A program made the position numbers and the translations under genes. The notes under the pieces are model-generated. The model ran no database searches. It saw nothing but the letters and a program-made list of their open reading frames with translations, and was not told the origin of the DNA. Positions 1-64,000 of a stretch of DNA of 64,000 nucleotides are shown here, in pieces. Within the stretch, counting starts at the first letter, position 1; each line of letters starts with the position of its first letter. Location: NCBI GenBank assembly GCA_050084515.1, contig CM114271.1, positions 26,040,001 through 26,104,000 of the forward strand, read 5' to 3'. Source of the stretch: Blasia pusilla. Taxonomy: Eukaryota.

Positions 1-2116
1 ACAACCATCTGGGTTAAACTTCACTTGATAACCCTGTTCTACTATCTGTCCTACAGAGATCATATTTCTTGCAATGGTAGGAACATAGAGAACATTTCCA
101 AGAGCACAAAGCCCATCTGATGCTATTGGAACTTTACGGGTATGCATGATATGATGTTGAGTGTCATCTCCTGTGAGCACAATTGCAGAATCTTTCACCG
201 ACTCCAAATTACTGAACCATTTAGCTTATGAGATGATATGATTTGATGCACCAGAGTCAATGTACCAATCTGGTGTCGAGTGTTTCTTGAGCATTGCTCC
301 CATATGATGAGTCATAACCAAGAGATGCTCCGTTTGTGAATGTTGTTGTTCTTGTTGCTGCTCCACATAGTTTTGTTGTTGTAAGGCTCTTGTTATCATA
401 TCTGCCTTCTTTTTGAAGCAAAACTTTGTATAATGACCCTTTATCCCACAATAATTACAAGATCCAAGGACCCTCTACTTCTGACCTAGACTTCAACGGT
501 TTCCACCATCACCACCTTGTGATTGTGTGTGATACTGGTTCGTAGTTGATTGCACGATATTATATTGAGTGCCTCTTCCTCCATATGCTTGATATCCACC
601 ACGACCACGAAAGTTTCTACCACGACACGTGCCTCTGTTTGATCCATAAGCGGCAAATAGCTCACTCTCTTGCAGATTAGATGAGCTACCGCTCCCTACT
701 AGGCGAATCTCTTCTCTAATTAATAGTAGAACTAACTCTTGAAAGGTTGCATACTTCTCGCTTAGAGAGATGGAGGTCTCAAAGGACTTGTAATCCTTTG
801 GAAGATCTTGAAGACCGAATAAAATCAGATCATCATCTTCTACTATCACTCCAATGCTATTCAACTGATCAACAATATGTCTGGTATTCAAAATATAATC
901 ATGGATGCTCTGAGATCCTTTCCTCACTTCGTTTAATTGCTGTTTCAATTGAAGCTTTTTTCCTTTGTAGATGTCTAGAACAGCTTTTTCAATGCATCCC
1001 AGGACTCCTTCGGAGTATCCCAAGCCTCCTTCGGAATATCAACATCTTAAATATGACCTATCATTGGCGAATGGATCATTATTGAAATGTAGTGGATTAC
1101 TTGCCTTGCGCGTTTGTTCCAGGTGTGAACATTCAAGTCTGTTGAGTCATCTTCTGGTTTGGCCTTATCACATGTGACAAACTCCCATAGTTCTTGACCC
1201 ATGAGAAATTTTTTTCATGCGAAACTTCCAGACATTGTAATTCTGCTTATCTAGCTTCTCTCCTACGATTGCTGTTGAGGAATACTCCATGACGAACGAT
1301 TTCATTAACAAAAAACATAATTTCAAGCTTTCTACTACTCCAATTGAAGCATAGACCACTCCTACACAGAATTTGACCTGAAAATTTTCCAAAATTGATT
1401 AATTGTATGAAAAAACTAGTCGAAATTGGCCTCTAGAGAGCAAACTACACAACTTTTCTTCACTAATTGCACTTTCCTACATTGAAATTGCTACTGCAGG
1501 AGCTGAGAATGTTAGAATCGAGCAATTTTGGGTGTGTTGGAAAGCTCTTGACGAGCTCTACGAGATTGGTAGAACAAGCCTTCGGAGTCATTCTAGCCTT
1601 TGCGGACTAAGACGGCTAAATCGACCGGGAAAGCCTTAAAAAATGCCTCCAAAGTTTTATCACCGTCAAAGCTCGACCTGAAATATGCACCCACTGAGCT
1701 CTGAATAAAACATCTTTCTCCCAAACTTAAATTGCGCCTTCTCTTGCCTCTCTTCTCTCCTCAAACACCAAGAATTTCAAGTGATGTTCTCCTATAGCTC
1801 TGTTACCATGTGGAAAACTACTAAACAAGCATAACTGGTGGAAAACGGCTCACACACACACACACACCACCATAGAGAACAAAATTTGCAATGAGAGAAT
1901 GAGTGGAGACTAGTCCTATTCTCAATTATATAGGGCATGTACAAGCAACCCTAACCCTAACCTTAGTCTCGAGTTAGACTAATTGTGATTAACTAACCCT
2001 AGTTAAGATAATCGCGTTTAACTGACTAACCAAGATTAAGCTTCCCTACTTCGTGTGAGTACCAAATGTAGCACTTCAGGTGTCTCATGAGCTTGACTCT
2101 AACTCAATCTTCAATG
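1..2116 (-). mobile_element. Ty1/Copia LTR retrotransposon, 5' part (LTR, PBS, gag, protease), degenerate; runs off the window start
   Basis: LTR 1809-2116 matches the LTRs at 20050-20353 and 25006-25311. PBS TGGTAACAGAGC at 1797-1808 (1 mismatch to the tRNA-iMet PBS). Gag-like KLDKQNYNVWKFRM (ORF 1168-1392) and UBN2-like ORF 493-1023. Protease WYIDSGASNH near 235-265. Frameshifted. Confidence 0.92.
1809..2116 (-). repeat. Copia 5' LTR (copy 1)
   Basis: Ends ...TTTTCCACA directly before the PBS; aligns by eye with both LTRs of the copy at 20050-25311. Confidence 0.88.
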
Positions 2117-4775
2117 TTTTCCTCATCCACTTTATTTCCTTTCTCTGACCATCTAATAAGAATCAAGGGAGAAAATTCAAACATGTTGCTATTTTGTCTT
2201 ACGATCCCCTTCTTTTGTCTTATTGTCCATATAGGGTTGCCCATTATAATATAGATAGATGATCATGTTAAGTCACCTTAAGCGGAATTTATGTTTCATT
2301 AATTGGAGATTATATTCATTATTATTGAAAGATAATTTAAATCGTATTATTGAAACTAATTCGCTTCAATGCCACTCATATATAATATGAATGGATTCAA
2401 CCTTCCAAAATTTACACAATAGATTAATGCGGGTCTCACATGTCACTAGACTTTTCAAAACTAGTGTGGCGGCCCCAAAAGTGGGATGGGGTATTATTAT
2501 AAAAACAATAAATCGAAAATGTAAGTGTACACATAGATAGAAACAAGACCGACAATACAAAAATTTTAAAAAGTGTGTTATAAGGGCATTAATACCTAAT
2601 TGTTTGTAGAGTAGTCTTCAATACAAACTATGAGGCACAAGGAAGAATAGAAAAGTGACCAATTTTGTGATTGTTTTGTGGTTGGGTATAGTAGTTTTGA
2701 ATTCAAATAGGGAGACACTACCTAGGCCTTCAATACAAACCACCGGGGGAGACACTATGTAGGTATGTAGCAATCTTAGTATAGTATATTAACTAATATG
2801 TTCATGGATTAGTGTAATATATTCAATTTTGTACGATGTAGAGTTGAATATACTATATTAATCTCATGCTGATTGTTAGATTAACATAATGACATTAATG
2901 CCATTTGGATTGAGCATTTACATCTACGATTTTGAAGGGGTCGTGTAAAGATTGTAAGAGCTATTAATAAAGTATCTGTATGGGTACTTACTATATCTAT
3001 CTATATTATTACTGGAGAGTGCTTTCTTGATTTGCAAATGCCTTTTTGCCCTGACATGTGACAATCGAACAACAAGAAAATGTTTTCTACTCTACGTGCA
3101 GAAAAAAAAATTCCCTTTATGTAAGCAACAAATTTATTTATTTTGTGCAACACTATTAGACCCTTCCCATCACTCCTCTAGTACAATATTAATAAAACGA
3201 GGAAAGAAATGGAAATATTATTTCCCATTTTCTTTTCGTCTCACATGTCCCAATTTTGTATCTCCGTGATCGGAGAGCTTTCATCCTATTCTTCGGGTTC
3301 TGGTTCAAGAATCCAAGATTCCGATCGGAACTTGCCCCAAAATCGGATAGTAGGGGGTGTCAAAGACCGGACTATCCCGAGTTTAAGTTTCCCCTTATCT
3401 CTCTACCCGGATCCCAAACGTGTGAGCTCCGGGGAGGCCGTTTTGTTTTTGTCTTTCCGAGTACCTTACTTGGAATTAGGGATTCAGAAGGGCTACTCTA
3501 AAGCTCCCTCCCCTTCCCCTTCCGAAAGTAGTCTTTGACACCCCCTAATAGCCCATGGATGGATGTATGTGGGAGCATGCACTTTCTTTCACGTCAGCGG
3601 TTTTCCTACTTTTGCAGCTGCAGAATCATAGCTTCGGCGGCTGCGGCCTACGAATGGCTGCAATGAGCGCGAGCATGGATGCGTGGGAAGCCCGACGTTA
3701 TCCGGATTCGGGGATTCGCATTCTATGAATCTGCATCTGCTGTGGCTGTCTCTGGGCTCCGAAAATGAGCTCCAGGGTTCGGATGTCGCCGTCGTCGTGC
3801 GCGCTGCATTATGTGGACGACAATCTCGCTGATAGCTTTTCAGAAGCTCCCAGGATGAGAAGGAATTGTGGGAGGGTTCATGGTGCAGGAACGTTTCATT
3901 ACTGAGCACAGGCTGGAATTGCTTGGGTGGGGTGGGGTGCGGTGGGGTGTTCAGCATCCTAGCGACGCCGGGTAATTGGCATTTAGGGATTTGTGGCGGA
4001 CTTGTGTAATCGGAATTTTCAAGCATTGGAAAGCTCTTGGGTTTCGGCCGTGATTGGCAGTCGGATTTCGGGCCAGTTCTTTGAGGAGAGTCTGTCTGAG
4101 CTGCCGAGGTCGTTCAGGGCGTGCGGAGAATTCCTACAGGTGGATGATCTGTTTCTTGTCTGAATTGCCACTGTTGTGGTCCTGAATCTTTACCTGAGCT
4201 GCAAACTTTTCCAGCTCTCTGTCTCCCTGATTCCACACTCACCAGAGGTCCGGTGAGTGTGGACAACAGTGGAAGCTGCGGATTTGAGATCCCTGCGGTA
4301 CCGAATTGTGAAGGGGAATGTCTGAAAAATGTTGTCATGTATTGGGAGCAGATGCAGCATTCCGTGTTTGGTTCCTCCTCTGGTAGTGGTTGGCATGATG
4401 GGATCCAGCAAGAGAGATGTGATTTTGCAGGAAAGGAGGACGGAATTGTGTAGTGTCATCTGAAGATGGGTCAGTAATGATGTGTGTGTTGAACCTCAAG
4501 AGGAATTCACGGCCGTGACGTTTGTCTGAAGCTCTTAGTGGTCGGGGATCTTTACAGTAAGATTTCTTCTGGAGATGAAGAGCTTCCATAGACTTTCTAC
4601 GTTGCAATTCGTTGCTCACAAAGCTTGAATGGGAAGCCCAGGGAGGATGAGAATTCATTGGACCCTGACACGAGAGATTTAACTCACCATGAGAAGATGC
4701 AAGTGAAGATCTGCTACTTCTCATTAGGGGGAGGAATACATCTGTGGGGGCTCAGAATTGCTCGTACTAGAAACC

Positions 4776-7700
4776 ATGCACACAATTGGGCCGTGGTTAA
4801 GCGACATTCCAAAGATGCATGGCTTTCTGAATCCAGGTCAGTCTTATGCAAGGGTCCCTGAAAGCAGAATTTGGACGAACAATGCTGGTCCATGGAAGCC
4901 GTTTCCCAGGGGATATTTGTTGCTCAGGAGACGGAAAGGACGAAGCTCCACTGGCCCTAGACGAGGTAGACTCTGGTTGAATGCTGTCCATTTCCCCGAA
5001 AAGGAGCATGATAGAGGAAGGCGCACAAGCGGTTTTGTGTCGACAGTTGACTACAAGACGCATTCAAATTCAGCTGGGGGTATGAAGGATGGTCGGTCAA
5101 TTGAGAAATTCCTCAGTGGAACGGTTCCTGTCGCTGGGGCTTCTGTGAAGCGTAAGTTCATGCTGAGAGCAGTTGCAGATGACAGAGCTGAGCTGAAAGG
5201 TGAGGAAGTTGAGGATCATGACAACAAGGAGAAAGATAATGAAGGTGACCCGAAAGCCACGAGGGAAGAGAAGAAAGATAGACGAAAAGCTCTAGGATCC
5301 TATGCAGCAATCGCAATTCAAGAGTCACTCCCTCCAGAAGGATTCGTTGTGCTGATGTCCTGTGCCGTAGGTCTCATGACTGGTGCAGGCGTAGTGCTTT
5401 TCAATCTGGCGGTAAGATCTCCAGCTTCAATTCTTTGCCGCAGTTTCAGCCACATTTTGTTCTCCCTCGCAAACCTTAGGCTGGGTTGAAAGGGGGGTCT
5501 TGATGTACGGAAATATAGCGTCCTAAGAAAAGGATAGAATTAAAGTACACAAAAAAACTGGAAGGGTATATTGGACAATTTATAGACCCAAAGTTCTTGG
5601 TGCCTGGAAGTCTTTTGAATGAATAACATTACTTTCGACATGCTTTACTTATTTTCACTGTAGGGTCACCAATTTCACAATTCAAGAAATTGCTATTTGG
5701 GATGTACTTTCTCCCCGTTGAGCAGAGGGTCGTGTGTGTGCCTTCTTAGTTGAAACAACCAAACTCCCTCCGCTGAAATTGTGTGCTCGTGATCATCGGA
5801 CTCTCAAGGCCTCTGACAGTTGACTGGATGCTAGTTGGGTGACTGACACCTCCAGGTACATGAGATCCATGATGCTGTGTGGGAGGGCATACCAGATAGC
5901 GGTGCAGTCTGGTTGCGTAGTCAGTCCCTCGAAACAACTTGGCGACAAATTGTCTTTGTACCCATCGGAGGAGGGGTGGTTGTAGGACTACTGAACACTG
6001 TCCGGTCTGCTATAGAAGGAAAGAAAGAAGAGGGATCAGGATCCGAGGTTTCAAGTTCCTTCTGGTTCAAGGTCAAAGCAGTTGGAATGCAACTGCTGAA
6101 GACAGGGGCAGCTGCTGTTACTCTTGGTACAGGAAACTCTCTTGGTCCAGAAGGACCCAGTGTAGAAATAGGAGCAGCCATTGCCAATGGCGTTGGAACT
6201 CTCCTGCAGAACAGTAGAGAAAGAAAACTCTCGCTGGTTGCTTCAGGGTCTGCTGCAGGCATATCTTCAGGTGTTCATCTTCACAAAGTGTTGACTCTCT
6301 CCTGAAGTAGTGACGGAAGTAGTAGTACTAGTCTTGTCTTTGTAGACCATAAACTGCAACTCCCTGTGATCTCTTCTCCCTGGGCTGGTGTCTGTTGTCT
6401 AATATGTCATATGACTCAAGAATTTGATTCCTTGTCGCTGGCAAGCTGCTCTGAGATACCTCATACAATCATTTATGGTGTCCTGTTCAGATTTTATGAA
6501 CTGTCTCCAATCTTTCAAAGTTATAGAACTCTTACTTAGTGGCTGGGTGAAAATCACAGGTTTCAATGCGGCAGTTGCTGGGTGCTTCTTTGCAGTGGAA
6601 TCTGTACTGCGTCAAGCATCAGGAGATTCAGCGCCCTCACTAACTACAGCCATGGTTCTCCTCAGTTCTGTACTGGCGTCTGTAGTATCACAAGCTGGCT
6701 TAGGGTCAGACCCAGCCTTCAGAATTCCAGCTTATGATTTCCGATCTCCCACTGGTGGGTGATCTTTCAAGTCAATTTCAAAGTGAACAATTTACCTTCG
6801 AAATAATCACCATCAGACTCCTAAATTGATAAGACATGTACTGAGTTTCCTGTCTCTGCTGTGATATCTTTCCAGTCGATACAAAAGAATGCTGATTTTT
6901 CCATGTCTTGCGAAATTTTCTGACTTTGAATGCTGGGGTGTTTCTTAGCAGAGCTTCCTCTCTATTTACTTCTAGGAATTCTATGTGGGATCGTGTCCGT
7001 CACTCTTACCAAGGGGTCAGCATACGCCACCACTTTCTTTGAGTGGCTCCAGAAAACGACCAGTTTACCTGCTGGATTTCTCCCGCCCTTGGGAGGACTT
7101 TGTGTTGGTTTAGTTGCGCTTTTATACCCCGAAGTCCTTTACTGGGGTTTTGCGAATGTGGATGTGTTACTGGAATCCCAATTACCTTGGGTTCGAGGTC
7201 CTCCTGCCATGCTACTCCTTCAGTTAGTTGGTGCAAAGGTGTTTGTAACATCTGTCTGCCGTGGTTCGGGATTGGTAGGAGGGGTATATGCCCCTTCTCT
7301 CTTCATAGGTGCTGCGCTAGGCTCAGCTTATGGTAAGCTAGCGAGCTATGCGTTGGGTAATGCAGATCCTATGCTCCATCTGGATTCACTCAACGTAGCA
7401 GCACCACAAGCATATGCTCTGGTGAGCTGAACTCACCTCACTGTGTTTTTTTCAAAATATTCGGTTCCTTTCCTCTATCAAGAGGAAGGGGAACCGAATA
7501 TTTCTCTATGCTCTGTCAGCGCGTGAATATATGGTGCTTAGCTTCTCCTACAACATACTGGGGAGAACATCCACTAATTTACTGACCATTTGGGCATGAA
7601 TGTATTTTAACGGTGTGTGTTTATTTTTTTGTCTTGCACGAGGTCTATCAATTTTAGATCTGCAGGTCATACCTCTACAGAATAGTTATTTATCTTTCAG

Positions 7701-9583
7701 CTTGAGCCTGATTCTTAGATCATGTTTGTAGGTATTTAAGAATATTCTTTCGGTAGCTGACCATCCTACCAACCACTGTCTGAGCAGGTTGGTATGGCTG
7801 CTATGCTTGCGGGTGTATGCCAAGTTCCCTTGACAGCTGTTTTGCTGTTGTTTGAGTTGACAAGAGACTACCGAATTATTCTACCTCTGATGGCGGCTGT
7901 TGGACTCTCGTCATGGGTTGCGTCCACCTTTCAAAGGAACAAGCCCCGAAGTGTGGCCAAAGTTGAACCATTGGTGGCTTCGAGTAGTACTAAATATTTG
8001 ACGAGTATTGTGGAAGTTCAGGAGCCCCAGACTGTGAAGACAGTGTCAGTTGTAGATTCCAACAATTCTGGACCAAGTATTCCACTCTCGAATGGTAGCT
8101 ATGTCTCTGGAGTGCAAGAGATTTGTGATGTGGAAGATTCACTGTGCTTGTCAAGAGTGGATTTCAGTGAAGAACGTTTGACGGAGGAAATCCCAGTGGG
8201 TGTTGCCATGAAGACAAAGTTTGCTGCTCTCAGAGGAGACACCTCATTACATGAAGCCATGCTCACCATGCTCACTGAGAAGGAGTGGTGTGTGGTCGTG
8301 GTAGATGGTGACAATTGTCTGCAAGGCATCTTGACCTTGGCAGATATTCAGCAGGAAGCAGAAAAAGCCAAATCAAGAGGGGTTGAACTGGAGGTCTGTT
8401 CGCTAACCCCCTCTTGGTAGTCAGACTGATGTGGAGTTTAAGTTCCTAGCTGGATTCTACTTTCACAATCCTAACTGAGGGAGTTTTCTGATTTGAATCT
8501 ATTGCCTAGCCTGATTGCAAGCAGAATGAGTGTTTCATGCGCCAACTGTTCTTGACAAGTGTTACTTTCATTTCCTTTCATTTAACTTCTTTCCTTCACT
8601 CACGTCAAAAGATGATCAGAAGCCCATTCAGTGTATGTGGTCATTGTCTTGAATAATGCGCTGGAGGACATACCTGGGACATGTAGACACTGCTTCGAAC
8701 AGATGTCGACAACTCTAGAAGGATGGTGACATAGATTCTATTTCTTATATCATTTTTTCTACGAATACACAGACAAGGTGCTCTGGTGTTTCTTGTTTCT
8801 CTTGGGTAATGCTGCTTAGTGACATTAGACTCACAAATCTGGTGTTATTTATTGCAGCTGGAGGGAATGCCCATCTCTTCTCTCTGTAGGAGTGTAGGAG
8901 CTGGTGGTGAGATTCAGGTACTGACAGCGTATCCAGACATGAGTTTGAAGGCTGCACAGCGTCTGATGACAGGGAGAGGGTTACGACAGTTGCCTGTGGT
9001 ATCCCGTATCTCAAAGGGTCAGGACGATCAAGCTCGAAGGCTTGTTGTTGGGCTACTTGATAGAGAAAGCATTAAGCTTGCTTGTCGGTAAGCTTCCTTC
9101 AAATATTTGTTTTCTAGCGATGATTGGATAAGTTGATGTTTTAGGGTCCATGGCATTTAGCAATACATTGTGTCATGTCATCATGCACAGAGAGCCTGTT
9201 TGTTACTCTTGTTAAATGCTGAATAGAAGAGAAGATTGCCCAACCTACTTCATAGCAAAAGGTTGTTTCATGCTTTCTGCTGGGAGTGCTTGTGTCCACA
9301 ATTGTTGATCACTGGTTTGAGAGAGGATTGCTGATCTCTTCCTACCTATTTCTTCTAACAGCTGGCTTGCTGAATGACTGTCTACATTAATAAGCACATA
9401 CAATGATGTCACAGTGGGTTTCAACAATGGTAGTTGGTGTAATAGCCTGAACGTGTCTAGTCAAGGTGGAAAAGGCACTAACCTTCTGAAATATGCAGAG
9501 TGGAGGCAACCAAAAGGATACTGGGCCTCTATGAAGGAATCAGGGGGGAAACATTGTCGGAAGGAAACAAGAAATCTCGATAA
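4776..9583 (+). CDS. CLC-e: Chloride channel CLC-e-like (plastid/thylakoid clade) with C-terminal CBS domains. Exons approx. 4776-5411, 5856-6270, 6560-6754, 6952-7421, 7788-8393, 8858-9087, 9499-9583
   Basis: Spliced translation gives LGTGNSLGPEGPSVEIG, GFNAAVAGCFFAVESVL, ELPLYLLLG, GGVYAPSLFIG, VCQVPLTAVLLLFELT and a CBS pair. WEGIPDSGAVWLR resembles CLC-e more than CLC-f. All introns GT-AG and in phase. Start codon uncertain; the basic N-terminus is transit-peptide-like. Confidence 0.93.
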
Positions 9584-10049
9584 TGTTCTCAGATTCATTC
9601 CTGGTTCATCAAACAATACTCAGCCGATAACCTGAAACTTTAATTAGAATGGAACAGTTGAGGGAAAGTGAAACAGCTGGATAACAGCTCTCCTAGCACC
9701 TCAATTAGTAGCACTTCTGAAGTGCAGAAGCCAAGAGTGTGCCACACCTTTCATGCCATATCTTGAACATTTACATTCCCAACACACCTTGTACCGAGAG
9801 TGGCGCAACTGGGTGTTGGTGGAAGGCTGAGTTCATAAAAATGGAGGCGGGGAAGAAATACAGGTTGAGAAAGTGCAGATGCTATAAGTTGAGTTTGCGG
9901 AGGTGATGGTCCAGCTCCTTGAATGCTCCAGCAACTGTGAAGGGTTAGAAGGATGCGTGATCACCTCCACCGGAAGATCTTAGGCAAGTATGTTTTCTCT
10001 CCAATGCCATAACTCTAATCTTATTTTCATGTTGTGGCTCTTCCTTTAT

Positions 10050-11500
10050 AACCTCTATCCATGCTCAAGCTTAGACGACAAATTTAGTGCGAAAAATTCA
10101 AAAATCTCTGAAATAAAATCCCAAAATTTTGTGCTTTGTTTCTCCCTAGGGCATCAAAGTTGGCTTTTGGGTGTTGAATGGTCAATGGAGTTGTTGAGCT
10201 AGGGTGTGTCGGGAAAGCGTTGAGTGAGTCAAGTAGGCATAGTGGCGAGTGTCGGCCAGGGGAGTGGATTAAATGTGAGACAAGCAGTAGGACATTGGAA
10301 CTATTATTTATGGTTGGGTATGGCTATTCAGCTGAAGAAGTGGGAATGATTAAAATAGGATTTTGGGTGGTTGATGGAAGACCTCATATAAGTTGTGTGG
10401 AGTCAAAATTTTAAGTCTCATTGTGTTTAGAGGGAGGGAGAGTTACTCTAGAATATTTTTCCTGGAAGCATACCTTGTGAAGAGTCTATGGTTATTGTTT
10501 GAAGTGGATGGTTGTTTCCTAGTTACATGAATTGACAAGATACTTTCTCTCTTGAAGATGTACGGTGAGGAATCGAAAAGATGAAAGAGTTTTGGTGAGG
10601 ACGATGGTGAAGATTTTCTGGCGATAGGTTGACCCAAAACTCTGACCAAGATCATTGACCCCCAAAGAAACATAATGCTCCACATGCTTTTGTGCAGGAT
10701 TGATTTACGATATCTCGGATTGGAACAAGTGATAGGATGAAGGATGAAAAGAGTTGCAATTGGTGTAGAGGAGTGTTCGGTCATAATCTCTCTTGCTAGA
10801 TTATGCCGACATCTAAGTGGAGAATCTGTTTGAGGGAAGAACGGAAAGAGGGAGGAGATACAAATCTGCAAGTGTCCTGGGTTTGTTTACGGCAAGTTTG
10901 TGTAAGCTCAGATCTTTAGTGGAAGTTGGATGGCGATGAAAGGTGAAATGGATGTGGGAGTTCAACGTGAAGATGGTAAAATCGTTGAATCATGCTGAGT
11001 AATTGGACCAACAAACTCCATACATGGTGGAGATGTTCATCGATAATTGACTCATAAATGGTATTGCTAAATATAGAATTATACATCATAAATGAGGTAT
11101 CAATAATTCTAATATTCCATCTGGTCCGAATGATCATGTTATCAATATGATGGTTCTTCTCTTATCATGGCAAAATATCTTGAAAGAATTTCTTTTTCTT
11201 CTGAATTGATGGTGATTATCTACATGGTCTTCATTTAATGAAGATTTAGTTTCTCCTATGGGAACCAAAGAGAACATGATACATTTAAACAAGGGAGGAT
11301 TTCCAATGGAAGTGATCGAGAAATGAAATATTTTATTGGTTGAAGGTAAGATAGAAAGAGACCATCTTGCAACTAGAAATGGTTTCACAAAATTTTTTAA
11401 ATGCAACTTTTAACAAGGGAGCAAAAAGAAAGAGTACAACTTTCCAACAAGAAGGGCTTCAAAGTAACTTTTCAAAGAGAGGAGAGGAGGGACAAATCAA
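10050..11500 (+). mobile_element. Possible highly degenerate LINE (L1-like) 3' remnant
   Basis: Stop-riddled coding-like sequence with a fragment HAFVQD*FTISRIGTSDRMKDEKSCNWCRG resembling the zinc-binding region after L1 RT; no intact diagnostic motif. Confidence 0.2.
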
Positions 11501-12668
11501 TTTTCAATAGGGAGGGGAGATGAGATAAAAGAGTGGTAGAGCAGTAGAGAGGAATGGATTGAATTCATTGTAGACGTCTAAAAAGAATCTTATCTATTAC
11601 CCCAAAAGGTTGTTATTCCAAAGAGGGTTGGATTCTCTACAACCCTCTCCGAAGAGACATAGAGAAGAGAAATTCAGACTTACATATCTAGTCCTATATG
11701 TGATAACACCATCGCATCTAATAGACATCCTCCTTCACATTTCTGACATTTTTGTTTTGGATTCCAAAGAGGATTTTTGGTTCTTCCATGAAGGTTTGAT
11801 CTTTCCCCCCCCCCCCAATTCTTGACATGAGGGCTTAGTCAAATTACACAAATGATAGGCACACAAGACATTCTCTCTCTCAGCCATGGGTCATCCAAGG
11901 TCTAAGTAGGGGACGCCATTATCTTGGGGTAGAGACCGTGCCGCATTCTTTGTGGGGAGAGTTGAACTTGAGACTTCTTTGAAAGGATCTAATATATTAT
12001 GTCCATATGTGATCATTATTTTCGAATGCAATATCCTTTCCCTAGATCTGTTTCATAAAACACAGTCTCTAAGTTTAAGATTACATTCTTGTTTGATGAA
12101 ATAAAAGGATCATAGTTTGTGATGTTTATAATTTTTTATTAATTTGAGGAGATGTACAAGTCCATGCAATAAGAACTCTCACCACTTTTTTTTGGGTTAT
12201 TTGTACATATTTTTATTATTTGCTAAGTTACATTTTTAATGGAAAAGAAAGTTAGGGCACAATTATGCATTATAAGGTCTAACCAATAAATGAAAAATGC
12301 TCTTAGGATTTTATGTCCTTGAAGCTAGTGACATTTGCTCCGAAACTTTGATGGTTAGTAGAGATCCATAGAAAAAGAGTTTGTACAATTTTTTAGTCCA
12401 AATCCATTAGGAGAATTTTTAATCATCAACTTTGTGGAAAAATTCAACTAGAGGTAGGTGTAAATATTAGACTATAATAGAGCTAACATATCAAATACAT
12501 ACTACACAACTCAAAGCTAAGTAGGGGTCGGAATTATAAAACAAGAAAAAAAGAAGTTGTAGGAGTTACAAGTTATGGGAGGTTCTCAACACAATGGTGT
12601 ACAAAGTGTGAAAGTGACTCGGTACTAATGGATTAAAATGGAAGGGTTCAAAATTTTGTATACGAAGT

Positions 12669-12920
12669 TGTCACATCTTTTGCAATGGAACATAGGGTAT
12701 CCGGACTCTAGGGAAGACCAAAGGTCAAGCCCAATGTGTCAAGGATGACCTACTAGGAAGTAGGGTGACTTCTAAGTCTCCCCTTGGTTTGGGTTCATTT
12801 ATAACCTCTTTGAAGGCACCTATTATTTCGGGTATCTTTCCTATTTTAAGAGAGTTTACTCTATATTTGTAGAAAATGACGCTTGATCGGTTGTTGCAAA
12901 TTAAGAAGGCGACTTGCATG

Positions 12921-12972
<52 letters not shown>

Positions 12973-13156
12973 CATCCTCTCTTTGTTGAATCTCCTTTGC
13001 ATGAGGCAATAGTGCTATGGGGCTCCTTGCCTTCATAATAACTCCAACCTCTCAACATTGTGGTGGATTTGGTTTGAAAAGGGAGAAAGAAAGATGGAGG
13101 TTTGTATCTGCTAGTTTTCCTTTTACGCGATAGAATGCAGGTGTCTACGGACAACA
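12669..13156 (+). mobile_element. Solo A+B repeat unit related to the split-repeat Gypsy family at 27-37 kb
   Basis: Starts TGTCA and ends ACAACA; flanks AAGT/ATGT (3/4 match as a 4-bp TSD). Internal gagctcatcctctctttgttgaa...tttggtttg resembles the repeat A stretch at about 27304-27411. Confidence 0.45.
12926..12970 (+). repeat. (AG)n microsatellite
   Basis: Uninterrupted AG run inside the solo repeat; a shorter equivalent is at 37089-37106. Confidence 0.95.
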
Positions 13157-13441
13157 ATGTCATTGAGGCTGTGTGAAAAAGACACATGATCTTGTTGTTA
13201 TGAAGAATCGAGAGGGATTTCTCAAAAATGTCATCGAATGTACGGAAGAGTCCAAAGGGCTTTCTTTGTAGAAGCAACTGGATGGAGCACCATCTAGTAG
13301 TTTCCATGGAGAAATCTCGGAGAGACAGGTGATTTTGTCAAAGGGACACTGGATCTGATAGATAAAATCAATCCGGAGGGATTTCTCCAAGATAGCCATT
13401 GTATGGTATGCTGGGAAGAGATACCAAAACCGATGGATGAG

Positions 13442-13520
13442 AAGGGATCTTCTATAAGAAGCCATTGGATGTACTTAACAAGAAAGGATCTTCTATAGGA
13501 ATCCATTGGATGTACTTAAC
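13442..13520 (+). repeat. Tandem duplication of ~41 bp (x2)
   Basis: ggatcttctata(a/g)gaa(g/t)ccattggatgtacttaac occurs twice. Confidence 0.85.
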
Positions 13521-15449
13521 GTCAAATAGACATTGCATCTCATGAATGTAAAGGATATGCAAAGAAATGTTAGAAGAGATTGTGTCTTTCAAATATATTG
13601 GTGATTATGAGTTACTAATGCGGAGGGAGGCTACATACCAATTATGATTGAATTCCGACACAACTAAGATGCGAAATAAAACACAAGGAGATTTCATGGA
13701 ACACACTTCACCATTGCGTGCAATGTAGGTGACCATGCAAGGAACAAAAACAACAAGGATGCGCCATGCAAGTAGAAAGTCACACGCCCTGGAACTTGAA
13801 GAACAACTAGAGAGCATGCTTGGTTGCAACTCGTAAATGATGAAGGAGAAGAGTCATAGTCCCGCTTAGCTTATATAAACAGTTGCACTATGAACAGATA
13901 AGTATGATTGGAGCGTTGTCATAGAGTGAAAGAAGTTACATCTATATTGGCCAAATTTGTAAAGAAGATGTACTTCCTTACTAGTTTGCTCATAAGAGCA
14001 TGTTCCCCTCCATAGTAGAGAACAAAAATCATAGTACAATCCCTTCGCCACCATTCTGAAGTAAAATGGAGATAGCCTTTAGAGGGAGAGCTTCCTAATT
14101 GGAAACCAATTACTTTCTCATGAATATTGGATGTGTAAACTTGTTCCCATGGTTTGCATCTGATTGTGTTGTAGGCCAAGAACAACGAGAGGAGTGTTGT
14201 GTACAACTTACAATTCATAGAGGCATTGGGATAGGAAGTGTCAAGAAGCTCATACCGATTACCACGGATACCTTAGAGTGACAACAGATGATAAGCTAGA
14301 GAGAAAAGAAGACACAATTTTCCCATTACTGCAGTTGTCGTGCTACCCAACTCCCCGTTGTACTGCAGCCTGTTGGTCTATTGTCAGTTTCAGATGTCAG
14401 CAAGTCCAACAATTATTCCTCAATGAACGAGTGATTCTCCAACTCAAGAATGGTTCAACTTGTTTTGGTCTCATCTTGTTAGAATCTGATGGACGCTCCT
14501 GTCCTGTGATCCAATATGGTTGGAATCTAATAGAAGCTGTTGTCGTATGATCTCAACTGGAGTCTGAGCTCGGAATTGACACCTGATTATGATCTCCGCT
14601 CCGATTTTGACATAAACTCCTGTTTCATCACGACGGGTGATGTCTCCAAGTGCAGTTGATCATCGATTTCCTTCTACTATCTACTTTGGGAACTGAAGGT
14701 TGCACCATGATTTGGTTGGTGTTTACATATGTTAGAAAATTTTCAGGAATTAATGGCACTGGTAGCCACCCACTCAACCTGAGGCATCCTACTCGCGTTT
14801 GAACTGCAGCCTGCAGTTTTGTGGCACAGGAAAGTATCCAGCCCTGGTTTGGAGGCGTTACTACCTTGACTTAAGCTTCCCATCTCTTTCCTCACCGTGT
14901 ATCTCATTGCATCCACAGCATGTGCAACGAACAACTGCAGCAGAATCATGTCATGAACCAGCTCTGTTATTACCAACTACACAATTCGAGCGCAGTCGGT
15001 CGCGGTGTTGTGAATTTCACGCATCACCAAATAGTGCTTCAGGTTTCCCAAATTCTCTCCCACAAAGTGCGGGGAATACTTTCACTGTTCTCTTTCAAGT
15101 TGAAAGTGGCTGCCCCTCCGCTTAACTTAAACTCCAACGGAGTTCCCGAACCACTGCTAACGTCAAATTGAACTTTCACCTGAACTACTGCACAGCAATT
15201 GTTAAGACAAAAGGTTCTTAGGTATTGACACCACTGACGACTTAGTAGTGCCTTTCGTATTGACGATTGGTGACTAGGAAAGCTTCGTATAGACTCACAA
15301 GGTTTCGTATTTCGCATTGGCAGAATCATCGCAGAAGCTCTCACAGCAACAGAGCAGCAAAAACGCGAGCGAAAGACTCGAGGTTTTCATAGTCAATGCG
15401 AAAATTTGTGAAGGACTTTCCCCATCCATAATGTGGGGGGCGGAGGAGT

Positions 15450-16705
15450 TCAATGAGGAAGCAAATGCGACTTGAGAAACGCCAGGGAATCGATGTCCGC
15501 CTCGTCCATGGCGCACACATCACCTATAGCCTCCTTGCACTTACCACTCGGCCATCGCTGCGATATGATATCAAAGGCATGTTTGGTGTCGTGGAAACCA
15601 GCGAAAATGACCGCACTTCCGTACGAGTTCACAGCGATATTCTTTCGAATTTGACAATCGAGGAAACCTTCATCTGCGTCGCCCATATTGAGCCGGAATT
15701 CGCGTCGAGGGCGCCAGAAGCTGATGTTGCGCTCCAAATTTCCGAACCCCAATTGGGGGTTGCAACGAGGATAGAAGGTCACCGTCACAGCAAAGCGATG
15801 GTCCGATTCTGGGCGCAGCTTGTCGACACTGGCCGGAGTGGCAGCCGCTTCCACCATCGCAGATTCCGCTCCCTGTGACCAGCCCATGAGAGCAATTCTG
15901 GACGCGTCTATCTGGCCCAGCCCGACCAGGAAGTCCCACGCTGCTCTAGCATCCTGCACCCGAGTCGTGTCGGGATCCACAAAACCTGCACATGTCTTCC
16001 ATTTTGTTCCGTGAGTTGCCGCATCCATCTCACCATCAGGTCAGAAGGTGCAGGACACGAAATGCCAAGCACTGCTCATTAGGTCGAACCAGACATCTCA
16101 ACGACCTGTGCGCGAGTCTCACCAGAGTAGATTTCCTGAACTACGAAGAGCTCTACGTTAGTTACTAGGCGTCGGGAGGTGGACATGGACATGGACATGG
16201 AAACCACACCTTGATATTTGGTTTCAAGGCACTGATTCTGCCAGTCCTTGTCGTCCGCGGCCAGATTCGAAGGCACTCGCTTTGAGAAACTGTCCACCGC
16301 GAAGGCCACGATGCCCTCCGAAGCCAGCTTCAATCCCCACTTCTCGACGCCGTTCACCAGATTCGGCGTTCCGTCCTCGTTCGTGCTGTTCACCGTCTTG
16401 TCAAACCACATCCCGTTGCAGGCGTGCAACATCACCACCGCAGCACCCGAAGCCGCGTTCGTTCTCCGTTCCAATTTCTCTCCCGCGTTCCGTCGCACTT
16501 CATCGCCCCGCAGCTGCAGCTCCACATCGCCGAAGCCCGCAGGCAAGTACAGCACCCCGGAGAGCTGCGTGCCTCCGGGCCCGGGGAACTCGATCAATTC
16601 TGGCAAAGGTGCCGCAGCCTCCGAGCGAGCTATTCTCGTGTGCGCCTGGTAAAACGGCAGCAGCAGCGACAGTGCCACCATGGAATTCCAGAGCTTCGCC
16701 ATCAT
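15450..16705 (-). CDS. Dienelactone hydrolase-like alpha/beta hydrolase with predicted signal peptide; exons 16705-16210 and 15985-15450
   Basis: GAAVVMLHACNG, AFAVDSF, IDASRIALMGWSQG (nucleophile elbow), FYPRC, GDADE (acid) and HAFD (His). One GT-AG phase-1 intron (16209-15986) joins KYQG to FVDPDTTR. Alternative start at 16750. Confidence 0.85.
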
Positions 16706-17159
16706 CTTCGCCGCGGAACATCTGCGTGACTTCTGCTGGATATATTGCATGGGACCGGGACCCCATGCCCGGTATATCCGGTTGTCTCCTTATCGTCGGT
16801 TGGAAATAGGTGGTAATGTCGGTCGGAAATAGCCTTCTGTTTCTTGTGTCATGTATTTGGACGGTGCGAGTTAAATTCAGGTCCCATGAATTGTTATCCG
16901 TCGGATCGAGAAAGATCCGGAGTCATGGGGCGGGTCTTGACGACCTCGGCTGCATGGAACCGGGTCCCACTCTTCCAGCGTGCATTTTATCCGAGATTCA
17001 TGATAAGTGTTAGATAGGGATGGAATGAGAGAAAACCCCTCCTCCATCGTTTACACCTCCTCTAAGTATTCTTTCCGTATTTTGTCACTTCAAAAGAATA
17101 ATTTAAATTCAAAAGAGATTATTATATTAAATGAGGAAGGGAAAGAAGGACAAGATCAC

Positions 17160-19440
17160 TTGTGCATAGCATGGGCAACACTCTAGCTGCTAGTGAAGCA
17201 TGTGTCTCTCCATCTCCCTAAACCTCACACAACCGACCAATCCACGGAATAGATTTCGTGGAATGACGAGAATCTCGAAAACAAAATTAGCTCGTTTTCG
17301 AATCCACTACGCCCATTGGATTTGTAGTTTTGGTAGTTGCATGGCAAGTGGAAAAAAACACGATATCCGAAAGGCATGTCAAGAGGATCTTTCCAAACAC
17401 TATCCATGCAAAACCACTGGGCGCCATATAAAAGTGCTAGTGTGAGTTGAAATTACCTCCCGTGATTAACTCTTAAAATTTGTCTATGGTTATTTTAAAT
17501 CAATTTCAAAAAATCTTATTGGTTTAGAAGACTAGGAGGAGACTAATTTGCACAGTGAAAGGGCACTTTCATATAATAATATGAACTTTCAAACTAGGTA
17601 TATTATTAAGCAAAAGCTCCTACGCCACTACTAGTGTAAACCCCTGTGTGAGGCACACCTTAAAAGTGCCTCCCATAATTAACTTTCAAGATTTTCAAGT
17701 GCCATTTTTTATCAATTTAGAATTTTTTATTTGCTCATCAAACGAATGGATCTTATTGGCTGAAAATGCCAAGTATCGGGAGGAGAGGAGCTGGAAAATT
17801 GTTCGGTTACTCTCCAATAATAATGAAGATGGATTTTTCCTTGTAGACAAAATAGTCAAGAGAGATAAAAATTCAGAATTCCAAGGTCTATTTAGTGTCT
17901 ACACGATAGACCTGGTTACGTTTAGACGCTCTTGAGAGTTTAAGAGGCCTCTCCGTCACAAGTAGTGATGACGAACAAATCTATATACAAATGGGAGGAT
18001 GAAGTTTTCAACTATTCACCCTCCATTTGACATGTGTCTATTGCTGAATCTAAGTGGACTGAGTCAAAAGTGCTTACTATAGCCAACTACACTTGCAAAT
18101 ACTTTTACGATGGAGAACTTTGCTGCTCTCCACACTAGTATTTCATTTTCAAACTTTTACCTCACATCAAAATTTACATACATTACTTATCCACAAGAAT
18201 AAATCATTGCAATCAAGATTTTTCTTGGCAGCTAAATATCACATATGAGTCTAAATAAACAAAAAATATTAATTTAGGACCAAAATATTGTCTCCGACTT
18301 TTAGCTTTTTGGCTTTGTTTGCCTATAAACATATAAAACAAAATTTATTCTCCTTGTATATCATTTTATCATATTCCTTCCATGGCATTAATTTCTTTCA
18401 ATAATATATCTACGTATTTGGTCTCCATTCATACTAGTGGAAACCCGTAAGATGTGTAGGTTATTGATGAGTAGTTTAAATTGTTATCATTAACTTGAAA
18501 ATATGACTAATGATTTGACTAACCCCCAAAATTTTTGAGTGATCTCTTGTGTCAACTCCGAATAATACTATTGGTTGAGAGGTTGAGCGGTCCCATTGGT
18601 TGTAAGGGCCATATGTTAAGAGGAAAGATGTTGGAAAATTAAGAGGGCATTTTCCAATAATAATATAGATTTTTATACGATTACACACTGGTTTTATTTT
18701 ATGGATGACTAGTTGGTGCCAGTGGGATGCACACTATTAAAAATGATAGGTACTTTTGAATTATCTATAATTTTCAATGATTTATCTACTTCAATCAATT
18801 CCGAATGATCATATTGGTTGAAAGAGAGGAATGCCAAGAAGAGAGGTGTTAAAAAATAAAAAATGGGCTTTGATATAGATATGTACGAGTGGATTGTGTG
18901 TGATACATTAGGTAATTATTTATCATTAATTTAAATTATTCCGTGCCAGGTAAGTATTCATCGACTACTAACATGCAAAATTCTTGATTTCTCAAATCAA
19001 CCTCTTTTGATCTTACCAATGGAAGGGGGAGGAATAACTATTGTTTAAACTTTTTAAGAAAGGTGGAAATATTTAGAAGATTTTATGGGGTATTATTTAA
19101 TTTTAATTGAGGAGTGGAGTTATTTGGAATAATATAATTTTATTATTCCTTTAAGATTTAAGAAAATGAAAATTATGTTTAAATTTTGAAATGAAAAAAA
19201 AGGATTATTTGAAAACATCATTTTTGTGTACAAACATGAACATGCTAACTAGTGTAAACTCTCGCAATGCTTGGGTTTCAATTACCTCCCATAATTAACT
19301 CTCGATAATCATTTTAAATGAATCTCCAACTATCTTAGTCCATAAGATGATTCTATTGGTTGAAAGTGCCAAAAAGGAGAAGAGTTTGCAAAATGAAATA
19401 CTCTCTCCAATTATAAGATAGACTAGTGGGCAACACGGGA
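17160..19440 (-). mobile_element. Cluster of AT-rich repeats with Helitron-like 3' termini
   Basis: Recurrent ACTAGT next to short GC-richer, hairpin-like stretches (~17630, 18433, 18708, 19248, 19422) and repeated cctccc(a/g)t(a/g)attaact (~17456, 17669, 19285). On the - strand these read hairpin...CTAG|T. Confidence 0.4.
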
Positions 19441-20049
19441 GTGAGGGACTAATCATGTTGCACAAAAAAATTTTTTAATTTCCCGTTGTTCTTAGAGGGA
19501 AACATTTTTTTGCGCCTGTACAATAGACCAACCTAAACAAGTACAATTCAAGATAAGTGAAAGGTTGAGAAGGGTGACAAAGTTGAGAAAGGTTAAGTGT
19601 TGGCAAAGGTTAAAAAAATTCATATGATTCTATTGATGGTAGTCTTTTGAAAGCTGCCAATTGTACTCGTCCCAAAATCAGTTTGCAATGAAAATGTTAT
19701 GTTGTTGCATGAAACAAAGGTTCTCTTTGAGGCAGCTTTGTGAGGGATTTTCTTGCCAATATTGGACATAAGTAGTTTACTGTGCTAATTAAAGTCCAAT
19801 TACCTTGTTAAATACAAGCAGATCTGCTGATACCAGAAAGAACTAAGCACATAAGTGCTCACCATCATTGCATTGAAGAGCTGATACAGAAGTAGATTCA
19901 TATGAGCAGTGGATTGTAATACCAATGATATGGTGACAAAAGCATCCCTCTTTACACATGTTTGCGTTCCATACGTTCCATATTTTCAATGTTGTTTCGT
20001 GTTCAAGGGTGGTGAGCGCCTCCAGAGCCTCGATATGGAATGTATAGAA

Positions 20050-23000
20050 TATTGAAGATTGAGTTACAGTCAAGCTCATGAGACACTTGAACTGCTATAT
20101 TTAGTACTCACACGAAGTAGGGAAGCTTAATCTTGGTTAGTCACTTAATCATGATTATCTTAACTAGGGTTAGTTAATCACAATTAGTCTAACTCGAGAC
20201 TATGGTTAAGGTTGCTTGTACATACCTTAATCATACACAATTGAAAGGGGACCAGACTCCACCCATCTCTCATTGCAAATTTTGTTCTCCATGGTGGTGT
20301 GTGAGTGTGAGAGCCATTTCCCACCAATTATGCTTCTTTAGTAGTTTTCCACATGATATCAGAGCGATAGGAGAATATTACTTGAAATTCTTGGTGTTTG
20401 AGGAGAGAAGAGAGGCAAGAGAAGGCACAATTTCAGTTTGGGAGAAGGAAATTTTGTTCAGAGCTGAGTGGATGCAGATTTTAGGTGGAGCTTTGATGGT
20501 GATAAAACTTTAGAGGTGTTTTTGAGGGCTTTCCCAGTCAATTTAGCCATCTAGGTCCACAGCGGCTAGGACGACGCCGAAGGCTCGTTCTAGGATAACG
20601 CCAAAAGCTCATTCTAGTTGGATACCAAAAGCCTATCTATTCATCTTGTAGAGCTTGTCAAGAGCTTTCTAACGCATCCAAAATCGCTTGATTCTGACAT
20701 TCTGAGCTCTTGCAGTAACAATTTCAGTATACGAAAGTGCAATTAGTGAAGAAAAGTTGCGCAGTTTGCTTTCTACAGGCCAATTTCGACTAGTTCTTTC
20801 ATACATTTGATCAATTTTGGAAAATTTCAGGTCAATTTCTATGTATGAGTGGTCTATGCTTCAATAGGAGCAGTAGAGAGCCTGAAATTACGTTTTAGTC
20901 AGTGAAATCGTTCGCCATGAAGTATTCCTCAACAACAATCACAAGCGAGAAGCTAGATAAGCAGAATTACAATGTTTGGAAGTTTCGCATGAAAAAATTT
21001 CTCATTGGTCAAGAACTATGGGAGCTTGTCACAGGTGATGAGGCCAAGCCAGAAGATGACTCAATAGACTTGAATATTCGCGCCTGGAATAAACGCGCAA
21101 GTAATCCAATATATTTCAATAACGATCAGTTTGCCAATGATAGGTCATATTCAAGATATTGATATTTCGAAGGAGGCCTAAGATGCATTAGAAAAGCTGT
21201 TCCAGACATCTACAAAGGCCAAAAAGCTTCAATTGAAATAATAATTGAATAAAGTGAGGAAAGGATCACAACATCAATGATTATATTTTGAGTATTAGAC
21301 GTATTGTTGATAAGTTGAATAGCATTGGAGTGATAATAGAAGATGATGATCTGATTTTGTTCACTTTTCAAGGCCTTCCGAAGGATTACAAGTCCTTTGA
21401 GACCTCTATCTCTATGAGAGAGAAATATCCAACTTTTCAAGAGTTAGTCCCATGGTTAATCAGTGAAGAGATGCGCCTAATATGCAGCGATAGCTCGTCT
21501 AGTTTGCAAGAGAGTGCGCTGCTTATAGGTTATGGATCAAAAAGAGGTAGGCATCGTGGCAGAAGCTTCCGTGGTCATGGTGGATATCAAGCATATGGAG
21601 GATGAGGCACTCAATGTAACGTCACTCAATCAACTACTAACCAATACTAGACACAATCACAAGGTGGTGATGATGGAAACCGTTGGGGTGAAGATCAACA
21701 GCAGAAGGTCCCTAGATCTTGCAATTACTGTGTGATAAAGGCTCACTATGCAAAGTTTTGTTTCAAGAAGAAGGCACATATGAGAACAAGAGCCTTACAA
21801 CAACAAAACTATGTGGAGCATCAACACTAAGAGCAGTACCAAGAACGACAACATTCACAAACGGAGTATCTCTTGGTCATCACTCATCATATGGGAGCAA
21901 TGATCAAGAAAGACTCGATAGCAGATTGGTACATTGACTTTGATGCATCAAATCACATGACCTCACAAGCTAAATGGTTCAGTAGTTTGGAGCCAGTGAA
22001 AGATCCTGCAATTGTGCTCTTGGAAATGTTCTCTATGTTCCTACCATTGTAAGAAACCTGATCTCTGTAGGACAGATAGTAGAACATGATTCTCAAGTGA
22101 AGTTTAACGTACATGGTTGTTTCATTGAAACAATGGATGACCAAACTACGATAGCCAAAGGAACTAGATCTGACAGAATGTTCCAATTAGATGTTTCTAT
22201 GCCAGAGATTCAAACAACAATGTATCGTTAAACCCACCAACAAGTCATAAATCTAAATATGTGGCATAAAAGAATTGGACATATGAATCTTCAAAGATTA
22301 AAGAGTTTTTCATCATCTAATATAGTAATAGGACTCCCTAAATTAGCGAGGTCTGCTACATTAGAGGTATGTCCTACTTGCCAATTGGGAAAAAAGGTAG
22401 ATTTCCTTTTCCAAAGCAAGGTAGAAGAGCATCTAGGATATTGGAGTTGATCTACAGTGATGTGTGGACAACATCACAACATAACCTTAGTGTTTGCTAG
22501 TACTTTCTTTCATTTATTGATGACTTCTCTAGGTATATATGGGTATACTTTCTGAAAGCCAAGTAAGAGGTATTCTCAGTGTTCCAAACATTCAGAGTTC
22601 TAGTAGAGAAGAAGATTGGAGAAACATTCTAAAATTGCCTTGTGAAGGAGGAGGAGAGTATCTTTCAACAAAGTTTGATGACTATTTACGTTAGAATGGC
22701 ATCCAACGTCAAGTGACTTGCCGTTACGTTCCACAACAAAATGGAGTGGCTGAGAGGAAGAATCGACATATTACTGAAGTGGCACGAGCTATGTTGAAAG
22801 AGAAGAACATGCCTAAGGTGTATTGGGCAGAGGGTGTAGCATGTGCAGTCTTCTTTATCAACCGAACTCCAATAGCAAGAGTTCATGATAAAACTCCATT
22901 CAAAGTCTTCATAGGAAGTAAACCTGATTTTTCCTTCTTGAAAGTATTTGGTTGTATTTGTTATGCTCATGTTCCTTTTGAGAGATGTCAGAAATTAGAC

Positions 23001-25311
23001 CCCAAGTCTGAAAGATGTATCTTCATTGGCTATGCTGATGGAACTAAGAGATATAAGTGCTACATTCCATCCTCTAGGCAGTTTATTATTAGTCCAGATG
23101 TTGTCTTTGATGAGCTAAAGTCCTGTTATGCTCCATTTGAGCCTATTCCACCTCTAAACTTGTCTGTCGAGGGGGAGAATATAATTGTAAACCAACAAAC
23201 ATTGTCTTCAACTTCCCCAAGTACTAGTGCACGATTAGGAGAGTCATAGATTCATCAGTTAAATTTATGAGTCTATGAACGGGAAGAGTACGTATTCAGT
23301 CTGTTGACACTAGTTAGAGCTCAAGTCAGGTGTTAGAGGCATCTACCTTTGAACAAAAACTTCGTAAATCAAGTAGAGTGATACATCTAGTTCATAGATT
23401 CATAAATGAAGGTTTCCTTATGACACATCATGCATATATGATGACTACCCTTCAAGAATAGGAGCCGAGTTGTTTTGAAGAAGCTTCAAGTAAAGTCAAA
23501 TGGATTGAAGCTATAGAAGAAGAGCTTGTTGCATTAAGACATCAACAAACATGGGAGCTGGTTGATATACCTTCCGATAAGGAAACTCTTGGTTGCAAAT
23601 GGGTTTACAAAATCAAGCGTAATCAAGATGGCACAATTAATAGATACAAAGCGAGATTGGTGGCTAAGGGCTATGTACTACAATATGACATCGATTATGA
23701 GGAAACATTTAATTTTGTTGCAAAGATGGCGACTACGAGAACAACGATTGTAGTTTCACTAAGTAAGAAGTGGAGATTACATCATATGGATGTCAAGAAT
23801 GCCTTATTGAATGGAGATCTATACGAGGAGGTATATATGACTCAACCACATGGATACAAGCATCCCAAGTTTCCATTTCGCGTATGCAGGTTGAAGAAAG
23901 CTCTATACGGGCTCAAACAAGCTCCAAGAGCTTGGTATGGCAAGATTACATATGTCCTACAAGAGTTGGGTTTAAGGGTATGTGATTTTGACTCCTCGTT
24001 ATATCTCTTGAGAGAACAAGATCATACGGTTCTCATTATGTTGTATGTTGACAATCTCTTGATTATTGGGAGTATTGAAGAAATGGTACAACAAGTCAAG
24101 CTTAAGTTACAAGGAGAATTTGATATGAAGGACTTTGGAGAACTCAAGTACTTCCTTGGTATTGAGTTTATCAAGGTTGGAGAGAGCATGTCATTAATAC
24201 AACCGCAATATGCTCTTCATATGCTTTCAAACTATGGTATGAAGGCTTGTAAGCCAATCTCTACACCGTTGGACCAAAGTGTGAAGCTAAGAGTGGATGA
24301 AGGAGAGTTTCTTGCATATTCTAATATGTACAGGCGCACGATTGGAAGTTTGATCTATCTAACTATAACTAGACCAGATTTGAGCTATGCTATTGGCCTA
24401 GTGAGCCAGTTTATGCAAGCATCTCGAAAACCTCACCTTGATGTTGTGAGGAGGATTATGCGGTATGTGAAATTCTCTATTCAATTTAGGCTTCAATTTG
24501 AACCTTCTCCGAGTTTTCAATTACAGGGATTCACAAATACAGATTGGGCAAGAAGCCTATCTGATCGACACTCCACATCTGGTTATTCATTTACTTTGGG
24601 AAGCGCAACTATAAGTTAGACTTCAAAGAAGCAAGATACATTTGCTTTATCTTCAACAGAGGTTGAGTACAAAGGAGCAACCAATGCAGCATGTGAGACG
24701 GTGTGGCTTCATCAATTACTTGTTGAGATTGGTGTTAGTCACTTAGGACCCAGTGTAATATACGAAGACAATATTAGTAGCATCAAGATTGCTAATAACC
24801 TTGTGTTTCATGCTCGTACAAAGCATGTTGAGATGCACCATCATTTTATCAGAGAGAAAGTGCTTGCAGGAGAAATTGATCTTGTGTATATAGGTACAGA
24901 TCAGCAAATTACTGACATCTTTACGAAGGTATTGTCTAGAGATAAGTTTGAGATGTTTAGAAATGATTTAGGCGTTAGAGAGATCGATATGAGCTTGAGG
25001 GGAAGTATTGAAGATTGAGTTATAGTCAAGCTCATGAGACACTTGAACTGCTACATTTGATACTCACACGAAGTAGGGAAGCTTAATCTTGGTTAGTCTG
25101 TTAAGCGGGATTATCTTAACTAGGATTAGTTAATCACAGTTAGTCTAACTTGAGACTATGGTTAAGGTTAGGGTTAGGTTTGCTTGTACATACCCTACAT
25201 AATTGAGAAGGGGACCAGCCTCCACCCATTATCTCATTGCAAATTTTGTTCTCCATGGTGGTGTGTGAGAGCCGTTTCCTATGAGTTATGGTTCTTTACC
25301 AATTTTCCAAA
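20050..25311 (+). mobile_element. Full-length degenerate Ty1/Copia LTR retrotransposon
   Basis: LTRs 20050-20353 and 25006-25311; PBS TGATATCAGAGC 20354-20365; PPT GAGGGGAAG 24997-25005; TSD TAGAA/TGGAA. Copia order gag-PR-GAG-pre-integrase (WHKRIGH)-INT (PQQNGVAERKNR)-RT (LYGLKQAPRAW, YVDN)-RNase H (HARTKHVE). Many stops and frameshifts. Confidence 0.96.
20918..25018 (+). pseudogene. Copia gag-pol polyprotein (disrupted)
   Basis: ORF fragments 20902-21162, 21288-21605, 22259-22450, 22713-23249, 23657-24619 and 24701-25018; RT YVDD changed to YVDN. Confidence 0.93.
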
Positions 25312-25905
25312 TGGAACGCATGAGGCCCTCTTTGCACTTAACGGAAAATACTTACATAATGACCAGAGTGTTTTGGATCTGTGTAAGAAGATCCTCAGTC
25401 TTGAGATCCAAAGAAGCTCGAGGGTGCCAAGTTAATCTTAGAAAAAAATTATTGCATTTCTAAGATTTCCGTTTGCCAATGCTCGAGCGTGGTTTATGCT
25501 TTTGGCGTTGGGGAGATAATTCAAGAGGCTGTGACTTCGTAGATTATGATGTACTACTTCGCAATCGATTTTTCTCACTTATGACGAAGATAGTCTTGGG
25601 TACTTTCTATATTATAGATGGTTTTCCAAGTTATGCTTTCAATCTTTGAAGATCTTGGATGGTGACATTGAGTAACATGGTGCAACGGAAGTTCCATAGT
25701 GAGTGTTGCTTCTTTGTCGAGTAGTTTTGATGTTGCGTGATTTGTCTTAAGAAAATGTCTAACTACAGCCAAGCTGTTAGCAACCATTTCTCTTGACCAC
25801 GAGCCTTTGATGATGCAGTTGCACGTGAGTAGCAATAGTAAACGTTGTGCTTGTTATCTATACGCACCCTAAATTAGTGTACAAATCATTATCCGGATTG
25901 CTGAG

Positions 25906-26121
25906 TATTTTCAACATTGTTTCCTATTGAAGGGTGGCGAGTGCCTCCGGAGCCTTGATGTGGAACGTATGGAACGCATGAGGCCCTCTTTGCACCTGCC
26001 GACAGATACTTACATAATAACCAAAGTGTTTTGGATCCGTGTCAGAAGATCCTCAGTCTGGAGATCTGAAGAAGCTTGAGGCTACCAAGTAAATCTAAGA
26101 AACAATTTATTGTATATCTAA
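25906..26121 (+). repeat. Paralogous empty-site copy of the sequence interrupted by the Copia element
   Basis: Matches 19981-20049 joined to 25317-25463, with a single TGGAA at the insertion point. Confidence 0.85.
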
Positions 26122-27485
26122 TATCTGAAACGACAAGCTCTAAGCATGCCCAGGTTTAGCAGTTGCTTGCAATGTCTTGCCTTGTTGTGGCAGGAGTATT
26201 GCCTACGATTATGCACAGCGCCACTATAATCTTATGAATGTTTAGTTCTATATATGTAGACATAGTACACTAATGTAGCTGGGACATCCCCTCTAGATGT
26301 TAGTTGGTATTAGGGCTGATCTGGTGTCCCTGTTGAGGGACATGGTCTTGCAGATGCAGTTGTGACAAATCAACAAAAAATGGGGGGAACGAATGATGGA
26401 GGCGATGCACACAATAGCTGCTTAATATATTGGCCAGTTTGGATCTTTGTGCTGGCATGTTCATGTGGTATGAAGGTTGGCAGCATTGGCATATGGATAT
26501 CTGGAAGGGGTATTGTATAGGGCCTCCAATAGTAACTGCATTGGATTATTGTCTGTTAAAAGGGTAAACCTTAACAAACTTCAGAATTGTAAGTATGGAA
26601 TTCAGTCAAGGAGCATGTATGAAGATCTGCCTATCTGAGGAGCATATACCCATAGTTCCCACAGCCATAGCTGTGAGCTCCCACGAATAGAGGACATCTT
26701 AGGGTTGCTGCTTACACCTTATATGCAGACCCTTAAATCACACATACTGAGTCTGGAAATAACTCTAATCTATTTTCTACAGAATGTGACAACAAAATAT
26801 CCCTACGAATATGCCCAGTTGTTTGTGAAAACCATGCTTAGAGAGGATAGAGAAGTAGAGAAACTGCACATAAGGTTAATCACTCATTGAAGGTCTACAA
26901 TGATTGCAGCTGAAAACCTTGATAAATCCCTGAGTGATGCACAAGTTTCTTTTTGGAAAGGGGGTGTGGGTTTATATGTTGGGATAGACCATACCACTCA
27001 AAAAAATTGACAGAAGTGATGTTTTAATGAATGCGAGGTCTGAAGAAGATTTTCTAATTTCTGAGAGTCATTGGAACTTGAGAGAGCAGGTTTCCCTTCG
27101 TTTCGGCTCATTTGGAGCCATATAGAGAAACTTACTATTTTGGGTAAGTTTTTATATTTGGTAGAGTTAACTTTCCACTTTAGGAAGTGGTCCTTGACTC
27201 GCTACAGCAGGTCAAGAGCTAAGGAGGTGACTTGTGAGCATAGGTTAGCAAGGAGAGAGCTTGGGAGAGGGAAGGGGGTATATCTCAAGGAGAGAGAGCT
27301 TGAGAGCTCATTCTCTCTTTGTTGAACCTCTTGGCACGTGGCAACGGAACTATGGTACCTTTCCTTATGAGTGTAACCCAAGCCTCTCATTAGGAGAGTG
27401 GGTTTGGTTTGACATTGAGAGAGACATGTGAGAGTGCACACATTTGAGAGCTATGGTGTTTAGAGAGATTGGATCTACTTGATTT

Positions 27486-27500
27486 ACAAAGAGAGAATGA
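27486..27500 (+). promoter_or_regulatory. Self-priming-type PBS of element A
   Basis: ACAAAGAGAGAATGA is the exact reverse complement of TCATTCTCTCTTTGT at 27308-27322, about 30 nt downstream of a TATA-like GGTATATC. Confidence 0.75.
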
Positions 27501-30500
27501 ATGGAGTGAGAGAACTTCATGGGGGAGCTCGTTGGTTGCTCGATGTGTGTTGCAGCTTGGGGGATCGTGTTCTCCGCTTCATGGCTCATAGGAGTGCTCA
27601 CCGGAGCTAGAGCCGCGTGAGTTTGCTGTTTTGATTTTCCTATGGGAGAGTGGTACGTGGAAGTGTTGGCCAATTTTTTATGGGAATTGAGTATGGGGAT
27701 GGATTGCTCCATCTTGGTGCTCTTGGAAGCACAATGTAGCTTGCTGGTTTGTTTTGTGATAGGTTTCACATTTTTTTGGGAGAAATCAGCGTGGAAGCGT
27801 TGCTAAATTTTGCGTAGGAGAAAGAGACGTTGGGCTGCACGACAATCCCTGTGAGTTTTTGGTGGAAAATCAAATAGAAAAACCAATTTGACAAGATCGG
27901 GAAGTTGTGTATGCTGCTGAAGAAATAGTGCACAATTTGGAGATTAGAGCACGGAGTTATGATCATTTTTGTTGGGCTGCCATCACCACCGTTCCAAGGT
28001 GTGAGTGAAATCTCCAAAATCCTTGGGTAAAAATCCTTGTTGATAGGTAGAAAAATAAAATCATGTTTCATCCTAGGAGATTGGACAAAGGAAAATTTCA
28101 GTTGAAGTAAGATTTTTTTTTAGGGGGGGTGTTGACCCTCAATTTTAGGAGAGAATTGTGAGAAACCCTCAAACTGCAATCTGTCAAAAGGGGGAGCAAT
28201 CAAGTAAGAGGCAAAAATAGTGGGGATCCGGAATTCTAGGGGGTTATTTTAGTTAGGAGGAAAAAAAATTGTGGTCAATCCGCTGCCGCGCAACCGCGGA
28301 CTCTTTTGCGACCGCGGTACGTTGCCGCATACTACCGTCCGTGACTGGCCTGCCAGAGACGCACTTCCCGGCTACGCTGCTATTTCGGATTTTCCGCCGG
28401 CATTTTCTTTGCCTGCCTGCCGCTTGTCTCCATCGCATCTCCGTAGCCGCCCGCCTTGCTGTCCCTGCTGGAGCCGCCGACGATCGCTTGCCGACCGCCT
28501 CTCCGTTGAGCCGCAGCTTCCGGCGCTCTATAAACGCGACCGTAGCCGCGTCCTTCTCCCGCCCTTCCGGCTCGCGGCCGCTGGATCTGGGCCATTGGGC
28601 TTGCACGCCGCTCTGTCGCCGCCGCTTCCAACCGTGCGGCTGTCGCCGCTCTTCCATCATTATTGTCGCATGCAAAATGTGAATTTGTGGTCTTTCCGTG
28701 TTGTGATTTCCGTATCGTTACGGTCGGACCCGCACCGTTCATTGGAGAGATTTTAGCATAGTCATTATTAAAGGAATATGATATGCTGCTTAGAAGTTTT
28801 GTCTCCACCGTCGAGTTGAGGTCGATATTTATAATTATTGAGGAGCGACATCGATATTTGTTCATGTTATTCATTCTGGTCTTTTGCCCTGCCATGTTGG
28901 GGAATTCTGGGTAATGGGCTGTTATATGGGATATTGAGTTTCGTGTTGATGCCCAAAGCATCATTGATGTATGGGTTTAGGGGACATAGACATGTGTGGG
29001 ATGTCCAGAGTTGAGGGTGTGTGATGTCGATGAGATGATAAGACAACAGACGATTTGCCGTACCATGCTGCTTGTTGCCGCAAAGCACACGTCTCAGTGA
29101 GAGAGTATAGCTTGAGTGCCGCATGTTAGATTGAGTGATTGGGTGATTACTCTCGAGGTTGATAGTGATTGTGTGAGAGGAGCACGAGAATCATCAACGC
29201 GTCCTTTTAGGACTTTGAGAGGCGAGGTGGTGGACCTGAGAGTAACTCTAGAGGATTTATCCGGAGTGGTGCGAGGTTACGAGAGTCTCCAAGTGAGAGA
29301 CCGCTTCAATCTCCTTCTGTGTCGTCTTCAGATAAGGGGGAGAGTATGGAGGAGTGTGCTAGTGATCCACCGCACACATTGAGTGGTCCTACCAGTTGGG
29401 TGTACGAGATGGACGACCGGGGTAGAGAACCGCGTAGGTTTTCGGGTGCTAAAGGCACTATAGAGTTACACGACTTCATGGCGGAGTTTAGGAGTTGGTG
29501 TGACTCATAGCACGCTAGGAACTCTAGATAGTTCAACCCATTTACAACATGGAACGGAATTTTCCAGCATTTAGAGGGGCACCCATGGACGATTACAATG
29601 AGATCTCGCAGAGATATGACCATGAGATTGAGGCCTTCAGACTCTTCTATGACCCATACTATCTGTTATGGATTGAGCCGTTTCCAAATGAGGAGGAGGA
29701 GTCAAGAGAGGGTTCCTCCACCAATGATGTTGTAGGAGGGGTGACTCGCACTAGAGCTGTTGCATCGTCTAGTCGAGTTTTTCCGAGGTTCAACCCCGTG
29801 CTTGAGTTCTTCGCTGAGTTGAGGGCGAGCTACTAAGGAGTACGGACGGGGAAGTTACGGAGCATCCACAACTTCCAAAGGCGCCCGGGTGAGAGTTTGC
29901 GTGAGGCCTACACCCGCTTGCGCCGGTTGATTAACGTCACTCATGGGATGACAGAGGCTCAGGCTATCCAGTCATGGTACGCGATGCTGGACCGGACCCT
30001 GCGGACTCGTGTGCGGAGGGGATGCTTCTTATGAACACCTCCCCTATGTTGAGAGATGTTTTTAGGACCACCGAGAACATTGAGCGCAACATGGCGGAGG
30101 AGACCGTAGCCACCATGGGTTTTGGGCGAGAGCAATCACGATTGCCTACAACACCAATGCAGCAGCATGGATTCCGAGATAAGTCTATGGCACCACGAGC
30201 TCAGGGAGGATACCGGGAGGCCGTGCCATAGAGACCTGCGCTTTCATATGCGGCTCAACAGCAAGCGCCTCCGATTACCTGTTGGTCATGTGGCGGAGCC
30301 CATCATTAGCGTGATTGCACTCGTCAGGGTCATGGTCGCATGGAGGAGGAGATGGTACTGTACCAGCAGGTTATTTGTGTGACTATTGTCACACTAATAA
30401 CACACGCGCCAGGTGTTTCAGCTTGCACTGTGAGTTGCATCCGGCTAGGGCTAGAGAGGATTCGAGAGCGAGTTGCCGGATTGGGTAGGCCTAGAGGTCG

Positions 30501-31619
30501 TGCACCAGGTGGTCCTTTTGGGGGACGAGGAGTTGGATTCGCCCGAGGGGGTGGTGGAGTTGCCCGTGGAGGAGGTAGAGTCCCACCACCTAGACGTGTC
30601 GAGGGAGACGTTGGGCGTGAGGTTGGGATGGCTGCTCAGATACAACAGATACAGAAGCATATTGACGATATGGCATTGAGGTTACCCAATGCCAGATGTG
30701 TGGCATCATGTTTAGAGGTGATTAAAGAGGAGGTGATGGACGTGCCCTTAGAGCTGATGCTTGGGTCGTCCACGTCAGATTCATGGCAGGCTGCGGCTGC
30801 TAGGATGGCGGAGATGCCCACTAGACCCGCAATAGAGAGTGCCATGGCTTCTCCTGCTCTTGGTTTGTTGGATAACCGGGGAGAGGTCTTCCAATTGGTG
30901 AGTCTAGGAGGTAGAGCTTTTAGTCTACAACGCATCTTGTTGGATTCAGGAGCACAACCCCTCATGTTGGGGAAAGTGGCATTCAAAGGTTTGGGCCTGA
31001 CGAGGGTCGATGTGGAGCGTTGTCCATTTTGGATACAAAAATATTTGAGTGGAGCGAGTACCACACAGTATATCGTCTGATAGGAGGTCGTGGTGAGGAT
31101 TCTCCAGGGACATCCTACAGATGAATTCATGGTACGAGCCAAGGCAATAGTGACTGATGCAGAGTCCTACAACGTCTTGGTTGGTGGAGCAGTGTTGTAC
31201 CCGATGGGGTTTTTAGTGGATTAATAGGAGAAGTCAGCCTCCTACAGACCAGGATGGCAGTTAGGTGATGGGCGCCTCAGCTCATTACCCATTCGATTCA
31301 TAGGTGCAGTGATCGAGCAACGGCCAGGAGAGATGGCGACCTTAGCAACATTTACCGGCGTCATCACTTGGCCTAGTGATTTGATTGAGGGACATATCCA
31401 TGTAGAGAACACTCTCGTTCCTGACATGTCTATGGAGAGGAGTGTCATGGTAGCCGCATAAGTCCGTGGAGCAGAGGTGCCACTTTGGGGCTCGACTAAG
31501 GAGCTTCGATGCTTAGCCACTGAGCATGTACAGATCGCGTGGAGCGAGACATTTGCACCAGAACGTGACGGGTTAGAGAAACCCGAGGTAGCTGAGAGTG
31601 CTATGATGACGCCCTTGGA

Positions 31620-32620
31620 TACCACACCCATTGTGTGGCGCATCCTAGAGGAGGGTATTCGAGTGTTGGATCTCTTTGGAGGGATCACCACTGGATTAGT
31701 TGCTGTTTAGCAGGGAGGAGTATGCGTGCAGTAGTACCTGTATATGGAGATTGATGATGTTGCAAGGCGCGCTTCACTTCACCATGTGGCGCAGTTACGC
31801 CTCCATTTTTTTGACTTTTTGTGTGCATCCGCTATCCAGGGATACCGGAGTTCCCTACCGAGGGATAGTTCATTGCTGGGGACGCAAGACTTGGAGCGGG
31901 TAGGGACCATAGACTTGGTCATTGCTGGTTGGCCGTGTCAGGGCCAATCGAGTGCTAGACAAGGTAGCGGGTTAGTTGACACACGGTCCAGGTTATTTTG
32001 GGAGATGATGTGGAATTTGCAACACTTGCAGGAGCATTAGTCCCGTTCTCCAGCATACATTCTGGAGAATAAGCCGATCTTGGGCGATTCGAGGTCAAGG
32101 TGGTGACGAGTGCACATCAAGTGTGTACATGGATCGACTCAATAGTATTTTTGGATGCGGCGAGTGTAGGTTCTAGAGCACACGGCCCGCGCCTTTGGTG
32201 GACCAACTTGATCGCACATGAGGTTTTGCGGAGGGCTTATGCAAGAGTGGAGCACCCCTCCGATTTGTTGGTGGATACTATTTTGGATCCAGGTCGTCAA
32301 TCACACGCAGTGAGGCACGATGATCGATCACCGTTGACTATGGTCAAGAGGATTGGCATGCGACGAGCAGTCTTTCCCACATTTTTGAGTTTTCCCGCTT
32401 CTTATGTAGTCAAGGAAGCCATACCTGGTTTGGTTTGGGATGACCAAGTACAGAGGTTGGTGGAGCCCAACGCCGATGGGCACGAGCGAGCGATGGGATT
32501 CCCCACTAGAGTGACGGTAGTATCATCACTATCAGAGGCATCACGACGTCTTTTCTTGGGTCACGCGATGGACCTGAATGGCTTGACATGGATTTTCAGC
32601 TTAGGCGTAGTTGAGCAGCA
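31620..32620 (+). pseudogene. C5 cytosine DNA methyltransferase domain within Pol of element A (disrupted)
   Basis: Motifs in order: VLDLFGG (I), EID (II), DLVIAGWPCQG (IV), YILEN (VI), RAHGPRLWWTNL (VIII), ERAMGFP (IX), LGHAMD (X). In-frame stops and a frameshift. Confidence 0.92.
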
Positions 32621-35600
32621 TCGTTTGAGGATGCGACAGATCACAACTATTGCGTTGGTGAGCCCCATACATGCCAAGATGGTTGAGGCAGTGGCCGGGG
32701 GCCAGATCGAGGAGATCGACATACTAGGGGTGATCGGGAGAGACACATTTGAGGAGATTGACACACCAGGGGTGATCGAGAGAGACACCCTTGGACTTCT
32801 TGGGATGTTTTGCACGTACGCCATGAGATGGTAGCCACAATATCGAGCGTGTTACTACACATGGAGGAGATCGGGTTTTACAGTTGGATGTAGGAGATCA
32901 GCCGAGTGCAACTGTCCGAGACGGGGTTGCACCATAGCAACCACCTACATCCGGGCCGGAGAGTCCTACTGTAATCACGATGGAGACTTGGGAGCGTGAC
33001 ATAGACCCTAAGTTCACAGGAGGAGAATGGCGCCGGATACATCAGTTCTTGAGGAGTTATAGGAGTTGTTTTGCATTTAGCATGCAGGATTTGGGTATGC
33101 TAAAGTGTCCAGGGATCCGCATTGAGTTGTCGAGTAACACACCGATCTTCCGACGATCCTACAGGTACTGTGACATGGAGAGGGCTCTAATTCAGAGTAG
33201 GAGCCAGGATTTGGTTGGAGTAGGACTAATGGAGATGTCGCATGGAGAGTATGCATCTGCCACTGTCATGCCCGCCAAGAAGGATGTGCATGGCAACTGG
33301 ACGGATAGGGGTATGTGTGGAGATTACCAACCTATCAATCGGCAGACAAAGTCTGATAGGTATGCCATGCCCATCCTAGAGGAGATATTTGATGCGATTG
33401 GGCATGCAAAGATCTTCAATTCATTGGATTTGCAAGCCGGATATCATTAACTGCCTATCAGATTGGAGGACACGCAGAAGACCGCATTTTGGGGCATCGA
33501 TCCTCACGGGAAGGATTGTTTGTACCAATGGAGGTTCTTACCATTCGGGTTTACGAACGCCCCAACTGAGTTTCAGAGGATCATGGATCATAGATCTTGG
33601 CAGGTTTGGATTTTGCTAGGTGTTATATTTATGACATCGTAGTCTTTAGCGCCACGGTTGAGGAGCATGAGCGACATCTAGAGGAGGTGTTCCGACGATT
33701 GTAATTACATGGGCTAAAGCTACATCCAGGCAAGTGCAAGTTCTTCTATGACCAAATTGAGTACTTGGATCATACATATACCCAAGGGGCCTTGGTGTGC
33801 AACAGACGAAGGTAGAGGCTATTTCACGCATTCCATGCCCTACATATGTGAGTTGAGTTCGTGCATTCATGGGATTGGAGAACTTCTATCGATGTTACAT
33901 CAAGGGTTTTAGTTTGATTGCAAAGCCACTAACCTTGCTAACTAGGTGGATCAGGAGTGGCACTCGGGGGATGAGCACGAGAAAGCATTTCAGCTGCTCA
34001 CGGACAGATTGACGTCCGCGCCCATATTGAGGAGATCGATCAGGGGGCGTCCTTTCCAATTGCATACCGATTGGAGCATGTTGGGGCTTGGAGCCGCGCT
34101 CACCCAACATAATGATGATGGTAGAGAGTTTGTGGTGGCTTACGCAAGTCACTCAAACAACGTTGCAGAAGCGAAGTATAGCTCGTATGAGGGTGAGTAC
34201 TTGGCTGCGGTGTGGGCTATCGCACATTTCAGTTGTTATTTATTCGACAACCCCTTTACCATCATTACCAATTATTAGCCACTTAAGTGGTTGATGGAGT
34301 CCGACAAGCCCACAAGGAAGCTTGCGAGGTGGGTTCTTTTTTTGGAGGAGTATGACTTCTAGGTGGTGCATAGACCTGGGATACTCAACCAGGATGCAGA
34401 TGGTTTGAGCCATAACCCATGCTCGAGTCAACAAGATGCAATTGGAGCTTGTTGGCATGGTGAGAGTGATGAGGAGTTGGTGCCAAGATGGCACGCGCCA
34501 GCCAATTTGGGACTACTGGCTATGGAGAGCCAGATTGCCGAGACTTTGATGGTGTGGTCTGATGGAGAGTTCTTGGATCCAGAGGTTGGTGAGGAGACAA
34601 CAGGTGGCCGAGATATTCACGACGATGGAGTGGTCTTGGAGTACCTACGTATTGGCAGTGTCGCGAGCATAGTGGTTGCTAGAGAGCGGGATTGGATCCT
34701 ACAGCAAGCCAGACGGTTCGGGTGGGAGGGGACACATGTGTTGCGAGTTTGGGAGGATGGTAGAGTCCGTAGAGTGCCTCATCCTTTGCAGAGAGCACAT
34801 TTGGTGCGTCATGCCCATGAGGAGTTGGGTCATTTTGGAGTGAAGCGGACGTACAACTTGCTCCAGATTCAGTATTGGTGGCGAGGCATGAAAAATGACG
34901 TTTAGTAATTTGTTGCCAGGTGGTGTGTGATCGAGTTTGGGCATCGTTCAATGCTCCGACTCCACAGTTACATCCACTTTCGATTATGGGTTTAGGTTAT
35001 AGATGGAGTTTGGATTTTGCAAGACCTTTACCTTTGGCGAAGCGCCATAGTCGGTATGTGTTGGTGATGGTCGAGCACTTCTTGAAGTAGATAGAGTTGG
35101 TTGCATTGCCTGAAAAAGAAAGTGAGGGAGTAGCATATGCCTTCCTAGATCAAATGTTGAGTCATTATGGTGCAACAGTTTAGGGTTTGACAGACCAGGG
35201 TACAAAGTTTCGCCAGGAGTTTCACGCCTTGTGTGATCAGGCACTGATCCACCATCGCACTACTTTGCGAGATCATCCTAAGGCGGATGGACTAGCGGAG
35301 CGGGTTTTGCAAACGGTGAAGAGAGGATTACGCAACTATGGCTTGTAGAGAGGTTACCTAGGAGATTGGGACCTCCAGTTACGGTGGTTGGCGATGGGAT
35401 ACAGATTCAACAGACAAACATCCTTAGCGTCTTTCTCACCGTACATGCTGCTCTATGGCCGAGAGCCAGATTTACCTACGGCCATTTGTCGAGAAATTGG
35501 TGAAGTTTTGAACCTTGATGACCATGATGTATGGATGCGAGCATCTTCTCAGAGGGCTAAGTTATTTCGGAGAGTGATGCCCAAGGTGTTTGAGAACTTG

Positions 35601-35794
35601 GTAATTGCGCAACATCGGGATACATTGAGGTATGCGACTATGCAGGGAGGTGGTTATCGACCTACTATCCGGAGGTTTCATCAAGGAGACTTTGTCTACT
35701 TGCAATAGATGGCACCAACAACGTTGGATGTGACTGCAGGGCGCACCATCTTGAGAGCGCGTGAGATTTTGCCATCTGGTGTTCTCTTGTTGGA

Positions 35795-36182
35795 TTCTCA
35801 ACATCCACTTCTCTGAGCACCATTAATCTGATCGCCCCCCTTGTATGAGGAGAAGCCTAGATTGATGGTTCCGACTTAGACGTCAAAGGAGTCATAGTAA
35901 TATGACGTAGGTGGTTTCAGGAGTAGCGTTACGAGGATTATCTAACCCAATTTTGCAAATTTTATCTATTAATAGAAACAAAGAAAATTAGGTAAAAACC
36001 GTAGTTTCTCGAGTAGTGAAATAGTCGGGAGCCGTAGCGGTAGCGCATTCTCGTATGTCGAGTTATCTCCATATTCAGGTTTCATTGAAGCTCTTATGTG
36101 AGCGCACGGACGGACTAGGCCACTTTGTATCTCTAGGTTTTGTAAAGATTTCAGTGATTTTGTCACTTTCTGTTTTCTCATA
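35795..36182. mobile_element. Unclassified 388-bp insertion in the integrase C-terminal region of element A
   Basis: Flanked by TCTCTTGTTGGA (35783-35794) and TCTCTTATTGGA (36183-36194). Removing it restores LPSGVLLLEGRDG; elements B and C lack it. Confidence 0.75.
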
Positions 36183-39100
36183 TCTCTTATTGGAGGGACG
36201 CGATGGTATGGTTTGGAAGGACCATGTGCGTAACTGTGCGCGATGTCATCTTCCAAAAATTGACGGTATAATTGATCCGAGCTTAGCAGTAGTTCCTGTA
36301 GGCTTGCGGTGTATGTTGTGTGGTTCAGCCACTACGCTAGTCTGTGATGGGTGTTCGAGAGGATGGCATATGGCATCTCTGACGCCATCTCTCACTAGGG
36401 TTTCTGAGGGACGATGGATGTGTCCCAGATGTACATAGAGTAGGTAGTTCTAGATTCAGACTTGTGTCTGTGACATGGATGACAAGAAGGGGACTAATGA
36501 TGGGGCCACATGAGCACCCAACCTTTTTGCTCTTAGCGTCCGAGAGATGTATATCATGGTAGGTAGGGATAGATGGCTACCTGGAGTTAGAGGGACCTAA
36601 CCACCAACTAGGGGGGCGATTGGAGATATTTTGGTACTTCTTGTCTCGTTGTTTGGATGACATGAGTTAGCATGGGATTTTACGTGTTTGTGTGTATGTT
36701 TGTCGACAACGATGTATGTTGTGTAGCGATGTGTATGCCCACGACAGCTGTCATGACTTTTCAAGATAGATGAGAGAGATCTGGTAGAGCGCCTTCACGA
36801 GTAGAGGAGGACACGCTCAGGAGGTCGAGGATGACGTGCTGAGGTCTTGAGAAACCTGAGAGAGCAAGTTTTCCCTTCGTTTCGGCTCATTTGGACCCAT
36901 ATAGAGCAACTTATTATTTCGAGTAAGTTTCCATTTTTGGTAGAGTTGAATTTCCACTTTGGGAAGTGGCCCTTGACCTAACCTATGGCTCTTGACCCGC
37001 TACAACAGGTCCAGAGCCAAGGAGGTGACTTGCAAGCATAGGTTAGCGAGGAGAGAGCTTGGGAGAGGGAAGGGGGTATACCTCAAGGAGAGAGAGAGAG
37101 AGAGAGCTTGAGAGCTCATTCTCTCTTTGTTGAACCTCTTGGCATGAGGCGACGGAGCTGTGGTCCCTTTCCTTGTGAGTGTAACCCAAGCCTCTCATTA
37201 GGAGAGTGAGTTTGGTTTGATATTGAGAGAGACACGTGAGAGTGCACACATTTGAGAGCTATGGTGTTGAGAGAGATTGAATCTACTTGATATATTGGAA
37301 ATATTTTGGTACTTCTTGTCTCGTTGTTTGGATCCCATGAGTTAGCATGGGATCGTGCGTGTTTGTGTGTATGTTTGTCAACAACGATGTATGTTGTGTA
37401 GCAATTTATATGCGCACAACACAGCCATTAGTAGCACATAGTAGTAAGAGCAACTGATGACCTGCAATTGGCAAACAAATTACATAAGAACAGAGAGGTA
37501 GTGCCCCGTATGAAAAAACGTAGAGGAAAATTTGAACACGGTGGCTTGCATTGCTAGATCAATGTTTTGCACTATAATCATCGGAATCAAATGTACTTAG
37601 GAATCGCAGGTTGCCACAAAGACGTTCGCAAGGGACACGAACTTAGAACCGCCACTGCAAGGAAACAACAAAGTATGGCGGCATGGTAGATCAGGATTAC
37701 AATTCCAGGAGATAGTAGGCAAAGATGAGGAGAGACCATCAATAGAGATAGGAAAGGAATGAATACGATTATGGCTGTAAGCCCTTGCGCTATGTAGTGA
37801 AAGCTAATATGGGCCGAACCTGGTGGAGGCGGCCAGTTACAGCTACAACAAATGCAGCCTATATAATTGCCACTCCCTAAAATAATGCAATTGCAAATCC
37901 ATGCTGTGGCGGACATTGTGCACGATTGGGCAGTAAGGCCGCTAAGATCGCAAAACAAAAAGATTCATCCAATGTGAAAAGACCTAAGAATTCAAATGGC
38001 ATAGCGTCCTAGGCCTTGGCGCAATAAAGAGGATGAAGAGCTTACAATAAGTTGTAACACGTATGTAAACTCAGCTTCATGAGGACCTGATTGCCAGAGA
38101 AGCACGCAGCCGCGCCATTGCATCCATGCCCCAAGCCGTTTTATTCTTACTAAGAATGGATAGGGATGCAATTGTGCATCAGAAATGAGAGACTAAATCT
38201 GTGTTGCGACAACGACCATACTCCTTGACAATAAGATAGCATCACAATTGCAATTGCGTTGTGGAGAGTGCATACACAATCTAGACATGACCAACATCCA
38301 TGGCCTATTGATATTGTCTGGAGAACAATTTATAGAGGCTGAATACCGCGAGCGGCGAGTCAGCAATCGAGAGCATAACACAGGAAGCATGAACTACCGA
38401 CAATAGTGGAAAACAATCCCAATGAATGGACACCGACAATTCCGTGTTTCCCTGTTTAGAACTCGAGTCTACCAAAGGCGTAACTCGCTCATCCGATGCT
38501 CTCACTGGTGAACACTTCTTGTGTGTAGCCATCGTAGCCTTCTTGCTGTGGCTGAAGCAAATCTCGAGGCTTGCGTAACAATCCATCAGCCAAACTAGTG
38601 ACGCATACATGTATTAGACACGTGGACACCTTGCGCGGTCTCTGCACTCCGAGGGATGTGTTGCGACCATTAGGGACGGTGGCAACACGGAGGGAGGCGG
38701 ACAAAGCTTGTGCACGTTGTAAGGCTACTGAGATATATTGCCAAAATTAAGGAGTGACTACAAAGAGAGAAGGACTATGAAGCAGTGATGGAGGCGGATG
38801 GGGACGGTGGAGGAGGATGCCATGGAGGGAAGGAGGAGGGAGATGGTTCGTGTGATATACCAAAATGGAGATCTCAGTCTCCTCTACGTTTTGATCCGCA
38901 TCATCGATCTTATAGTGAAGTATTTTTTGTTTTATTATGTTTTTTAGATTCTTGGTCTTATTATGGTTTCTCATGTAGGTATTATGATGCCCTTTGTTGT
39001 CTTGCCTCATTGTCAAGTTATGGACGTTTCCAAGATAACTCATGTTTTTCTTTCACACCACCCCTTTTTCTCTACATCCTTCCCTTTTGGCCATGCATAT

Positions 39101-39229
39101 TTCTCGCTCATGTTTGACCCATGTTTTTCTCTGTTATCCCACCTTTAGGTGAACCTCTATTCCCATCCATTTTTCTCCGGTTTTGTCTATTCACTTTCCA
39201 CATTATTAGTACCTCCATACTACCTATAG

Positions 39230-41680
39230 TTTATTTTGGGAGGGGGTTGGGCCATAAGTCCTAGGTGAGGAAGGTAGATGAGAGTTCATACTAGGGGGAG
39301 CATTGCCGTGGATGGGAGAGAGCCGATTACCATTAGTGCTAGTTCGAATGGGGGTTGTGGGATGGATTCTAGTTGGGGTTGTCTCTTGAGTTTGATGGAG
39401 GGGTTTATGTTCTCTTCTTGGTGAGCAGTGTCCATACTTCGACCCGCATCGACCTCTCGTGTAGGAGCCCGTGGATCGGCTGGCCAAAGAGAGGTTGTGA
39501 CCCGATTGCGGCACTTTTGAGGAGACGATTGGGAGTCTTTGTAGTGCGAGTTTGTGGCATATGCCATAGGTAGCACTTCACTTGGTTTCTCTACGGATGA
39601 TCTTGTAGGAGCCAGGTTGTGACGATGTAGGACACTTGGATGAGCGGGTGAGTACTCGCGTGCGTTCTGCCCTATGGACATGGCTCCTCCTTCCGCTATT
39701 ACCATCGACGCCCTCCGGAGGCTCCATCCCTGTCTAGCGGTTACCATTCCAGCTTTTGTATGTGCATTCCATCCTGACACGACTTTATGCCTAGATCCGT
39801 CCCTCTTTGCACGGGCACTATGCTAGCGGCTTTTCCGAGTTGCTTCAGGTTGCCTCTCACCTAGCTCAGGGGAGAGTGCCAACAGTAGTGGCCCAAGTAT
39901 TGGGAACGGGGCGACTTTTGGCATTGTCGAAGGGGGGTGGAGGGATCGATCCAATTGCCATAGGTGAGGTGCTCTTGTGGTTGGTGAGTCACACTATCGA
40001 TTTGCAATTCCTTGAGGCTTTCCAGTCACATTTGAGTGCGCACCACTTTGGAGTTGCCATGCCAGCCAGTTGTGAGACTATAGCCTTAGGTTTGAGGGCT
40101 TGTCTGGATATACATCCTAAGTGGGTGGTTCTCCAAGTTGACGCGGAGAACGCCTTCAACTCAATGTCTCGAGCAACTATCTTCACGGAGTTGAGAGACA
40201 AAAGGGGTCCTATTGCGAACATGTTTCCCTACGTGCACGCTTTCTATGGGGCCCTTCGGCCCTCTACTTTCACCACGGTAGGTTTGAGGAGGAGGTCACG
40301 GTTTTGGATTCTACTATCGAGACTCGTCAGGGTGATCCCTTGGGTGCACTGGTGCATTGTTTGCTTTGGCTCACTATCGAGCGGTTCTTTCTACGGTGGA
40401 GGCTTTCTTGGGTTGCATTTTTCCTTCGTTTGCAGATGATACTCACATTGTTGGCGCTGCAGACCTTGTCGTTCTTGCATTTCAGCACTTTTAAGCATAG
40501 TTGGCACGTTTTGGCCTCACGGTGAAGGTGGGAAAGTGCAAGGCTTGGTCTCCATCAGGTCTGCCGGTTGATATTCATTTATCCGACGGTTTTTTGACAT
40601 GTGTTGGAGGGCTTGCGTCTTGGGAGTCCTATTCGGGAGCCAAGACTTTGTATCGAGTTCTGTGGCGACGGCTCTTACAGGGAATCTTCTCCACGTCAAC
40701 GATCTCACGAGCATTGGTGGCCCTCAAGTAGCTTATGGGATCCTCTCATCCTGTTTCGCTTGTAGACCTGGTTATCTTTGAAGAACCTTGTGGGCGTTTA
40801 GCCATATTTCTTCATTGTATAGATCCTTTTATAGAAAGATCATGCAGGCATTTGGGGATCTATTAGGACCCGACTCCTAAGAGTGGCCTGCGGGGGAGTT
40901 AGCTCGTGGACATGCTTCTTAGCCGATTGCTTTTGGTGGAGTAGGTCTTATAGTGACTGAGTTAGTGGCGTCTTCGGCTTTTTTAGGGATTTGGGCCACT
41001 GTAGCACCCCTCCTTTGCTTCCAATTTTTGGTTAGGGATAGACCGCTCCTTTTACAATACGTTTCCCAGGTTGAGGATGGCCTTTTCCCGCTTCAGTCTT
41101 CACTCACAACTTGTAGAGACTCCCTTCTAGTTGAGGCTTGAGCATTTCTTCCCACTTTCTCTTCTCTAGTTACATCCAGACAGTCTGGGCTCCAATCTTC
41201 TTTGATGGAAGCCCACTTTGAGGCAGTGTTCAAATCTATTATGTCGGATGGGAATATCCCCGTGGAGGTTCGAGCATGTATTCGCTCTTGCTCCGGAAAG
41301 GGGGCAAGCTCAAGGGTGGGGGCTCGCCCCCTCATCCCGACTTTCCTCATTGCACCACTTATCTACACTGTAGGGATGCGATTCCGACTCGGCCTCCTCC
41401 AACCATCGGTGGTTGGTTCCACACATTGCGGGTGTCTCCGGAGTCTGGATCCACTTGGTGTGCATTTGGCATTGAGATGTACGGGGCTATGAGGGAGAGG
41501 TTTGACTCATTCCTTACGGATTGTGCCCATCATCTCCAATCGAGAAATGAGTTATCTTTAATCACTGCGATTTTTCTATAGACAACGGGTCTCCATAATT
41601 TTGCAGCGTGCCCAGACAAATGGCCTTTTTCGACGGCTAAGGCCGTTGGAGTGTGGGTGTTCCGAGGGTTTTTTTTTTCT
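39230..41680 (+). mobile_element. Degenerate CRE-like (restriction-like endonuclease) non-LTR retrotransposon
   Basis: RT motifs LLALSKGGGGIDPIAIGE, HFGVAMP, QVDAENAFNSMSR, RQGDPLG, FADD, FGLTVKVGKC and GGVGL; RFRLGL followed by a CxC...H...C knuckle; RLE-tail-like YRQRVSIILQRA. The endonuclease core appears deleted. Boundaries approximate. Confidence 0.78.
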
Positions 41681-42319
41681 CTCTATTCCCCCGGGGCTCC
41701 TTTGTATCCGAACCGTTGGCGAGAACCGGAACCAAATTTAGCTGATACAAGTAGGGCCCGTAAAAACAGACACGATGAATATGTTCGAAGGTGGATATGT
41801 TTGAAGACTGCCTGCGCATGTTTTTCAGCTTGCTCACACTCCCCGGACGCACGTTCGTCCTACACTAACTTCTCGAGTCCTCGAGAAGTATGATGCGCTC
41901 TGATTGCTCAACGTTATTTTTGTCTGCGTCTATGATGTTTTGGAGGGCCAAAGTTTTCAGTTCCAGAAGCGGCTCGGGTTTGTTCAAGTAGAATCAAGCA
42001 TTGTTCAGTGACTCGTCATGTCCGATTTACGTGTGGCAGATCTTGGAATGCTCGCCCTCCAAGGAGAGTTGGTTTTTTTCTACTGAATGGATTCGGAAAT
42101 CTGTGGGGTGCGATCAGTCACGAGCTCCGTGGTCGGTTGTGTGAGGTTTAGGGAGAGAGAGAGAGGCGTTCCTAGCTTTTAAGAGCTGCGAACACTTATT
42201 CTGAATCTCATGGAGATGTATTGTAGGAAGATTGGGGTCTCCAGTTGCGCAAGTCGCGCTGTGCGATCTGCCACAAAGTGATGACGCAGTTCTCTGGTGT
42301 GTACCCGGAGCGAGTGACC

Positions 42320-42470
42320 ATGGCGACGATGGTGGCGGTGCTTTGGAATTGCGTGGTGGCTCTGTTTGCTGCTGCTCCGCCGGTCGCAGACGAATAGCTC
42401 ACTCGACTCCTGCACCTCTGCCAAAACCGATCCAGTTTCCCGGGCCCGGAGGCACGCTACTCCCCGGGGA
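42320..42470 (+). pseudogene. 5' fragment paralogous to exon 1 of the dienelactone hydrolase-like gene
   Basis: MVAVLWNCVVAL...RIAHSTPAPLPKPIQFPGPGGTLLPG versus MMAKLWNSMVAL...RIARSEAAAPLPELIEFPGPGGTQLSG; frameshifted, and similarity ends abruptly. Confidence 0.8.
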
Positions 42471-42907
42471 TTTTTTCACATCCAGAGAGTAGGTCCTTTG
42501 AGAGTGGGTCCTTTGATGGATTCGGAACCAAATTCGGTGATTGGATGGTGTTTGTGAGGACTTGGGTGTGGAGGCTGAGGCAGATCGGTTCTAAGCAAAG
42601 GCCCCGAAACACAATTGGGTGTTATAGTGTGGCGCAGGGCCGATGGTTGGGCGTTGTGGGAGAGATGGCACTCATTAAGTCGTGTCTTTCGTCGTCGTAG
42701 CTCAGAGAACCCATGGCACGGTGCGAGTGCATCGATTAAGGAGATGAAGGTTGGCGCTAATTTATTGAGGAAGGGAGCCACGGATTTCGAAGATTGGAGG
42801 TTTTGCATCAAGAGTTAAGAGTTGCGGATTAGAGTCTAGGGCTTTTTTGGATTGAACGGAGGTGTCGGAAACGAATGCACCGAAGTGTAAGTTTGTGAGC
42901 AGAGAAG

Positions 42908-45900
42908 ATGGGGATCACCGCAAATTTCGCTCTGCTTTTCCTAATGGTCGTAAGTGCGGGACAGGGAGCAGCAGAAACGACAGCAGGGCCTGCCCACACT
43001 AATACCTGGGCTGTGCTCGTTTGCACTTCTCGTTACTGGTATATCTCCCCACTGGATTTTAGTTGTTGTATGGTGCATTTCTAGTTTCAAGTGTGGCCAG
43101 ATCGAGAGACTTTGGCTCATCTGATGTCACAATGGGAAGCGTCATTACCTTTTGTTGGAAAGTTTGGAGGCTCTTATTTCTTTACAGACAGTGCATCCGC
43201 ATTGTTGTTTTCCGTGAGGTGAAATTTAGGAGTCTCCTTCATCAACAGCACCCATAATCTGCGATTATGCGTGCTGAAGGAGACGTATCCAATGGGGGAT
43301 TATTTTCCTGGGTATTGGTGACTGCCATGTTAGGGATTTGACTATGTGCATATTCTGGAAGGTTTCTCTAAAGGTGCCCTGCCTGTCTGCAGGTTTAACT
43401 ACCGACACATGGCGAATACTCTTTCTCTTTACAGGCAAATGTTCCTTCACCGTGATGCTATGCCCGTCAGTTGTTTTCTGAACCTCAAAGCAATAGCCTT
43501 TCCGAATTTTTGTTGGTTGTTACTTTTGGGAGTTGTTTCGAGCTTTTTCATGAGGGCTCAACTACATAAACCGAGATTCAACTCTATGTGAACTTGTTAT
43601 GGTATTTCAATTCCTGAAACTCTTCTGTCCATTTTGGAACTTTTATACTCTCAGGACAGTGAAGCGATTAGGGATTCCGGATGATCATATTATTTTGATG
43701 CTATCAGATGATATGGCCTGCAATGCAAGGAACAAGTATCCTGCCCAAGTCTTTAACAACGAGAATCATCGACTCAATCTGTATGGTGACAATGTTGAAG
43801 TAGGTGATTCTCCTCTCAGAAACACTCAAATCCTTGAGCAATTTTGTCATCTTGCATTATCACCATTCAGTGCAACTTATTATCTTGAAGCTTTTTCCGA
43901 TTTGGATATCTTGAGGAGGGACTCTCGTCTAACTGCTTGGATTCTTTATCCTGGAACACAAATTAAACCATGTTGACTGTTTCCCTTTACCTATTCTTTA
44001 CGATTTTCCTCCGGGCTATTAGAGCAGAGGCTAATCCTGATATTATATAGAAAGTACTCTTTTAGGGAGGCTACAGCAATCTTCACCAAATTGCTACCAG
44101 TGATTCAGTTGTTATTCCCATTCAGTTCGGGCTTATAATGTTGGACGCTCCTTTCACTCACCATTCCATCTGAATTATCAGTTCTCGTAGCATGTGTGCT
44201 CGTGCTCTTAATCTCGTCGTCATCAGAGCGCACAAAGTGCTGAATCTCAAAGCTTTTGGTTTGTGCAGGTAGATTACAGAGGCTATGAGGTTACAGTTGA
44301 GAACTTTTTGCGTGTGCTCACAGGTCGACATGATGCTGCAGTGCCACGCTCCAAGCGATTGCTAAGTGATGAAGGTAGCAACATACTGTTGTACATGACT
44401 GGGCATGGAGGTAATCGATTCTTGAAATTTCAGGATGCGGAAGACATTCAAAGTCATGATCTGGCCGATGCTTTCGCTCAAATGCATGAGAAGAAAAGGT
44501 TGAGTCTTGTTCTTGGCTGGCATATGCCTATAGTGATGTCAGAGGACAACAGTGTAATCTGATTGATGTAACGTGAGGATTTAGCTGCTGCAATCTGATT
44601 CTAGGCCTCAGATTTCAACTGAGATACCTATAGTGATGTGCTTGTTTGACTGTCTCAAGTATAATTTCTGTACCACTTTCAGTAACTGGGATAGTTATCA
44701 GGGAATTTGGGGTGCTGTAGCCTAGAATGTGCTTCTTTGACCAGAGTATGACGTTCTCAAAGCAATAATAATGGAGTGGTAAATGCATTGAGAACATGAG
44801 TATGAATTGGGAAGGAAAATCATTTCTCTTGACTTCCATTTGCCTACAGAGGATTTATTGCCTGCACTGATTTAGTTCTCCCATAAGGAGGAAAAGAGGG
44901 TCCAGGAATCACTCGAGCAGTATCTGCATCAACTACTGACATGGAAAAAATTGTGCAGATATCGGGAGCTTCTAGTTATGGTTGATACCTGCCAGGCTGC
45001 CACTCTCCATTCTCAGGTGCATATCAGTCCTCATGGTCAAAATCTGATGCTCAGAATTAGCTCCATGGTAAAGAAGACCTGTCGAAGGGGGAAATTATGA
45101 CTTGCATAAATTGATGTAAATCCCTGAGAGGGTAGTGCCTATATGGTATGTAGGTTCATGAGTGCCTTGTTCTTTTTCAATAACAACGGCAATGTGATAT
45201 GAATTATTAGTAACAGTATACCTTTTTTGCTCTTGTAGCAATGACAAAAGGCGTACTTTAGCATCTTTTGCTACTCATTTTACTATTTTCTGGCAGCTCA
45301 AATTTTAGTCAATTGTCGTTTTTGAGACTGATTCAGCTTCTGCAGTGTTTCTTAGAGGGTTCTAGATTTCTAATGGGTGTATTTGGTATGTAAATTGGGA
45401 TACAGTTATATTCTCCAGGAGTCCTGGCCGTCGGCAGCAGTTTAAAGGGGGAGAGTTCTTATTCACACCATCTTGACCCAGATGTGAGTTCTGGTGTTTC
45501 GTGTAGTCTCTGATGTGAATTTCTGGATTTTTGTTATATGCAATCAATCTTCCATAGATTTGCTGCTGCCTGTTGGTTCTTCATGCTGAAAAGAGGAATC
45601 TTCTGATGAGACCTGAAACTCTGATGTTAAAGGAATAGCAGTCTGCAACTAGGCTTGTAAAAGCTGGAGTGCTAAGCAACAGGAAGTAGGACAGTGGGAA
45701 AAAGGTTGCAGTGCGCTATAATTGGGTACATTTTCATGACAGAAATCGTAGGGAGACTGAAGCCTTCAGTACAATTCTGATGCACTGTAGTAGACAAGTC
45801 GGCAGGCATTACTGGCAATTAACCACTAGAGCAATTACTGCTGTCAGTAGTTACAACCTGCAAAGTTTCTGGCATATTATGAGTCAATAACTGGAGCAGT

Positions 45901-48354
45901 AGCTGTGTCTCTATGAAGAGGATGGTTCTCTCTTGTCAATGCTTCATTAACTGCTTTTGCCACCATATCATTGGTATCACAATCCACTGTTCATATGAAT
46001 CTACTTCTGTATCAGCTCTTCAATGCAATGATGGTGAGCAGCTATGTGCTTAGTTCTTTTAGAATATCAGAGTTTCTCTATAACCTAGCTATTACAAGCA
46101 CACTTAGTGCAATAGCAACCACTCAGGTTAGATTGTAGAGGAAAGCACTAGACAAGCTGTACCACCAGACTACCTAGCATTCTCAAGCACACGTAGTGCA
46201 ATAGCAACCACTCAGATTAGCAGCAGTAGACATCTCAATGGCAAGCACTCAGATTAGTACTATTAGACACCTGGCGTCACAAGACTCACTGAACCCCTCA
46301 GGTCAGCAGACCTCTCAGTCTGGAAGCAGGAGCACACTGAACTACTGAGGTCAGAAGCACAATCCACTCAGGTAAGCCAAGCACACTCAGCGCTGCTCAA
46401 TCAGGTCCTCAGCTCAGAGAGTTCTGTACGAAAAGGTGTAAGAAATGTAATTTCGCAGGGCACCCTCAGGGGGTTATATACAGCCAAGAGAACGAGTTTC
46501 TAGGTTTTAGGGTTAGTGCCTGCCGCCCACAGTAATTCTCAGAATTACTGAGGTAACTATATAGTAACAAGAAGTTACCATTTACTGTGGTAAAACACTA
46601 AGTTACTATAGTAATTCTATCAGTTACTTTCTACTATAGTAAACTCCAAGTTACTATGTTTTTACAAGAAGTTCTTTCTGGTATCAGTAGATCTGCTTGT
46701 ATTTAGCAAGGTAATTGGACTTTGATTAGCACAGTAAACTACAATGTTACTTATGACCAATGTTGCCAAGCAAATCCCTCACAAAGCTGCCTCTCTGAGA
46801 ACCTTTGTTTCATGCAACAACATAACATTTTCACTGCATACTGATTTTGGGACGAGTACAATTGGCAGCTTTCAGAAGACTACCATCAGTAGAATCATAT
46901 TGATTTCTTTAACCTTTGCCGACGCTTAACCTTCAAGTTGGAAGTGTACCAGTACATGTGTATGTTCAACGTCTGAGTCTATACACTGATTTTTCATTTC
47001 AGGTTGGAGTATCGGTGGTAGATCGTTTCACATACTACACACTCCAGTTTTTTGAAAATCTTGATATCTTTTCAAATGAAACACTGCAAAGGTATGCTTA
47101 CACACCACTTCTTCAAGATATGGATTTTAGTATGTGTTAGGTATGTCCTTTTGAGCAAACCTTCTTAACACATCTGTTGAAGACAGTCCAGAATTTGGGA
47201 TAACATGCGAATCTCAATATGCAGGACTGCTGAATGTATAGAGTGAAGCTCAGACTGATGACTAACCAGTATTGGAAGTGTCTTTATATAGAAAATCTTC
47301 TCCTTATATAGAAAATCTTCTCACCAGTCATTTTTTCAAGCCTTCTAGTATCTGGATGATGCCGAAGTGGGAAGTAGGAAGTTGGATCTTCTTTTTGTCG
47401 CACAAAAATCTTACTTAGGAGTATTTGCTTATGTCTAGAGGAGTAGGGTGATTGGATTTATATGGAGGCTGCGTGGTAATATGAAATCATCTGTACTGTA
47501 TGCAGCCTTTTACAGACTTTTGACCCAAAACTGCTCGATTCACACATAGATTATAGGAGTGATCTCTTCTCTCGGGCTCTTGACAAGGTAGAGTTTGTCT
47601 TGTTAGCCAACCGAATGAAATGGATTCATACTTCTGCAAAAGCTTCATTGAAGCTGCACATCATCAGAAGATGATTTCGCAATGAAACCTTTTTCAATTA
47701 TTCTCATCTGGTGTATCTTTGCTCTCCATAGTTGAGCTGGTTGACACCATTAAGCCTTAGATTATAGCACGGTGCTGACTCTGGCTTTCTTCACAAATCA
47801 GGTTCCTTTGACAGATTTCTTTGGATCTGTAATGGAAGTAGAACATACGACTGCTGCATATCCAGGGTATTTTCATTCCTCAAAAAAGGACAAGGATACA
47901 ACATTTGAAGTGGAAAGAGTGTCAGGGGAAACTGGCCCTTCATGCGAGGGGGATTCTGCTGTAGATTACACAAAGGTAACTGGACTTGTTCTTCATCCTT
48001 GAATAGTGGTTTCAGTCTCCATGTGAAAATGCTGAATTCTTTTTGCACGTTGTTGAGCAGGGCTCCAGTTTCACTCTGTCATAAGTTCTGCCGGTTAAGT
48101 CCCTCATGGGAGGCATTTCAAAATGCTGGAATCATTCTTACACAAGGACAATGATTTCAGCAGCAATCCTGCCTACTCACCATGCACATTTGTGACAGGG
48201 TGACAATTGGCAGGAAAGGAGTGAAGCCAAGGGAGTTGCATTTGAGCTGTACAGCAGAAGAGCGGACGATCGTCCTGTTGTTTTTGGACTCATTGGACTT
48301 GCAATTGCTGTAAGCGTATCATCCCTGTTGTACCCGAACACTCAATCAAGTTAG
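42908..48354 (+). CDS. GPI8: GPI-anchor transamidase catalytic subunit (peptidase C13). Exons 42908-43038, 43393-43434, 43655-43799, 44269-44498, 44959-45016, 45406-45483, 47003-47091, 47506-47587, 47802-47975, 48199-48354
   Basis: Signal peptide; [45 protein letters not shown], catalytic TGHGG and [14 protein letters not shown]-terminal TM helix [18 protein letters not shown]. Intron phases are consistent; intron 2 is GC-AG. Confidence 0.96.
46057..46669. mobile_element. Probable solo LTR in intron 6 of GPI8
   Basis: Flanked by AGTTC/AGTTC (46052-46056, 46670-46674); termini TTTT...AAGA, each one change from TGTT...AACA; internal repeat caagcacac..agtgcaatagcaaccactcag twice; TATA-like TTATATA. 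Confidence 0.5.
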
Positions 48355-49384
48355 TGCTCTTCCTCAAACCAAAGAGGACTACTGAACCAAACTTGCTGAA
48401 GATTGACCTTCCAGAAGCTTCTCTCTGACCTTTCCAGATGGCAGAAAACTTTTCAGAGGACCTGAAGGGGATCATTTTTCTAACACCTCAACGGTTTGAT
48501 GCAACTCCGCAGCCAACATAGTAGCAAGCTATCAACTGGTGATAGAGTTAGGTGGCTTGTCCTTTAGCTTGTACCTAGTGCCTGTGATGCTTATGGCAAC
48601 TCTTCGTAGACACTGGAGTTGAGGCCAATTATTAGATAGAGTAGACTGGCTGTTCCTTGAAGTGCAGTGATACATGGTGCTTCTTTCGGGCTACAACCTG
48701 ACGACACCCTACACATGAGTATGTGATGGGAACCAGGAGGAATTTGTTTCTAGCATATCTACGTACTTTGGTGATTGTTATCATGCTGGAATGTCCCTTG
48801 GCATTTTTCAGATGTCCCCCAAATCTTGCAGATGCTTGCTGCTCTCAAGGTGACATGCAGTTGAGAAATAGTATTGGATTCTTGTTTTGGTCCCTAAATG
48901 CAGGTACAAGATTGAATTTCCTCTCGGCGTGGCCCTGCGTCGTGAGATATCAAACACTTAAGTTAGTAGCATCAAATTTGCTCGGGATATCCACAGATCA
49001 AATCTAGTTCTGTTTTGAAAAGGAACACTAAAAGATTTTCCTCCCGAAGCATAGTTTGCGTCTCTGCCCACATATGCTACCCCATTTCCTTTTTTATGAG
49101 AACTGAAAATCCTTTCAGAGGCTAACTTCCGAATAGTTACATGAGGTTTGAGGCCCCCATTGTGCCAAATGTAGAAGCCAATTGAAGGGAGTTATTCCTT
49201 GGGAGGCATATCGTATCAATTAATGACTTTTTGGTACATAAAATTGGATATGAGACATGATGCCAAGAATGTTCATAACGTCAAAGATGAAATTATGGGT
49301 TACAGACTCTTAGATTATGGATCTTGATAAATAGTGTTCAAAGTTCAGGACACACGGGATATTAATAAGAAATCCATTTGTAGC

Positions 49385-49543
49385 CAAGTTATTATTTTTC
49401 CATGACGTTGAATTTTCTAGGAATGCCCTTGTCCACAAGTTATTATTATTTTCATGACGTTGGACATCTAGGAATGCCCATGTCCACAAGTTATTATTAT
49501 TTTCATGACGTTGAATTTTCTAGGAATGCCCATGTCCACAAGG
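49385..49543 (+). repeat. Tandem minisatellite, 3 units of ~51-52 bp
   Basis: caagttattatt...catgacgttg...ctaggaatgccc.tgtcca repeated head-to-tail with no unique spacers. Confidence 0.9.
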
Positions 49544-52500
49544 ATATATAGCATTTAGATTTAGAAGATGACAATTCTTAGTTAGACGGACCTAATGAAC
49601 CTAATCAAAAGCTAGGAGGATGATTGGGGTGCTTCCATGTCATTTTTGGCATCGTATTTGAATACGATGCCAAAGATCATGATCGTATTTGAACTTACAC
49701 AATCACCCAAACCTTGTGGACACAACACCTTGATATATTTATATTCAAATAAAATCAATGATAACCTCACAAGACCTTAGGAAGACCATCACCTTAATTG
49801 TAATCAAGATTTGAGGGACTTTGTAAGCTAGCTCAAAGTTTCTTTGAGCTAACAATTTTTGTAATTTCCCTTTTACCTATAACGAGTAGTTTCTCATGAG
49901 TGAATAAGTAAATTGAGATCTTTGGGTGTCGCTTGTCACTCAGCTCTTGTGAAGCTCTCTTCCCGTTCCATTCCACATGAACAAGAATGCGGCCTTGGTA
50001 TTGTCAAAGAAAGGGTAGCAAATATAGTAAGCCATGAAGTTGAGTAGACATCAATAAAGCAACAATATAGGAGGGAAAAGTGAATGCCTTTTGTGAAATG
50101 CCATCGGGGCATGCTGCAGATGGTTGTATACAATATAAAGACTGACGTAGTTTTCATTGACCATAACGATGTAGGATACCAAGGTGTGATGCGTGCTGAT
50201 GTTAAGTTTAGCTATCGGGCTCGAGTCGTCTTATTAGCGTCGGATGAAGACAAAAACTTCGATTGGCGGACTTTCGTTTGACTAGTTACTAGCTAAGATG
50301 GCTTAGCAAAGTCTTCCTATATATTCTTCAAGCCTATATATAGGTTTGATAGAGTCTTCCTAGCTATCCAGGGTGGGGTGACCCTTATCCCCATAAATAG
50401 CTGCGCCTTTTCTTGCGTAAGGCTAGTCTTAGGGCGCATGCTTGTCTCACCTAGTGTTAGTCCTACGACTGGTTTCCTCATTATTCGTAGTCTTGTGACT
50501 ACCTAGTCTACGTTTAGACTTTGGTGAGTGAAACCAAAGTCTTTCCTCTATGGACAGACGATCATAACTTGCTTCTCGACTCCCTTGTCGTGCGAATCCA
50601 CATCGTAATACAACATACATCGCTGACATACCATACTCACATACATACATAATATAGATGAGAGCATCCACAAACACAAGTGTACCACAACTGAAATCCG
50701 TGAAAGAACTAATGTCATAAAACACGTATAGAATCACATACAATCGAACCAAACCCACTCCACGATGGGAGAATCCAGTCGAAGCTTGCGGGAACCATCA
50801 TAGCCAAGAGCTCTACTCACTACCAAGGCTAACTCCAAACGCAAGAGGCTCAACTCAAAGAACTAACTGTTCTTTGAGTGCACTCCACACTATATCCTCC
50901 AACCTAAGAGCGGGCCCTACTGGAAAAGTCACCCTCAACTGAGTCACCCTCAACTGAGTAACCCCCAACCCTATGTATGAAACCGCATCTCTACCTAGAC
51001 ACTACGGCCCTACATAAGGTATGGCCTCTACTAGCACACTATACTCTACAACATAATCCGTACGGTCATGACAGTTGTCGTGCGAATCCACATCGTCATA
51101 CAACATACATCGCTGACATACCATACTCACATACATACATAACATAGACGAGAGCATCCACAAACACAAGTGTACCACAACTCGTCCCCCTAACTGGCGG
51201 TTAGGTCCCTCTAACTCCCAGTTAGCCCTATACATCTACTACATGCTATACACCTTCGTGGGTGCACGAATCAGAAGGCCGGGTGCTAGGTTGCCCCATC
51301 GTTAGTCGCACATCTGTAATCCATATCATGCAAAGATCAAGTCATCTACCTCTCCTAAGTACATTGAGGACAAACCCACCTTCCAGTAGGAACAACATCC
51401 ATACGTGGACTCAAACATATCATGTGCCAACCCCTAGAACACCGATCAGACACCAACATACGGGCTGCGTTACCAGTAGACCCATACAACATGCACCTCA
51501 AGCTAGCACGTATCATGGCTAAGCTCGGGTCAACAATACCAATCACATTTGGAAGATGACATGGCCCACAATTACGCACATGGTCCTTCCAAACAACTCC
51601 ATCACGACCCTCCAACATGAGAACTCCAGAAGCTAACACCTCGCGCACTCGTAAAATAGTGCGGCCTGCCGTCACATCCAACGTTGTCGGTGCAATCTGA
51701 TGCAAATAGACATAGTCCCCCACATGGAACCTACGAATCGATGGTAAATAACCTCCACCCCGAATGGTTGCATACCGCAACGTATCCCTGTGTTGAGCAA
51801 TGGCAAGATTCTCAAAGGCAGTTGGCATAACTCTCCAAAAGAGCTCTGCCCGCTGAGAACACACTCATCCACATCTTTGGGTCATCAAGGTTCACCACCT
51901 CACTAGACTCCGACAATTGTCCTTTGGCAAGTCCGGATCTCGGCCGTATAACAGAAAATAAGGTGAGAAGGAAGCCAAGGATGCTTGGCGACTGAACCTA
52001 TACCCCATGGCTAACCATGGTAACTGAATATCCCAATCTCCAAGATGCCCCTTCTGTAGGCCATACTTGCGCAATGCCCTCTTTACCGTCTGAACCACAC
52101 GCTCAGCCAAACCATCTGCCTCTAGATGATCTTGAGACGTGGTCTGATGATCAATCAACGCCTTGTCACACAAGACCTGAAACTCACCCCAAACTCAGAC
52201 CTTGGTCGGTCAAGACTTCATTTGGTGCACCAAAATGACTAAACACTCTATCAAGAAACGCATAGGCCGTTCCCTCACTTGCCTTGTCAAGTAATGCCAC
52301 CAACTCAATCCACTTGGAGAAGTGGTCCACCATCACCAACACATATCGATGATATCGTACAGTCAACGGTAACGGTCCCGCAAAGTCCACACTCCAACGG
52401 TAACCCAACCCCATAATAGGCAAAGGATGTAACTGTGGTGTAGGGGCATTGAATGATGCCCTCACCTGGTCACAAACCATACAACGTGACACCAACTACT

Positions 52501-54704
52501 GCACCTGAGTATGCATGCCACGCCATCAATATTGACCAAGGAGTAAGCTATACGTACGCTTTACCCCAAAAGGTCCCAACTCCTCATGGGTATGTCGCAC
52601 AATGCGCTCTCTCTGAGCCAAATGCAACACTACTCGTACTCTACCATCCTCCCACACACGGAGAATATGTGTTCCCTCCAATCGATACCTCTTAGCACAT
52701 TGAAGAACACGGTCTCGCTCCTTGGCACTCACTATGCCTGGCACCCTACTGGTCCGTAGGAACTCCAACACCAACGCATCATCATGAATATCACGTTGAT
52801 CTGTACCACATCTCTAACCTTTGGATCTAAAGGCTAGCCATCTTCCCTCTGACAAGAGTAAGATGTCATGTGGTCCTCCATACTAGAGTCCACCCCTAAC
52901 CAACATAAAAAGGCAGATGCATGCCCACCTGGCACCATCTCCTCATCAACCTTGCTATGCCATCTAGCCCCAGTTGCATCCTCTTGGCTAGTACATGGGT
53001 TCCTACTCAACCGATCAGCATCAAGGTTGGCAACTCCAGGTCTATGTACCACCTGGAAGTCATACTCTTGTAAGATAAGAGCCCACCGTGCAAGCATCCA
53101 TGTAAGCTTGTCAGACTCCATCAATCACTTGAGCGGCTGGTGATCAGTAACAAGGATAAACTGTGTGCCAAACAAGTAACACCTAAAATGTGCCACAACC
53201 CACACTACTGCCAAGCACTCTCCCTCATATGAACTATAGCACGACTCCGCTGCATTATTCGAACGACTTGCATAGGCCACCAGAAACTCCATGTGCTCAT
53301 CATCATGTTGTGTCAACACCGCTCCAAGTCCCAACCTACTCCAATCAGTGTGTAACTGAAATGGGCGTCCTTTGATAGGTCTCCTCAAGATAGGCGCCGT
53401 CACCAAATGGGCCTTGAGCTCCACAAAAGCTCTCTCCTGATCATCTCCCCAGTGCCACTCCTAATCTGATTTCAGCAATTGGTTCAAAGGCTTTGCCATA
53501 ACACTAAATCCCTTCATATACCTCCAATAGTAGTTTGCCAATCCCATGAATGCCCGAACTCTATTCACATCTACTGGATGAGGAATAAGTGCAATAGCCT
53601 CCACCTTTGCTTGCTGAACTCCCAAACCACCTGGATAGATCACATGACCCAAGTACTCAACATCCTCATGGAAGAACTTACACTTTCCTCGATGCAAACG
53701 TAGACCATAAGCTTTCAACCGATCAAACACAATCTGCAAATGTATCTAATGCTCCTCCACCGTGTTACTGAACACCAAGATATCATCAATGTTACACCGG
53801 AAAAATCCAATCATGCTAGGATCTTGTCCATGACTCTCTGAAACTCGGCACGTGCATTCTTAAACCCAAAAGGTAAGAATTTCCACTGGTACAAACAATC
53901 TTTGCCATGAGAGTTGACACCCCAAAATGCTTTCTTGGCCTTGTCACTCTCGCGAATTGGCAACTGATGGTATCCTTCCCGAAGATCCAAAGTACTGAAA
54001 ATCTTTGCCTGTCCCACCACATCAAAGATCTCCTCAGGTGTAGGCATGGCATACCTATCGTCCTTGGTTTGCCGATTGATAGGACGGTAATCTCCACACA
54101 TCCGCCTATCTGTGTAGTTGCCATGCACATCCTTTTTAGCACGCATGATAGTGGTTGATGCATACTCTCCATACAAAAACTCCACTAATCCAACCTCCAA
54201 AAGGTCCAACGTCCTACTCTGAATCAAGTCCCTCTCCATATCACTATATCGGTAGGGATGACGGAAGATTGGCGAATCACTAGCCAAATCAATCAGTATA
54301 TTGGGTCCAACCAAAGCACCCAACTCCTTCATGCTTAAGGCAAAAAAACTCCTATAAGCACGTAGGAATTGTGTCAAGCGTCGTTTCTCACCTCCCCTAA
54401 GCTTGGGCCCAAGTAATGGCTCCCAAGTCTCCTCCACTAGCACCCTAGAGGGAGAGGATGATGCCATTGGCTGCTATCCAACCCCCTCACAAGATGGTAC
54501 ACCCTTAGCTACACCATCATCTGAGCAAATAACTCCTTCACCAGCATGAGCAACCAACTCCACATGCCCAACCATTACATCCCATTTACTCCAAGGATGC
54601 AAAATACTATCTTCCTCGCCCCCAACCGATGTCTCTACCGTCCCGTTAGCCATTGAGCTCATCACAAGGGGTGGAAGACCCATAGACATAGTCCAAAATC
54701 GACG

Positions 54705-55690
54705 TTACTCGGCCATCCTAAGACTCAAAATCCAGGTCAAACAATTCAGGTCCATGGCCTGACCCAACACATGACGTCGTGAAGCCTCAGAAATGGAAGC
54801 AACCGCTGTCACACCAGTAGCAAATCCCATCGCACGCTCTCTCTCATCAGCATTAGGCTCCACCAACTGTCGCACATGCGAATCCCATACAAGCCAAGAA
54901 TCACCTTCCTTGTAGGCATGTGACGAGGGAAAACTCACAAATTTTGGTAGTGCTATCCTAGGCTGGCCCACACGGTTCACCACTGCCATGGGTGACCGAT
55001 CAATAACCCTCACCACCTGAGAAAGTTGCCCATTATCCAAGATAATATCCATTGTAAGGCAAGGATCCCGCTGCACTGCATCATATGCTCGACGTAGAAC
55101 CTCCCTAGGCAACAAGTTTGTCCACCACAAGCGTGGACGATGTGCACGCGAGCCAACTCGCGCTGCATCCAACAACACCGTTGGTCCAATCCAAGAACAC
55201 TCGCCATCATCCGGGTCCGAGTGTCATCCAATAATGGAACATTCTCTAGAATGTAAGCTGGAGCACGTGCCTGATGAACCTGAAGATGTCGTAACACCCG
55301 TAACATCTCCCAAAACAATCGAGACCTAGGGTCGTGTAATCCCTCACCACGACCAGCACGTGTATGACCCTGACATGGCCATCCAGAAATCACCAAATCC
55401 ATAGGACCAACGCTCTCAAGGTCCTGCGCCCCCAACAATGCAATGTGTGACGGCAAAGCACGATGGTACCCACGAATAGCTGATGGCGGCAACAACTCAG
55501 GATATCTCTGCATCAAGTGACCAATATGTCGGGATGAGACTCTCTGGGCCGTCTCATCTCGCTCCACATACACGTATCTCCGCACAAGAATACCGGCCTA
55601 CAATACTGCAGCCAAAACCACTGCTAATCCCACCAAAGAGATCTAACACACAAATGCCCTCCGGTGGATACTGCCATACAATGGGTATAG
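54705..55690 (-). pseudogene. C5 cytosine DNA methyltransferase domain within Pol of element B (frameshifted)
   Basis: VLDLFGG, YVERD, DLVISGWPCQG, YILENV, RAHRPRLWWTNL, ERERAMGF and LGQAMD. Confidence 0.94.
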
Positions 55691-58600
55691 TATCCAAATG
55701 GGATAACCAATGGACAGAAGTAGGAGTCCGTGGGGCCTCCTCTTCCTCGTGAGGTATAATGACCTCACACCAAGCCCTTCGCACTAGGCGATCAACCTCC
55801 GCCATAGTGCACCTTTGAACTCCAAAGTGGCACATCCAACGATGAGGATGCCTTTGCTGCAAAACTAGGGACCTCCTCTACCTCCTCATGCATAGGAGAA
55901 TCCATAGCAGAAACATTACCCTCCAAAAAGTCTCCTGGCCAAGTGACTACTCCACTAAAACCAGCCACAGATGCTAACACTGTTGGGGAAGACCCTCCTG
56001 GTCGAGCCCCATAAATAAATCTCATTGGAACTTGGCTCATACGTCCATCCCCGAACTGCCAATCAGGTCTATAAGACGCTGTCTCAGTCCAGTAATCCAT
56101 TTGAAAACCCATCGGGTACAATACTGCTCCTCCAACTAGTACATCATACGACTCGGCTAATGTGACCACTGCAGGTACTCCCAACCGGGAGCTATCAGTC
56201 GCATGATTTGGTCTCAACTGTACAGAAAACTTCTCCCGTATCATGAATTGAGACCTATCATTGGCTCCTCCAAGTGATGTTTGAATCTGGAATGGGCAAG
56301 GCTCAAGCTCTGACCTCCGAATACCCAAACCAATACATGCCGCCTTTCCCAACATCAAAGGTTGGGCACTAGAGTCTAACAACACTCTATCTGGTCTATA
56401 CACATGTCCTGTAGGACTCACCCATCGGAATATCCCACTCCGATTGTTCAACATACATACACATGGTGTAAGCCTCTCACGATCAATGGCTGGCCGGGCT
56501 GGTAATGCATCCATCTTCGCCGCTGCTGCCTGCCAAGTAGCACTGATACTCAATGCTAAACTTGATATAGAGGGTCGCTCCACCGCAACACCCTCATCCA
56601 CCTTAGCACGTGTAGCAGTAACACCCCCACGTTCACACAACGTGGCTGCTAGCTGAAATACAGGAGCTTAGTCAACTCCTAAAGCCATCAGCTCCGTAGC
56701 CGAAAAAAATGGGGATTCCAACACAGAAGTTGCCATCCGCAATACTGCACTGGATGCTGCATCTGTGTCTACTACACGCGATGTAGATGCCTCAGTCCCC
56801 ACTTTAGGCTCAATAGGCCGTGTAGGAACCATGGATGGAGTCCTAAGCACCTTAGACAACAAGAATGACTGGGGAAGCCTAGCCTGCCTCCCAACCTCAC
56901 CCCTCTGCCGGTCCAACTCCACAGTAGCACCACGTGGCTCTGACGCTCGAGTGGCTCCTCTTGTAACTACAACTGATGCCTCAACTTGTGCTGCACTCGC
57001 CATAGAAGAGAGATCATCCCCTCCATAAGAGGTGGAAGCCCCTGCTCCTGAACGTGCTCTATGCTGGATACCAGCCATAGTAGCAAACTTCTGCTCCAAC
57101 TGCTCAATCCTGGCAGCCATAGCTGACTCTGTTGTAGTGGTACGGGTAGCCACCGTAGGCTCTCCAACCACTGGTCCACCTCTACCACCCCTACCACCTC
57201 TACCACCTCGGCCTCTCGGAGCTACTCCACCACGGCCGCGACCTGATCTCAACTCTGGATGAAGATCAAAGCAACGCTCTCGAGGATGACCTGGTCTCCC
57301 GCAATGATCACAGTGAGTTGGGGCCGACTGAGGCTCATCCTCCAAAGTCCGTCTCCCATCCTCTTGGGGACAAAACCTCCTAACATGATCACCTCCACAT
57401 GTCCAAGATGACTGTCCTTGCTATGGGGCAGCAAATGAAGGCAATGGTCTCTACGCAAGTGTCCCTCTAGGACCTGACTGAGGTCGTGTGTACCCCCACG
57501 ACTCCCACTACTACTACCACCACCACTACTATGAGACTGTGAGGTGGACTGCTGAACACGAGAAGTAGTAGTTGTATCCCTACTGAATGCGGATGTCAAC
57601 ACTCTCTCCTCCACCATGTTAAGCTCAATCTTCTCAAATAGAGCAAACACATGGGTCAATGTGGGTGAATCATCATTCATATGAGTAGCATCACGTACCC
57701 TACGGTGCAACTCTCTGTCCAAGATCCCATACCAAAACTGGACTGCCTGAGCCTCAGTCACACCCTGGGTAACTAAAATCAAGCGTTGCATACGAGTGTA
57801 TGCCTCACGAAGACTCTCACTAGTCTTTCGCTCAAATTCCTGAAGACTCCTCAACTTCTCTATCTTCACTCCCTGATAGTTCTTCTTCAACCTCTTGAAG
57901 AATTCTGCAACCGGGCTGAATGATGGTGAGGCACTAGTACCTCCATGGGTACCTCCACTGGTACCCCCACTCCGGCTCGTACTCGTACCACTCAACGTCG
58001 GGCTGGCTAGCATAGTAGGAGCACTACTACCAATACCACCATGGGTCATAGACACATAGCCTGGAGACCAATATTGTCTCCACGCCTCAATCTCAGCAAA
58101 TGCAACATGGTCCTTCCTAAACTCATGGTAATCATCCATGGGTGGTCCCTCCAAGTGCTGAAACAACCCCTTCCAAACCAAGAAGGGTGTAAACAACGTG
58201 GCGTTCCACAACATCTGCATATCACACCACGTATCAAACTCCCGAATGAAGTCCTCCAACTCAATGGTGCCCACTGCACCCAAGTATCGTTTTGGGCCCT
58301 TCATGGCCCCATATATCCCGTCCATGTCCCAAATCAATGGAGCTGCAACACTTGATAACAACGTAGAAGACTCGGTGTTTGGAACACCCTCGTCCTCCTC
58401 TTCATCAACCGTTGGAAGTGGAAAAGGTAGCCGATATCTCAATCCACTCTGTGTAAAACCACCATTGTCCGCACCACGGTCGCCAACCATACCAACAGAC
58501 ACCTCCGTGATGACCAACGTCGATGCCGCACCACCACCAAATCACCACCACTAAGTAACCAAGTGACATCGATGTCGCTGTACTATTCTAGCTCTACTAG

Positions 58601-60040
58601 CTATGGGTGTAGGCAACCTAACCTATCATCACCACAAGAAGCCTCCCACGGTCTACTGGTCATCACTCTAGCCTCACTACCGGTAGGTAGCACACAGGAG
58701 TAAAACTACTCTAAAATCAACGTCAATCCTAACAATGGGCGCGCAAGCAAGAAGCAACGATGGAGGGGATCCAAACACATGAAGTCCAACGACAACCCTC
58801 CAATGGCAAATGGAAATCAAGGTCACACAATCCACCAAACATGGCGCCCCCTGAATCCACAGAACCCACCACACAATTCTAACGCAATAGCTACTCCGCC
58901 GTTGGTCGATGACGTGCTAGTCGCACTCGTAGCCCCTGAAAATATCACCTGCATGGAGAGGCTACACCATACTATGCGCTAGAGGTCCATCAACCAAAAA
59001 CCCGAGATGCATAAAGCACCTAACACATCTCCGAACAACACCAAATGAGCTACATTAGTGTGTACAATGACATAGTTAAGAACTCAGCAGTTAAGCGTCT
59101 TCCAGGCAGAATAACCCAAAGATGGGTGACCAGTTATGCAACACTCAACTCACAAATCCTGCAAAAATTGCCTCACGCCCAAGCAAACAAGATTTCTTGC
59201 TTGCTCCTTGCTCCTTACTCCGCTTCTCACGCCCACTCACCCCAAGCTACCATGAGTTGCCTCAAAGCCTCAAAACGCCGAGAGATGCTCGAGACATGCC
59301 CCTATCGCCCCGTTCACCACGCTCCGCCATGCTTTGCTATGGAGAGAGGCCCAATCAAGACGCCCCCAACTGGATAGGCGTCTCTAATAATGGACGAATC
59401 ACCAACCAACCAGCCCCTCCGATCTGTTGTCCACCATAGCCAGACCTTGAGCTAGTCCATGAAATTTCGATCAAAAATTACTCCACAAATCCTCAACCAA
59501 AATTGAATCTCTTTCAACCAGAATTCAATTGGCCACAATAACTATCTCTCCACAAAAAATCAGCTACAATCAAGCTCTGTACTCCGAGCTAAAAATCAGA
59601 CAAACTTGCTGTCCGTACACCTCCAGAATTGCAAATCCAACAACGCTTCCGTCCACATTCATGCACACAGAAATCCGCAATGCTCCACACACTCAAGCAG
59701 ATAGCTTCACATGAGAGCACAATACAAGTAGTCATAGGAACCTCTCACCCAATCTGGATGAACTTCAACAGAGCTTCCACACTCCAAGCTCTCCACATAA
59801 GAAAACCGTCAAACACGAACCAGAATCTTCAATCCTTGATAACTTCCAACTCCCTTAACAAAATCCGGCGATCTAAAGAGCGTTGGAAATCTCTCAGCAA
59901 GACGCTTCTTTCCCAACCAAACACGCACTAGATTCACACCTCCAACATAGGCCACAATCCATGAACATCCACGGCTGAGTACATAATCAGCCCTAACAAG
60001 TTCCTACTGATCCATGATCAAAGCAACCATGGATCTACTC

Positions 60041-60053
60041 TAGTTCTTTGAGT
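60041..60053 (-). promoter_or_regulatory. Self-priming-type PBS of element B
   Basis: 13-nt exact complement of 60215-60227, which lies about 25-30 nt downstream of a TATA-like site (GGATAAAG in A1, GGATATAG in A2). Confidence 0.75.
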
Positions 60054-60511
60054 GAAATCCGTGAAAAAAATACTGTCATAAAACACGTATAGAATCACAT
60101 ACAATCGAGCCAAACCCACTCCATGATGGGAGAATCCAGGTCTAAGCTTGCGGGAACCACCATAGCCAAGAGCTCTACTAACTACCAAGGCTAACTCCGA
60201 ACGCAACAGGCTCAACTCAAAGAACTAACTATTCTTTGAGTGCACTCCACACTTTATCCTCCAACCTAAGAGCGGGCCCTACTAGAAAAGTCATCCTCAA
60301 GTGAGTAACCCTCAAGTGAGTAACCCCCAACCCTATGTATGAAATCGCATCTCTACCTAGACACTACGACCCTACATAAGGTATGGCCTCTACTAGCACA
60401 CTATACTCTACGACATAATCCGTATGGTCATGACACCCTGCTATTGTGAGCCCCATAGACCTACCTATTCGCGACTTCTCCAAGAATATCTATGGATGCC
60501 CTTGGTGATTT

Positions 60512-63500
60512 TGTCATGCGCATACCCATCATTACACAACATACATCGTTGTCATCAAACACACACACAAACACACACGATCCCATGCTAACTCATGGCA
60601 TCCATACACAAGAAGTACCAAAATATCTCCAATCGCCCCGGTAGCTGGTGGTTAGGTCCCTCTAACTCCATATAGCCATCTATCCCTACCTACCACGACA
60701 TACATCTCTAGGACACTAAGAGCAGAAAGGTCGGGTGCTCATGTGGCCCCATCGTTAGTCGCCTTCCTATCATCCATGTCACAGAAAAAGTCGGAATCAA
60801 AATCTACCTAGTATCTCCTCTATGTACATCTGGGACACATCCATCATCCCCGAGGAACCCTAGTGAGAGGTGGGATCAAGCATGCCATATGCCAACCTCT
60901 CGAACATCCATCACAGACTAGCATCGTGGCCGCACCACGGGCAGAACCACACAACATACAATGCAAGCCTGAAGGAACTACTGCTAAGCTCGGATCTACT
61001 GTACCATCAATGTTAGAAAGGTGACATGGCGCACAATTACGCACATGGTCCTTCCATACCATACCATCGCGTTCCTCCAACAAGAGAACACCGGATGGCA
61101 AAACGTCTCGCACTCTCAGGATAGTGCGCCTTGCAGTCACATCCAACATCGTCAGTGCCATCTGTTGCAAGTAGACATAATCTCCTTGATGAAACCTCCG
61201 GATAGGTGGTCGATAACCACCATCCCGAATAGTCGCATACCTCAACGTATCTCGATGATGCGCAATCGCCAAGTTCTCGAACGCCATGGGCATCACTCTC
61301 CGAAACAACTCACCCCTATGAGAACATGCTCGCATCCATACATCTGGGTCATCAAGGTCCAGCACCTCACCAGCATCTCGACGAATGGCCTCAGGTAAAT
61401 CTGGCTCTTGGCCATAAAGTAGCAAGTACGGTGAAAAAGACGCTAAGGATGCATGCCTGCTGAATCTGTATCCCATCGCCAACCATGGCAAGTGGAGGTC
61501 TCAATCTGCTAGGTGACCTCTATACAAGCCATACTTGCATAAACCCCTCTTCACTTTCTGCACAACTCTCTCCTCTAATCCATCCTCCTCAGGATGATCT
61601 CGCAAAGTCGTGCGGTGGTGGATCAGCGCTTGATCATACAAGGCCTGGAACTCACCGCAAAACTAGGTACCCTGGTCTGTGAACACCTCAGCCGGTGCAC
61701 CATAATGACTCAACACTCTGTCAAGGAAGGCATAAGCTACTCCCTCACTCGCTTTGTCAGGCAATGCAACCAACTCGATCCACTTCGAGAATTGCTCACA
61801 CTTCTCGAAGTAAACGACTCTGATGCTCTGTCAAAGGCAAAGGTTCTGCAAAATCCCAACTCCATCTATACCCTAAGCCCATGATCGATAATGGATGCAA
61901 TTGAGGAGTCGGAGCATTGAACGATGCTTGGACCCAATCACACACCATGCACATGGCAACAAACTGCTGAACGTCAGTCTGCATGCCTCGCCACCAATAC
62001 TGAATCTGGAGCAAGTTGTACGTCCGCTTCACCCCAAAGTGACCCAACTCCTCCTAGGCATGTTGCACTAGTTGTGCTCTCTGCAAAGGATGCGGCATTA
62101 CGCGTACTCTGCCATCCTCCCAAACCCTCAAAACATGTGTCCCCTCCCAACGGAACTGTCTGGCCCGCTGTAGGATCCGATCCCGCACTCTAGCACTCAC
62201 GGTGCTCGCAACGTTGCTAGTACGAAGGTACTCCGAGACTACTCCATCATCATGAATATCTCGGCCACTTGTCATCTCCTCACTTGCCTCGGGATCCAAG
62301 GACTCTCCACTAGACCTCGCCATCAAAGTCTCCACACTCTGGCTCTCCATAGCCAACATGCCTAAATAGGCTGATGCGTGCCATCATGACACTAACTCCT
62401 CATCACTCTCTCCATGCCATCGAGCTCTAGTTGCATCTCGCTGACTCGGGCATAGGTTAAGACTCAACCCATCTGCATCCTGGTTGAGCGTCCCAGGTCT
62501 ATGTACCACGTGAAAATCATACTCCTGCAATAACAGAGCCTATCTCGCAAGCTTCCTTGTAAGCTTTTCGGACTCCATCAACCACTTCAATGGTTGATGA
62601 TAAGTGATGATGATAAACGGGTTGCCGAATAAGTAACACCTGAAATGCGCGATAGCCCACACTGCAGCCAAGCACTCACCCTCATACGAATTGTACTTCA
62701 CCTCTGTAGCGTTGTTGGAGCGGCTAGCGTAAGCCACCATGAACTCTCTACCCTCATCATCATGCTAGATGAGCATCGCTCCAAGCCCCAACATGCTCCA
62801 ATATGTTTCCCAGGTCTATGCACCACATGGAAATCAAACTCCTTCAACAACAGAGCTCACCTCGCAAGCTTCCATATAAGCTTGTCGGACTCCATCAACC
62901 ACTTAAGTGGCTCATGATCAGAAATAATGGTAAAGGGGTTGCCAAATAAACAACATCTGAAATACGCGATAGCCCACAATGCAGCCAAGCACTCATCCTC
63001 ATACGAGTTATACTTTGCCTCTGCAGCGTTGTTTGAGCGACTAGCGTAAGCCACTACAAACTCTCTACCCTCATCGTCATGCTGGGTGAGCATGGCTCCA
63101 AGCCCCAACATGCTCCAATCTATATGCAATTGGAAAGGATGACCCTTGATCGGTCTGCTCAATATGGGCGCGAACGTCAATCTATCCTTCAGCAAGTGAA
63201 ATGCTCTCTCCTACTCATCCCCCAATGCCACTCCTGATCTACCTTGGTCAGCAAGGTTAGCGGCTTTGCAATCAAACTAAAATGATCGGTCATCCACGAC
63301 AATGGTAAACCGTGTGGGCCAGCCTAGGATGGCACTACCCACATTTGTGAGTTTTCCCTCATCACATGCCTACAGGGAAGGTGGTCCCGGGCTTGTATGG
63401 GATTCTCATGAGCGACAGTTGGTGGAGCCTAACGCTGATGAGAAAGGACGCCCCCTAATCGGCCTCCTCAAGATGGGCGCGGACGTCAACCTGTCCTTGA

Positions 63501-64000
63501 GCAACTGAAATGCTTTCTCTTGCTCATCCCCCCAATGCCACTCGTGATCCACCTTGGTAAGCAAGGTTAGCGGCTTCGCAATCAAATTGAATCCCTTGAT
63601 GTACCGCCGATAGAAGTTCGCCAATCCCATGAATGCCCGAACACGACTCACATCTGTAGGGCGTGGAATGCGTGAGATAGCCTCTACCTTGGTCTGCTAA
63701 ACACCAAGGCCCCTTGGGTATATCGTATGACCCAAGTACTCAATCTGGTCATAGAAGAACTTGCACTTGCCTGGATGTAGCTTCAGCCCATGTAATTGCA
63801 ATCGTTGAAACACCTCCTCTAGATGTCGCTCATGCTCCTCAATCGTGGCGCTAAAGACTACAATGTCATCAATATAATACCTAGCAAAATCCCGACCAGC
63901 CAAGATCCTATCCATGACCCTCTGAAACTCAGCCGGGGCGTTCTTTAATCCAAATGGTAAGAACGACCACTTGGACAAACTCCCCGCATAACCTTCTACT
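60512..64000 (-). mobile_element. Element C (same family as A), 3' part: RT (YIDD), repeated RNase H segments, INT, PHD and a single B repeat
   Basis: PFGLKNAP...YIDD (63697-63978); RNase H segments at 62857-63195 and 62540-62800; INT; PHD CMLC..CDGCSRGWHMAC..CPRC; B repeat 60633-60512 ending TGACA, with no A2-B2 after it. Confidence 0.9.

Follow-up and report, generated by a model that had tools for sequence, protein, structure and literature searches.

A very abundant lineage of Ty3/gypsy retrotransposons in bryophytes has, to judge from its sequences, the standard integrated form A-PBS...PPT-B-NN-A-B, in which the repeats A and B, the primer-binding site (PBS), the polypurine tract (PPT) and a two-nucleotide spacer (NN) follow one another in a permuted order. 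Our point of departure is an element at positions 27061-37421 (element A, + strand) of a 64,000-nucleotide stretch of Blasia pusilla DNA, hereafter the window. There is little doubt in our minds that element A is a decayed bryophyte copy of the Gypsy-DNMT3 kind and that its A...B-A-B layout is lineage-wide. The assignment to that kind is made from sequence, by the methyltransferase in Pol and the A-coding-B-A-B order. The permuted layout and the methyltransferase are not new as a combination and are known once before, in the green alga Klebsormidium: the legend to Fig. 4c of de Mendoza et al. 2018 (PMC5890265) gives A-coding-B-A-B repeats with a methyltransferase for KnitGypsy-Dnmt3 (Gypsy-DNMT3) of Klebsormidium nitens. 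Taken as a whole, the best explanation, to which we give a probability of roughly 0.6, is a lineage of this kind with a permuted layout, whose joined U5-U3 form would be opened by the integrase.

Repeat structure of element A

Element A consists, in order, of A1, a PBS, a broken coding region, a polypurine tract, B1, the dinucleotide "GC", A2 and B2. The 5' copy of repeat A (A1, 27061..27486, +) resembles A2 weakly near 27061 and is properly matched by blastn from 27075 (27075-27486 versus 36853-37294: 85% with gaps, E 2.6e-147); it is 5'-truncated, lacking approximately the first 104 nt of A2 and the TGTCATGAC start, and presumably contains R-U5. The polypurine tract AGGGGGGCG (36610..36618, +), read from the sequence, stands directly before B1, and the same G-run precedes B1 in the two other elements of the window (B and C, see below) and in metagenome loci. 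B1 (36619..36746, +), which makes up the 5' part of U3 as reverse transcription defines it, has as its last bases ...CACGACA, an integrase-type right end. Between its CA and the TG of A2 we read a spacer of two nucleotides, GC (36747..36748, +). Next come A2 (36749..37293, +), a full copy of repeat A of 545 nt that begins with the integrase-type left end TGTCATGAC, and the terminal copy of B (B2, 37294..37421, +), which like B1 has CA as its last two bases and is followed by unrelated flank, with a read depth of 0 to 0.8 past 37600. B1 and B2 match over 128 nt at 90.6% (36619-36746 versus 37294-37421, blastn E 1e-44). The truncated A1, the 128-bp B1/B2, the "GC", the 545-bp A2, the B2 ending in CA and the PPT had all been described in the original prediction, and blastn together with direct reading bears them out. 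That prediction also held that, apart from one mismatch, the A2|B2 join reproduces the A1 end followed by the B1 start; this stands, with U5 ending in ...GATTTA and U3 starting with TTGGAG, and we place the boundary one base further to the right.

The A pair and the B pair have diverged similarly in each of two elements, so that both repeat pairs look equally old. In element A the differences amount to 34/411 aligned sites for A1/A2 (8.3%) and 12/128 for B1/B2 (9.4%; Fisher p = 0.72), and in element B to 21/382 (5.5%) for the A repeats and 3/108 (2.8%) for the B repeats (p = 0.32). Independent later duplications of B1/B2 or A1/A2, which had been named beforehand as evidence against an origin of the layout in replication, have left no sign in these divergences.

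Coding region and class membership

All copies in the window are degraded; the whole internal region, translated in three frames, contains 109 stops, and the Pfam scan was done on ORF pieces. From 5' to 3' on the + strand of element A, we recognize a Gag-like remnant with stops and frameshifts (29400..30378; tblastn with the Marchantia proteins P0006 and P0027, 35-59% identity), whose homologue in element B gives a weak Retrotrans_gag match (E 0.0037, below the cut-off); a protease-like region with a C5 cytosine DNA methyltransferase remnant (30700..32855), spread over several frames and bearing PCQ and ENV motifs (tblastn with P0006 and P0012, E 5e-174; Pfam DNA_methylase E 6.2e-07 on 31735-32040); a reverse transcriptase remnant (32974..33946; tblastn with P0012, 54-70% identity) with a weak RVT_1 match (E 8.6e-05, 22.8 bits, below the cut-off of 29.6); a Ty3/gypsy-type RNase H remnant (33946..34746; tblastn, and Pfam RT_RNaseH_2 E 2.2e-28); and a DDE integrase remnant comprising the H2C2 zinc domain and the core (34363..35345; Pfam Integrase_H2C2 E 1.5e-11), of which the core (34950-35345) is 67% identical to that of P0027 by tblastn. 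A PHD finger lies C-terminally in the integrase ORF (36025..36435; Pfam PHD E 1.4e-06) and aligns with those of elements B and C. The domain order Gag-protease-methyltransferase-RT-RNase H-integrase-PHD was confirmed by tblastn with the Marchantia proteins and by Pfam on intact relatives; in these relatives as in elements A and B, the methyltransferase is an extra domain before RT in an otherwise Ty3/gypsy order. The nearest named proteins are from Marchantia polymorpha (72-75% identity), followed by those of Sphagnum and Calypogeia.

Two stretches lie outside the family sequence. A 400-bp insertion (35783..36182), which lies between imperfect 11-nt direct repeats, is private to element A, being absent from elements B and C, and reads of data set X10, which carries the same species label, join 35782 to 36183 without it (346+284 reads). 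A stretch of the leader at about 27950..28850, with boundaries only as fine as the read-depth bins, is probably a later insertion; family read depth is 5.6/5.5 in bin 28001-28400 and 0/0 in bin 28401-28800.

The class features fall into two sets. With Ty3/gypsy elements the lineage shares Gag followed by protease-RT-RNase H-integrase, a DDE integrase with H2C2 and rve matches in Pfam, TG...CA ends, inverted repeats and 4-bp target duplications (perfect in two of four complete elements), and a PBS and PPT in place; two whole identical LTRs are absent. With DIRS elements it shares the split direct repeats A1...B1-A2-B2, as described for PAT-like and Ngaro elements (PMC4157794), and it has a DDE integrase in place of the tyrosine recombinase. 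The resemblance goes further in that the internal B1|A2 junction corresponds in both groups to the two element ends joined, and the same closed circle A-internal-B-A-B can be drawn for either. PAT-like and Ngaro elements encode a tyrosine recombinase and are not known to make a target duplication, whereas the present lineage has a DDE integrase, TG...CA ends, a 2-nt spacer and 4-bp duplications. That element A might itself be a PAT-like or Ngaro-like retrotransposon is suggested by the identical repeat order A-coding-B-A-B in the descriptions consulted (PMC4157794, PMC5890265), and yet we regard it as barely conceivable: a Pfam search of 30 window ORFs and 4 relatives gave no tyrosine recombinase match, so this is not a DIRS/Ngaro element, and the H2C2-bearing DDE integrase, the Ty3/gypsy-type RNase H, the TG...CA ends and the 4-bp target duplications speak against it as well. 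The published counterpart KnitGypsy-Dnmt3 has, like the present lineage, a Ty3/gypsy domain set, a C5 cytosine methyltransferase inside Pol and a streptophyte host, the host being K. nitens there and a bryophyte here; the passages of PMC5890265 that deal with it are silent about the element's ends and mechanism, its target duplications and the type of its PBS.

The layout recurs across the lineage

A second family in the window repeats the order. Element B (50585..60435, - strand) has A1 at 60435-60053, a PBS at 60052-60041, B1 at 51182-51075, the spacer 'AC', A2 at 51073-50692 and B2 at 50692-50585, and yields Pfam matches to DNA_methylase (E 1.8e-09), RVT_1, RT_RNaseH_2, rve (E 1.2e-10) and PHD in addition to the weak Retrotrans_gag match. 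Its A1 is complete and is not preceded by a B, and the element is bounded outside A1 and B2 by a 4-bp duplication, AGGG. As had been predicted, the two families share order and landmarks though their A repeats are unlike: blastn finds no match between the A repeats of elements A and B, and TGTCATGAC stands at the A starts. This motif occurs three times in the window (once in element A, where A2 starts, and twice in element B, at the A1 and A2 starts) versus 0.86 times expected by chance, a count of 3 being reached in 5/100 shuffles. Element C (60512..64000, - strand), a relative of element A with 83-88% identity whose 5' part lies outside the window, ends in PPT-B...CA; flank follows there in place of A2-B2. 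A pair of direct repeats at 25311-25466 and 25969-26124 was considered as a third B...B pair and rejected, as it has no TGTCATGAC and no PPT and is unlike B.

In metagenomes we found 80 loci with an integrase-C-terminus/PHD ORF (48-77% amino acid identity), some of which sample one site more than once; layout was judged in the 64 whose 3' sequence extends to 700 nt or more. Half of these (32/64), from about 17 different insertion sites, have the 3' end PPT-B-2 nt-A-B|flank; another 26/64 end PPT-B|flank, three carry an inverted-A variant and a further three are not classifiable. A normal LTR 3' end was seen in none of the 64, and relatives with normal LTRs, which would have counted against the original prediction, were thus not met with at these 3' ends. 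All 32 B-A-B loci have a spacer of exactly 2 nt (gc, at, ac, gt or tc) and read CAYRAYA + 2 nt + TRTCA. In both window families and in most loci the A2|B2 join is precise to the base, nothing having been gained or lost; at the single site represented by L022 and L024 the A end is short by about 25 nt and 2 extra nt of B are kept. In 32/80 loci the methyltransferase is present some 3.6 kb before the integrase C-terminus, many of the others being too short upstream. Where an intact A start could be seen (element B and the loci L010, L008 and L054, the last three being the only distinct metagenome 5' ends seen), all four 5' ends read flank|TGTCATG with no B upstream; L026 was rejected as a further 5' end, its A1 being cut down to the last ~13 nt. 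A scan of the metagenomes with the distant protein P0028 (order RT-RNase H-DNMT-integrase-PHD) gave 47 pattern matches, none of which was confirmed.

Read data give the same picture. At a likeness of at least 85%, 122,189 of 12,431,861 sampled X10 records fall on the stretch, about 1% for the family. Past the final base of B (36746), 1414 X10 reads continue into unrelated flanks (consensus agreement 0.33), and contigs of data set X6, from another organism label, likewise break at the B end (229, agreement 0.36). Joints from A end to B start also occur in reads. Counting against the best explanation, no loose read end at the A start is among the best-supported matches listed.

These observations contradict a one-off rearrangement of an ordinary LTR element, be it a tandem or partial extra 3' LTR with 5' truncation or a nested insertion. 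Unequal recombination does yield tandem arrangements of LTR elements, and the truncated A1 of element A would fit B-A...B-A-B minus the first B. Element B, in which a full A1 has no B before it and a 4-bp duplication encloses the unit from A1 to B2, does not fit this reading, nor do the recurrence of the layout in 32/64 related loci with no normal 3' end in 64, the TGTCRTG inverted ends at A start and B end rather than at B start and A end, and the reads of other copies that stop at the B end; we consider it highly improbable. The claim that the layout stems from how a lineage replicates is upheld by the two window families, the 32/64 loci and the read ends at B.

Integration ends and self-priming

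The inserted unit runs from the TG of A to the CA of B, with the inverted ends TGTCATG…CACGACA (TGTCRTG) at A start and B end, and the termini at B start and A end have neither TG...CA nor inverted repeats. Target duplications were compared in element B, L010, L008 and L054, element A having lost its left end. They are perfect over 4 bp in two of these four complete elements (AGGG/AGGG in element B, ACTA/ACTA in L010), partial in L008 (GGTT/TGTT, 3/4 bases matching) and absent in L054 (GGTA/TGTT). The landmarks of reverse transcription, the PBS after A and the PPT before B, define the LTR as B+2 nt+A. The integration ends thus sit inside the LTR defined by PBS and PPT, and a whole copy of this unit is present at the 3' side alone; at the 5' side B is missing from it, and the element terminates in an additional B.

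The position of the PBS directly after A1 agrees with the original prediction. The site is not of the tRNA type: neither window family has a TGG start after A1, and we have adopted a self-priming reading. The putative PBS of element A (27487..27500, +) is perfectly complementary over 14 nt to a stretch inside A1 (27308..27321, +); this complementarity was the ground for presuming that the transcript, and with it R, begins at that stretch. None of 2000 shuffles of A reaches 14 nt, and the 12-nt complement of element B is reached in 1/2000. With complements of 9 nt in L010, 11 nt in L008 and 13 nt (of different sequence) in L054, a perfect self-complement of 9-14 nt is present in 5/5 elements examined. 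Predicted RNA folds pair the presumed 5' end with the PBS, that of element A closing with a 14-nt helix, and are partly circular as support, since the transcript start was chosen by complementarity. Self-priming has been described for Tf1/Sushi and predicted for the plant element Tcn1 in the account consulted (PMC6317226). As here, the PBS of these chromoviruses directly follows U5 and complements their own LTR, not a tRNA. The likeness is one of features: they carry two ordinary LTRs and a chromodomain, whereas the present lineage has permuted repeats, a PHD finger after the integrase and a methyltransferase.

A model for the permuted form

Having considered the standard two strand transfers, we find that no route by reverse transcription alone yields the extra B, so that a U5-U3 join is needed. 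In the proposed mechanism, ordinary reverse transcription would give [B-NN-A]-internal-[B-NN-A], U5 would be linked to U3 (a 2-LTR circle being the simplest such form), and the element's DDE integrase would cut the near-palindromic CA-NN-TG inside U3 and insert the permuted molecule. In the product, A1 would still supply a promoter together with R and U5, B1-A2 would supply U3 and R, and B2 would hold the right integrase end; single-B copies would derive from B1/B2 recombination or from the cutting of one-LTR forms. We put the circle and the integrase step themselves at a little under even odds. Counting against the mechanism are the 26/64 single-B loci, which recombination and a primary product would both fit. 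Copies of the form A-B-A...B, expected from a random single cut of the 2-LTR circle, number 0/3 among the B-only elements with a visible 5' end, a small sample of deletion derivatives.

Integrase cutting of the palindromic LTR-LTR junctions of circles has been reported for foamy virus and HIV-1 (PMC1180852, PMC1905944). In those 2-LTR circles, according to the portions of these reports consulted, a CA-spacer-TG near-palindrome of the two integrase ends is cut internally, as is proposed here. The retroviral junction arises only by joining of LTR ends and is a side path, whereas in the present lineage each LTR has the site within its U3, and cutting there would be the principal route.

The join might also form with no circle, if during plus-strand completion the reverse transcriptase switched from the U5 end to the U3 start, giving a linear cDNA whose 3' LTR is followed by at least one further B. 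The integrase would then process the CA-NN-TG sites inside this linear molecule. We hold this to be rather unlikely. It accords with the exact A2|B2 join of both window families and most loci, but the same join is expected from blunt ligation of precise ends; being directional, it would explain the absence of A-B-A...B in the three B-only elements, but the join of L022/L024 looks more like end joining or later deletion.

Finally, normal-LTR master copies might do the replicating, the permuted copies being abundant dead by-products such as circle integrations. Every window copy is degraded, and the B-only ends (26/64), which cannot supply a 3' R, must be dead ends; but the normal type is found at 0/64 3' ends and 0/4 5' ends, the A...B-A-B form retains everything a transcript needs (R-U5-PBS...PPT-U3-R), and the B-start/A-end termini are without TG...CA or inverted repeats. 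Such masters appear improbable to us. For the circle-based model we suggest, more tentatively than for its individual steps, that a streptophyte Gypsy lineage moved its integrase site from the LTR tips to CA-NN-TG in U3 and integrates from a U5-U3-joined circular intermediate.

Implications

Two whole LTRs are what LTR finders and textbooks take for granted, and such tools would mis-annotate or split this lineage, which makes up about 1% of the sampled reads of its host label. Its integration landmarks are offset from those of reverse transcription by one length of B, which offers a testable case of DDE integration from a joined-LTR intermediate, and also a test case for whether split direct repeats arose convergently in integrase- and recombinase-bearing retroelements. 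Methyltransferase-carrying Gypsy elements are extended from a charophyte to liverworts and mosses, which bears on their interplay with host DNA methylation. If the proposed mechanism is true, the U3-internal site would be a natural, obligatory form of circle-junction integration, and the lineage would represent a convergent copy of the DIRS/Ngaro/PAT strategy with a DDE enzyme.

Split repeats of the elements in the window

According to the original prediction, element A (27061-37421, plus strand) and element B (60435-50585, minus strand), which belong to two families, share a layout in which two repeats, A and B, are arranged A...B-A-B as a result of the replication mechanism of their lineage. 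The repeat layout was examined by repeat searches and self-blastn of the window, followed by direct reading of the sequence, and the arrangement claimed for element A was confirmed. Self-blastn aligned its A1 copy (27075-27486, with weak likeness already from about 27061) to A2 at 36853-37294 (85% with gaps, E 2.6e-147), and B1 (36619-36746) to B2 (37294-37421) with 90.6% identity over 128 nt (E 1e-44). The G-rich polypurine tract (PPT) AGGGGGGCG lies immediately 5' of B1, whose 3' end, ...CACGACA, is followed by GC and then by A2 (36749-37293, first bases TGTCATGAC). B2 terminates in ...CA, the sequence beyond it being unrelated, and A1 is without the first ~104 nt of A. On the minus strand, element B consists of A1 (60435-60053), B1 (51182-51075, then AC), A2 (51073-50692) and B2 (50692-50585). 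The A repeats of the two elements are indeed unlike, giving no blastn match to each other; their B repeats and internal regions are 65-72% alike by self-blastn.

Unequal divergence of the A and B repeats, named beforehand as counting against a common origin of the layout, was seen in neither element. The A1/A2 and B1/B2 differences amount to 34 of 411 aligned sites (8.3%) and 12 of 128 (9.4%) in element A (Fisher p = 0.72), and to 21 of 382 (5.5%) and 3 of 108 (2.8%) in element B (p = 0.32). These sequence counts are consistent with both repeat pairs having been identical at a single insertion event.

Element C, a relative of element A (83-88% identity), extends on the minus strand from 60512 to the window end, and its 3' end reads PPT-B...CA followed by flank, without A2-B2. 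It also carries a tandem duplication of ~312 nt (62491-62802 and 62808-63119, 86%) within the RNase H/integrase region. At 12944-13077 a short fragment, with no B nearby, resembles the A repeat of element A (84% over 77 nt; 73% over 127 nt).

Two segments of element A are probably later additions. A 400-bp segment at 35783-36182 is private to element A, being absent from elements B and C, and 346+284 reads of sequencing run X10 join 35782 to 36183; the imperfect 11-nt direct repeat flanking it (CTCTTGTTGGA / CTCTTATTGGA) suggests a small insertion with target duplication. Part of the leader (~27950-28850) has almost no family-read depth (5.6/5.5 in bin 28001-28400; 0/0 in 28401-28800) and is probably an unrelated insertion, the distance from A1 to Gag being ~1.9 kb in element A versus ~1.2 kb in metagenome locus L010. 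Elsewhere in the window, a further retroelement occupies 20048-25314 and has direct repeats of the ordinary kind (20050-20355 vs 25006-25313, 84%); an inverted partial copy of it (83%) lies at 175-2118, within 1-2118. Adjoining this retroelement is a 156-nt direct repeat pair (25311-25466 and 25969-26124, 85%, spacing 658 nt) that resembles neither repeat A nor repeat B.

Coding content and protein relatives

Elements A, B and C are all broken by many stops and frameshifts, and Pfam scans were applied only to their separate stop-to-stop pieces. Element A matched DNA_methylase (C5; E 6.2e-07), RT_RNaseH_2 (2.2e-28), Integrase_H2C2 (1.5e-11) and PHD (1.4e-06), with 6 of 10 ORFs giving no match; among ten further ORFs, nine had no match and one showed a weak RVT_1 hit below the cut-off (8.6e-05). 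Element B matched DNA_methylase (1.8e-09), RVT_1 (6.5e-12), RT_RNaseH_2 (4.4e-32), rve (1.2e-10) and PHD (3.7e-07), together with a weak Retrotrans_gag hit below the cut-off (0.0037). Comparison with Marchantia proteins by tblastn gave the domain order Gag, protease-like region, methyltransferase, RT, RNase H, integrase, PHD. No Pfam match to a tyrosine recombinase was found in 30 window ORFs and 4 relatives.

When the methyltransferase ORF of element B was used as query, 29 longer proteins were found, the best named relatives being from Marchantia polymorpha (72-75% identity), Sphagnum and Calypogeia fissa. These relatives point to a bryophyte host, most likely a liverwort. An intact Marchantia protein runs from methyltransferase through RT to RNase H. 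In P0028, a distant metagenome protein (1918 aa, 34% identity), the methyltransferase is differently placed from that of the bryophyte elements, the order being RT-RNase H-methyltransferase-integrase-PHD. Chromoviruses carry a chromodomain after the integrase; in elements A, B and C this place is taken by a PHD finger (36025-36435, 51358-51864 and 60847-61500, respectively), which is possibly a chromatin-targeting module.

Layout across metagenome loci and sequencing reads

Metagenome contigs were scanned with an alignment built from the integrase-C-terminus/PHD ORFs of all three elements, which yielded 80 loci with 48-77% amino-acid identity. A methyltransferase lies ~3.6 kb 5' of the ORF in 32 of the 80, the most distant ones included, many others being too short upstream. 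Sixteen loci with <700 nt after the ORF were left out of the 3'-end classes. Among the 64 classified, 32 end in PPT-B-2 nt-A-B and flank (~17 distinct insertion sites by flank, several in more than one contig) and 26 in PPT-B and flank (~21 distinct sites); the class is undetermined in three (L019, L032, L039), and the normal 3' end of an LTR element, A followed by flank, occurs in 0 of 64. In all 32 B-A-B loci the end of B1 is CAYRAYA, followed by exactly 2 nt (gc, at, ac, gt or tc) and the A start TRTCA. The view that the layout is a product of the replication mechanism of the lineage, and not a one-off rearrangement, is supported.

In the remaining three loci (L001:1164-1810, L013:3242-3880, L014:1293-1930), PPT-B-2 nt-full A-PBS (primer-binding site) is followed by an inverted copy of approximately the first 190 nt of A, ending ...GGTCATGACA, and then flank. 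The switch point is a palindromic hairpin of PBS-like and R-start stretches, and this variant may have arisen by snap-back during self-priming.

Reads were placed on window 26401-38400 at a likeness of at least 85%, using ~1/100 of run X10, which bears the species label of the best holder; 122,189 of 12,431,861 sampled raw records, ~1% of sampled reads, fell on this stretch. Support is strongest for a loose end behind the final base of B1, 36746 (1414 X10 reads, median run-on 69 nt), where a consensus agreement of only 0.33 indicates many different flanks. With a mean depth of 1329+1341 in the bin around 36746, about half of the B-end crossings exit the element, a rough figure given that depth and read counts differ as measures. 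Contigs of run X6, which has another organism label, show 229 loose ends behind the B end (agreement 0.36) and a further class (77 behind 36753) in which the sequence crosses the spacer and TGTCA and enters a different A. In X10, X1 (a third run) and X6, the A end is also found joined to the B start (27476 to 36619 and neighbours); the best-supported loose ends listed include none at the A start.

Reverse-transcription landmarks and element ends

In five of five elements, the 9-14 nt directly 3' of A1 form a perfect complement to a stretch that lies 158-233 nt inside A; this stretch is at 27308 in element A and at 60227 in element B, where the transcript is predicted to start. The complement measures 14 nt in element A (reached in 0/2000 shuffles), 12 nt in element B (1/2000), and 11, 9 and 13 nt in metagenome loci L008 (2/2000), L010 (28/2000) and L054 (0/2000); that of L054 is of different sequence, which indicates that pairing was kept despite the change. 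The same helix closes the folds predicted for RNA that begins at the complementary stretch and ends at the PBS, a result that adds little as the 5' end was chosen by complementarity. According to the accessible text of PMC6317226, Tf1/Sushi elements are described as self-priming and plant Tcn1 is predicted to be so; the complement after A1 is a putative signature of the same process.

From the PBS and the G-rich tract before B1, the unit expected to be duplicated by reverse transcription is B+2 nt+A. At the join between A2 and B2, the base that precedes the PBS meets exactly the one that follows the tract (...CGA) in both window families and most loci; the join is shortened in L022 and L024, which represent one site.

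Both ends are visible in four elements. The 5' and 3' flanks match perfectly in element B (AGGG/AGGG) and L010 (ACTA/ACTA), at three of four positions in L008 (GGTT/TGTT), and not in L054 (GGTA/TGTT). Upstream of the A start, each of the four has unrelated flank and not B. A short inverted repeat, as expected for integrase ends, links the A start (TGTCATG) with the B end, whose reverse complement is TGTCGTG; the B start and A end show no such relation, nor is the A end of element A CA.

A mechanism suggested by the junctions

The LTR of reverse transcription (B+2 nt+A) is offset by one length of B from the inserted unit, which spans A start to B end and contains a U5-U3 join. From this junction anatomy we draw an unproven mechanistic hypothesis. 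The standard two strand transfers would yield [B-2 nt-A]-internal-[B-2 nt-A], from which the last B is not obtainable, so that the scheme needs a form in which U5 and U3 are joined, most simply a 2-LTR circle. The DDE integrase would then treat the internal site like a pair of LTR tips, cleaving it and inserting the permuted molecule with 4-bp duplications. The internal B-A boundary is a CA-NN-TG near-palindrome (a perfect 7-nt palindrome in L023), and integrases of foamy virus and HIV-1 cut palindromic LTR-LTR junctions of circles, as stated in the accessible parts of PMC1180852 and PMC1905944.

A random cut of such a circle, however, predicts A-B-A...B as frequently as A...B-A-B, and the former was found in 0 of 3 single-B elements with visible 5' ends, a small sample of deletion derivatives. 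The main rival is a directional route, in which an end-to-end template switch adds B to linear cDNA. Single-B ends (L003, L006, L010, L027 and 22 other loci, plus element C at 60512-60633) are about as frequent as B-A-B ends (26 versus 32 of 64), and L010 is a single-B element with a perfect 4-bp duplication; they may be either results of B1/B2 recombination or primary products. The A...B-A-B product retains R-U5-PBS...PPT-U3-R and is predicted to be re-transcribable, whereas A...B is not.

Relation to known retroelements

The repeat order of PAT-like and Ngaro elements, as given in the accessible text of PMC4157794, is that found here, and the proposed 2-LTR circle can equally be drawn for them. 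None of the ORFs scanned here matches their defining tyrosine recombinase, and the ends and duplications are of the integrase type; the lineage therefore resembles these elements in layout without being a member. KnitGypsy-Dnmt3 of Klebsormidium nitens is described in the accessible part of de Mendoza et al. 2018 (PMC5890265) as a Gypsy element whose Pol contains Dnmt3 and whose repeats, by the legend of Fig. 4c, follow the order A-coding-B-A-B, and a streptophyte Gypsy-DNMT3 is merely named in the accessible text of a 2026 preprint. Judged by title and abstract start, none of the literature matches listed concerned split direct repeats on integrase-bearing retrotransposons. The searchable literature, whose reach ends short of the PMC5890265 supplements, held no account of the ends, duplications, self-priming site, B-only forms or mechanism, and no report of the lineage in bryophytes. 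The bryophyte element belongs to a kind already in print; new here are the mechanistic hypothesis, as yet unproven, and the junction anatomy from which it is drawn.

Follow-up and report, generated by a model that had tools for sequence, protein, structure and literature searches.

Methylation is usually viewed as a weapon of the host against transposons, and retrotransposons carrying a de novo cytosine methyltransferase invert that view. The sole streptophyte example in print, as far as the available portions of the relevant papers extend, is that of Klebsormidium, in which activity of the enzyme could not be demonstrated. The window considered here (the whole 64,000-nucleotide stretch of Blasia pusilla DNA that was analysed) contains a segment with the motifs of a C5 cytosine methyltransferase, lying between the protease and the reverse transcriptase (RT) of a decayed retrotransposon. 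Does this segment belong to the element, what kind of methyltransferase does it encode, and how might the enzyme be made and used? The element, denoted A, is an ancient and now inactive copy from a family of Ty3/Gypsy-type LTR retrotransposons with the domain order Gag, protease (PR), DNMT3-like domain, UAG, RT, RNase H (RH), integrase (IN) and PHD finger. The explanation developed below, taken as a whole and thus covering both the identity and the proposed working of the element A family, is in our judgement probable.

Organization of the elements

Two diverged copies of the family, elements A and B, were mapped in the window, along with part of another element, C (Table 1). Both A and B have split direct repeats of the DIRS-like kind (A1 ... 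B1-A2-B2), and Pfam assigned to the copies in the window the Ty3/Gypsy set of RT (PF00078), RNase H (PF17917/PF17919) and integrase (PF17921, PF00665). The protease call in both elements rests on similarity to a relative, P0077, in which the homologous stretch matched Asp_protease_2 weakly and below the cut-off (E 2.8e-4, 22 bits; cut-off 24.3). The gag of element B also gave a weak, sub-threshold match, to PF03732 (E 0.0037, 17.9 bits; cut-off 24.1). Two stretches of element A are missing from most other copies: about 44 nt within the methyltransferase tail (32707-32750), as read from joints in DNA and RNA reads, and the roughly 400 nt that split the integrase C-terminal region, for which the joint 35782->36183 was seen in 633 DNA reads and also in RNA reads. 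Host genes in the window included a CLC channel and peptidases.

Table 1. Features of elements A, B and C, with positions counted from the first letter of the window.
Feature	Position	Strand	Evidence or remark
Element A, Ty3/Gypsy-type retrotransposon, decayed; split direct repeats in the order A1 - internal - B1 - A2 - B2	27075-37421	+	self-BLAST, repeat alignments, tblastn/Pfam domain map
A: repeat A1	27075-27486	+	pairs with A2, 85% identity
A: gag-like region	29241-30016	+	tblastn with element B gag, 35-43% identity
A: protease-like region	30760-31494	+	tblastn with element B segment, 45% identity over 251 aa, E 3e-62
A: DNMT3-like C5 cytosine methyltransferase domain, motifs I-X, broken	31528-32620	+	PF00145, motif coordinates, translations, alignment with intact relatives
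A: motif I, LFGGITTG	31672-31695	+	
A: motif II, YMEIDD	31741-31758	+	
A: motif IV, GWPCQG	31927-31944	+	
A: motif VI, ILENKP	32059-32076	+	
A: motif VIII, SRAHGPRLWWTN	32172-32207	+	
A: motif IX, ERAMGF	32484-32501	+	
A: motif X, LGHAMDLN	32556-32579	+	
A: C-terminal tail in the DNMT frame	32621-32934	+	translation, alignment
A: UAG between DNMT and RT, then CAA CCA	32935-32937	+	conserved; type I leaky context UAG-CAR-YYA
A: reverse transcriptase	32938-33588	+	tblastn with element B RT, 65% identity, E 1e-95
A: RNase H	33946-34287	+	PF17919 E 2.2e-28, PF17917 E 7.9e-21
A: integrase, H2C2 zinc finger and core	34789-35498	+	PF17921 E 1.5e-11; tblastn with element B integrase pieces, 72-73% identity
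A: ~400 nt splitting the integrase C-terminal region	35783-36182	+	read joints, split tblastn match
A: PHD finger, C-terminal end of the integrase frame	36310-36432	+	PF00628 E 1.4e-06
A: repeat B1	36619-36746	+	pairs with B2, 91% identity
A: repeat A2	36853-37294	+	pairs with A1
A: repeat B2	37294-37421	+	pairs with B1
Element B, second diverged copy, same domain order and split direct repeats	50585-60435	-	~65-72% nt identity to element A
B: repeats	A1 60053-60435, B1 51075-51182, A2 50692-51073, B2 50585-50692	-	self-BLAST, repeat alignment
B: DNMT3-like domain	54708-55720	-	PF00145 E 1.8e-09, 37.9 bits
B: UAG between DNMT and RT, then CAG CCA; RT in the same frame	54474-54476	-	conserved stop
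B: reverse transcriptase	53811-54473	-	PF00078 E 6.5e-12
B: PHD finger after the integrase	51361-51477	-	PF00628 E 3.7e-07
Element C, cut by the window end	60512-64000	-	carries inverted DNMT fragment
C: inverted 164-nt DNMT-region fragment inside the RNase H region	63283-63446	+	89% complementary to element B 54839-55002

Damage to the methyltransferase domain and its place in the element

All seven motifs that the initial annotation had read in the segment (I, II, IV, VI, VIII, IX and X) were located in element A in canonical order. Its further claims, that the domain is a real C5 methyltransferase and is collinear with a retrotransposon, also held: the segment lies 3' of the protease-like region and 5' of the RT, and PF00145, run on pieces, scored above its cut-off of 22 bits in both elements (on the motif IV piece of element A, E 6.2e-07 and 29.6 bits). 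The element A copy is dead. Translation revealed three in-frame stops (31708-31710, 31732-31734 and 32041-32043) and a fourth after SRSRW, at the change of reading frame (about 32076-32124), and the alignment showed altered motifs VI and VIII, which read ENK and AHG in element A as compared to ENV and AHR in relatives. In element B the seven motifs are all intact (ENV, AHRPR); the domain is broken by two frame changes at sites other than those of element A, and a stop is present in the tail directly downstream of it (54705-54707). Both elements keep the catalytic residues, Cys in motif IV and Glu in motif VI. Proteins of this family are no longer produced from either copy. The CpG observed/expected ratio of the elements (0.58-0.77) is not reduced relative to the remaining window sequence (0.59) and is thus uninformative on their methylation.

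A segment full of stops and with an internal frame change, such as that of element A, might be foreign to the element, whether as a nested insertion, as a captured fragment of a host gene private to element A, or as a chance resemblance; single broken pieces searched against PDB sequences with phmmer also gave weak matches only (E 2e-4 to 0.04). Such an origin is extremely improbable. Pfam scores of the segment exceed the cut-off in both elements, it was found in 80 metagenome loci, and 269 protein clusters matched it at E<=1e-30. The diverged element B carries it in the same slot, and Marchantia proteins carry it within continuous ORFs; one of these, P0007, is a continuous gag-CCHC-PR-DNMT ORF of 1278 aa in a cluster of 18 member sequences. 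The domain is likewise encoded, without introns, within the continuous ORFs of P0008 and P0077. Comparison of dN/dS across copies, a check proposed in the initial annotation, gave a value for the methyltransferase of element A versus element B (0.19-0.20) close to those of PR (0.17) and RT (0.17), all of these figures being crude because dS is saturated.

A nested or private insertion was rejected on the shared slot in element B, the continuous Marchantia ORFs, and the PR- and RT-like dN/dS. The same layout with different breaks in element B, together with the intact gag-PR-DNMT ORFs of Marchantia, indicates that the domain belongs to the element. The initial annotation had set against its own reading either the lack of a PF00145 match or a nested segment out of frame in intact copies; what was found is a PF00145 match and continuous ORFs in relatives. 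Judged from these comparisons, the methyltransferase is integral to the family and has been maintained by selection. The inverted fragment in element C matched residues 75-132 of the element B methyltransferase (tblastn, 74% identity).

Affinity of the methyltransferase domain

When a profile of the family was compared with PDB sequences, the leading matches were DNMT3A (1.8e-27, 99.5 bits), DNMT3C (8e-25) and DNMT3B (1.6e-24), followed by DRM (2.6e-16, 62.7 bits), M.HhaI (2.6e-09, 39.6 bits) and DNMT2 (7e-5); no DNMT1 or CMT chain was matched at E<0.01. The next sequence matches beyond the family itself were insect DNMT3. An AlphaFold model of the relative P0002, based on a 53-row alignment, reached a pLDDT of 92.8 (a shallower 31-row alignment gave a pLDDT of 50 and was set aside). 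The best 49 Foldseek matches listed for this model were all DNMT3A, DNMT3B or DNMT3C, and among them the isolated catalytic-domain chains had target TM-scores of 0.80-0.86. The ESM Atlas yielded generic C5 methyltransferase clusters only, one of them from a streptophyte.

Within the family, PF00145 was matched in 10 of 10 relatives scanned (27.7-54 bits; cut-off 22). An alignment of 53 diverse relatives showed the motif IV Cys and motif VI Glu to be invariant (53/53) and residues H222, R223 and R225 of motif VIII to be conserved in at least 90%. Motifs I-X are un-rearranged; in DRM chains, the part of the profile spanning motifs I-IV aligned to C-terminal residues 221-352. No Pfam match to PWWP or ADD was found next to the methyltransferase in the 13 long relatives scanned. 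The profile scores and the predicted fold point to a DNMT3-like domain, ahead of DRM and bacterial enzymes, in agreement with the DNMT3-like look that the initial annotation had noted.

A conserved stop codon between methyltransferase and reverse transcriptase

The segment had initially been described as fused into Pol. Its collinear position between PR and RT stands, but a stop codon is found exactly between the methyltransferase tail and RT, in both copies in the window and in all related loci (51/51) with flanking peptides. The methyltransferase thus closes a Gag-PR-DNMT frame at its C-terminal end, and RT-RH-IN-PHD lies beyond the stop. The junction reads TAG CAA CCA in element A and TAG CAG CCA in element B, with RT in frame in the latter. 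Among the 51 metagenome loci the junction codon was TAG in 39, TAA in 12, and a sense codon in none; the methyltransferase frame was open right up to the stop in 38 of 46 loci. The stop was followed by CAA or CAG in every case seen, and 46 of the 50 related loci with a canonical junction had CAA CCC, which fits five of the six positions of CAR-YYA. The ORF ends of relatives lie at clade-specific conserved positions, and in one subclade (P0077, P0215, P0216 and P0266) PR-DNMT-RT-RH-IN is continuous, without a stop.

UAG_CAR_YYA is a leaky-stop motif, and according to PMC3542737 CARYYA also promotes readthrough of UAA. We consider it somewhat probable that a minority of ribosomes would read through the UAG, in a context of the tobacco mosaic virus type, and thereby add RT-RH-IN-PHD. 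Alternatively, the stop might be the border of two independently expressed genes, with RT-RH-IN-PHD arising through splicing, a subgenomic RNA, reinitiation or some other recoding event. RNA-only joints do occur in the family (e.g. 33097->34173), and the sequence after the stop in most relatives falls short of the full CAR-YYA. This arrangement is nonetheless rather unlikely: RT continues in the same frame straight after the stop, the junction lacks an AUG (the stop is followed by QPMASS in element B and by QPPTSG in element A), and the next codon is CAA or CAG in every case seen. Two further points in its favor are each countered, the TAA of 12 loci by the reported effect of CARYYA on UAA, and the lack of RNA structure beyond shuffles downstream of the stop (z 0.13 and -0.30) by the fact that type I contexts do not require structure.

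Copy number and transcription

DNA read depth over the methyltransferase bins was about 735-975 when 1% of the run was taken. In three RNA runs the depth was 7-28 per methyltransferase bin, with a strand bias of about 18:1 as compared to about 1:1 in DNA. Most RNA reads were less than 95% like element A and thus came from other copies. The transcripts are presumably sense, as read by the usual library chemistry. In this organism the family is present in many copies and is transcribed.

Relatives in bryophytes and green algae

According to the initial annotation, standard land-plant Gypsy lineages lack a methyltransferase domain. This statement fails for bryophytes: protein searches recovered many DNMT-Gypsy copies in Marchantia, Riccia, Calypogeia and Sphagnum, and the closest named relatives of the window elements are from liverworts and Sphagnum. 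More distant relatives in green algae (for example Scenedesmus sp. 'pol' and proteins of Chromochloris, Haematococcus and Cymbomonas) have a DNMT3-like domain of the same family, at 34-41% identity, and profile E-values among these long proteins reach as low as 1e-156. They also resemble the window elements in their Gypsy backbone and in a PHD finger that follows the integrase. Their domain order differs, being RT - RNase H - DNMT - integrase - PHD, such that the methyltransferase occupies a slot between RNase H and integrase, whereas that of the window elements is between PR and RT. In an unrooted tree of the methyltransferases, after removal of 138 of the 216 eligible rows by random thinning and exclusion of two insect DNMT3 rows by a 270-residue coverage filter, the green-algal-type architecture was set apart by the deepest split (SH-aLRT 99).

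The family in the window is a further member of the Gypsy-DNMT3 (KnitGypsy-Dnmt3) kind, a kinship drawn from architecture alone. The literature searched named no Gypsy-DNMT3 elements of bryophytes or chlorophytes, although supplements of the papers may hold more, and two later papers from the de Mendoza group state only 'streptophytes' in their available portions. We tentatively propose, giving the idea slightly less than even weight, that Gypsy-DNMT3 is an old, Viridiplantae-wide superfamily with a PHD finger and two methyltransferase slots (PR-DNMT-RT of bryophyte type and RH-DNMT-IN of green-algal type); its bryophyte branch would be transcribed, would number hundreds to thousands of copies in this land-plant-like genome, and would produce the methyltransferase as abundantly as Gag, from a frame that ends at a leaky UAG.

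Proposed working of the element

The element would operate in the following steps. Translation of genomic RNA would yield an abundant Gag-PR-DNMT polyprotein ending at the conserved UAG, with the putative readthrough described above supplying the rarer extended product. The protease would then free the methyltransferase, which, having been made with Gag, would outnumber RT within the particle or close to it. It could use AdoMet to methylate cytosines, either in the new cDNA or in the DNA where the element inserts, a step of which we remain doubtful, holding it clearly less likely than the readthrough. The PHD finger of the integrase may read histone tails and so influence the choice of insertion site. 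The function of the enzyme would be methylation of the element's own cDNA.

The domain may instead be kept for another role: methylation of RNA, methylation of host DNA around insertions (marking or hiding new copies), self-dampening, or service as a weakly catalytic module for DNA binding or targeting. Alternatives of this kind are listed in the discussion of de Mendoza et al. (PMC5890265). The methyltransferase of KnitGypsy gave no DNA methylation in yeast, as reported in the available part of that paper, where the authors deem the result inconclusive, and a location upstream of the stop implies a large excess of enzyme over RT that a single cDNA per particle does not need. We regard such a role as unlikely. 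The invariant Cys and Glu and the conserved motif VIII residues argue for catalysis, and the nearest folds are de novo DNA methyltransferases, not RNA enzymes of the DNMT2 type, for which the profile match was far weaker than for DNMT3A.

Gypsy-DNMT3 elements are abundant and transcribed in this land-plant-like genome, and the model liverwort Marchantia has intact relatives of them. The reading frame of the enzyme is shared with Gag and protease and closes at a conserved stop, and green algae widely carry a sister architecture. These observations together make the question testable in a tractable plant, and they suggest a capture of the methyltransferase far older, or more mobile, than 'the K. 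nitens lineage' would imply. If the superfamily reading is true, transposon-encoded DNMT3 activity could contribute to bryophyte methylomes, and genetics would be possible in Marchantia.

Comparison with known systems

Retrotransposon-borne methyltransferases were cited in the initial annotation from dinoflagellates and Klebsormidium, which matches the available text of PMC5890265. The KnitGypsy-Dnmt3 element of Klebsormidium nitens is described there as a Gypsy element with an intron-less, un-rearranged Dnmt3-like domain under purifying selection and, in the legend to Fig. 4, with DIRS-like (split direct) repeats. The window elements have the same Ty3/Gypsy domain set, a Dnmt3-like domain in the polyprotein, purifying selection, and split direct repeats. 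They differ in that the hosts of their nearest named relatives are land plants (liverworts and Sphagnum) rather than a charophyte alga, and in being high-copy, as compared to the few copies given for K. nitens in the same source. In the window elements the methyltransferase is between PR and RT, upstream of the conserved stop; the likeness is drawn from the domain set and the repeat arrangement, no K. nitens sequence having appeared by name in the protein searches. SymbioDIRS-Dnmt3 and SymbioLINE-Dnmt of Symbiodinium are likewise retrotransposons with a C5 cytosine methyltransferase, the former Dnmt3-like and capable of de novo CG methylation in yeast; their backbones are DIRS with a tyrosine recombinase or LINE, in contrast to the Gypsy backbone in the window, their hosts belong to another lineage, and the available text has its authors considering the capture independent (PMC5890265).

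Among cellular enzymes, including DNMT3A/3B/3C and plant DNMT3 and DRM, the DNMT3s are the best profile and fold matches of the element domain. Shared features are the motif order I-X, motif VIII of the form AHRxRxxWxN, and motif X of the form LLGxxxx without the bacterial GN. Identity to DNMT3A/B is only about 20-22%, motif IV has PCQ where DNMT3A has PCN, and the stretch between motifs VIII and IX is longer than in cellular DNMT3. Cellular DNMT3 have PWWP and/or ADD readers; neither was matched next to the element domain in the relatives scanned, and the PHD finger of the elements follows the integrase. DRM is permuted, whereas the element domain is not. Chromoviruses, also Ty3/Gypsy, similarly have a histone-tail reader fused at the integrase C-terminus, presumably targeting insertion; their reader is a chromodomain instead of a PHD finger (PF00628), and they have no methyltransferase.

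The stop codon has its own parallels. The six bases after it fit the type I UAG-CAR-YYA context of tobacco mosaic virus in both window copies, most relatives having CAA CCC. In tobacco mosaic virus and murine leukaemia virus the plentiful product ends at an in-frame UAG and a less frequent one extends past it; readthrough of this kind in the window elements is putative. The stop of murine leukaemia virus lies between Gag and PR, whereas in the window elements both PR and the methyltransferase are encoded upstream of it.

Methyltransferase domain of element A

The initial annotation had reported C5 cytosine methyltransferase motifs in canonical order in element A, a decayed Ty3/Gypsy-type retrotransposon. 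This observation was confirmed: the motifs follow the canonical order within 31620-32620 (+), and Pfam PF00145 matched the piece bearing motif IV (E 6.2e-07; 29.6 bits, cut-off 22), so the methyltransferase (DNMT) is real and well past chance. Its reading frame is not open: stops were located in frame at 31708-31710, 31732-31734, and 32041-32043, a fourth occurs at a frame change (~32076-32124), and motifs VI and VIII contain substitutions (ENK instead of the ENV seen in relatives, and AHG instead of AHR). The copies within the window are dead. Copy A has A/T where the majority of copies in the reads have G/C at 440 places, and the reverse at 167, the pattern expected when an old, methylated copy decays by C-to-T change.

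Features of elements A and B (positions in the window)
Feature	Position	Strand	Remarks
A, repeat A1	27075-27486	+	recurs as A2, 85% identity
A, gag-like region	29241-30016	+	
A, protease-like region	30760-31494	+	
A, motif I	31672-31695	+	translation LFGGITTG
A, motif II	31741-31758	+	translation YMEIDD
A, motif IV	31927-31944	+	translation GWPCQG
A, motif VI	32059-32076	+	translation ILENKP
A, motif VIII	32172-32207	+	translation SRAHGPRLWWTN
A, motif IX	32484-32501	+	translation ERAMGF
A, motif X	32556-32579	+	translation LGHAMDLN
A, RT	32938-33588	+	
A, RNase H		+	PF17919, E 2e-28
A, integrase (H2C2 finger, core)		+	downstream of RNase H
A, PHD finger	36310-36432	+	PF00628, E 1.4e-06
A, repeat B1	36619-36746	+	128 nt; immediately 5' of A2
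A, repeat A2	36853-37294	+	
A, repeat B2	37294-37421	+	second copy of B1; immediately 3' of A2
B, repeat regions	50585-51182 and 60053-60435	-	
B, PHD finger	51361-51477	-	

Element structure

The domains of element A (27075-37421, +) run in the order gag-like, protease-like (PR), DNMT, RT, RNase H (RH), integrase (IN), PHD finger. Its terminal repeats are not plain LTRs; the arrangement is A1 - internal - B1 - A2 - B2. Element B (50585-60435, -) has the same repeats (A1/A2 94% and B1/B2 97% identity) and the same domain order, at a DNA identity to element A of only 65-72%. The DNMT of element B matched PF00145 at E 1.8e-09 with all motifs intact; its lesions are two frame changes, at sites other than those in A, and a stop in the C-terminal tail.

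A purine-rich stretch directly 5' of B1 is kept in elements A, B, and C. Two stretches of copy A, ~400 nt in the C-terminal region of integrase (35783-36182) and ~44 nt in the DNMT tail (32707-32750), are absent from most family copies, and joints skipping them were observed in both DNA and RNA reads. Element C (60512-64000) reaches the window end before its DNMT. Its B1 (60517-60633) is followed by ~80 nt and then by A1 of element B (60435-60053); C is without its own A2-B2, and C and B, only ~70% alike, are arranged head to tail, as though one junction served both. The RNase H region of C contains an inverted 164-nt piece of the DNMT region (63283-63446) and a tandem duplicate of ~310 nt (62491-62802 / 62808-63119; 86% identity).

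The window is eukaryotic nuclear DNA, with intron-containing host genes and Copia elements present. Host sequences comprise a CLC chloride channel with a CBS domain (4728-8420, +) and fragments of a prolyl-oligopeptidase-like (S9) gene (15450-16789, -) and a peptidase C13 gene (43554-43976, +). Copia-type remains (gag_2, RVT_2, and an SH3-like integrase domain) were found at 1-2120 and 20048-25314; long inverted matches link 175-2118 with 20048-22019.

Association of the methyltransferase with the element

Four lines of evidence establish that METHYLTRANSFERASE is part of the element. First, it occupies the same place in the diverged elements A and B, with independent lesions. Second, related proteins share it. 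When 5.8 billion proteins were searched with the element B DNMT (C-terminal half) as query, 944 candidates emerged, 63 of them at E<=0.001, with named sources Marchantia polymorpha, Calypogeia fissa, Riccia sorocarpa, and four Sphagnum species. One Marchantia protein, P0007, which represents 18 member sequences, is an unbroken ORF of 1278 aa encoding gag, CCHC knuckle, protease, and DNMT; in P0011 and P0045, RT and RNase H are also present after the DNMT. Third, an exhaustive HMMER search with an intact relative of 368 aa (P0002) returned 4268 proteins at E<=0.001 (965 at <=1e-10; 269 at <=1e-30), many of which are 1000-3456 aa long with an internal DNMT match. Fourth, dN/dS between A and B is near that of the neighboring domains (DNMT ~0.19-0.20; PR 0.17; RT 0.17; RNase H 0.135), values that are crude and probably overestimates because synonymous sites are saturated. 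The catalytic Cys and Glu were invariant in 53 of 53 diverse relatives. The outcomes named as contradicting the initial annotation were a missing PF00145 match and a nested insertion that lies out of frame in intact copies; neither was found.

Affinity to DNMT3

Searched one at a time, the broken pieces matched solved chains only weakly. A profile for the METHYLTRANSFERASE class, constructed from 53 relatives, matched DNMT3A best (1.8e-27, 99.5 bits), followed by DNMT3C (8e-25), DNMT3B (1.6e-24), tobacco DRM (2.6e-16), Arabidopsis DRM2 (4e-13), M.HhaI (2.6e-09), and DNMT2 (7e-05); DNMT1 and chromomethylase were absent from its matches to solved chains at E<0.01. The matching parts are permuted in DRM and unpermuted in the element DNMT. 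An AlphaFold model of P0002 based on the 53-row alignment reached a pLDDT of 92.8; an earlier run with a shallow alignment (pLDDT 50) was discarded. In a Foldseek search of the PDB, the best 49 rows listed were all DNMT3A, 3B, or 3C; target TM-scores for isolated catalytic-domain DNMT3 chains were 0.80-0.86. The profile ranking and the fold match thus support the proposed DNMT3-like character, and the next sequence matches beyond the family were DNMT3 proteins of insects, which carry PWWP and ADD domains.

A conserved stop codon between DNMT and RT

In element B, the DNMT tail continues in frame to a TAG (54474-54476, -), and RT continues in the same frame (…SCEGVG*QPMASSS…). Element A has a TAG at 32935-32937, immediately 5' of the homologous QPPTSG. 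Beyond the stop, the next six bases read CAA CCA in element A and CAG CCA in element B, both of which match UAG_CAR_YYA, described in the available text of PMC3542737 as the type I leaky-stop context of tobacco mosaic virus. The ORFs of relatives end after the DNMT at positions conserved clade by clade: tails of 76-82 residues ending …PKVFA or …PPLEQVS in the liverwort-type clade, and of 98 residues ending …NALSATK in its sister clade.

We took 80 related loci from metagenome contigs. All 51 loci with flanking peptides had a stop at the junction codon (39 TAG, 12 TAA), and none had a sense codon. In a stricter junction-pattern set (n=50), CAA CCC followed the stop in 46 and CAA CCT or CAA CTC in the remainder. 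Of the 46 loci with both flanking domains mapped, 38 have a DNMT frame that reaches the junction stop without another stop. The metagenome loci are mostly decayed and mutually non-independent, but they show that the junction stop was present in the founders of several subfamilies. An unbroken PR-DNMT-RT-RH-IN frame occurs in one subclade (proteins P0077, P0215, P0216, and P0266), and the stop therefore typifies bryophyte-type clades, not every relative. A search for RNA structure 3' of the junction stop found none; type I leaky contexts require no such structure.

The conserved stop makes the DNMT the C-terminal module of a Gag-PR-DNMT product, to which RT-RH-IN-PHD would be added only via readthrough or other recoding. 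The initial interpretation is partly supported: the domain does lie between protease and RT, but its description as fused into Pol needs correcting, as the stop separates it from RT and places it at the end of Gag-PR-DNMT.

Two architectures among relatives

Reference segments were used to map 146 retrieved proteins that are 900 aa or longer. In 104 the DNMT lies after RT/RNase H and/or ahead of integrase (RT-RH-DNMT-IN-PHD and partial forms; RH-DNMT-IN examples are P0070, P0086, P0092, and P0115), and in 34 after protease and/or ahead of RT; seven had DNMT alone detected, two of them insect DNMT3, and one had RT-RH alone. Pfam confirmed both orders in five examples. Named RH-DNMT-IN proteins are from green algae (Scenedesmus sp. 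'pol', Chromochloris, Haematococcus, Cymbomonas), and named PR-DNMT-RT proteins from bryophytes. A quick maximum-likelihood tree was computed for 78 DNMT domains, randomly thinned from 216 eligible rows; it is unrooted because a coverage filter removed the two insect DNMT3 rows. Its deepest split (SH-aLRT 99) separates 28 PR-DNMT-RT, 9 unlabelled, and 2 window rows from 34 RH-DNMT-IN and 5 unlabelled rows. Elements A and B fall within a 15-row clade (support 100) with Marchantia and Calypogeia proteins. The PHD finger follows integrase in both classes, including distant green-algal relatives. The two classes look like a single Gypsy lineage in which the methyltransferase occupies one or the other of two positions.

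Copy number and transcription

Low-coverage DNA runs of the source species contain 16-20% of the words of the stretch, which fits a high-copy repeat. One DNA and three RNA raw-read runs were mapped to 29200-36500 at 85% likeness. With the DNA run read to ~1% (1,966 million letters), summed depth was ~735-975 across four DNMT bins and up to ~2,800 elsewhere, equal on both strands, which means hundreds to thousands of copies for any genome > ~1 Gb. RNA depth per DNMT bin was 7-28 in the three runs and strongly strand-biased (in run X15, the two strands summed to 80.5 and 4.5 over the four bins), which means sense-strand RNA, assuming the usual stranded chemistry. Only 8-39 RNA reads per run were >=99% like copy A and ~3,000 per run were <90% like it; the transcripts thus derive from other family members. 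A joint from 33097 to 34173, which skips 1075 nt and has 4 other letters at the join, was present in 12, 18, and 8 reads of the RNA runs and 0 of the DNA run; its ends (TG..GC) indicate that it is not a canonical intron.

Proposed mechanism and comparison with known elements

From its context, the junction stop is probably leaky, and the protease may liberate the DNMT. The enzyme could, more tentatively, methylate either the cDNA of its own element or the DNA where new copies insert, and the PHD finger might steer integration. The same options are raised in the discussion of PMC5890265, as far as its available text goes, along with RNA methylation and self-limitation; there, the domain of KnitGypsy-Dnmt3, the DNMT3-carrying Gypsy element of Klebsormidium nitens, gave a negative, not decisive, result in yeast.

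Split direct repeats are common to elements A and B and to DIRS/Ngaro, but A and B encode a DDE integrase and are without a tyrosine recombinase. Where chromoviruses have a chromodomain after integrase, A and B have a PHD finger. The element belongs to an already known kind, the Gypsy-DNMT3 retrotransposons of streptophytes. In the available text of PMC5890265, the published case is K. nitens, with few copies and with the capture placed 'in the K. nitens lineage'; two later works from the same group (PMC12344493; bioRxiv 10.64898/2026.05.21.726589) refer, in the text available, only to 'streptophytes'. No naming of bryophyte or chlorophyte Gypsy-DNMT3 elements turned up in a literature search of article main texts. 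Relative to those texts, our analysis extends this known kind to land plants (bryophytes), where Marchantia has intact copies, and adds the Gag-PR-DNMT-stop arrangement and a second, algal architecture.

Follow-up and report, generated by a model that had tools for sequence, protein, structure and literature searches.

Split-repeat Ty3/gypsy elements in Blasia pusilla may integrate through a palindromic junction inside their reverse-transcription repeat

The window analysed here is a stretch of 64,000 nucleotides from Blasia pusilla (GenBank assembly GCA_050084515.1, contig CM114271.1, positions 26,040,001 to 26,104,000 of the forward strand). It holds two diverged retroelements of ~9.9 kb each, elements A and B, and part of a third, element C. 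Elements A and B share the layout A1-interior-B1-A2-B2, in which A1 and A2 are copies of one repeat segment and B1 and B2 of another. Their features are as follows, with positions counted from the first letter of the window.

Element A, all on the + strand:
27075..27486, A1, 85% identical to A2, first ~100 nt missing or diverged
27308..27321, TCATTCTCTCTTTG in A1, 29 nt after TATAT at 27279, predicted RNA 5′ end and self-primer
27487..27500, primer-binding site CAAAGAGAGAATGA, adjoining the A1 end, complementary to 27308-27321 over 14 nt without mismatch
29211..36438, coding interior, decayed with many stops and frameshifts: DNA methylase, RNase H, integrase zinc domain, PHD finger
36610..36619, polypurine tract AGGGGGGCGA, directly before B1
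36619..36746, B1
36740..36757, B1|A2 junction CACGACA-GC-TGTCATGAC, spacer GC at 36747-36748, proposed paired integrase attachment site
36749..37293, A2
37294..37421, B2, 91% identical to B1, last letters GCGCACAACA at 37421, then unrelated flank

Element B, all on the - strand:
60436..60439, target-site duplication AGGG, 5′ copy
60053..60435, A1, first letters TGTCATGACC at 60435, 95% identical to A2
60216..60227, TAGTTCTTTGAG in A1, predicted RNA 5′ end and self-primer
60041..60052, primer-binding site CTCAAAGAACTA, adjoining the A1 end, complementary to 60227-60216 over 12 nt without mismatch
51355..58541, coding interior with several frameshifts and stops: in order, gag, zinc knuckle, protease region, C5 DNA methylase, RT, RNase H, DDE integrase, PHD finger
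51181..51191, polypurine tract AGGGGGACGAG, directly before B1
51076..51180, B1
51065..51082, B1|A2 junction CACGACA-AC-TGTCATGAC, spacer AC at 51075-51074
50692..51073, A2
50586..50691, B2, 97% identical to B1, joint with the A2 end ...GGATTTCA-G-TTGTGG, last letters CACGACA at 50586
50582..50585, target-site duplication AGGG, 3′ copy

Element C, on the - strand:
60512..64000, relative of element A, 83-88% identical, running off the window end

The two chromosomal ends of these elements differ, the left one being A and the right one B, and in both families B is absent after A1. The split direct repeats A1-interior-B1-A2-B2 are those demanded of members of the DIRS order. The lack of B after A1 in both families speaks against a canonical A·B repeat with a damaged 5′ copy, and the lack of a duplication flanking A2-B2 against a tandem solo-repeat insertion; both readings were rejected. 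In element C a single B (60634-60512, with the end GCGCATGACA) comes after the interior, and then unrelated DNA, without A2-B2. Elements B and C are separated by 76 bp.

The coding content is that of a Ty3/gypsy element with additions. Profile matches were obtained to gag (Retrotrans_gag), DNA_methylase, RVT_1, RT_RNaseH_2, rve, Integrase_H2C2 and PHD, and the domains follow the Ty3/gypsy order, gag-protease-RT-RNase H-integrase. In elements A and B a C5 DNA methyltransferase (PF00145) is encoded downstream of the protease region and upstream of RT, and the PHD finger comes after the integrase. Compared with PDB entries, the methylase fragment gave a weak match to M.HaeIII alone. The initial annotation of this DNA had proposed a candidate integrase attachment site, and a DDE integrase (rve and Integrase_H2C2) is indeed encoded; the tyrosine recombinase profile Phage_integrase had no match in 29 open frames (13 from element B and 16 from elements A, B and C). 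The named relatives of the gag protein come from Marchantia, Sphagnum and Calypogeia (liverworts and mosses), and none from Klebsormidium.

The B1|A2 junction reads CACGACAGCTGTCATGAC in element A (36740-36757, + strand) and CACGACAACTGTCATGAC in element B (51082-51065, - strand), with the palindrome GACAGCTGTC at 36743-36752 within the former; both sequences and the palindrome had been reported in the initial annotation and were recovered at the same positions. The pattern CACGACANNTGTCATGAC has two exact matches in the window (0 mismatches), which are the junctions of elements A and B, at homologous positions of two diverged elements. With up to 3 mismatches allowed, shuffled sequence gave a mean of 0.54 matches to this pattern, and two or more in 9 of 100 shuffles. 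The tail of B (CGATGTATGTTGT ... CACGACA), previously described as common to the families, is shared by both in the alignment, and its 13-mer is found more often than in shuffles: five matches have 0 mismatches, every one of them in a B copy, and nine have at most 2, against a shuffle mean of 1.43, a count of nine being reached in 0 of 100 shuffles. An invariant 2-nt spacer had been predicted, and variable spacing had been named as the observation that would speak against an attachment site. The spacer is 2 nt in all ten assembled junctions, which represent four families and come from the window and from metagenome contigs. Among junction variants decoded by hand from short sequencing contigs (8 listed of 97), about four have clean 2-nt spacers and about four are irregular with mutated motifs, the latter probably being decayed copies.

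Within the window, both ends of a full-length copy can be seen in element B only, and its outer ends are the two junction halves minus the spacer, TGTCATGACC at 60435 and CACGACA at 50586, just as had been noticed earlier. The termini are of the form TG...CA (TGTCATGAC...CACGACA) and, together with the short duplication of the target, are those expected of a Ty3/gypsy element (4–6 bp). Exact 4-bp target duplications (AGGG, ACAC, GCTC and TGCC) were found in all four copies with both flanks. Of 22 B copies on related metagenome contigs, 17 give way to unrelated DNA immediately past the terminal ...ACA (which carries mutations in some copies), and in the remaining five the next letters are nn-TGTCATGAC or the variant TATCATGAC. 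Element ends lying away from the junction, the other observation that was to count against the site, are not what these 17 copies and four duplications display. A B start abutting unrelated flank was seen in 0 of 25 B starts. The arrangement B1-A2-B2 is present in eight copies, and the A2|B2 joint is identical in all eight (A end, G, TTGTGG); none of the eight B copies that follow an A end continues into A, and no A-B-A-interior-B product was found among them. Six copies end as interior-B|flank, without A2-B2, and could derive from recombination or a different pathway. At locus L114, an inverted A start that keeps the GC spacer is fused to AG-TTGTGG (B start). A scan of a viral collection with TTTCACTCAAAGAA and of prokaryote genomes with the B motif gave 239 loci, none of which is related to element B (blastn).

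The signals for reverse transcription are placed differently from the chromosomal ends. A polypurine tract adjoins B1 in 13/13 surveyed B1 copies, as well as in element A and at locus L017, and is kept in four families. The primer-binding site lies after A1 and complements a segment of A itself; the A2 equivalent of TAGTTCTTTGAG in element B, at 50865, stands 29 nt after TATA at 50894. Pairing as long or longer arose in 0 of 2000 shuffles for the 14 nt of element A and in 2 of 2000 for the 12 nt of element B, and it covaries, the sequences differing between families at a constant position. In RNA folds the primer site is paired with the predicted 5′ end, the folded RNAs having been made to begin at the complement. 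A polypurine tract and a primer site, as required of a Ty3/gypsy element, are present, but they bound the B·A unit and not the chromosomal ends. Tf1/Sushi elements are described as self-priming and Tcn1 is predicted to be so (PMC6317226), and the priming proposed here resembles that of Tf1, with an RNA 5′ end predicted from the sequence. In stranded RNA reads the family is covered in the sense direction, with a drop in depth inside A2; the sole pile-up of read ends in A2 is a weak one (6 molecules at 50928) away from the predicted start. An RNA joint 51040->60099, with 4 nt of shared letters, was seen in 3 and 10 reads, and was rejected as an intron as GT..AG appears in no register.

We consider permuted integration through a B|A palindrome inside the reverse-transcription repeat to be the best explanation of these elements, with a probability of roughly 0.6. 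The junction would then, quite plausibly, consist of integrase-recognised ends placed head to head (B end ...ACA, A start TGT...), 2 bp apart. The proposed course of events is built on integrated copies throughout. The RNA would start inside A, ~175 nt before the A end, traverse the interior, B1 and the junction, and reach into A2. Its 5′ end would fold onto the primer-binding site after A1 and prime the minus strand in a Tf1-like manner, the plus strand would be primed by the polypurine tract before B1, and, because of the location of these two sites, the product would carry a B·A repeat at each end. The outer DNA ends would be joined, A-end to B-start, to give a two-repeat circle or a tandem repeat. 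In the repeat copy following the A-end|B-start joint, each strand of the palindrome would be nicked by integrase 3′ of CA, leaving recessed CA-OH ends with 2-nt 5′ overhangs. The outcome of insertion seen in the copies is a 4-bp duplication, the order A1-interior-B1-A2-B2 and TG...CA ends without the spacer.

Permutation is the core of this proposal. With a polypurine tract before B1 and a primer-binding site after A1, the expected termini of reverse transcription are B-start and A-end, where no copy ends, and chromosomal copies would be circularly permuted relative to the expected product. As the copies are cut at the palindrome and contain an A-end|B-start joint, we infer a circle or tandem-repeat intermediate; as the internal B1|A2 copy would be transcribed, the site and its spacer would reach the next generation. 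That one joined site could supply both attachment ends had already been suggested, and the suggestion gains independent support from the placement of polypurine tract and primer-binding site, before B1 and after A1 respectively, and from the lack of B starts at a flank (0/25). Counting against the circle model, a circle with two identical sites should be cut at either of them, and only one product class is seen.

An identical final structure would be reached if a linear B·A-interior-B·A cDNA were cut at the palindrome of its left repeat, both new ends were inserted, and A-end and B-start were end-joined by the host, without any circle. Use of a single site could then be explained by the left site being only ~110 bp from the DNA end, and the fusion at L114, an A start with its GC spacer joined to AG-TTGTGG, is what a mis-joined cleaved end would be expected to look like. 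L114 is a single case, however, and end-joining across a chromosome break should at times be sloppy, whereas the A2|B2 joint is identical in 8/8 copies; we regard this order of events as unlikely, though not far-fetched. It is improbable that the true unit is A-interior-B, with its ends set at the junction during reverse transcription, A2-B2 as a terminal redundancy of the kind proposed for the DIRS order, and the polypurine tract and primer pairing as coincidences. The published layout of PAT/Ngaro elements does match such a unit (PMC4157794, PMC5890265), as do the six copies ending interior-B|flank, but coincidence sits poorly with a polypurine tract exactly at the B start in four families and with a primer-site pairing that covaries between families and exceeds shuffles. 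Purine richness is lacking at the B end, and the A start shows no complementarity to the 3′ end of a tRNA.

Far less credible is a junction that serves as the core site of a tyrosine recombinase (in the style of DIRS, PAT or Ngaro), the circle being inserted by site-specific recombination. The repeat layout is the same, but none of the 29 frames matches Phage_integrase, the coding capacity is filled by Gypsy domains including the DDE integrase, and the 4-bp duplications (4/4) and TG...CA ends are marks of a DDE integrase. We give as little weight to an ordinary element altered by accident, whether a solo repeat beside another copy, self-end targeting or an assembly artefact: clustering is real, with elements B and C 76 bp apart, yet the layout and the 2-nt spacer recur in ten junctions of four families, in independent assemblies and with different flanks, and the 4 nt preceding A2 are not repeated after B2.

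Under permuted integration through the internal palindrome, the reading we prefer, the elements can be compared with several known systems. By their domains they are placed with canonical Ty3/gypsy elements, which they resemble in domain order, DDE integrase, TG...CA termini, short target duplication and polypurine tract. They differ from these in that two different repeat segments form their chromosomal ends and a PHD finger follows the integrase; the integrase sites would also be internal to the reverse-transcription repeat, in a circularly permuted copy. If the RNA begins where predicted, their primer site would pair with its start, as in Tf1/Sushi and Tcn1. In the DIRS order, elements of the PAT/Ngaro type are not known to leave a target-site duplication. 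PAT, Ngaro and TOC have the arrangement A1-interior-B1-A2-B2, and their internal B|A joint mirrors the joined ends (PMC4157794). The elements of the window are like them in their split direct repeats and internal B|A joint, but have a DDE integrase and 4-bp duplications, and no tyrosine recombinase in the 29 frames scanned. The initial annotation had also pointed to a parallel in retroviral integrases, some of which can cleave palindromic 2-LTR circle junctions, and papers on foamy virus and HIV-1 report such cleavage by integrase (PMC1180852, PMC1905944). In these viruses too, CA and TG ends stand head to head in a palindrome that integrase can open. The viral palindrome, however, arises after ligation of the repeat ends and belongs to a side pathway, whereas in the window elements every repeat contains the palindrome, apparently as the sole site used.

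A DNMT-bearing Gypsy element with the A-int-B-A-B layout was known before. For KnitGypsy-Dnmt3 of Klebsormidium nitens, one legend sentence (Fig. 4c) likens the repeat arrangement to that of a DIRS element (de Mendoza et al. 2018, PMC5890265). The two share Gypsy-type domains and a C5 DNA methyltransferase inside pol; they are likened by description, and the named gag relatives of the window elements are from liverworts and mosses. The legend and section 9 of that paper contain neither a junction sequence nor element ends, and are silent on target duplications, priming sites and mechanism; apart from this layout remark of 2018, literature searches turned up no description of junction, duplications or mechanism. 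New here are a polypurine tract conserved immediately upstream of B1 and a primer-binding site that follows A1 directly and pairs with a TATA-spaced segment of A.

Software for finding LTRs expects identical repeats at both ends, and therefore mis-bounds or misses elements of this kind. Whether joined repeat ends on circles are substrates for retroviral integration was debated from the 1980s onwards, and the matter was settled in favour of linear DNA. We think it an even chance that a streptophyte Ty3/gypsy lineage has moved its integrase sites from the repeat tips to an internal head-to-head palindrome. Integration would then be obligately permuted, via a circle or tandem intermediate; this would be the first natural retroviral-type DDE integrase whose normal substrate is of the junction type, and the split-direct-repeat layout would predate, and be independent of, tyrosine recombinases. 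An element permuted at a junction-type site in every chromosomal copy would make circle-junction chemistry testable in a plant system that is harmless. The A-int-B-A-B layout, which has been taken as a hallmark of tyrosine-recombinase retroelements, would be possible with a DDE integrase, and this bears on the origin of the DIRS order.

Self-comparison of the window shows that two of its three related Ty3/gypsy-type retrotransposon copies, elements A and B, are each ~9.9 kb long and arranged A1-interior-B1-A2-B2, where A and B name the two parts of their repeat and the numerals its copies.

Repeat parts of elements A and B (from self-comparison) and position of element C
about 27075-27486, + strand, A1 of element A
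36619-36746, + strand, B1 of element A
36749-37293, + strand, A2 of element A
37294-37421, + strand, B2 of element A
60435-60053, - strand, A1 of element B
51180-51076, - strand, B1 of element B
51073-50692, - strand, A2 of element B
50691-50586, - strand, B2 of element B
64000-60512, - strand, element C, 83-88% identical to element A, with interior-B followed by unrelated DNA

The B end of element C lies only 76 bp upstream of the element B insertion, in the same orientation (window 60440-60511). The frames of element B match Retrotrans_gag, DNA_methylase (C5), RVT_1, RT_RNaseH_2, rve and PHD, in this order, and those of element A match DNA_methylase, RT_RNaseH_2, Integrase_H2C2 and PHD; none of the 29 open frames scanned matched a tyrosine recombinase. 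The leaders between primer site and gag span ~1.5-1.7 kb (window 58542-60040, - strand; 27501-29210, + strand), and a search of them found no sense frames of at least 90 aa, while several antisense frames of 90-130 aa had no Pfam match. Far from any element, a fragment of 77-127 nt (window 12944-13077) is 73-84% identical to the middle of the A part of element A, perhaps left over from a solo A·B unit, in which A joins directly to B. The window, eukaryotic and plant-like in its content, also holds a host CLC chloride-channel gene that includes a CBS domain and is split by introns (4728-8420, + strand) and Ty1/copia material (RVT_2, SH3_retrovirus, copia-type gag; 1-2122 and 20048-25175), including inverted copies (1-2122 versus 20048-22120) and direct repeats of ~165 nt at 20050 and 25006.

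The initial annotation proposed that the B1|A2 joint, of the form CA-nn-TG, is an internal integrase attachment site from which a single site on a circle would supply both element ends. The junction sequences of elements A and B were both found where it had placed them, as was the palindrome GACAGCTGTC in element A (36743-36752). The B tail said to be common to the families covers about the last 40 nt, with the exact 13-mer CGATGTATGTTGT in 5/5 B copies of the window, and the outer ends of element B are, as claimed, the junction halves without the spacer (start TGTCATGACC, finish CACGACA); the left end of element A is missing or diverged. Scanning metagenome contigs with CARCGATGTATGTTGT gave at least 120 loci, among which 19 are related to element B at ~72-86% identity by blastn (family M); two others, L017 and L107, come from a more distantly related family whose PHD coding region holds the scan motif. 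Among the 22 family M B copies listed, five continue into nn-TGTCATGAC or its TATCATGAC variant, and in the other 17 unrelated sequence begins right after the terminal ...ACA, itself mutated in three (L083, L041, L117). A search with the A-start motif added two junctions (L029 and L041), and L017 reads CAACA-TA-TGAACAC at the junction position, its B2 stopping at the same CAACA.

The spacer measures 2 nt in 10/10 assembled junctions (GC seven times, AC twice, TA once), as the initial annotation had expected. Speaking partly against this rule, eight short-contig junction variants of a DNA run (8 of 97 rows), decoded by hand, comprise ~4 with clean 2-nt spacers (AA/AG/AC/GG) and ~4 with mutated motifs and an apparent spacer of 1 or 3 nt, the irregular ones being taken as putative decayed copies. 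Exact 4-bp target duplications (ACAC, GCTC, TGCC, AGGG) flank all four copies with both flanks, namely three short A·B units (L046, L066, and L078, whose A is internally deleted) and element B of the window. The observation is real, and the junction recurs in four families; ends, target duplications and constant spacer together support its reading as a paired integrase site. Copies of CGATGTATGTTGT with 1-2 changes also occur inside the PHD-finger coding region of these same elements (window 36307-36319, 60951-60963), where the distant family carries the exact 16-mer (L017:2500, L107); B may have arisen when the 3' coding end was duplicated.

Every B1 is directly preceded by a conserved block that closes with a polypurine run, which is AGGGGGGCGAG or near-identical before 13/13 B1 copies compared; in addition, element A has AGGGGGGCGA and L017 has ATAGGGGGGTG. 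Directly 3' of A1 stands a putative primer-binding site, a perfect complement of a segment within A, ~175-180 nt from the A end. In element A the site CAAAGAGAGAATGA pairs with TCATTCTCTCTTTG over 14 nt (equalled by 0/2000 shuffled leaders), and in element B CTCAAAGAACTA pairs with TAGTTCTTTGAG over 12 nt (2/2000). Pairing and position are kept across the two families although the sequences differ, and in both the complementary segment starts 29 nt 3' of a TATA-like box. When the predicted RNA is folded from this segment to the primer site its two ends pair, as expected since the start point was chosen. This predicted arrangement resembles that of self-priming elements such as Tf1, and PMC6317226 gives self-priming as a prediction for the plant Tcn1 clade too. 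A second primer-site copy (CTCAAAGAAC) lies just 5' of the predicted RNA start in A and forms a 10-bp hairpin with it (window 50869-50880 with 50854-50865); family M has an equivalent hairpin (L035 about 2700-2740) and element A an imperfect one.

With a primer site after A1 and a polypurine tract before B1, the reverse-transcription repeat should be B·A, running from B start to A end, and the junction should therefore sit inside it. Two stranded RNA runs gave about 4100-4200 reads each at 90% likeness, with the first mate on the + strand in nearly all, which by the usual convention is element B sense RNA; only 9-19 reads had a likeness of at least 99%, so expression comes mostly from other copies. 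Depth increases toward the 3' end (109-169 in 50994-51340), then falls to 27-52 in 50647-50993 and about 0 in 50300-50646, a profile that, with coarse bins and reads split between A1 and A2, fits an RNA ending within A2. Reads in both runs (3 and 10) join A ~337 to A ~34, sharing the four letters GTAT (window 51040 and 60099, - strand sense). An intron was rejected, GT..AG appearing in no register; on an A-B-A template the joint would be a 189-nt skip, and it is absent among the DNA-run rows listed.

The chromosomal copies are permuted relative to this predicted repeat. The 25 B starts listed follow the polypurine tract (13), the A end (8) or a contig edge (1), or are rearranged (3), and none adjoins unrelated flank. 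All 8/8 A2|B2 joints agree (A end ...TTTCA, G, then TTGTGG, with one substitution in L066). No copy therefore ends at the predicted reverse-transcription ends, and the A-end-to-B-start joint in each full 3' end is what two ligated repeat ends would give. Judged from the priming sites, a joined intermediate is hard to avoid. It may have been a closed circle, in which integrase would nick the junction and leave overhangs; the parallel drawn in the initial annotation, in which integrase cleaves the palindromic junction of a two-repeat circle, is indeed in print (PMC1180852, PMC1905944).

A symmetric two-site circle predicts A-B-A-interior-B and A-interior-B-A-B equally often, but the former is absent: the 3' form B1-A2-B2 occurs in eight copies (window elements A and B; L025, L029, L035, L041, L057, L079), interior-B then flank in six (window element C; L012, L024, L083, L091, L117), and A-B-A in none of those compared. 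This absence is better accounted for by a rival reading, in which linear cDNA would be cut at the left-repeat palindrome and inserted, its original termini being joined afterwards by the host, without any circle. The interior-B|flank form could come from B1 x B2 recombination, or from a one-repeat circle or ordinary linear cDNA cut at both internal sites. Two rearranged loci, one case each, have the look of side products formed when free cDNA ends are joined. In L114:1-345 an inverted A start (…GGTCATGACA), its GC spacer retained, is fused to AG-TTGTGG (B start), which looks like a mis-joined cleaved end, and the B copy ends normally at CACGACA beside unrelated flank. L051:1640-2545 runs from antisense gag-like sequence through A (beginning near the predicted RNA start and reaching the A end), the first 14 leader nt and AG-B to flank, with an inverted piece of A at 1644-1748.

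A DIRS-like repeat arrangement with Gypsy domains has been described for KnitGypsy-Dnmt3 of Klebsormidium nitens (De Mendoza et al., 2018; PMC5890265), for which the section 9 text and Fig. 4 legend offer no mechanism for the layout. Literature on split direct repeats with integrase, KnitGypsy and DNMT3 retrotransposons in these plants yielded nothing further on the junction. The gag of the window has named relatives in Marchantia, Sphagnum and Calypogeia (51-69% identity), and the lineage therefore reaches into bryophytes. The element does not have the identical terminal repeats of Ty3/gypsy elements, and its scanned frames show no tyrosine recombinase as in DIRS elements; it fits best among the Ty3/gypsy elements, as a permuted variant.

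Follow-up and report, generated by a model that had tools for sequence, protein, structure and literature searches.

The 64,000-nucleotide stretch of Blasia pusilla DNA analysed here (the window) contains a Ty3/gypsy-type retrotransposon in a decayed state. It encodes a DNMT3-like methylase, and its repeats are split, in the order A-genes-B-A-B. This order is the transposed unit and a rule of the family, not an accident: once integrated, members of the clade normally read A - PBS - genes - G-run - B - NN - A - B, in which NN is a 2-nt spacer. Regarding its origin, we consider it probable that this is a degraded copy from a bryophyte/streptophyte Ty3/gypsy-type clade whose integrase would cut a CA-NN-TG junction after the cDNA tips have been joined, with a directional route being favoured.

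Layout and boundaries of the element

The main copy lies on the minus strand (60435..50586) and reads A1, PBS, gag-pol, G-run, B1, 2-nt spacer, A2, B2:

60436..60439, no strand: target-site duplication (TSD), 5' side (AGGG on the minus strand), from sequence reading
60054..60435, minus: A1, 382 nt, start TGTCATGACC, from repeat comparison and sequence reading
60227..60215, minus: candidate self-primer segment in A1, from PBS complementarity
60042..60053, minus: PBS ACTCAAAGAACT, predicted self-priming type, directly after A1; reverse complement of A1 positions 209-221
51183..51195, minus: polypurine-like G-run AGTTAGGGGGACG, abutting B1 on its upstream side, from sequence reading
51076..51182, minus: B1, 107 nt, from repeat comparison and sequence reading
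51074..51075, minus: 2-nt spacer AC between B1 end (CA) and A2 start (TG), from sequence reading
50693..51073, minus: A2, 381 nt, start TGTCATGACC; 94.3% identity to A1 over 383 columns
50894..50891, minus: TATA within A2, from sequence reading
50864..50853, minus: predicted transcript start/self-primer segment AGTTCTTTGAGT in A2, by analogy with A1
50586..50692, minus: B2, 107 nt, end CGCACGACA; 97.2% identity to B1 over 108 columns, B1 copy-specific variants present
50582..50585, no strand: TSD, 3' side (AGGG on the minus strand), same four letters at 60436-60439

Read off the letters of the minus strand, the 5' boundary runs from cagc through AGGG into TGTCATGACC, and A1 ends with CGGATTTC immediately before the PBS. 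The G-run region closes with GTTAGGGGGACG and is followed by B1, which extends from AGTTGTGG to CGCACGACA and is separated by AC from the A2 start. On the 3' side, the A2 end CGGATTTC passes directly into AGTTGTGG of B2, whose last letters CGCACGACA adjoin AGGG agtcg. The A pair, the B pair and these boundaries sustain the claim of an earlier note on this DNA that the repeats are split and that no ordinary LTR pair is present. Likewise, the letters at both flanks agree with the outer TG...CA ends and the exact 4-bp TSD (CCCT on the plus strand) that it had described, the chance of one exact 4-bp flank match being ~1/256, and in the A2/B2 joint the base immediately ahead of the PBS indeed adjoins the one immediately past the G-run. 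A full LTR bounded by TG..CA at both ends is absent in the main copy, where the 5' end consists of A only and the 3' end of B-NN-A-B, and the same unequal ends occur in 4 other complete copies.

The window also holds two further related copies, here E'' and E', which the earlier note did not mention. E'' repeats the layout of the main copy, from which it is about 70% diverged, and E' ends in the A-genes-B form:

27035..37421, plus: E'', second copy; A'' pair 85.3% over 442, B'' pair 90.6% over 128
27035-27486, plus: A''1 of E''; 5' end not found
from 27486, plus: PBS of E'', from boundary reading and PBS complement
36619-36746, plus: B''1 of E'', then spacer GC, from boundary reading
36749-37293, plus: A''2 of E'', start TGTCATGAC, from boundary reading
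37294-37421, plus: B''2 of E'', from boundary reading
60512..64000, minus: E', older related copy, represented by its 3' part and extending past the window end; ~70% identity to the main copy and 84% to E''
60633..60512, minus: single B' of E', then unrelated flank

Layout across the family

Among 80 related metagenome loci, B-A-B ends are present in 30, corresponding to 17 independent sites. The classifiable independent 3' ends of these loci (n=38) comprise 17 B-A-B and 21 B-only, and counting in the window copies brings B-A-B to 19/41; the B-only calls, made in short-read metagenome contigs, may partly represent assembly short-cuts across the B repeat. B was found beside A at none of 13 independent 5' ends, and no A-B-A-genes-B form was seen. 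All five independent complete B-A-B copies, the main copy included, are flanked by an exact 4-bp TSD whose letters differ by copy (TCTC in L022, CATA in L023=L053, AAGG in L034 and AATC in L050). Together with the second window copy and the 17 independent sites, these duplications establish A-genes-B-A-B with a 4-bp TSD as the norm that the earlier note had suspected.

The junctions are equally regular. At least four consecutive G occur in the last 10 nt before B1 in 30/30 B-A-B loci, and the B1/A2 gap is 2 nt in 24/30, these 24 being the loci whose printed frame shows CA/TA abutting TG/TA (the joint is not visible in the other six frames); the gap letters vary (GC, AT, TC, AC, GT).

Definition of the LTR and its termini

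With a G-run ahead of B and a PBS behind A, the reverse-transcribed LTR is B-NN-A. The earlier proposal of a B+A LTR without TG/CA tips is thus borne out by the G-run and PBS positions, the spacer refining it to B+2 nt+A. B starts and A ends vary between subfamilies and lack TG/CA. The integrase-type ends, TGTCATG... and ...CRTGACA, form an imperfect inverted repeat and stand back to back as CA-NN-TG inside the LTR; when the B end is read as its reverse complement, TGTCGTGCG, it agrees with the A start TGTCATGAC at 7/9 positions. TGTCA.G and CA.GA.A are kept between subfamilies with only 53-63% protein identity, the remainder of A being unalignable, and the TSDs adjoin exactly the A start and the B2 end.

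Regarding the history of the repeats, B1 and B2 of one copy have copy-specific variants in common over their whole length, no diagnostic column separating 10 B1 from 10 B2 was found inside B, and the identities of the A pair and the B pair go up and down together across copies. The nearest neighbour of B1 is its own B2 in just 9/19 copies, a count that fits a star-like family and is no positive proof of renewal. The A2/B2 joint of the five complete copies is exactly as predicted in three and off by 1 nt in one, and that of L022 is extended by 17 nt and, in addition, by 4 nt from the G-run region. As judged from these sequences, B1 and B2 are renewed in every cycle and the A2/B2 joint is newly formed each time.

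Primer-binding site

A complement to the PBS (9-17 nt) occurs at a constant position, 146-164 nt ahead of the end of A, in 11 of the 14 independent 5' copies, and was not found at the expected place in the other three. The PBS/primer pairs exist in three covarying versions (ACTCAAAGAACT, ACAAAGAGAGAATGA and AATCACCAAAAGT), and in 8 of those 11 copies a TATA lies 23-33 nt upstream of the complement. The first ~12 bases of the predicted transcript, located inside A ~30 nt past the TATA box, pair with the PBS: nt 1-13 do so in the predicted leader fold of the main copy, and the 5' end pairs with the PBS in 5/5 folds. Taking this predicted transcript start, the PBS would be of the self-priming, Tf1-like kind, a feature absent from the earlier note.

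Coding capacity

The coding region of the main copy contains the following features:

56671..58541, minus: gag region and Cys/His-knuckle ORF; PF03732 Retrotrans_gag E 0.0037 (17.9 bits, under the Pfam cut-off of 24.1)
54708..55597, minus: C5 cytosine DNA methyltransferase domain, broken, in two overlapping frames; PF00145 E 1.8e-9
53128..54473, minus: reverse transcriptase and RNase H, three broken ORFs; RVT_1 E 6.5e-12 and 2e-5, RT_RNaseH_2 E 4.4e-32
51895..52495, minus: integrase core, two broken ORFs; PF00665 rve E 1.2e-10
51358..51864, minus: integrase C-terminal region with PHD finger; PF00628 E 3.7e-7

In coding order, the pol of the element comprises gag, a DNMT3-like methylase, RT, RNase H, a DDE integrase and a PHD finger. 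The order RVT_1, RT_RNaseH_2, rve is read on the minus strand, relatives show RT_RNaseH-Integrase_H2C2-rve in a single ORF, and PHD and rve lie within one ORF in the relative L053. The best solved relative of the integrase is the Ty3 Gag-Pol 7q5b (E 8.7e-28). In the gag-region translation, a knuckle-like CxxC...H...C pattern was spotted by eye.

PF00145 is found in the window copy and in relatives. DNMT3A is the best match of a relative's methylase ORF among solved structures (E 5.4e-11), and DNMT3A/3B/3C are its top solved matches, far above bacterial methylases. The C5-DNA-methylase and PHD domains did not figure in the earlier note. Its claim of a DDE integrase holds, given the rve match. 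No tyrosine recombinase was found: 29 ORFs of at least 90 aa on both strands lack any Phage_integrase match, and the 9 ORFs of relatives had none either.

All copies seen are broken, with a longest ORF of 545 aa over 80 loci, and there is thus no sign of current activity for this exact family. RNA reads are mostly 90-99% alike and therefore derive from other copies.

Proposed route to the integrated form

How the cDNA reaches its integrated form is something that we infer from the arrangement of these sequences. The cDNA tips would be joined first, A end to B start, so that the unit keeps a second A and B end; the second A would be needed because any copy must make terminally redundant RNA. 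The tips may be joined either by ligation, which makes a 2-LTR circle, or by the plus strand switching templates end to end when it is at the right tip. The integrase would then cut both strands at one internal CA-NN-TG junction, which would leave a recessed CA-3'OH and a 2-nt 5' overhang at each of the two ends, as on normally processed ends. The absence of A-B-A-genes-B copies favours a directional route, in which the plus strand would get to the right tip last and continue into the finished left tip, giving ...B-NN-A/B-NN..., and the integrase would then act on the A start furthest to the left and the B end furthest to the right. The equally common A-genes-B copies could be a dead-end form, arising by use of the middle B end, from a 1-LTR circle or by later B1/B2 recombination.

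The mechanism of the earlier note was simpler, namely that linear B-A...B-A cDNA is ligated to a 2-LTR circle and the integrase opens one internal B/A junction. Its placement of integrase-type TG..CA ends at the internal B/A junction stands. The A2/B2 joint equals a tip-to-tip joining, is renewed per cycle and is at times sloppy like circle junctions, CA-NN-TG resembles a compact circle junction, and cleavage of LTR-LTR junctions by integrase has been published for foamy virus and HIV-1 (PMC1180852, PMC1905944). However, a 2-LTR circle has two equivalent B/A junctions, and random opening would produce A-B-A-genes-B as often as the observed form. Against 19/41 B-A-B among independent 3' ends, A-B-A-genes-B accounts for 0/13 independent 5' ends, which under equal frequency of both forms has a probability of ~(0.55)^13 (<0.001). 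We therefore regard this simple model as unlikely.

It is very improbable that A-genes-B is the basic mobile unit and that B-A-B copies are secondary, as tandem dimers with one unit internally deleted. B-only ends are as frequent as B-A-B ends (21 vs 17 independent sites, with E' as an instance in the window). Of the six B-only copies with a known 5' end, two carry exact TSDs (TGTT in L007, ACTA in L010); L064 has none and L008 matches at 3/4 letters only. However, the TSDs bracket the entire A...B-A-B, the spacer is 2 nt at every readable joint, the A and B pairs within a copy are similar in age, and a unit without a second A would probably be incapable of yielding terminally redundant RNA.

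Even less credit can be given to a tyrosine-recombinase retroelement of the DIRS/Ngaro/PAT type, or to a like scheme in which the RNA enters B2 and B2 comes from the parent's B2. The A-genes-B-A-B order has been described for such elements (de Mendoza et al., 2018, PMC5890265, Fig. 1e legend), but the window element encodes a DDE integrase and none of its 29 ORFs of at least 90 aa has a recombinase match. Moreover, B2 bears the copy-specific variants of B1 throughout and hence is not separately inherited. The insertions carry 4-bp TSDs; insertion by a recombinase is not known to leave a target duplication.

Finally, a conventional element with LTR = B+A at both ends, rearranged or misassembled in the window, would agree with the LTR-like position of B+NN+A between G-run and PBS but is refuted by the same layout in E'' and at 17 independent sites of other assemblies, by the 5/5 exact TSDs around A start and B2 end and by the lack of a 5' B.

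Returning to junction cutting after tip joining, we are evenly divided on the broader proposal that the whole clade has moved its integrase ends from the cDNA tips to CA-NN-TG in U3, making end-joined (circular or concatemeric) cDNA obligatory. If so, a Ty3/gypsy element would have arrived by convergence at the same logic as tyrosine-recombinase retroelements and the circle junctions of bacterial IS elements, and nature would offer a case of a retroviral-type integrase for which cutting a junction is the main pathway, not a side reaction.

Relation to known systems

The earlier note knew of no description of this architecture, a statement that does not hold: the layout is already in print once, for the algal KnitGypsy-Dnmt3, whose figure legend gives it the repeats of a DIRS element and the domains of Gypsy (de Mendoza et al., 2018, PMC5890265, Fig. 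4c), its mechanism being left unexplained there. A Gypsy-DNMT3 of streptophytes is named again in bioRxiv 10.64898/2026.05.21.726589. KnitGypsy-Dnmt3 and the window element show the same combination of a DNMT3-like methylase inside a Gypsy-type pol with DIRS-like repeats. Compared by description, they differ in that the main text of PMC5890265, so far as searched, gives no termini, TSDs, PBS type or mechanism for the former, and 'PHD' is absent from that main text. No Klebsormidium protein is among the named matches of the window element, its named relatives being from Marchantia polymorpha and Sphagnum fallax.

Ngaro, PAT-like and SymbioDIRS elements have split direct repeats in the order A - coding - B - A - B (PMC5890265). 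The window family shares this order and an internal B/A junction holding joined ends. However, those elements encode a tyrosine recombinase and the window family a DDE integrase, together with 4-bp TSDs, TG..CA inverted-repeat ends, a G-run and a PBS that set it apart from them. The TSD length falls within the 4-5 bp given for plant Ty3/gypsy elements (Neumann et al., 2019, PMC6317226). The same source describes the Tf1/Sushi group and the plant Tcn1 clade as self-priming Ty3/gypsy elements with ordinary LTRs and chromodomains. They resemble the window family in a PBS complementary to their own transcript start (here a predicted one) rather than to a tRNA; the window family differs by its split repeats, its methylase and a PHD finger instead of a chromodomain after the integrase.

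Foamy-virus and HIV-1 integrases cleave the palindromic LTR-LTR junction of 2-LTR circles (PMC1180852, PMC1905944), and the proposed action of a DDE integrase on abutted ends within a junction would be alike. In those viruses, the junction arises only by ligation of cDNA tips, as a side path, whereas the window family has CA-NN-TG in every LTR and cDNA tips without integrase ends. In the circle junctions of IS3/IS30-type bacterial insertion sequences, inverted-repeat ends abut a few bases apart and are a reactive substrate for a DDE enzyme. These are DNA transposons without reverse transcription, and the likeness is an analogy only.

Significance

In the textbook view, retroviral-type integration uses both tips of a linear cDNA. 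In the window family, the integrase ends stand back to back inside the LTR and not on the tips, yet insertions have clean 4-bp TSDs. Should junction cutting be the main route, the family would be a natural model for an activity debated in retroviruses since the circle-junction hypothesis, and would explain an origin of split repeats without a tyrosine recombinase. Programs that search for LTR elements by a pair of full LTRs will probably annotate this abundant family wrongly. In addition, the DNMT3-like methylase and the PHD finger have a bearing on the dealings of elements with host chromatin.

Anatomy, coding content and affiliation

The main copy, a retrotransposon on the - strand of the window (50586-60435), is a new, bryophyte-related Gypsy-DNMT3 element, and its layout is in itself not new. 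Direct-repeat search and self-BLAST place A1 at 60435..60054 and A2 at 51073..50693 (94.3% alike over 383 columns), and B1 at 51182..51076 and B2 at 50692..50586 (97.2% over 108 columns), all on the - strand. Read on that strand, the element runs from AGGG through A1 (TGTCATGACC...CGGATTTC), the primer-binding site (PBS, ACTCAAAGAACT), the genes, GTTAGGGGGACG, B1 (AGTTGTGG...CGCACGACA), the spacer AC, A2 (TGTCATGACC...CGGATTTC) and B2 (AGTTGTGG...CGCACGACA) to AGGG. Repeat search, self-BLAST and sequence reading agree with the coordinates of the earlier note, and the TG...CA outer ends, the 4-bp duplication (AGGG on both sides, - strand) and the A2|B2 joint (CGGATTTC | AGTTGTGG) are as it gave them.

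A domain search of the broken ORFs on the - strand detected gag (a weak match, under Pfam's cut-off), a C5 DNA methylase (PF00145, E 1.8e-9), reverse transcriptase (RT), RNase H, an rve integrase and a PHD finger. Neither the methylase nor the PHD finger had been mentioned in the earlier note:

54708-55597, - strand: DNMT3-like C5 DNA methyltransferase, between gag and RT
51358-51864, - strand: PHD finger, after the integrase

The PHD finger occupies the post-integrase place, where chromoviruses have a chromodomain. No tyrosine recombinase was matched in a domain scan of the 29 ORFs of at least 90 aa on both strands. The methylase ORF of relatives has DNMT3A/3B/3C as its best solved-structure matches (E 5.4e-11; bacterial M.HhaI at ~1e-3), and their RNase H-integrase ORF has Ty3 Gag-Pol (E 8.7e-28), followed by foamy-virus integrase. 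In a protein search, the relatives bearing names came from Marchantia polymorpha and Sphagnum fallax and are annotated as hypothetical proteins. Methylase, RT, RNase H, H2C2, rve and PHD domains are all retained in metagenome polyproteins as long as 2239 aa; none of the collected loci holds an intact polyprotein.

The earlier note knew of no description of this architecture, which is already in print: figure legends of de Mendoza et al. (2018; PMC5890265) give KnitGypsy-Dnmt3 repeats as in DIRS and domains as in Gypsy (Fig. 4c), and define the DIRS-type structure as A-coding-B-A-B (Fig. 1e). A preprint names 'streptophytes (Gypsy-DNMT3)' and does not discuss their structure (bioRxiv 10.64898/2026.05.21.726589). 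By titles and abstract starts, none of the matches listed for retrotransposons with 'split direct repeats' concerned integrase elements, and nothing was found in the literature, supplements and figures aside, on how Gypsy-DNMT3 elements end, prime or integrate, or on their duplications. In this regard, our analysis adds for this family the 4-bp duplications, the inverted-repeat ends that lie at the internal junction, a predicted self-priming PBS, the renewal of B2 in each cycle and a one-sided permutation.

Layout across the family

Copies were gathered from the window, one metagenome contig scan and one read mapping. The metagenome query consisted of aligned ORFs for the integrase C-terminus and PHD finger of the three window copies; 284 stretches matched, 136 of them coding for relatives, and the best 80 of these 136 were retained and all annotated for A-like and B-like segments. 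Within the window, self-BLAST and sequence reading resolved a second copy, E'', and the 3' end of a third, E':

27035-27486, + strand: A''1 of E'', followed by the genes
36619-36746, + strand: B''1, followed by the spacer GC
36749-37293, + strand: A''2
37294-37421, + strand: B''2
60633..60512, - strand: single B' at the 3' end of E', upstream of the main copy, then unrelated flank

E'' has the layout of the main copy although their inner parts are only ~70% alike; within E'' the two A repeats are 85% alike and the two B repeats 91%, and A''2 starts with TGTCATGAC, as does A of the main copy.

Forms of the 3' end among the best 80 of 136 metagenome loci
PHD-B-A-B: 30 loci
PHD-B, followed by no A for at least 450 nt: 26 loci
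Contig ending too soon past B: 4 loci
Other (B-A-inverted A in three; B-B-A; A-B; B-A cut): 6 loci
Downstream sequence not usable: 14 loci

After merging of loci with an identical 60-nt flank, the B-A-B ends which the earlier note had described in the main copy are found at 17 independent metagenome sites, together with 21 B-only sites. A 5' A is present in 16 loci, which amount to 12 independent copies because their flanks show that L008=L077, L010=L012, L023=L053 and L034=L060. B adjoins this 5' A, as B-A or A-B-A, in 0 of the 12, and no B lies upstream of the PHD match in any of the 80 loci. The split-repeat layout is real and general.

Three loci (L001, L011 and L014) carry B, A and the inverted first 180 nt of A, fused exactly at the A end; either the arrangement is head to head or all three represent a single site. 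Additionally, an unrelated repeat of ~820 nt is inserted in A2 of a single copy (L013 / L018) and is seen again in many loci, in both orientations; it is a different element, likewise abundant in this host genome.

A predicted self-priming PBS and the extent of the LTR

In 11 of 14 independent 5' copies, the bases after A are the reverse complement of an A-internal segment 146-164 nt before the A end; within A, no such complement occurs in L022 or L074, and that of L023 lies at another place. PBS and segment covary in three versions: the main subfamily and the window copy have ACTCAAAGAACT, E'' has ACAAAGAGAGAATGA and L064 has AATCACCAAAAGT. Of the 11 copies with a complement, 8 have a TATA motif 23-33 nt before the segment; A2 of the window copy keeps this motif intact (50894..50891), and A1 has it in mutated form. 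Transcription is predicted to begin at the first base of the segment, ~30 nt past the TATA motif, with the poly(A) site expected within A2 or where A2 ends. In predicted leader folds the first 12-18 nt pair with the PBS in 5/5 cases; the start point was chosen so, yet the pairing is kept in the minimum-energy fold.

The predicted arrangement is the self-priming one of Tf1. A passage of Neumann et al. (2019; PMC6317226) predicts self-priming for the plant Tcn1 clade as well. Since this PBS directly follows A, the A end would be the U5 end and the reverse-transcribed LTR would be B-NN-A, NN being the 2-nt spacer between B1 and A2. A run of at least four G lies no more than 10 nt upstream of B1 in 30/30 B-A-B loci; as read from the sequence, the G-run and the PBS set this LTR.

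The A of the main subfamily also contains a perfect hairpin, CTCAAAGAAC-N5-GTTCTTTGAG (50878..50854, - strand; same in A1), which arises because the PBS sequence is repeated in the 10 nt that immediately precede the predicted transcript start; it is absent from E'' and L064.

Integrase-type ends and target-site duplications

The A start TGTCATGAC and the reverse complement of the B end TGTCGTGCG form an imperfect inverted repeat (7/9 positions). Its core, TGTCA.G ... CA.GA.A, is retained even where the PHD ORF of a subfamily has no more than 53-63% identity to that of the window and the remainder of A is not alignable. B starts and A ends differ among subfamilies and lack TG/CA. The B end and A start adjoin as CA-NN-TG, with a 2-nt spacer (AC, GC, AT, TC or GT) in the 24 of 30 B-A-B loci whose extracted B1|A2 stretch includes the joint; the stretches of the other 6 do not include it. 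X1 contigs hold at least 8 variants of the joint of A start, few letters and B end, contigs being no measure of copy number.

In line with the duplication claimed for the main copy, 4-bp duplications flank the A start and B2 end elsewhere: all four further complete B-A-B copies have exact ones (TCTC in L022, AAGG in L034, AATC in L050, and CATA in L023 and L053, one site), so that, counting the window copy (AGGG), 5/5 independent complete insertions have one. Where the 5' end of a B-only copy is known, the duplication is exact in L007 (TGTT) and L010 (ACTA), agrees in 3 of 4 letters in L008, is absent from the ends of L064 and is not readable in L037 and L074. At the level of sequence, these comparisons show the A start and B end to be integrase-type ends with 4-bp duplications.

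An alignment search did not find the 5' end of E''. A candidate duplication, CAGC, before the TG at 26907-26912 and after B''2, was dropped, as 26911-27040 fails to align with the A''2 start (score 24.5, shuffle mean 37.4; 498/500 shuffles as high).

Renewal of B2 and a proposed directional model

When 10 B1 and 10 B2 from independent copies were aligned, no column inside B separated the two groups; diagnostic columns lie only upstream of B (G-run versus A end). In the window copy, L029, L033 and L050, B1 and B2 of the same copy have their copy-specific variants in common throughout B. The A2|B2 joint is exactly as predicted for tip-to-tip joining in 3 of 5 complete copies, one base off in L034, and in L022 longer by 17 nt, in part re-copied from an A motif close by, and by the CGAG with which the G-run region ends. 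Taken together, the copies compared show B2 and the A|B joint as made anew in every cycle. A nearest-neighbour test of B1 against B2 (own partner nearest in 9/19 copies), uninformative in a star-like family, was set aside and replaced by the diagnostic-column test.

We propose that integrase would cut both strands at the CA-NN-TG junction, leaving CA-3'OH ends with 2-nt 5' overhangs. This is the usual geometry of processed ends. The substrate would need an A end already joined to a B start. Such a joint could come from a 2-LTR circle in which either internal B|A junction is opened at random, but A-B-A-genes-B should then be as frequent as A-genes-B-A-B; with B-A-B at 19 of 41 independent 3' ends and A-B-A at 0 of 13 independent 5' ends, the chance under random opening is ~(0.55)^13, <0.001 by our own arithmetic, and we regard this route as unlikely. 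A directional step is therefore favoured: for instance, the plus strand, last at the right tip, could switch to the finished left tip and copy B-NN. Following such a directional switch, integrase would use the sole left-hand A start and either of the right-hand B ends, yielding A..B-A-B or a dead-end A..B. B-only copies could also come from 1-LTR circles, B1/B2 recombination or, in short-read contigs, assembly short-cuts.

Reads and RNA

Read mapping shows the family to be highly repeated in 'organism A' runs; in all four runs no reads cover 50200-50553, and depth is high as of the following 354-nt bin. In two raw RNA runs under the same species label, the first mate lies nearly always on the + strand, which for most types of stranded library denotes sense-strand RNA, and depth climbs toward the 3' end. 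RNA reads are almost all 90-99% alike, and only 15/4251 and 9/4224 reach at least 99%; the expressed copies are therefore others than the window copy.

Two joints were seen in RNA only: 60099|51040 (13 reads), which links A position ~337 to ~34 with a 4-nt overlap and no possible GT-AG, and 51229|51131 (17 reads), a 97-nt skip that takes out the G-run together with the first half of B1. Both may stem from template switches or from deletion derivatives that are expressed. Small shares of the main copy's words also occur in several air-metagenome runs.

Other features in the window

22695-24616, + strand: Ty1/copia pieces (SH3_retrovirus and RVT_2, E 3.5e-68)
496-1038, - strand: copia-type gag fragment
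7761-8417, + strand: ORF coding for the terminal part of a voltage-gated chloride-channel domain and for a CBS domain

The last of these probably represents one exon of a gene for a CLC channel.

Follow-up and report, generated by a model that had tools for sequence, protein, structure and literature searches.

A decayed Ty3/gypsy-type retrotransposon in a liverwort carries a Dnmt3-type cytosine methyltransferase domain that appears ancestral to its family and maintained by selection

A 9.85-kb Ty3/gypsy-type retrotransposon, here called element B, occupies positions 50586-60435 of the minus strand in the window (the whole 64,000-nt stretch of DNA that was analysed) and is flanked on each side by a 4-bp AGGG target duplication. 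Between its protease (PR) and reverse transcriptase (RT) regions lie the remains of a cytosine-5 DNA methyltransferase (DNMT), and we put the probability at roughly 0.85 that this domain is of the Dnmt3 type, is ancestral to the families that carry it and has been kept by selection. Element B itself is best read as a decayed insertion of a bryophyte Ty3/gypsy-type family in which the Dnmt3-type DNMT is a regular coding part. Judged from their sequences, working copies possess one frame encoding Gag (CCHC), protease and DNMT, followed by an in-frame TAG or TAA and then by RT, RNase H, integrase (IN) and a PHD finger, and the position of the DNMT as the last domain of ORF1 (Gag-PR-DNMT) seems to be a new detail. 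These elements appear to be the bryophyte representatives of an already published Gypsy-DNMT3 kind that was first described as KnitGypsy-Dnmt3 from Klebsormidium nitens, a charophyte alga (PMC5890265; de Mendoza et al. 2018, Nat Commun 9:1341). The features of element B are listed below.

50586-60435, minus: element B, whole, with split direct repeats in the order A1 - coding - B1 - A2 - B2, delimited by the repeat pairs
60436-60439 (5' copy) and 50582-50585 (3' copy), minus: 4-bp target-site duplication AGGG, read directly from the sequence
60053-60435, minus: repeat A1 (5' LTR), 94.3% identical to A2 over 383 nt
57249-58541, minus: gag region, open over 430 aa
56668-57420, minus: CCHC zinc-knuckle part of Gag, with CWTCGGDH..C and CDHCGRPGHPRERC in the translation
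55792-56667, minus: protease region, active-site motif LLDSSAQ in B and LLDSGAQ in relatives
54705-55787, minus: Dnmt3-type C5 cytosine methyltransferase, broken, in three frame pieces, assigned by Pfam and motifs
54477-54704, minus: C-terminal tail of ORF1 beyond the methyltransferase fold, aligning with the tails of L005 and L028
54474-54476, minus: conserved in-frame stop TAG, a candidate leaky stop, followed by CAG CCA ATG GCA; DNMT/RT boundary
53461-54473, minus: reverse transcriptase in two frame pieces (Pfam RVT_1, E 6.5e-12 and 2e-5)
53125-53460, minus: RNase H (Pfam RT_RNaseH_2, E 4.4e-32)
52184-52813, minus: integrase, with zinc-binding part 52526-52813 and catalytic core 52184-52495 (Pfam rve, E 1.2e-10)
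51355-51864, minus: C-terminal extension of the integrase with a terminal PHD finger (Pfam PHD, E 3.7e-7, residues 130-168)
51075-51182, minus: repeat B1, 97.2% identical to B2, with a purine-rich tract (..CCAGTTAGGGGGACGA) immediately before it
50692-51073, minus: repeat A2 (3' LTR), which pairs with 60053-60435
50586-50692, minus: repeat B2 and 3' end of the element, from repeat pairing

Element B starts with TGTCATGAC... and finishes with ...CGCACGACA, and thus possesses TG...CA termini, while the 4-bp flanks of two relatives read CATA/CATA (L063) and AACA/AATA (L062). Inspection by eye of the sequence that follows repeat A1 (CTCAAAGAAC..., which is conserved in both L063 and L058) revealed no primer-binding site. 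The A - coding - B - A - B layout is found in element B and in a second element of the window, element A, and among 12 long loci from relatives it is complete in 3 (L063, L062 and L058) and incomplete in the others. The gag region of element B matched Pfam Retrotrans_gag below the cut-off (E 0.0037); it aligns with gag in the Marchantia models P0006 and P0009 and in L026, and the homologous L026 ORF contains zf-CCHC (Pfam) with E 1.2e-7. A Pfam profile search of the protease region gave no match, and we read it as protease from LLDSSAQ, taking DSG to be the active-site motif of aspartic proteases. RT, RNase H and DDE integrase follow one another in Ty3/gypsy order in both B and L026 (Pfam RVT_1, RT_RNaseH(_2) and rve). 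Frame breaks in element B also occur outside of the DNMT.

The DNMT domain of element B was matched by PF00145 at 55010-55597 of the minus strand (E 1.8e-9; 37.9 bits, with the cut-off at 22), confirming the methyltransferase that a preliminary description had placed at 54705..55690 on the basis of the sequence letters. The order PR-DNMT-RT proposed there also holds, with the protease region (55792-56667) and RT (53461-54473) flanking the domain, whereas its extent needs correction, the real start lying about 100 nt upstream of position 55690 with motif I near 55650. Seven motifs follow one another in canonical order, namely LFGG (I), YVYVE (II), GWPCQG (IV), YILENV (VI), RAHRPR (VIII), ERAMG (IX) and GQA (X). 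A back-translated GWPCQG pattern has exactly two sites in the window, 55368-55384 (minus) in B and 31927-31943 (plus) in element A, with a chance expectation of 0.33 and two sites being reached in 3 of 100 shuffles. The domain is distributed over three frame pieces, 55787-55602 with motif I, 55591-55199 with motifs II, IV and VI, and 55196-54705 with motifs VIII, IX and X. The PC, ENV and RxR motifs had been called intact, and they are all present, but the reading frame is broken by two frameshifts, with about 5 residues lost at the second, and by one premature stop at the end of the domain, so that GWPCQG and YILENV lie in a different frame from RAHRPR. The B copy is therefore a pseudogene that is unable to make the enzyme. 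Its two larger pieces are 79% identical to P0001, the closest intact relative.

PF00145 also scored above the cut-off in A, L026, L005 and L069. When a profile of 7 intact relatives was compared with solved sequences, the best 27 of 32 matches were all DNMT3A, 3B or 3C (best E 7.7e-11), followed by DRM at 1.4e-5 and DNMT2 at 2e-4. An AlphaFold model was built from a 51-row alignment for the intact relative P0001, rather than for the broken B copy, and reached a pLDDT of 93 and a pTM of 0.91, an earlier model from a 7-row alignment (pLDDT 39) having been discarded. In a Foldseek search with the P0001 model, every match listed, down to rank 50, was a DNMT3A, 3B or 3C catalytic domain; E ranged from 5.7e-19 to 5.8e-16 among the matches listed, the best match had a TM of 0.84 by target length, and the catalytic-domain chains among the matches listed had TM values of 0.77-0.85 by target length. 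Among 51 sequences that are 31-76% identical, neither the catalytic Cys nor the Glu of ENV varies, and the two Arg of RxR hardly do. The full catalytic set of C, E, R and R is present in 36 of 79 copies, and the aligned DNMT codons are free of stops in only 4 of 82. Both profile and predicted fold thus point to the de novo DNA enzymes DNMT3A/B/C as the closest relatives of the methyltransferase of these elements. It shares with them (solved structures such as 6f57, 6w89 and 8tci) the catalytic fold, at a TM of 0.80-0.85 by target length, the motif order I-X, PC, ENV, RxR and a short target-recognition region. By contrast, sequence identity is about 20-23%, the enzyme is encoded in a mobile element, motif X reads LGQAMD rather than the LGRSWS of DNMT3, and the element protein possesses neither PWWP nor ADD readers, with a PHD finger at the far integrase end instead. 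The relative search returned 269 strong representatives at the 50%-identity level. The nearest sequence cluster was assigned to Eukaryota, with Streptophyta the commonest.

A functional domain might nevertheless act on something other than element DNA, such as RNA (genomic RNA or the tRNA primer, in the manner of DNMT2) or host chromatin at the target, or might serve as a non-catalytic binding module. In the one published test of a Gypsy-DNMT3 domain, that of K. nitens (PMC5890265), no methylation was obtained in yeast, an outcome of limited weight, and RNA methylation was raised by the authors for their LINE-DNMT; production from ORF1 together with Gag would also place the domain in a particle containing RNA as well as cDNA. 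However, sequence and fold are nearest to DNMT3A/B/C, DNMT2 reaching only the E value given above in the profile search and being absent among the Foldseek matches listed, and the catalytic residues for C5 transfer are conserved. We consider a different target unlikely, though worth keeping in view.

Selection on the Dnmt3-type domain was examined by a codon alignment of elements A and B built from 26 tblastn HSPs (1752 codon pairs). With dS near saturation (pS 0.66), the DNMT gave a pN/pS of 0.44 (bootstrap 0.37-0.51) and a JC-corrected dN/dS of 0.23, compared with 0.12 for RT, 0.11 for IN, 0.12 for PR and 0.22 for gag. The anchoring of codon alignments by protein similarity favours low dN, and a +1-frame control on the same DNMT codons gave 0.95. 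A dN/dS near 1 between the two families, which the preliminary description had named as counting against its proposal, was not found. By contrast with the A-B pair, B and the Sphagnum-type copies are separated by an unsaturated dS of 0.7-0.8, at which the DNMT dN was 0.15-0.16 and omega about 0.2. Pairwise Nei-Gojobori values from 44 de-duplicated copies were then binned by dS. At dS 0.4-0.8 (35 pairs) the median omega was 0.25 for DNMT, 0.18 for RT and 0.33 for PR, and at dS above 1.5 (11 pairs) it was 0.14 for DNMT and 0.12 for RT. Close pairs (dS 0.1-0.4) had a DNMT omega of 0.59, as expected from decay after insertion, so that the case for selection depends on more divergent pairs. From these values, purifying selection on the DNMT appears to be similar in strength to that on the protease, while RT and IN are somewhat more strongly constrained.

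Alternatively, the domain could have been acquired once and be drifting without function as an inert passenger, persisting since its deletion is rare. Such a history would fit the stops in most copies, the absence of methylation in yeast by the K. nitens domain and a rate of DNMT evolution that exceeded that of RT and IN wherever they were compared. It is improbable in view of the dN/dS of 0.14-0.25 in deeper comparisons, where the shifted-frame control is about 1, the conserved catalytic Cys, Glu and Arg across the 51 sequences, and a predicted fold that is complete and confident.

Two other elements of the window belong to family A.

31528-32618, plus: DNMT of element A (element about 27075-37421), homologous to the domain of B
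60512-64000, minus: element C, of family A, 83-88% identical to A, leaving the window before its DNMT and with a single B repeat at the end

The DNMT of element A matched PF00145 with 29.6 bits; it has 3 in-frame stops, 1 frameshift and degenerate motifs VI (ENK) and VIII (HGPR), and the window copies A and B are both dead. Over the DNMT, positions 31615-32605 of A are colinear with 55697-54717 of B at 65% nucleotide identity (1002 nt), and this colinearity extends through the flanks, in agreement with the proposal that both elements carry the domain at the same position. The proposal that their repeats have diverged beyond recognition holds for the longer "A" repeat (the LTR proper), for which blastn gave no match between A and B, but not for the 3' part that holds the short "B" repeat, which aligns at 68.5% over 594 nt. 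The deep branching order of the DNMT tree equals that of the RT/RNase H tree, and DNMT divergence scales with RT divergence. The sequences thus point to a DNMT that predates the split of families A and B, and the proposal of an ancestral, selected domain rather than a recent capture is supported by dN/dS, common placement and agreeing deep trees. Sphagnum-type copies are nested among liverwort copies (AU p 0.011) with a dS of only 0.7-0.8, and the bryophyte lineage may have passed between mosses and liverworts.

Recent capture of a host DNMT3 fragment by A and B independently, with the common position being a coincidence or a hotspot, would find precedent in the repeated DNMT uptake by retrotransposons described in PMC5890265 and in the distant relatives, 21 of whose 25 long representatives have the domain elsewhere, either between RNase H and integrase or upstream of the latter. 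Yet the colinearity of A and B through domain and flanks, a stop with a CAR-CCA boundary directly after the DNMT in both, the grouping of their DNMTs with other element DNMTs, the agreement of the deep DNMT and RT orders, and a DNMT divergence that tracks RT divergence all stand against two captures, which we regard as very improbable.

An ancestral domain is also consistent with the architecture of relatives. Among metagenome loci, RT was found downstream of the DNMT in 49 of the 52 with at least 1200 bp of downstream sequence, and PR upstream in 56 of the 59 with at least 1200 bp upstream. An assembly artefact or an unrelated DNMT pseudogene nested in one copy is scarcely conceivable, even though the window is rich in nested, rearranged repeats, such as a 164-nt piece of DNMT lying inverted within element C, when the gag-PR-DNMT-RT order recurs in both window elements, in 80 independent metagenome loci and also in Marchantia, Sphagnum and Calypogeia gene models, and when RNA and DNA reads cover the junctions without a dip. 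Of the 57 RT copies whose upstream DNA was long enough, 54 have the DNMT there, a count that is biased because nearly all copies were found via the DNMT. Only six RT stretches from window and loci fell outside the seed copies, a number too small for a conclusion; the DNMT is upstream in 4 of these, two of them being window elements A and B, and the 2 that lack it include an antisense scrap of 96 nt. In a DNA run with the same species label as the RNA runs described below, the summed depth of DNMT bins (29.5k-47.5k) was similar to that of PR and gag. Absence of the domain from most copies, which the preliminary description had named as counting against its proposal, was not seen.

Of 56 copies, 52 have a stop at the exact DNMT/RT boundary (offset 0 or −1 codon). 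The stop closest to the boundary is TAG in 36, TAA in 19 and TGA in 1 of the 56, and DNMT and RT had a common frame in 40 of them. The six bases after the boundary stop were CAACCC in 47 copies, CAACCA in 3, and CAACCT and CAGCCA in 1 each. The ends of Marchantia, Calypogeia and metagenome ORFs coincide with this stop, and in L026 a single frame runs through 957 aa, a stop, 438 aa, a stop and at least 766 aa. Both the place of the DNMT and its downstream boundary (in-frame stop, CAA/CAG-CCN) are equal in four deep lineages, namely that of window element A, that of window element B with the Marchantia and Sphagnum types, L026 and L069.

Plant viruses and gammaretroviruses obtain their polymerase through a leaky in-frame UAG that follows an abundant product and precedes CAA/CAG and a pyrimidine-rich codon. 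The elements share the in-frame UAG and the CAA/CAG context, which makes them candidates for readthrough; by contrast, protease and DNMT lie upstream of the element stop and the sixth base is mostly C instead of A. Readthrough is proposed because the CAA-CCN context resembles that of plant-virus leaky stops, CAR-YYA being the context rule for leaky stops, which CAA-CCC matches in its first five bases only. From position and context, we lean toward readthrough of the boundary stop as a reasonably probable event. ORF1 would then yield the methyltransferase together with Gag and protease, at a higher level than RT and IN, which would be made only upon readthrough. The methyltransferase would probably be released by the element's own protease, and the PHD finger of the integrase probably steers the landing site. 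As proposed for Gypsy-DNMT3 and DIRS-DNMT3, the released enzyme could methylate the new cDNA or the new insertion of the element, a self-methylation that we suggest by analogy and hold tentatively.

KnitGypsy-Dnmt3, with which we compared the bryophyte elements by description only, is similar to them in having the Ty3/gypsy domain set with a non-rearranged Dnmt3-type domain inside the polyprotein, A - coding - B - A - B repeats "as in DIRS" (here in A, B, L058, L062 and L063), a DNMT Ka/Ks below 0.2 (0.14-0.25 here at dS above 0.4) and genomic copies that are silenced and decayed. Its DNMT is described as lying "in the Pol polyprotein ORF" (PMC5890265), the acquisition is assigned by the authors to a time "in the K. 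nitens lineage", and their survey table has Physcomitrella and neither Marchantia nor Sphagnum. The host here is a liverwort, by contrast, with close relatives of the elements in Marchantia, Calypogeia and Sphagnum. The DNMT of the bryophyte elements ends the Gag-PR-DNMT frame before a conserved in-frame stop, and this position, the stop and the PHD finger may or may not be common to KnitGypsy-Dnmt3.

A green-alga-type Gypsy, represented by metagenome proteins and by one named relative in Monoraphidium neglectum, has the order RT-RNase H-DNMT-integrase-PHD. Its DNMT is 34-44% identical and shares WPCQ, ILENV, AHR.R..WTN and LGQA.D.N, and the RT, RNase H and IN families and the C-terminal PHD finger are common to both types, but the DNMT is located between RNase H and integrase and not between protease and RT. 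SymbioDIRS-Dnmt3 of dinoflagellates (PMC5890265) is likewise a retrotransposon whose polyprotein includes a Dnmt3-type domain and whose repeats follow the A - coding - B - A - B layout, and there, too, two domain orders coexist; it is a DIRS element with a tyrosine recombinase in place of a DDE integrase, and its RT is described as unrelated. A literature search outside most subscription journals found no description of DNMT-bearing Gypsy elements in liverworts or mosses, nor of the RNase H-DNMT-integrase-PHD type. As a speculative extension, and doubtful in its full form, a superfamily of PHD-finger Ty3/gypsy elements might span green plants and algae, with a Dnmt3-type domain older than the split of bryophytes and green algae that was relocated within the polyprotein (between RNase H and integrase in the algal type, to the tail of Gag-PR-DNMT before a leaky stop in the bryophyte type), a bryophyte enzyme made in Gag-like amounts and packaged with cDNA, new copies that arrive methylated, and possibly moss-liverwort passage.

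Stranded RNA reads were placed on the window from runs whose species label is that of the best-matching DNA run. First mates lay on the plus strand over B and C in 3 of 3 runs, and a spliced plus-strand gene in the window with the opposite pattern fixes the strandedness of the libraries. The two main DNMT bins had an RNA depth of 40-65 and RT-IN one of 60-150, with less than 11 on the opposite strand. The element family is abundant and sense-transcribed in the liverwort host. Transcripts, which the preliminary description had suggested looking for, do exist, but they come mostly from copies other than those of the window: 231 of the 6503 reads placed from run X22 were at least 99% like the window, 4334 only 90-95%, and at many window sites all RNA reads differ from the window sequence.

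Cytosine methylation is the main route by which plants silence transposons, so that an element with its own de novo methyltransferase represents a paradox, still unexplained. The bryophyte elements bring to this question the same kind of element in a form that appears old and selected, and that bryophytes contain in great abundance and transcribe, among them the genetic model Marchantia, in which gene models such as Mp_4g09160 and Mp_8g17980 are ORF1 of such elements; the benefit of the enzyme to the element can thus be tested directly in a tractable plant. The published case (PMC5890265) concerns one alga and few copies without demonstrated activity. Placement of the DNMT in ORF1 before a conserved stop also leads to a concrete hypothesis on dosage and packaging, and annotators should take into account that many bryophyte gene models named "DNA (cytosine-5)-methyltransferase" are transposon ORFs. 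Elsewhere in the window, a spliced transcript at 46600-49200 contains no long ORF, and there are CLC-e exons whose nearest proteins are from liverworts.

The C5 cytosine methyltransferase (DNMT) domain of element B is real. Pfam DNA_methylase (PF00145) matched the frame 55010-55597 (37.9 bits, above the cut-off of 22; E 1.8e-9), and a degenerate DNA pattern for GWPCQG had exactly two matches in the window, one in element A and one in element B (0.33 expected by chance, with two matches reached in 3 of 100 shuffles). All seven motifs checked (LFGG, YVYVE, PCQ, ENV, HRPR, ERAMG and GQA) are retained in B, and GWPCQG, YILENV and RAHRPR were found as reported in the preliminary description. However, its statement that the motifs are intact holds for the motifs and their position and not for the gene, which is broken: alignment to P0001, the closest intact relative (79% identity), gave three frame pieces (55787-55602, 55591-55199 and 55196-54705), indicating two frameshifts, the second with about 5 residues missing, and a premature stop closing the last piece. 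The domains of B follow the order gag, CCHC, protease, DNMT, RT, RNase H, integrase and PHD finger.

Features of the window
50586-60435, minus strand: element B, Ty3/gypsy-type, 9.85 kb (repeats, domains, target duplication)
57249-58541, minus strand: gag of B
within 56668-57420, minus strand: CCHC knuckles of B
55792-56667, minus strand: protease (PR) of B, LLDSSAQ
54705-55787, minus strand: DNMT of B (Pfam, motifs, alignment to P0001)
53461-54473, minus strand: reverse transcriptase (RT) of B
53125-53460, minus strand: RNase H (RH) of B
52184-52813, minus strand: integrase (IN) of B
within 51355-51864, minus strand: PHD finger of B, at the integrase C-terminus
about 27075-37421, plus strand: element A, layout and gene order as in B
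31528-32618, plus strand: DNMT of A, three stops, one frameshift
60512-64000, minus strand: element C, family A (83-88% identity), running out of the window ahead of its DNMT
5847-8420, plus strand: CLC-e chloride channel exons, with CBS domain
46600-49200, plus strand: spliced, expressed transcript (introns 47090-47503, 47586-47799, 47974-48196)
493-1038 (minus strand) and 22695-24619 (plus strand): Ty1/copia-type pieces (copia gag, SH3-like polymerase domain, RVT_2)

Given that repeat A of element B (383 nt, 94.3% identical) is present at both ends and repeat B (108 nt, 97.2% identical) lies on either side of the 3' A copy, the layout is A1 - coding - B1 - A2 - B2 and not a simple LTR pair. 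The element starts with TGTCATGAC, ends with CGCACGACA, is flanked by AGGG as a 4-bp target duplication and carries the purine-rich tract CCAGTTAGGGGGACGA immediately before B1. Three complete metagenome elements (L063, L062 and L058) share this layout, and their termini and the purine tract before B1 match element B. In element A, the A copies are 85% and the B copies 91% identical, and the DNMT reads ENK instead of ENV and HGPR instead of HRPR. The arrangement in B and the three metagenome elements is that of a circularly permuted two-LTR element, in which B+A would form the LTR; the purine tract precedes B1, not A2, and A...B and B...A units alike would start with TG and finish with CA. Element C finishes (60512-60698) in a single B repeat with neither A2 nor B2 beyond, as expected from B1 x B2 recombination, and element B starts 76 nt past its end (gap 60436-60511) with its own target duplication. 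Element C also holds a 164-nt inverted piece (63283-63446), 89% identical to 54839-55002 in the C-terminal half of the B-type DNMT, which sits between two internal duplications; a few RNA reads span the joint.

A word-indexed protein search with the B fragment returned 29 longer relatives. Among the named ones, the best were gene models from Sphagnum troendelagicum (76% identity), Calypogeia fissa (73%) and Marchantia polymorpha; in the last species strong matches span 60-76%, and two weaker models, aligned to a smaller share of the query, reach 50% and 70%. The order gag - CCHC - PR - DNMT recurs in the long Marchantia models P0006 and P0009 and the metagenome ORFs P0018 and P0017, which have a common end point soon after the methyltransferase. 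Scanning metagenomes with an alignment of seven intact DNMT domains gave 127 relatives (80 loci retained). Where at least 1200 bp was available on the relevant side, RT lies downstream of DNMT in 49 of 52 loci and PR upstream in 56 of 59. Most metagenome copies are as dead as those of the window, with median stops per 100 codons of 1.0 in DNMT, 0.63 in RT, 0.96 in PR and 1.19 in RH, and only 4 of 82 copies having an aligned DNMT without any stop. The catalytic C, E, R and R are all retained in 36 of 79 copies, and most losses turn Arg into His, Cys, Gln or a stop, or Gln into a stop, as C-to-T or G-to-A changes. At the codon level, motif losses in the dead copies (the 80 loci, A and B) are mainly CGN to CAN, TGN or TGA and CAG to TAG. 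Transitions also predominate among differences between reads and the window, and this bias in copies and reads is the signature expected of methylated-cytosine deamination. The observed/expected CpG ratio is 0.57 in B, 0.76 in A and 0.35-0.60 in other measured stretches.

Between A and B, protein identity is 0.43 in gag and 0.52 in PR. The DNMT regions share 65% nucleotide identity over 1002 nt (protein 0.55), and RT to IN 71.5% over 2774 nt (protein 0.65 in RT, 0.67 in RH and 0.69 in IN). The repeats had been described as diverged beyond recognition; this applies to the A repeats, for which no nucleotide match was detected between elements A and B, but not to the 3' part including the B repeat, which is 68.5% identical over 594 nt. 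The proposed comparison of dN/dS with RT was made by the Nei-Gojobori method on 1752 aligned codon pairs and gave 0.23 for DNMT (pN/pS 0.44, bootstrap 0.37-0.51), against 0.12 in RT, 0.13 in RH, 0.11 in IN, 0.12 in PR and 0.22 in gag. These ratios are rough because synonymous sites are near saturation (pS 0.66), whereas the contrast with DNMT codons shifted by one base (pN/pS 0.95) is not.

Median pairwise omega among 44 copies (four near-duplicates removed)
dS 0.1-0.2 (282 pairs): DNMT 0.59, RT 0.48, PR 0.76
dS 0.2-0.4 (488 pairs): DNMT 0.59, RT 0.37, PR 0.68
dS 0.4-0.8 (35 pairs): DNMT 0.25, RT 0.18, PR 0.33
dS above 1.5 (11 pairs): DNMT 0.14, RT 0.12, PR no value

Omega is lower at greater divergence, the pattern expected if the recent changes reflect dead copies decaying neutrally and the older ones had undergone filtering while lineages were active. 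Between B and the Sphagnum-type copies (dS 0.7-0.8), dN is 0.15-0.16 in DNMT, 0.11-0.14 in RT and 0.08-0.11 in RH. Together with the omega bins, these values indicate that DNMT is constrained slightly less than RT and IN and about as strongly as PR, or more so.

The DNMT (30 rows) and RT+RH (23 rows) trees have an identical deep order, from the outgroup inwards: the distant protein P0028; locus L069; element A with locus L026; and a clade of element B, Marchantia models and Sphagnum-type copies. Combined with the low dN/dS and the common position of the domain, this agreement leaves standing the earlier proposal that the methyltransferase is ancestral to both families and was kept by selection: these elements have long carried it, under selection, and did not capture it recently. 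Metagenome copies cluster with the two Sphagnum proteins, and in the DNMT tree these Sphagnum-type copies are nested among liverwort copies within the clade of B. Constraining the liverwort rows together, a group named after the first tree, cost 14.7 log-likelihood units (AU p 0.011). The dS between Sphagnum-type copies and B is only 0.7-0.8, and the nesting gives a hint of either moss-liverwort transfer or old paralogous lineages, which would explain it equally well.

The RT start could be placed in 56 copies, and in 52 of these, A and B included, the DNMT|RT junction coincides exactly with a stop codon. The nearest stop in all 56 is TAG in 36, TAA in 19 and TGA in 1, followed by CAACCC in 47 copies, CAACCA in 3, CAACCT in 1 and CAGCCA in 1 (element B). 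DNMT and RT share a single frame in 40 of the 56, the remainder having indels. The best-preserved copy, L026, reads in one frame 957 aa, stop, 438 aa, stop and at least 766 aa, its second stop being the conserved one. From position and context, we read the junction stop as a candidate leaky stop: ORF1 would yield Gag-PR-DNMT, with RT-RH-IN-PHD added on readthrough. The context resembles the UAG-CAR-YYA readthrough context of plant viruses.

To which methyltransferases the domain belongs is indicated by sequence and model alike. A profile of the seven intact domains against solved sequences gave DNMT3A, 3B and 3C as the first 27 matches (best E 7.7e-11), with plant DRM and DNMT2 ranking after them and no bacterial enzyme at E <=0.001; DRM has a rearranged motif order, whereas that of the element domain is normal. 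The AlphaFold model of P0001 (51-row alignment) is confident (pLDDT 93, pTM 0.91), and among the Foldseek matches listed, the best 50, all were DNMT3A/B/C chains (E 5.7e-19 to 5.8e-16), with TM by target length of 0.77-0.85 for catalytic-domain chains.

An exhaustive search of cluster representatives with P0001 returned 4268 at E<=0.001, 965 at <=1e-10 and 269 at <=1e-30. Among 25 long representatives scanned with Pfam, DNMT follows RNase H in 20, with integrase further downstream in 18 of those 20; P0085 has DNMT upstream of integrase in a protein without RT, two (P0044 and P0054) show the window-type order CCHC - DNMT - RT, and in two DNMT alone was found, near the end of a long protein. A PHD finger follows integrase in 15 of the 25. 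Thus, a Dnmt3-type domain and a PHD-tailed integrase are paired with the methyltransferase in two different places. Searching with the DNMT part of P0028, one of these proteins, gave 162 relatives, one from the green alga Monoraphidium neglectum. In P0047, an algal-type relative, the PHD finger is followed by a Tudor-like domain (PF21743), which gives the integrase tail a further chromatin-reader module.

The available text of de Mendoza et al. 2018 (PMC5890265) describes KnitGypsy-Dnmt3 of Klebsormidium nitens as a Gypsy element whose Pol ORF includes a non-rearranged Dnmt3 domain, reports A-coding-B-A-B repeats of DIRS-like type and a Ka/Ks below 0.2, and places the acquisition "in the K. 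nitens lineage". In that study, expression of the domain in yeast gave no detected methylation, a result its authors call inconclusive, and the species table includes Physcomitrella, with Marchantia and Sphagnum absent. Compared by this description, the window elements are alike in the non-rearranged Dnmt3-type domain and the A-coding-B-A-B repeats. The accessible part of a 2026 preprint (10.64898/2026.05.21.726589) mentions "streptophytes (Gypsy-DNMT3)" without further detail. Our literature search returned no paper on Gypsy-DNMT3-type elements in liverworts or mosses and none on the RH-DNMT-IN-PHD element type. Because the kind is known, what is new is the host lineage, bryophytes with the model Marchantia among them. 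Other details that may be new are the position of DNMT at the tail of ORF1 before a conserved in-frame stop, the second architecture seen in relatives from algae, the sense transcripts and the hint of moss-liverwort incongruence. What the element-borne methyltransferase does is a matter of inference.

Transcription was followed in three stranded RNA runs, with the species label of the best-matching DNA run, using reads at least 90% like window 46001-64000. First mates over B and C fell on the plus strand (opposite-strand depth under 11), and the spliced plus-strand gene at about 46600-49200, with three GT..AG introns, showed the reverse pattern, which assigns the RNA over B and C to the minus strand, the sense strand of the elements. 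Plus-strand depth of first mates was 40-65 in bins 54401-55600; it was higher over RT-IN (60-150) and lower over gag and the 5' region (7-40). At many window sites all RNA reads differ from the window, and of 6503 placed reads in run X22, 231 were at least 99% like it and 4334 at 90-95%, indicating that most of the transcripts originate from other family members. At 55622, the first frameshift of B, 35-38 reads in two runs carry on with different sequence, which in reverse complement resembles the motif-I-to-II linker of relatives. In a DNA run, summed contig depth over B was 16,000-116,000 (not a copy number) against 4-11 per single contig in the unique flank; the family is thus highly repeated, and the DNMT bins showed no depletion relative to PR and gag. 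A junction between 51827 and 52829 that leaves out 1001 nt is supported by 15-31 reads in each of the three RNA runs; its ends are non-canonical, and in two runs 8 other letters lie between them. It probably reflects a transcribed deleted genomic copy and not splicing.

Elsewhere in the window, no long open frame was found in the 46600-49200 transcript, which may be a non-coding RNA or a gene rich in UTR. The last large CLC-e exon is closest to Marchantia polymorpha (65% identity) and M. paleacea (63%), then Riccia (60-62%) and Calypogeia (53%), with mosses at 44-46%, and this proximity to liverwort proteins identifies the host as a liverwort, distinct from all those compared. An inverted repeat pair (175-2118 / 22019-20048) shows 83% identity.
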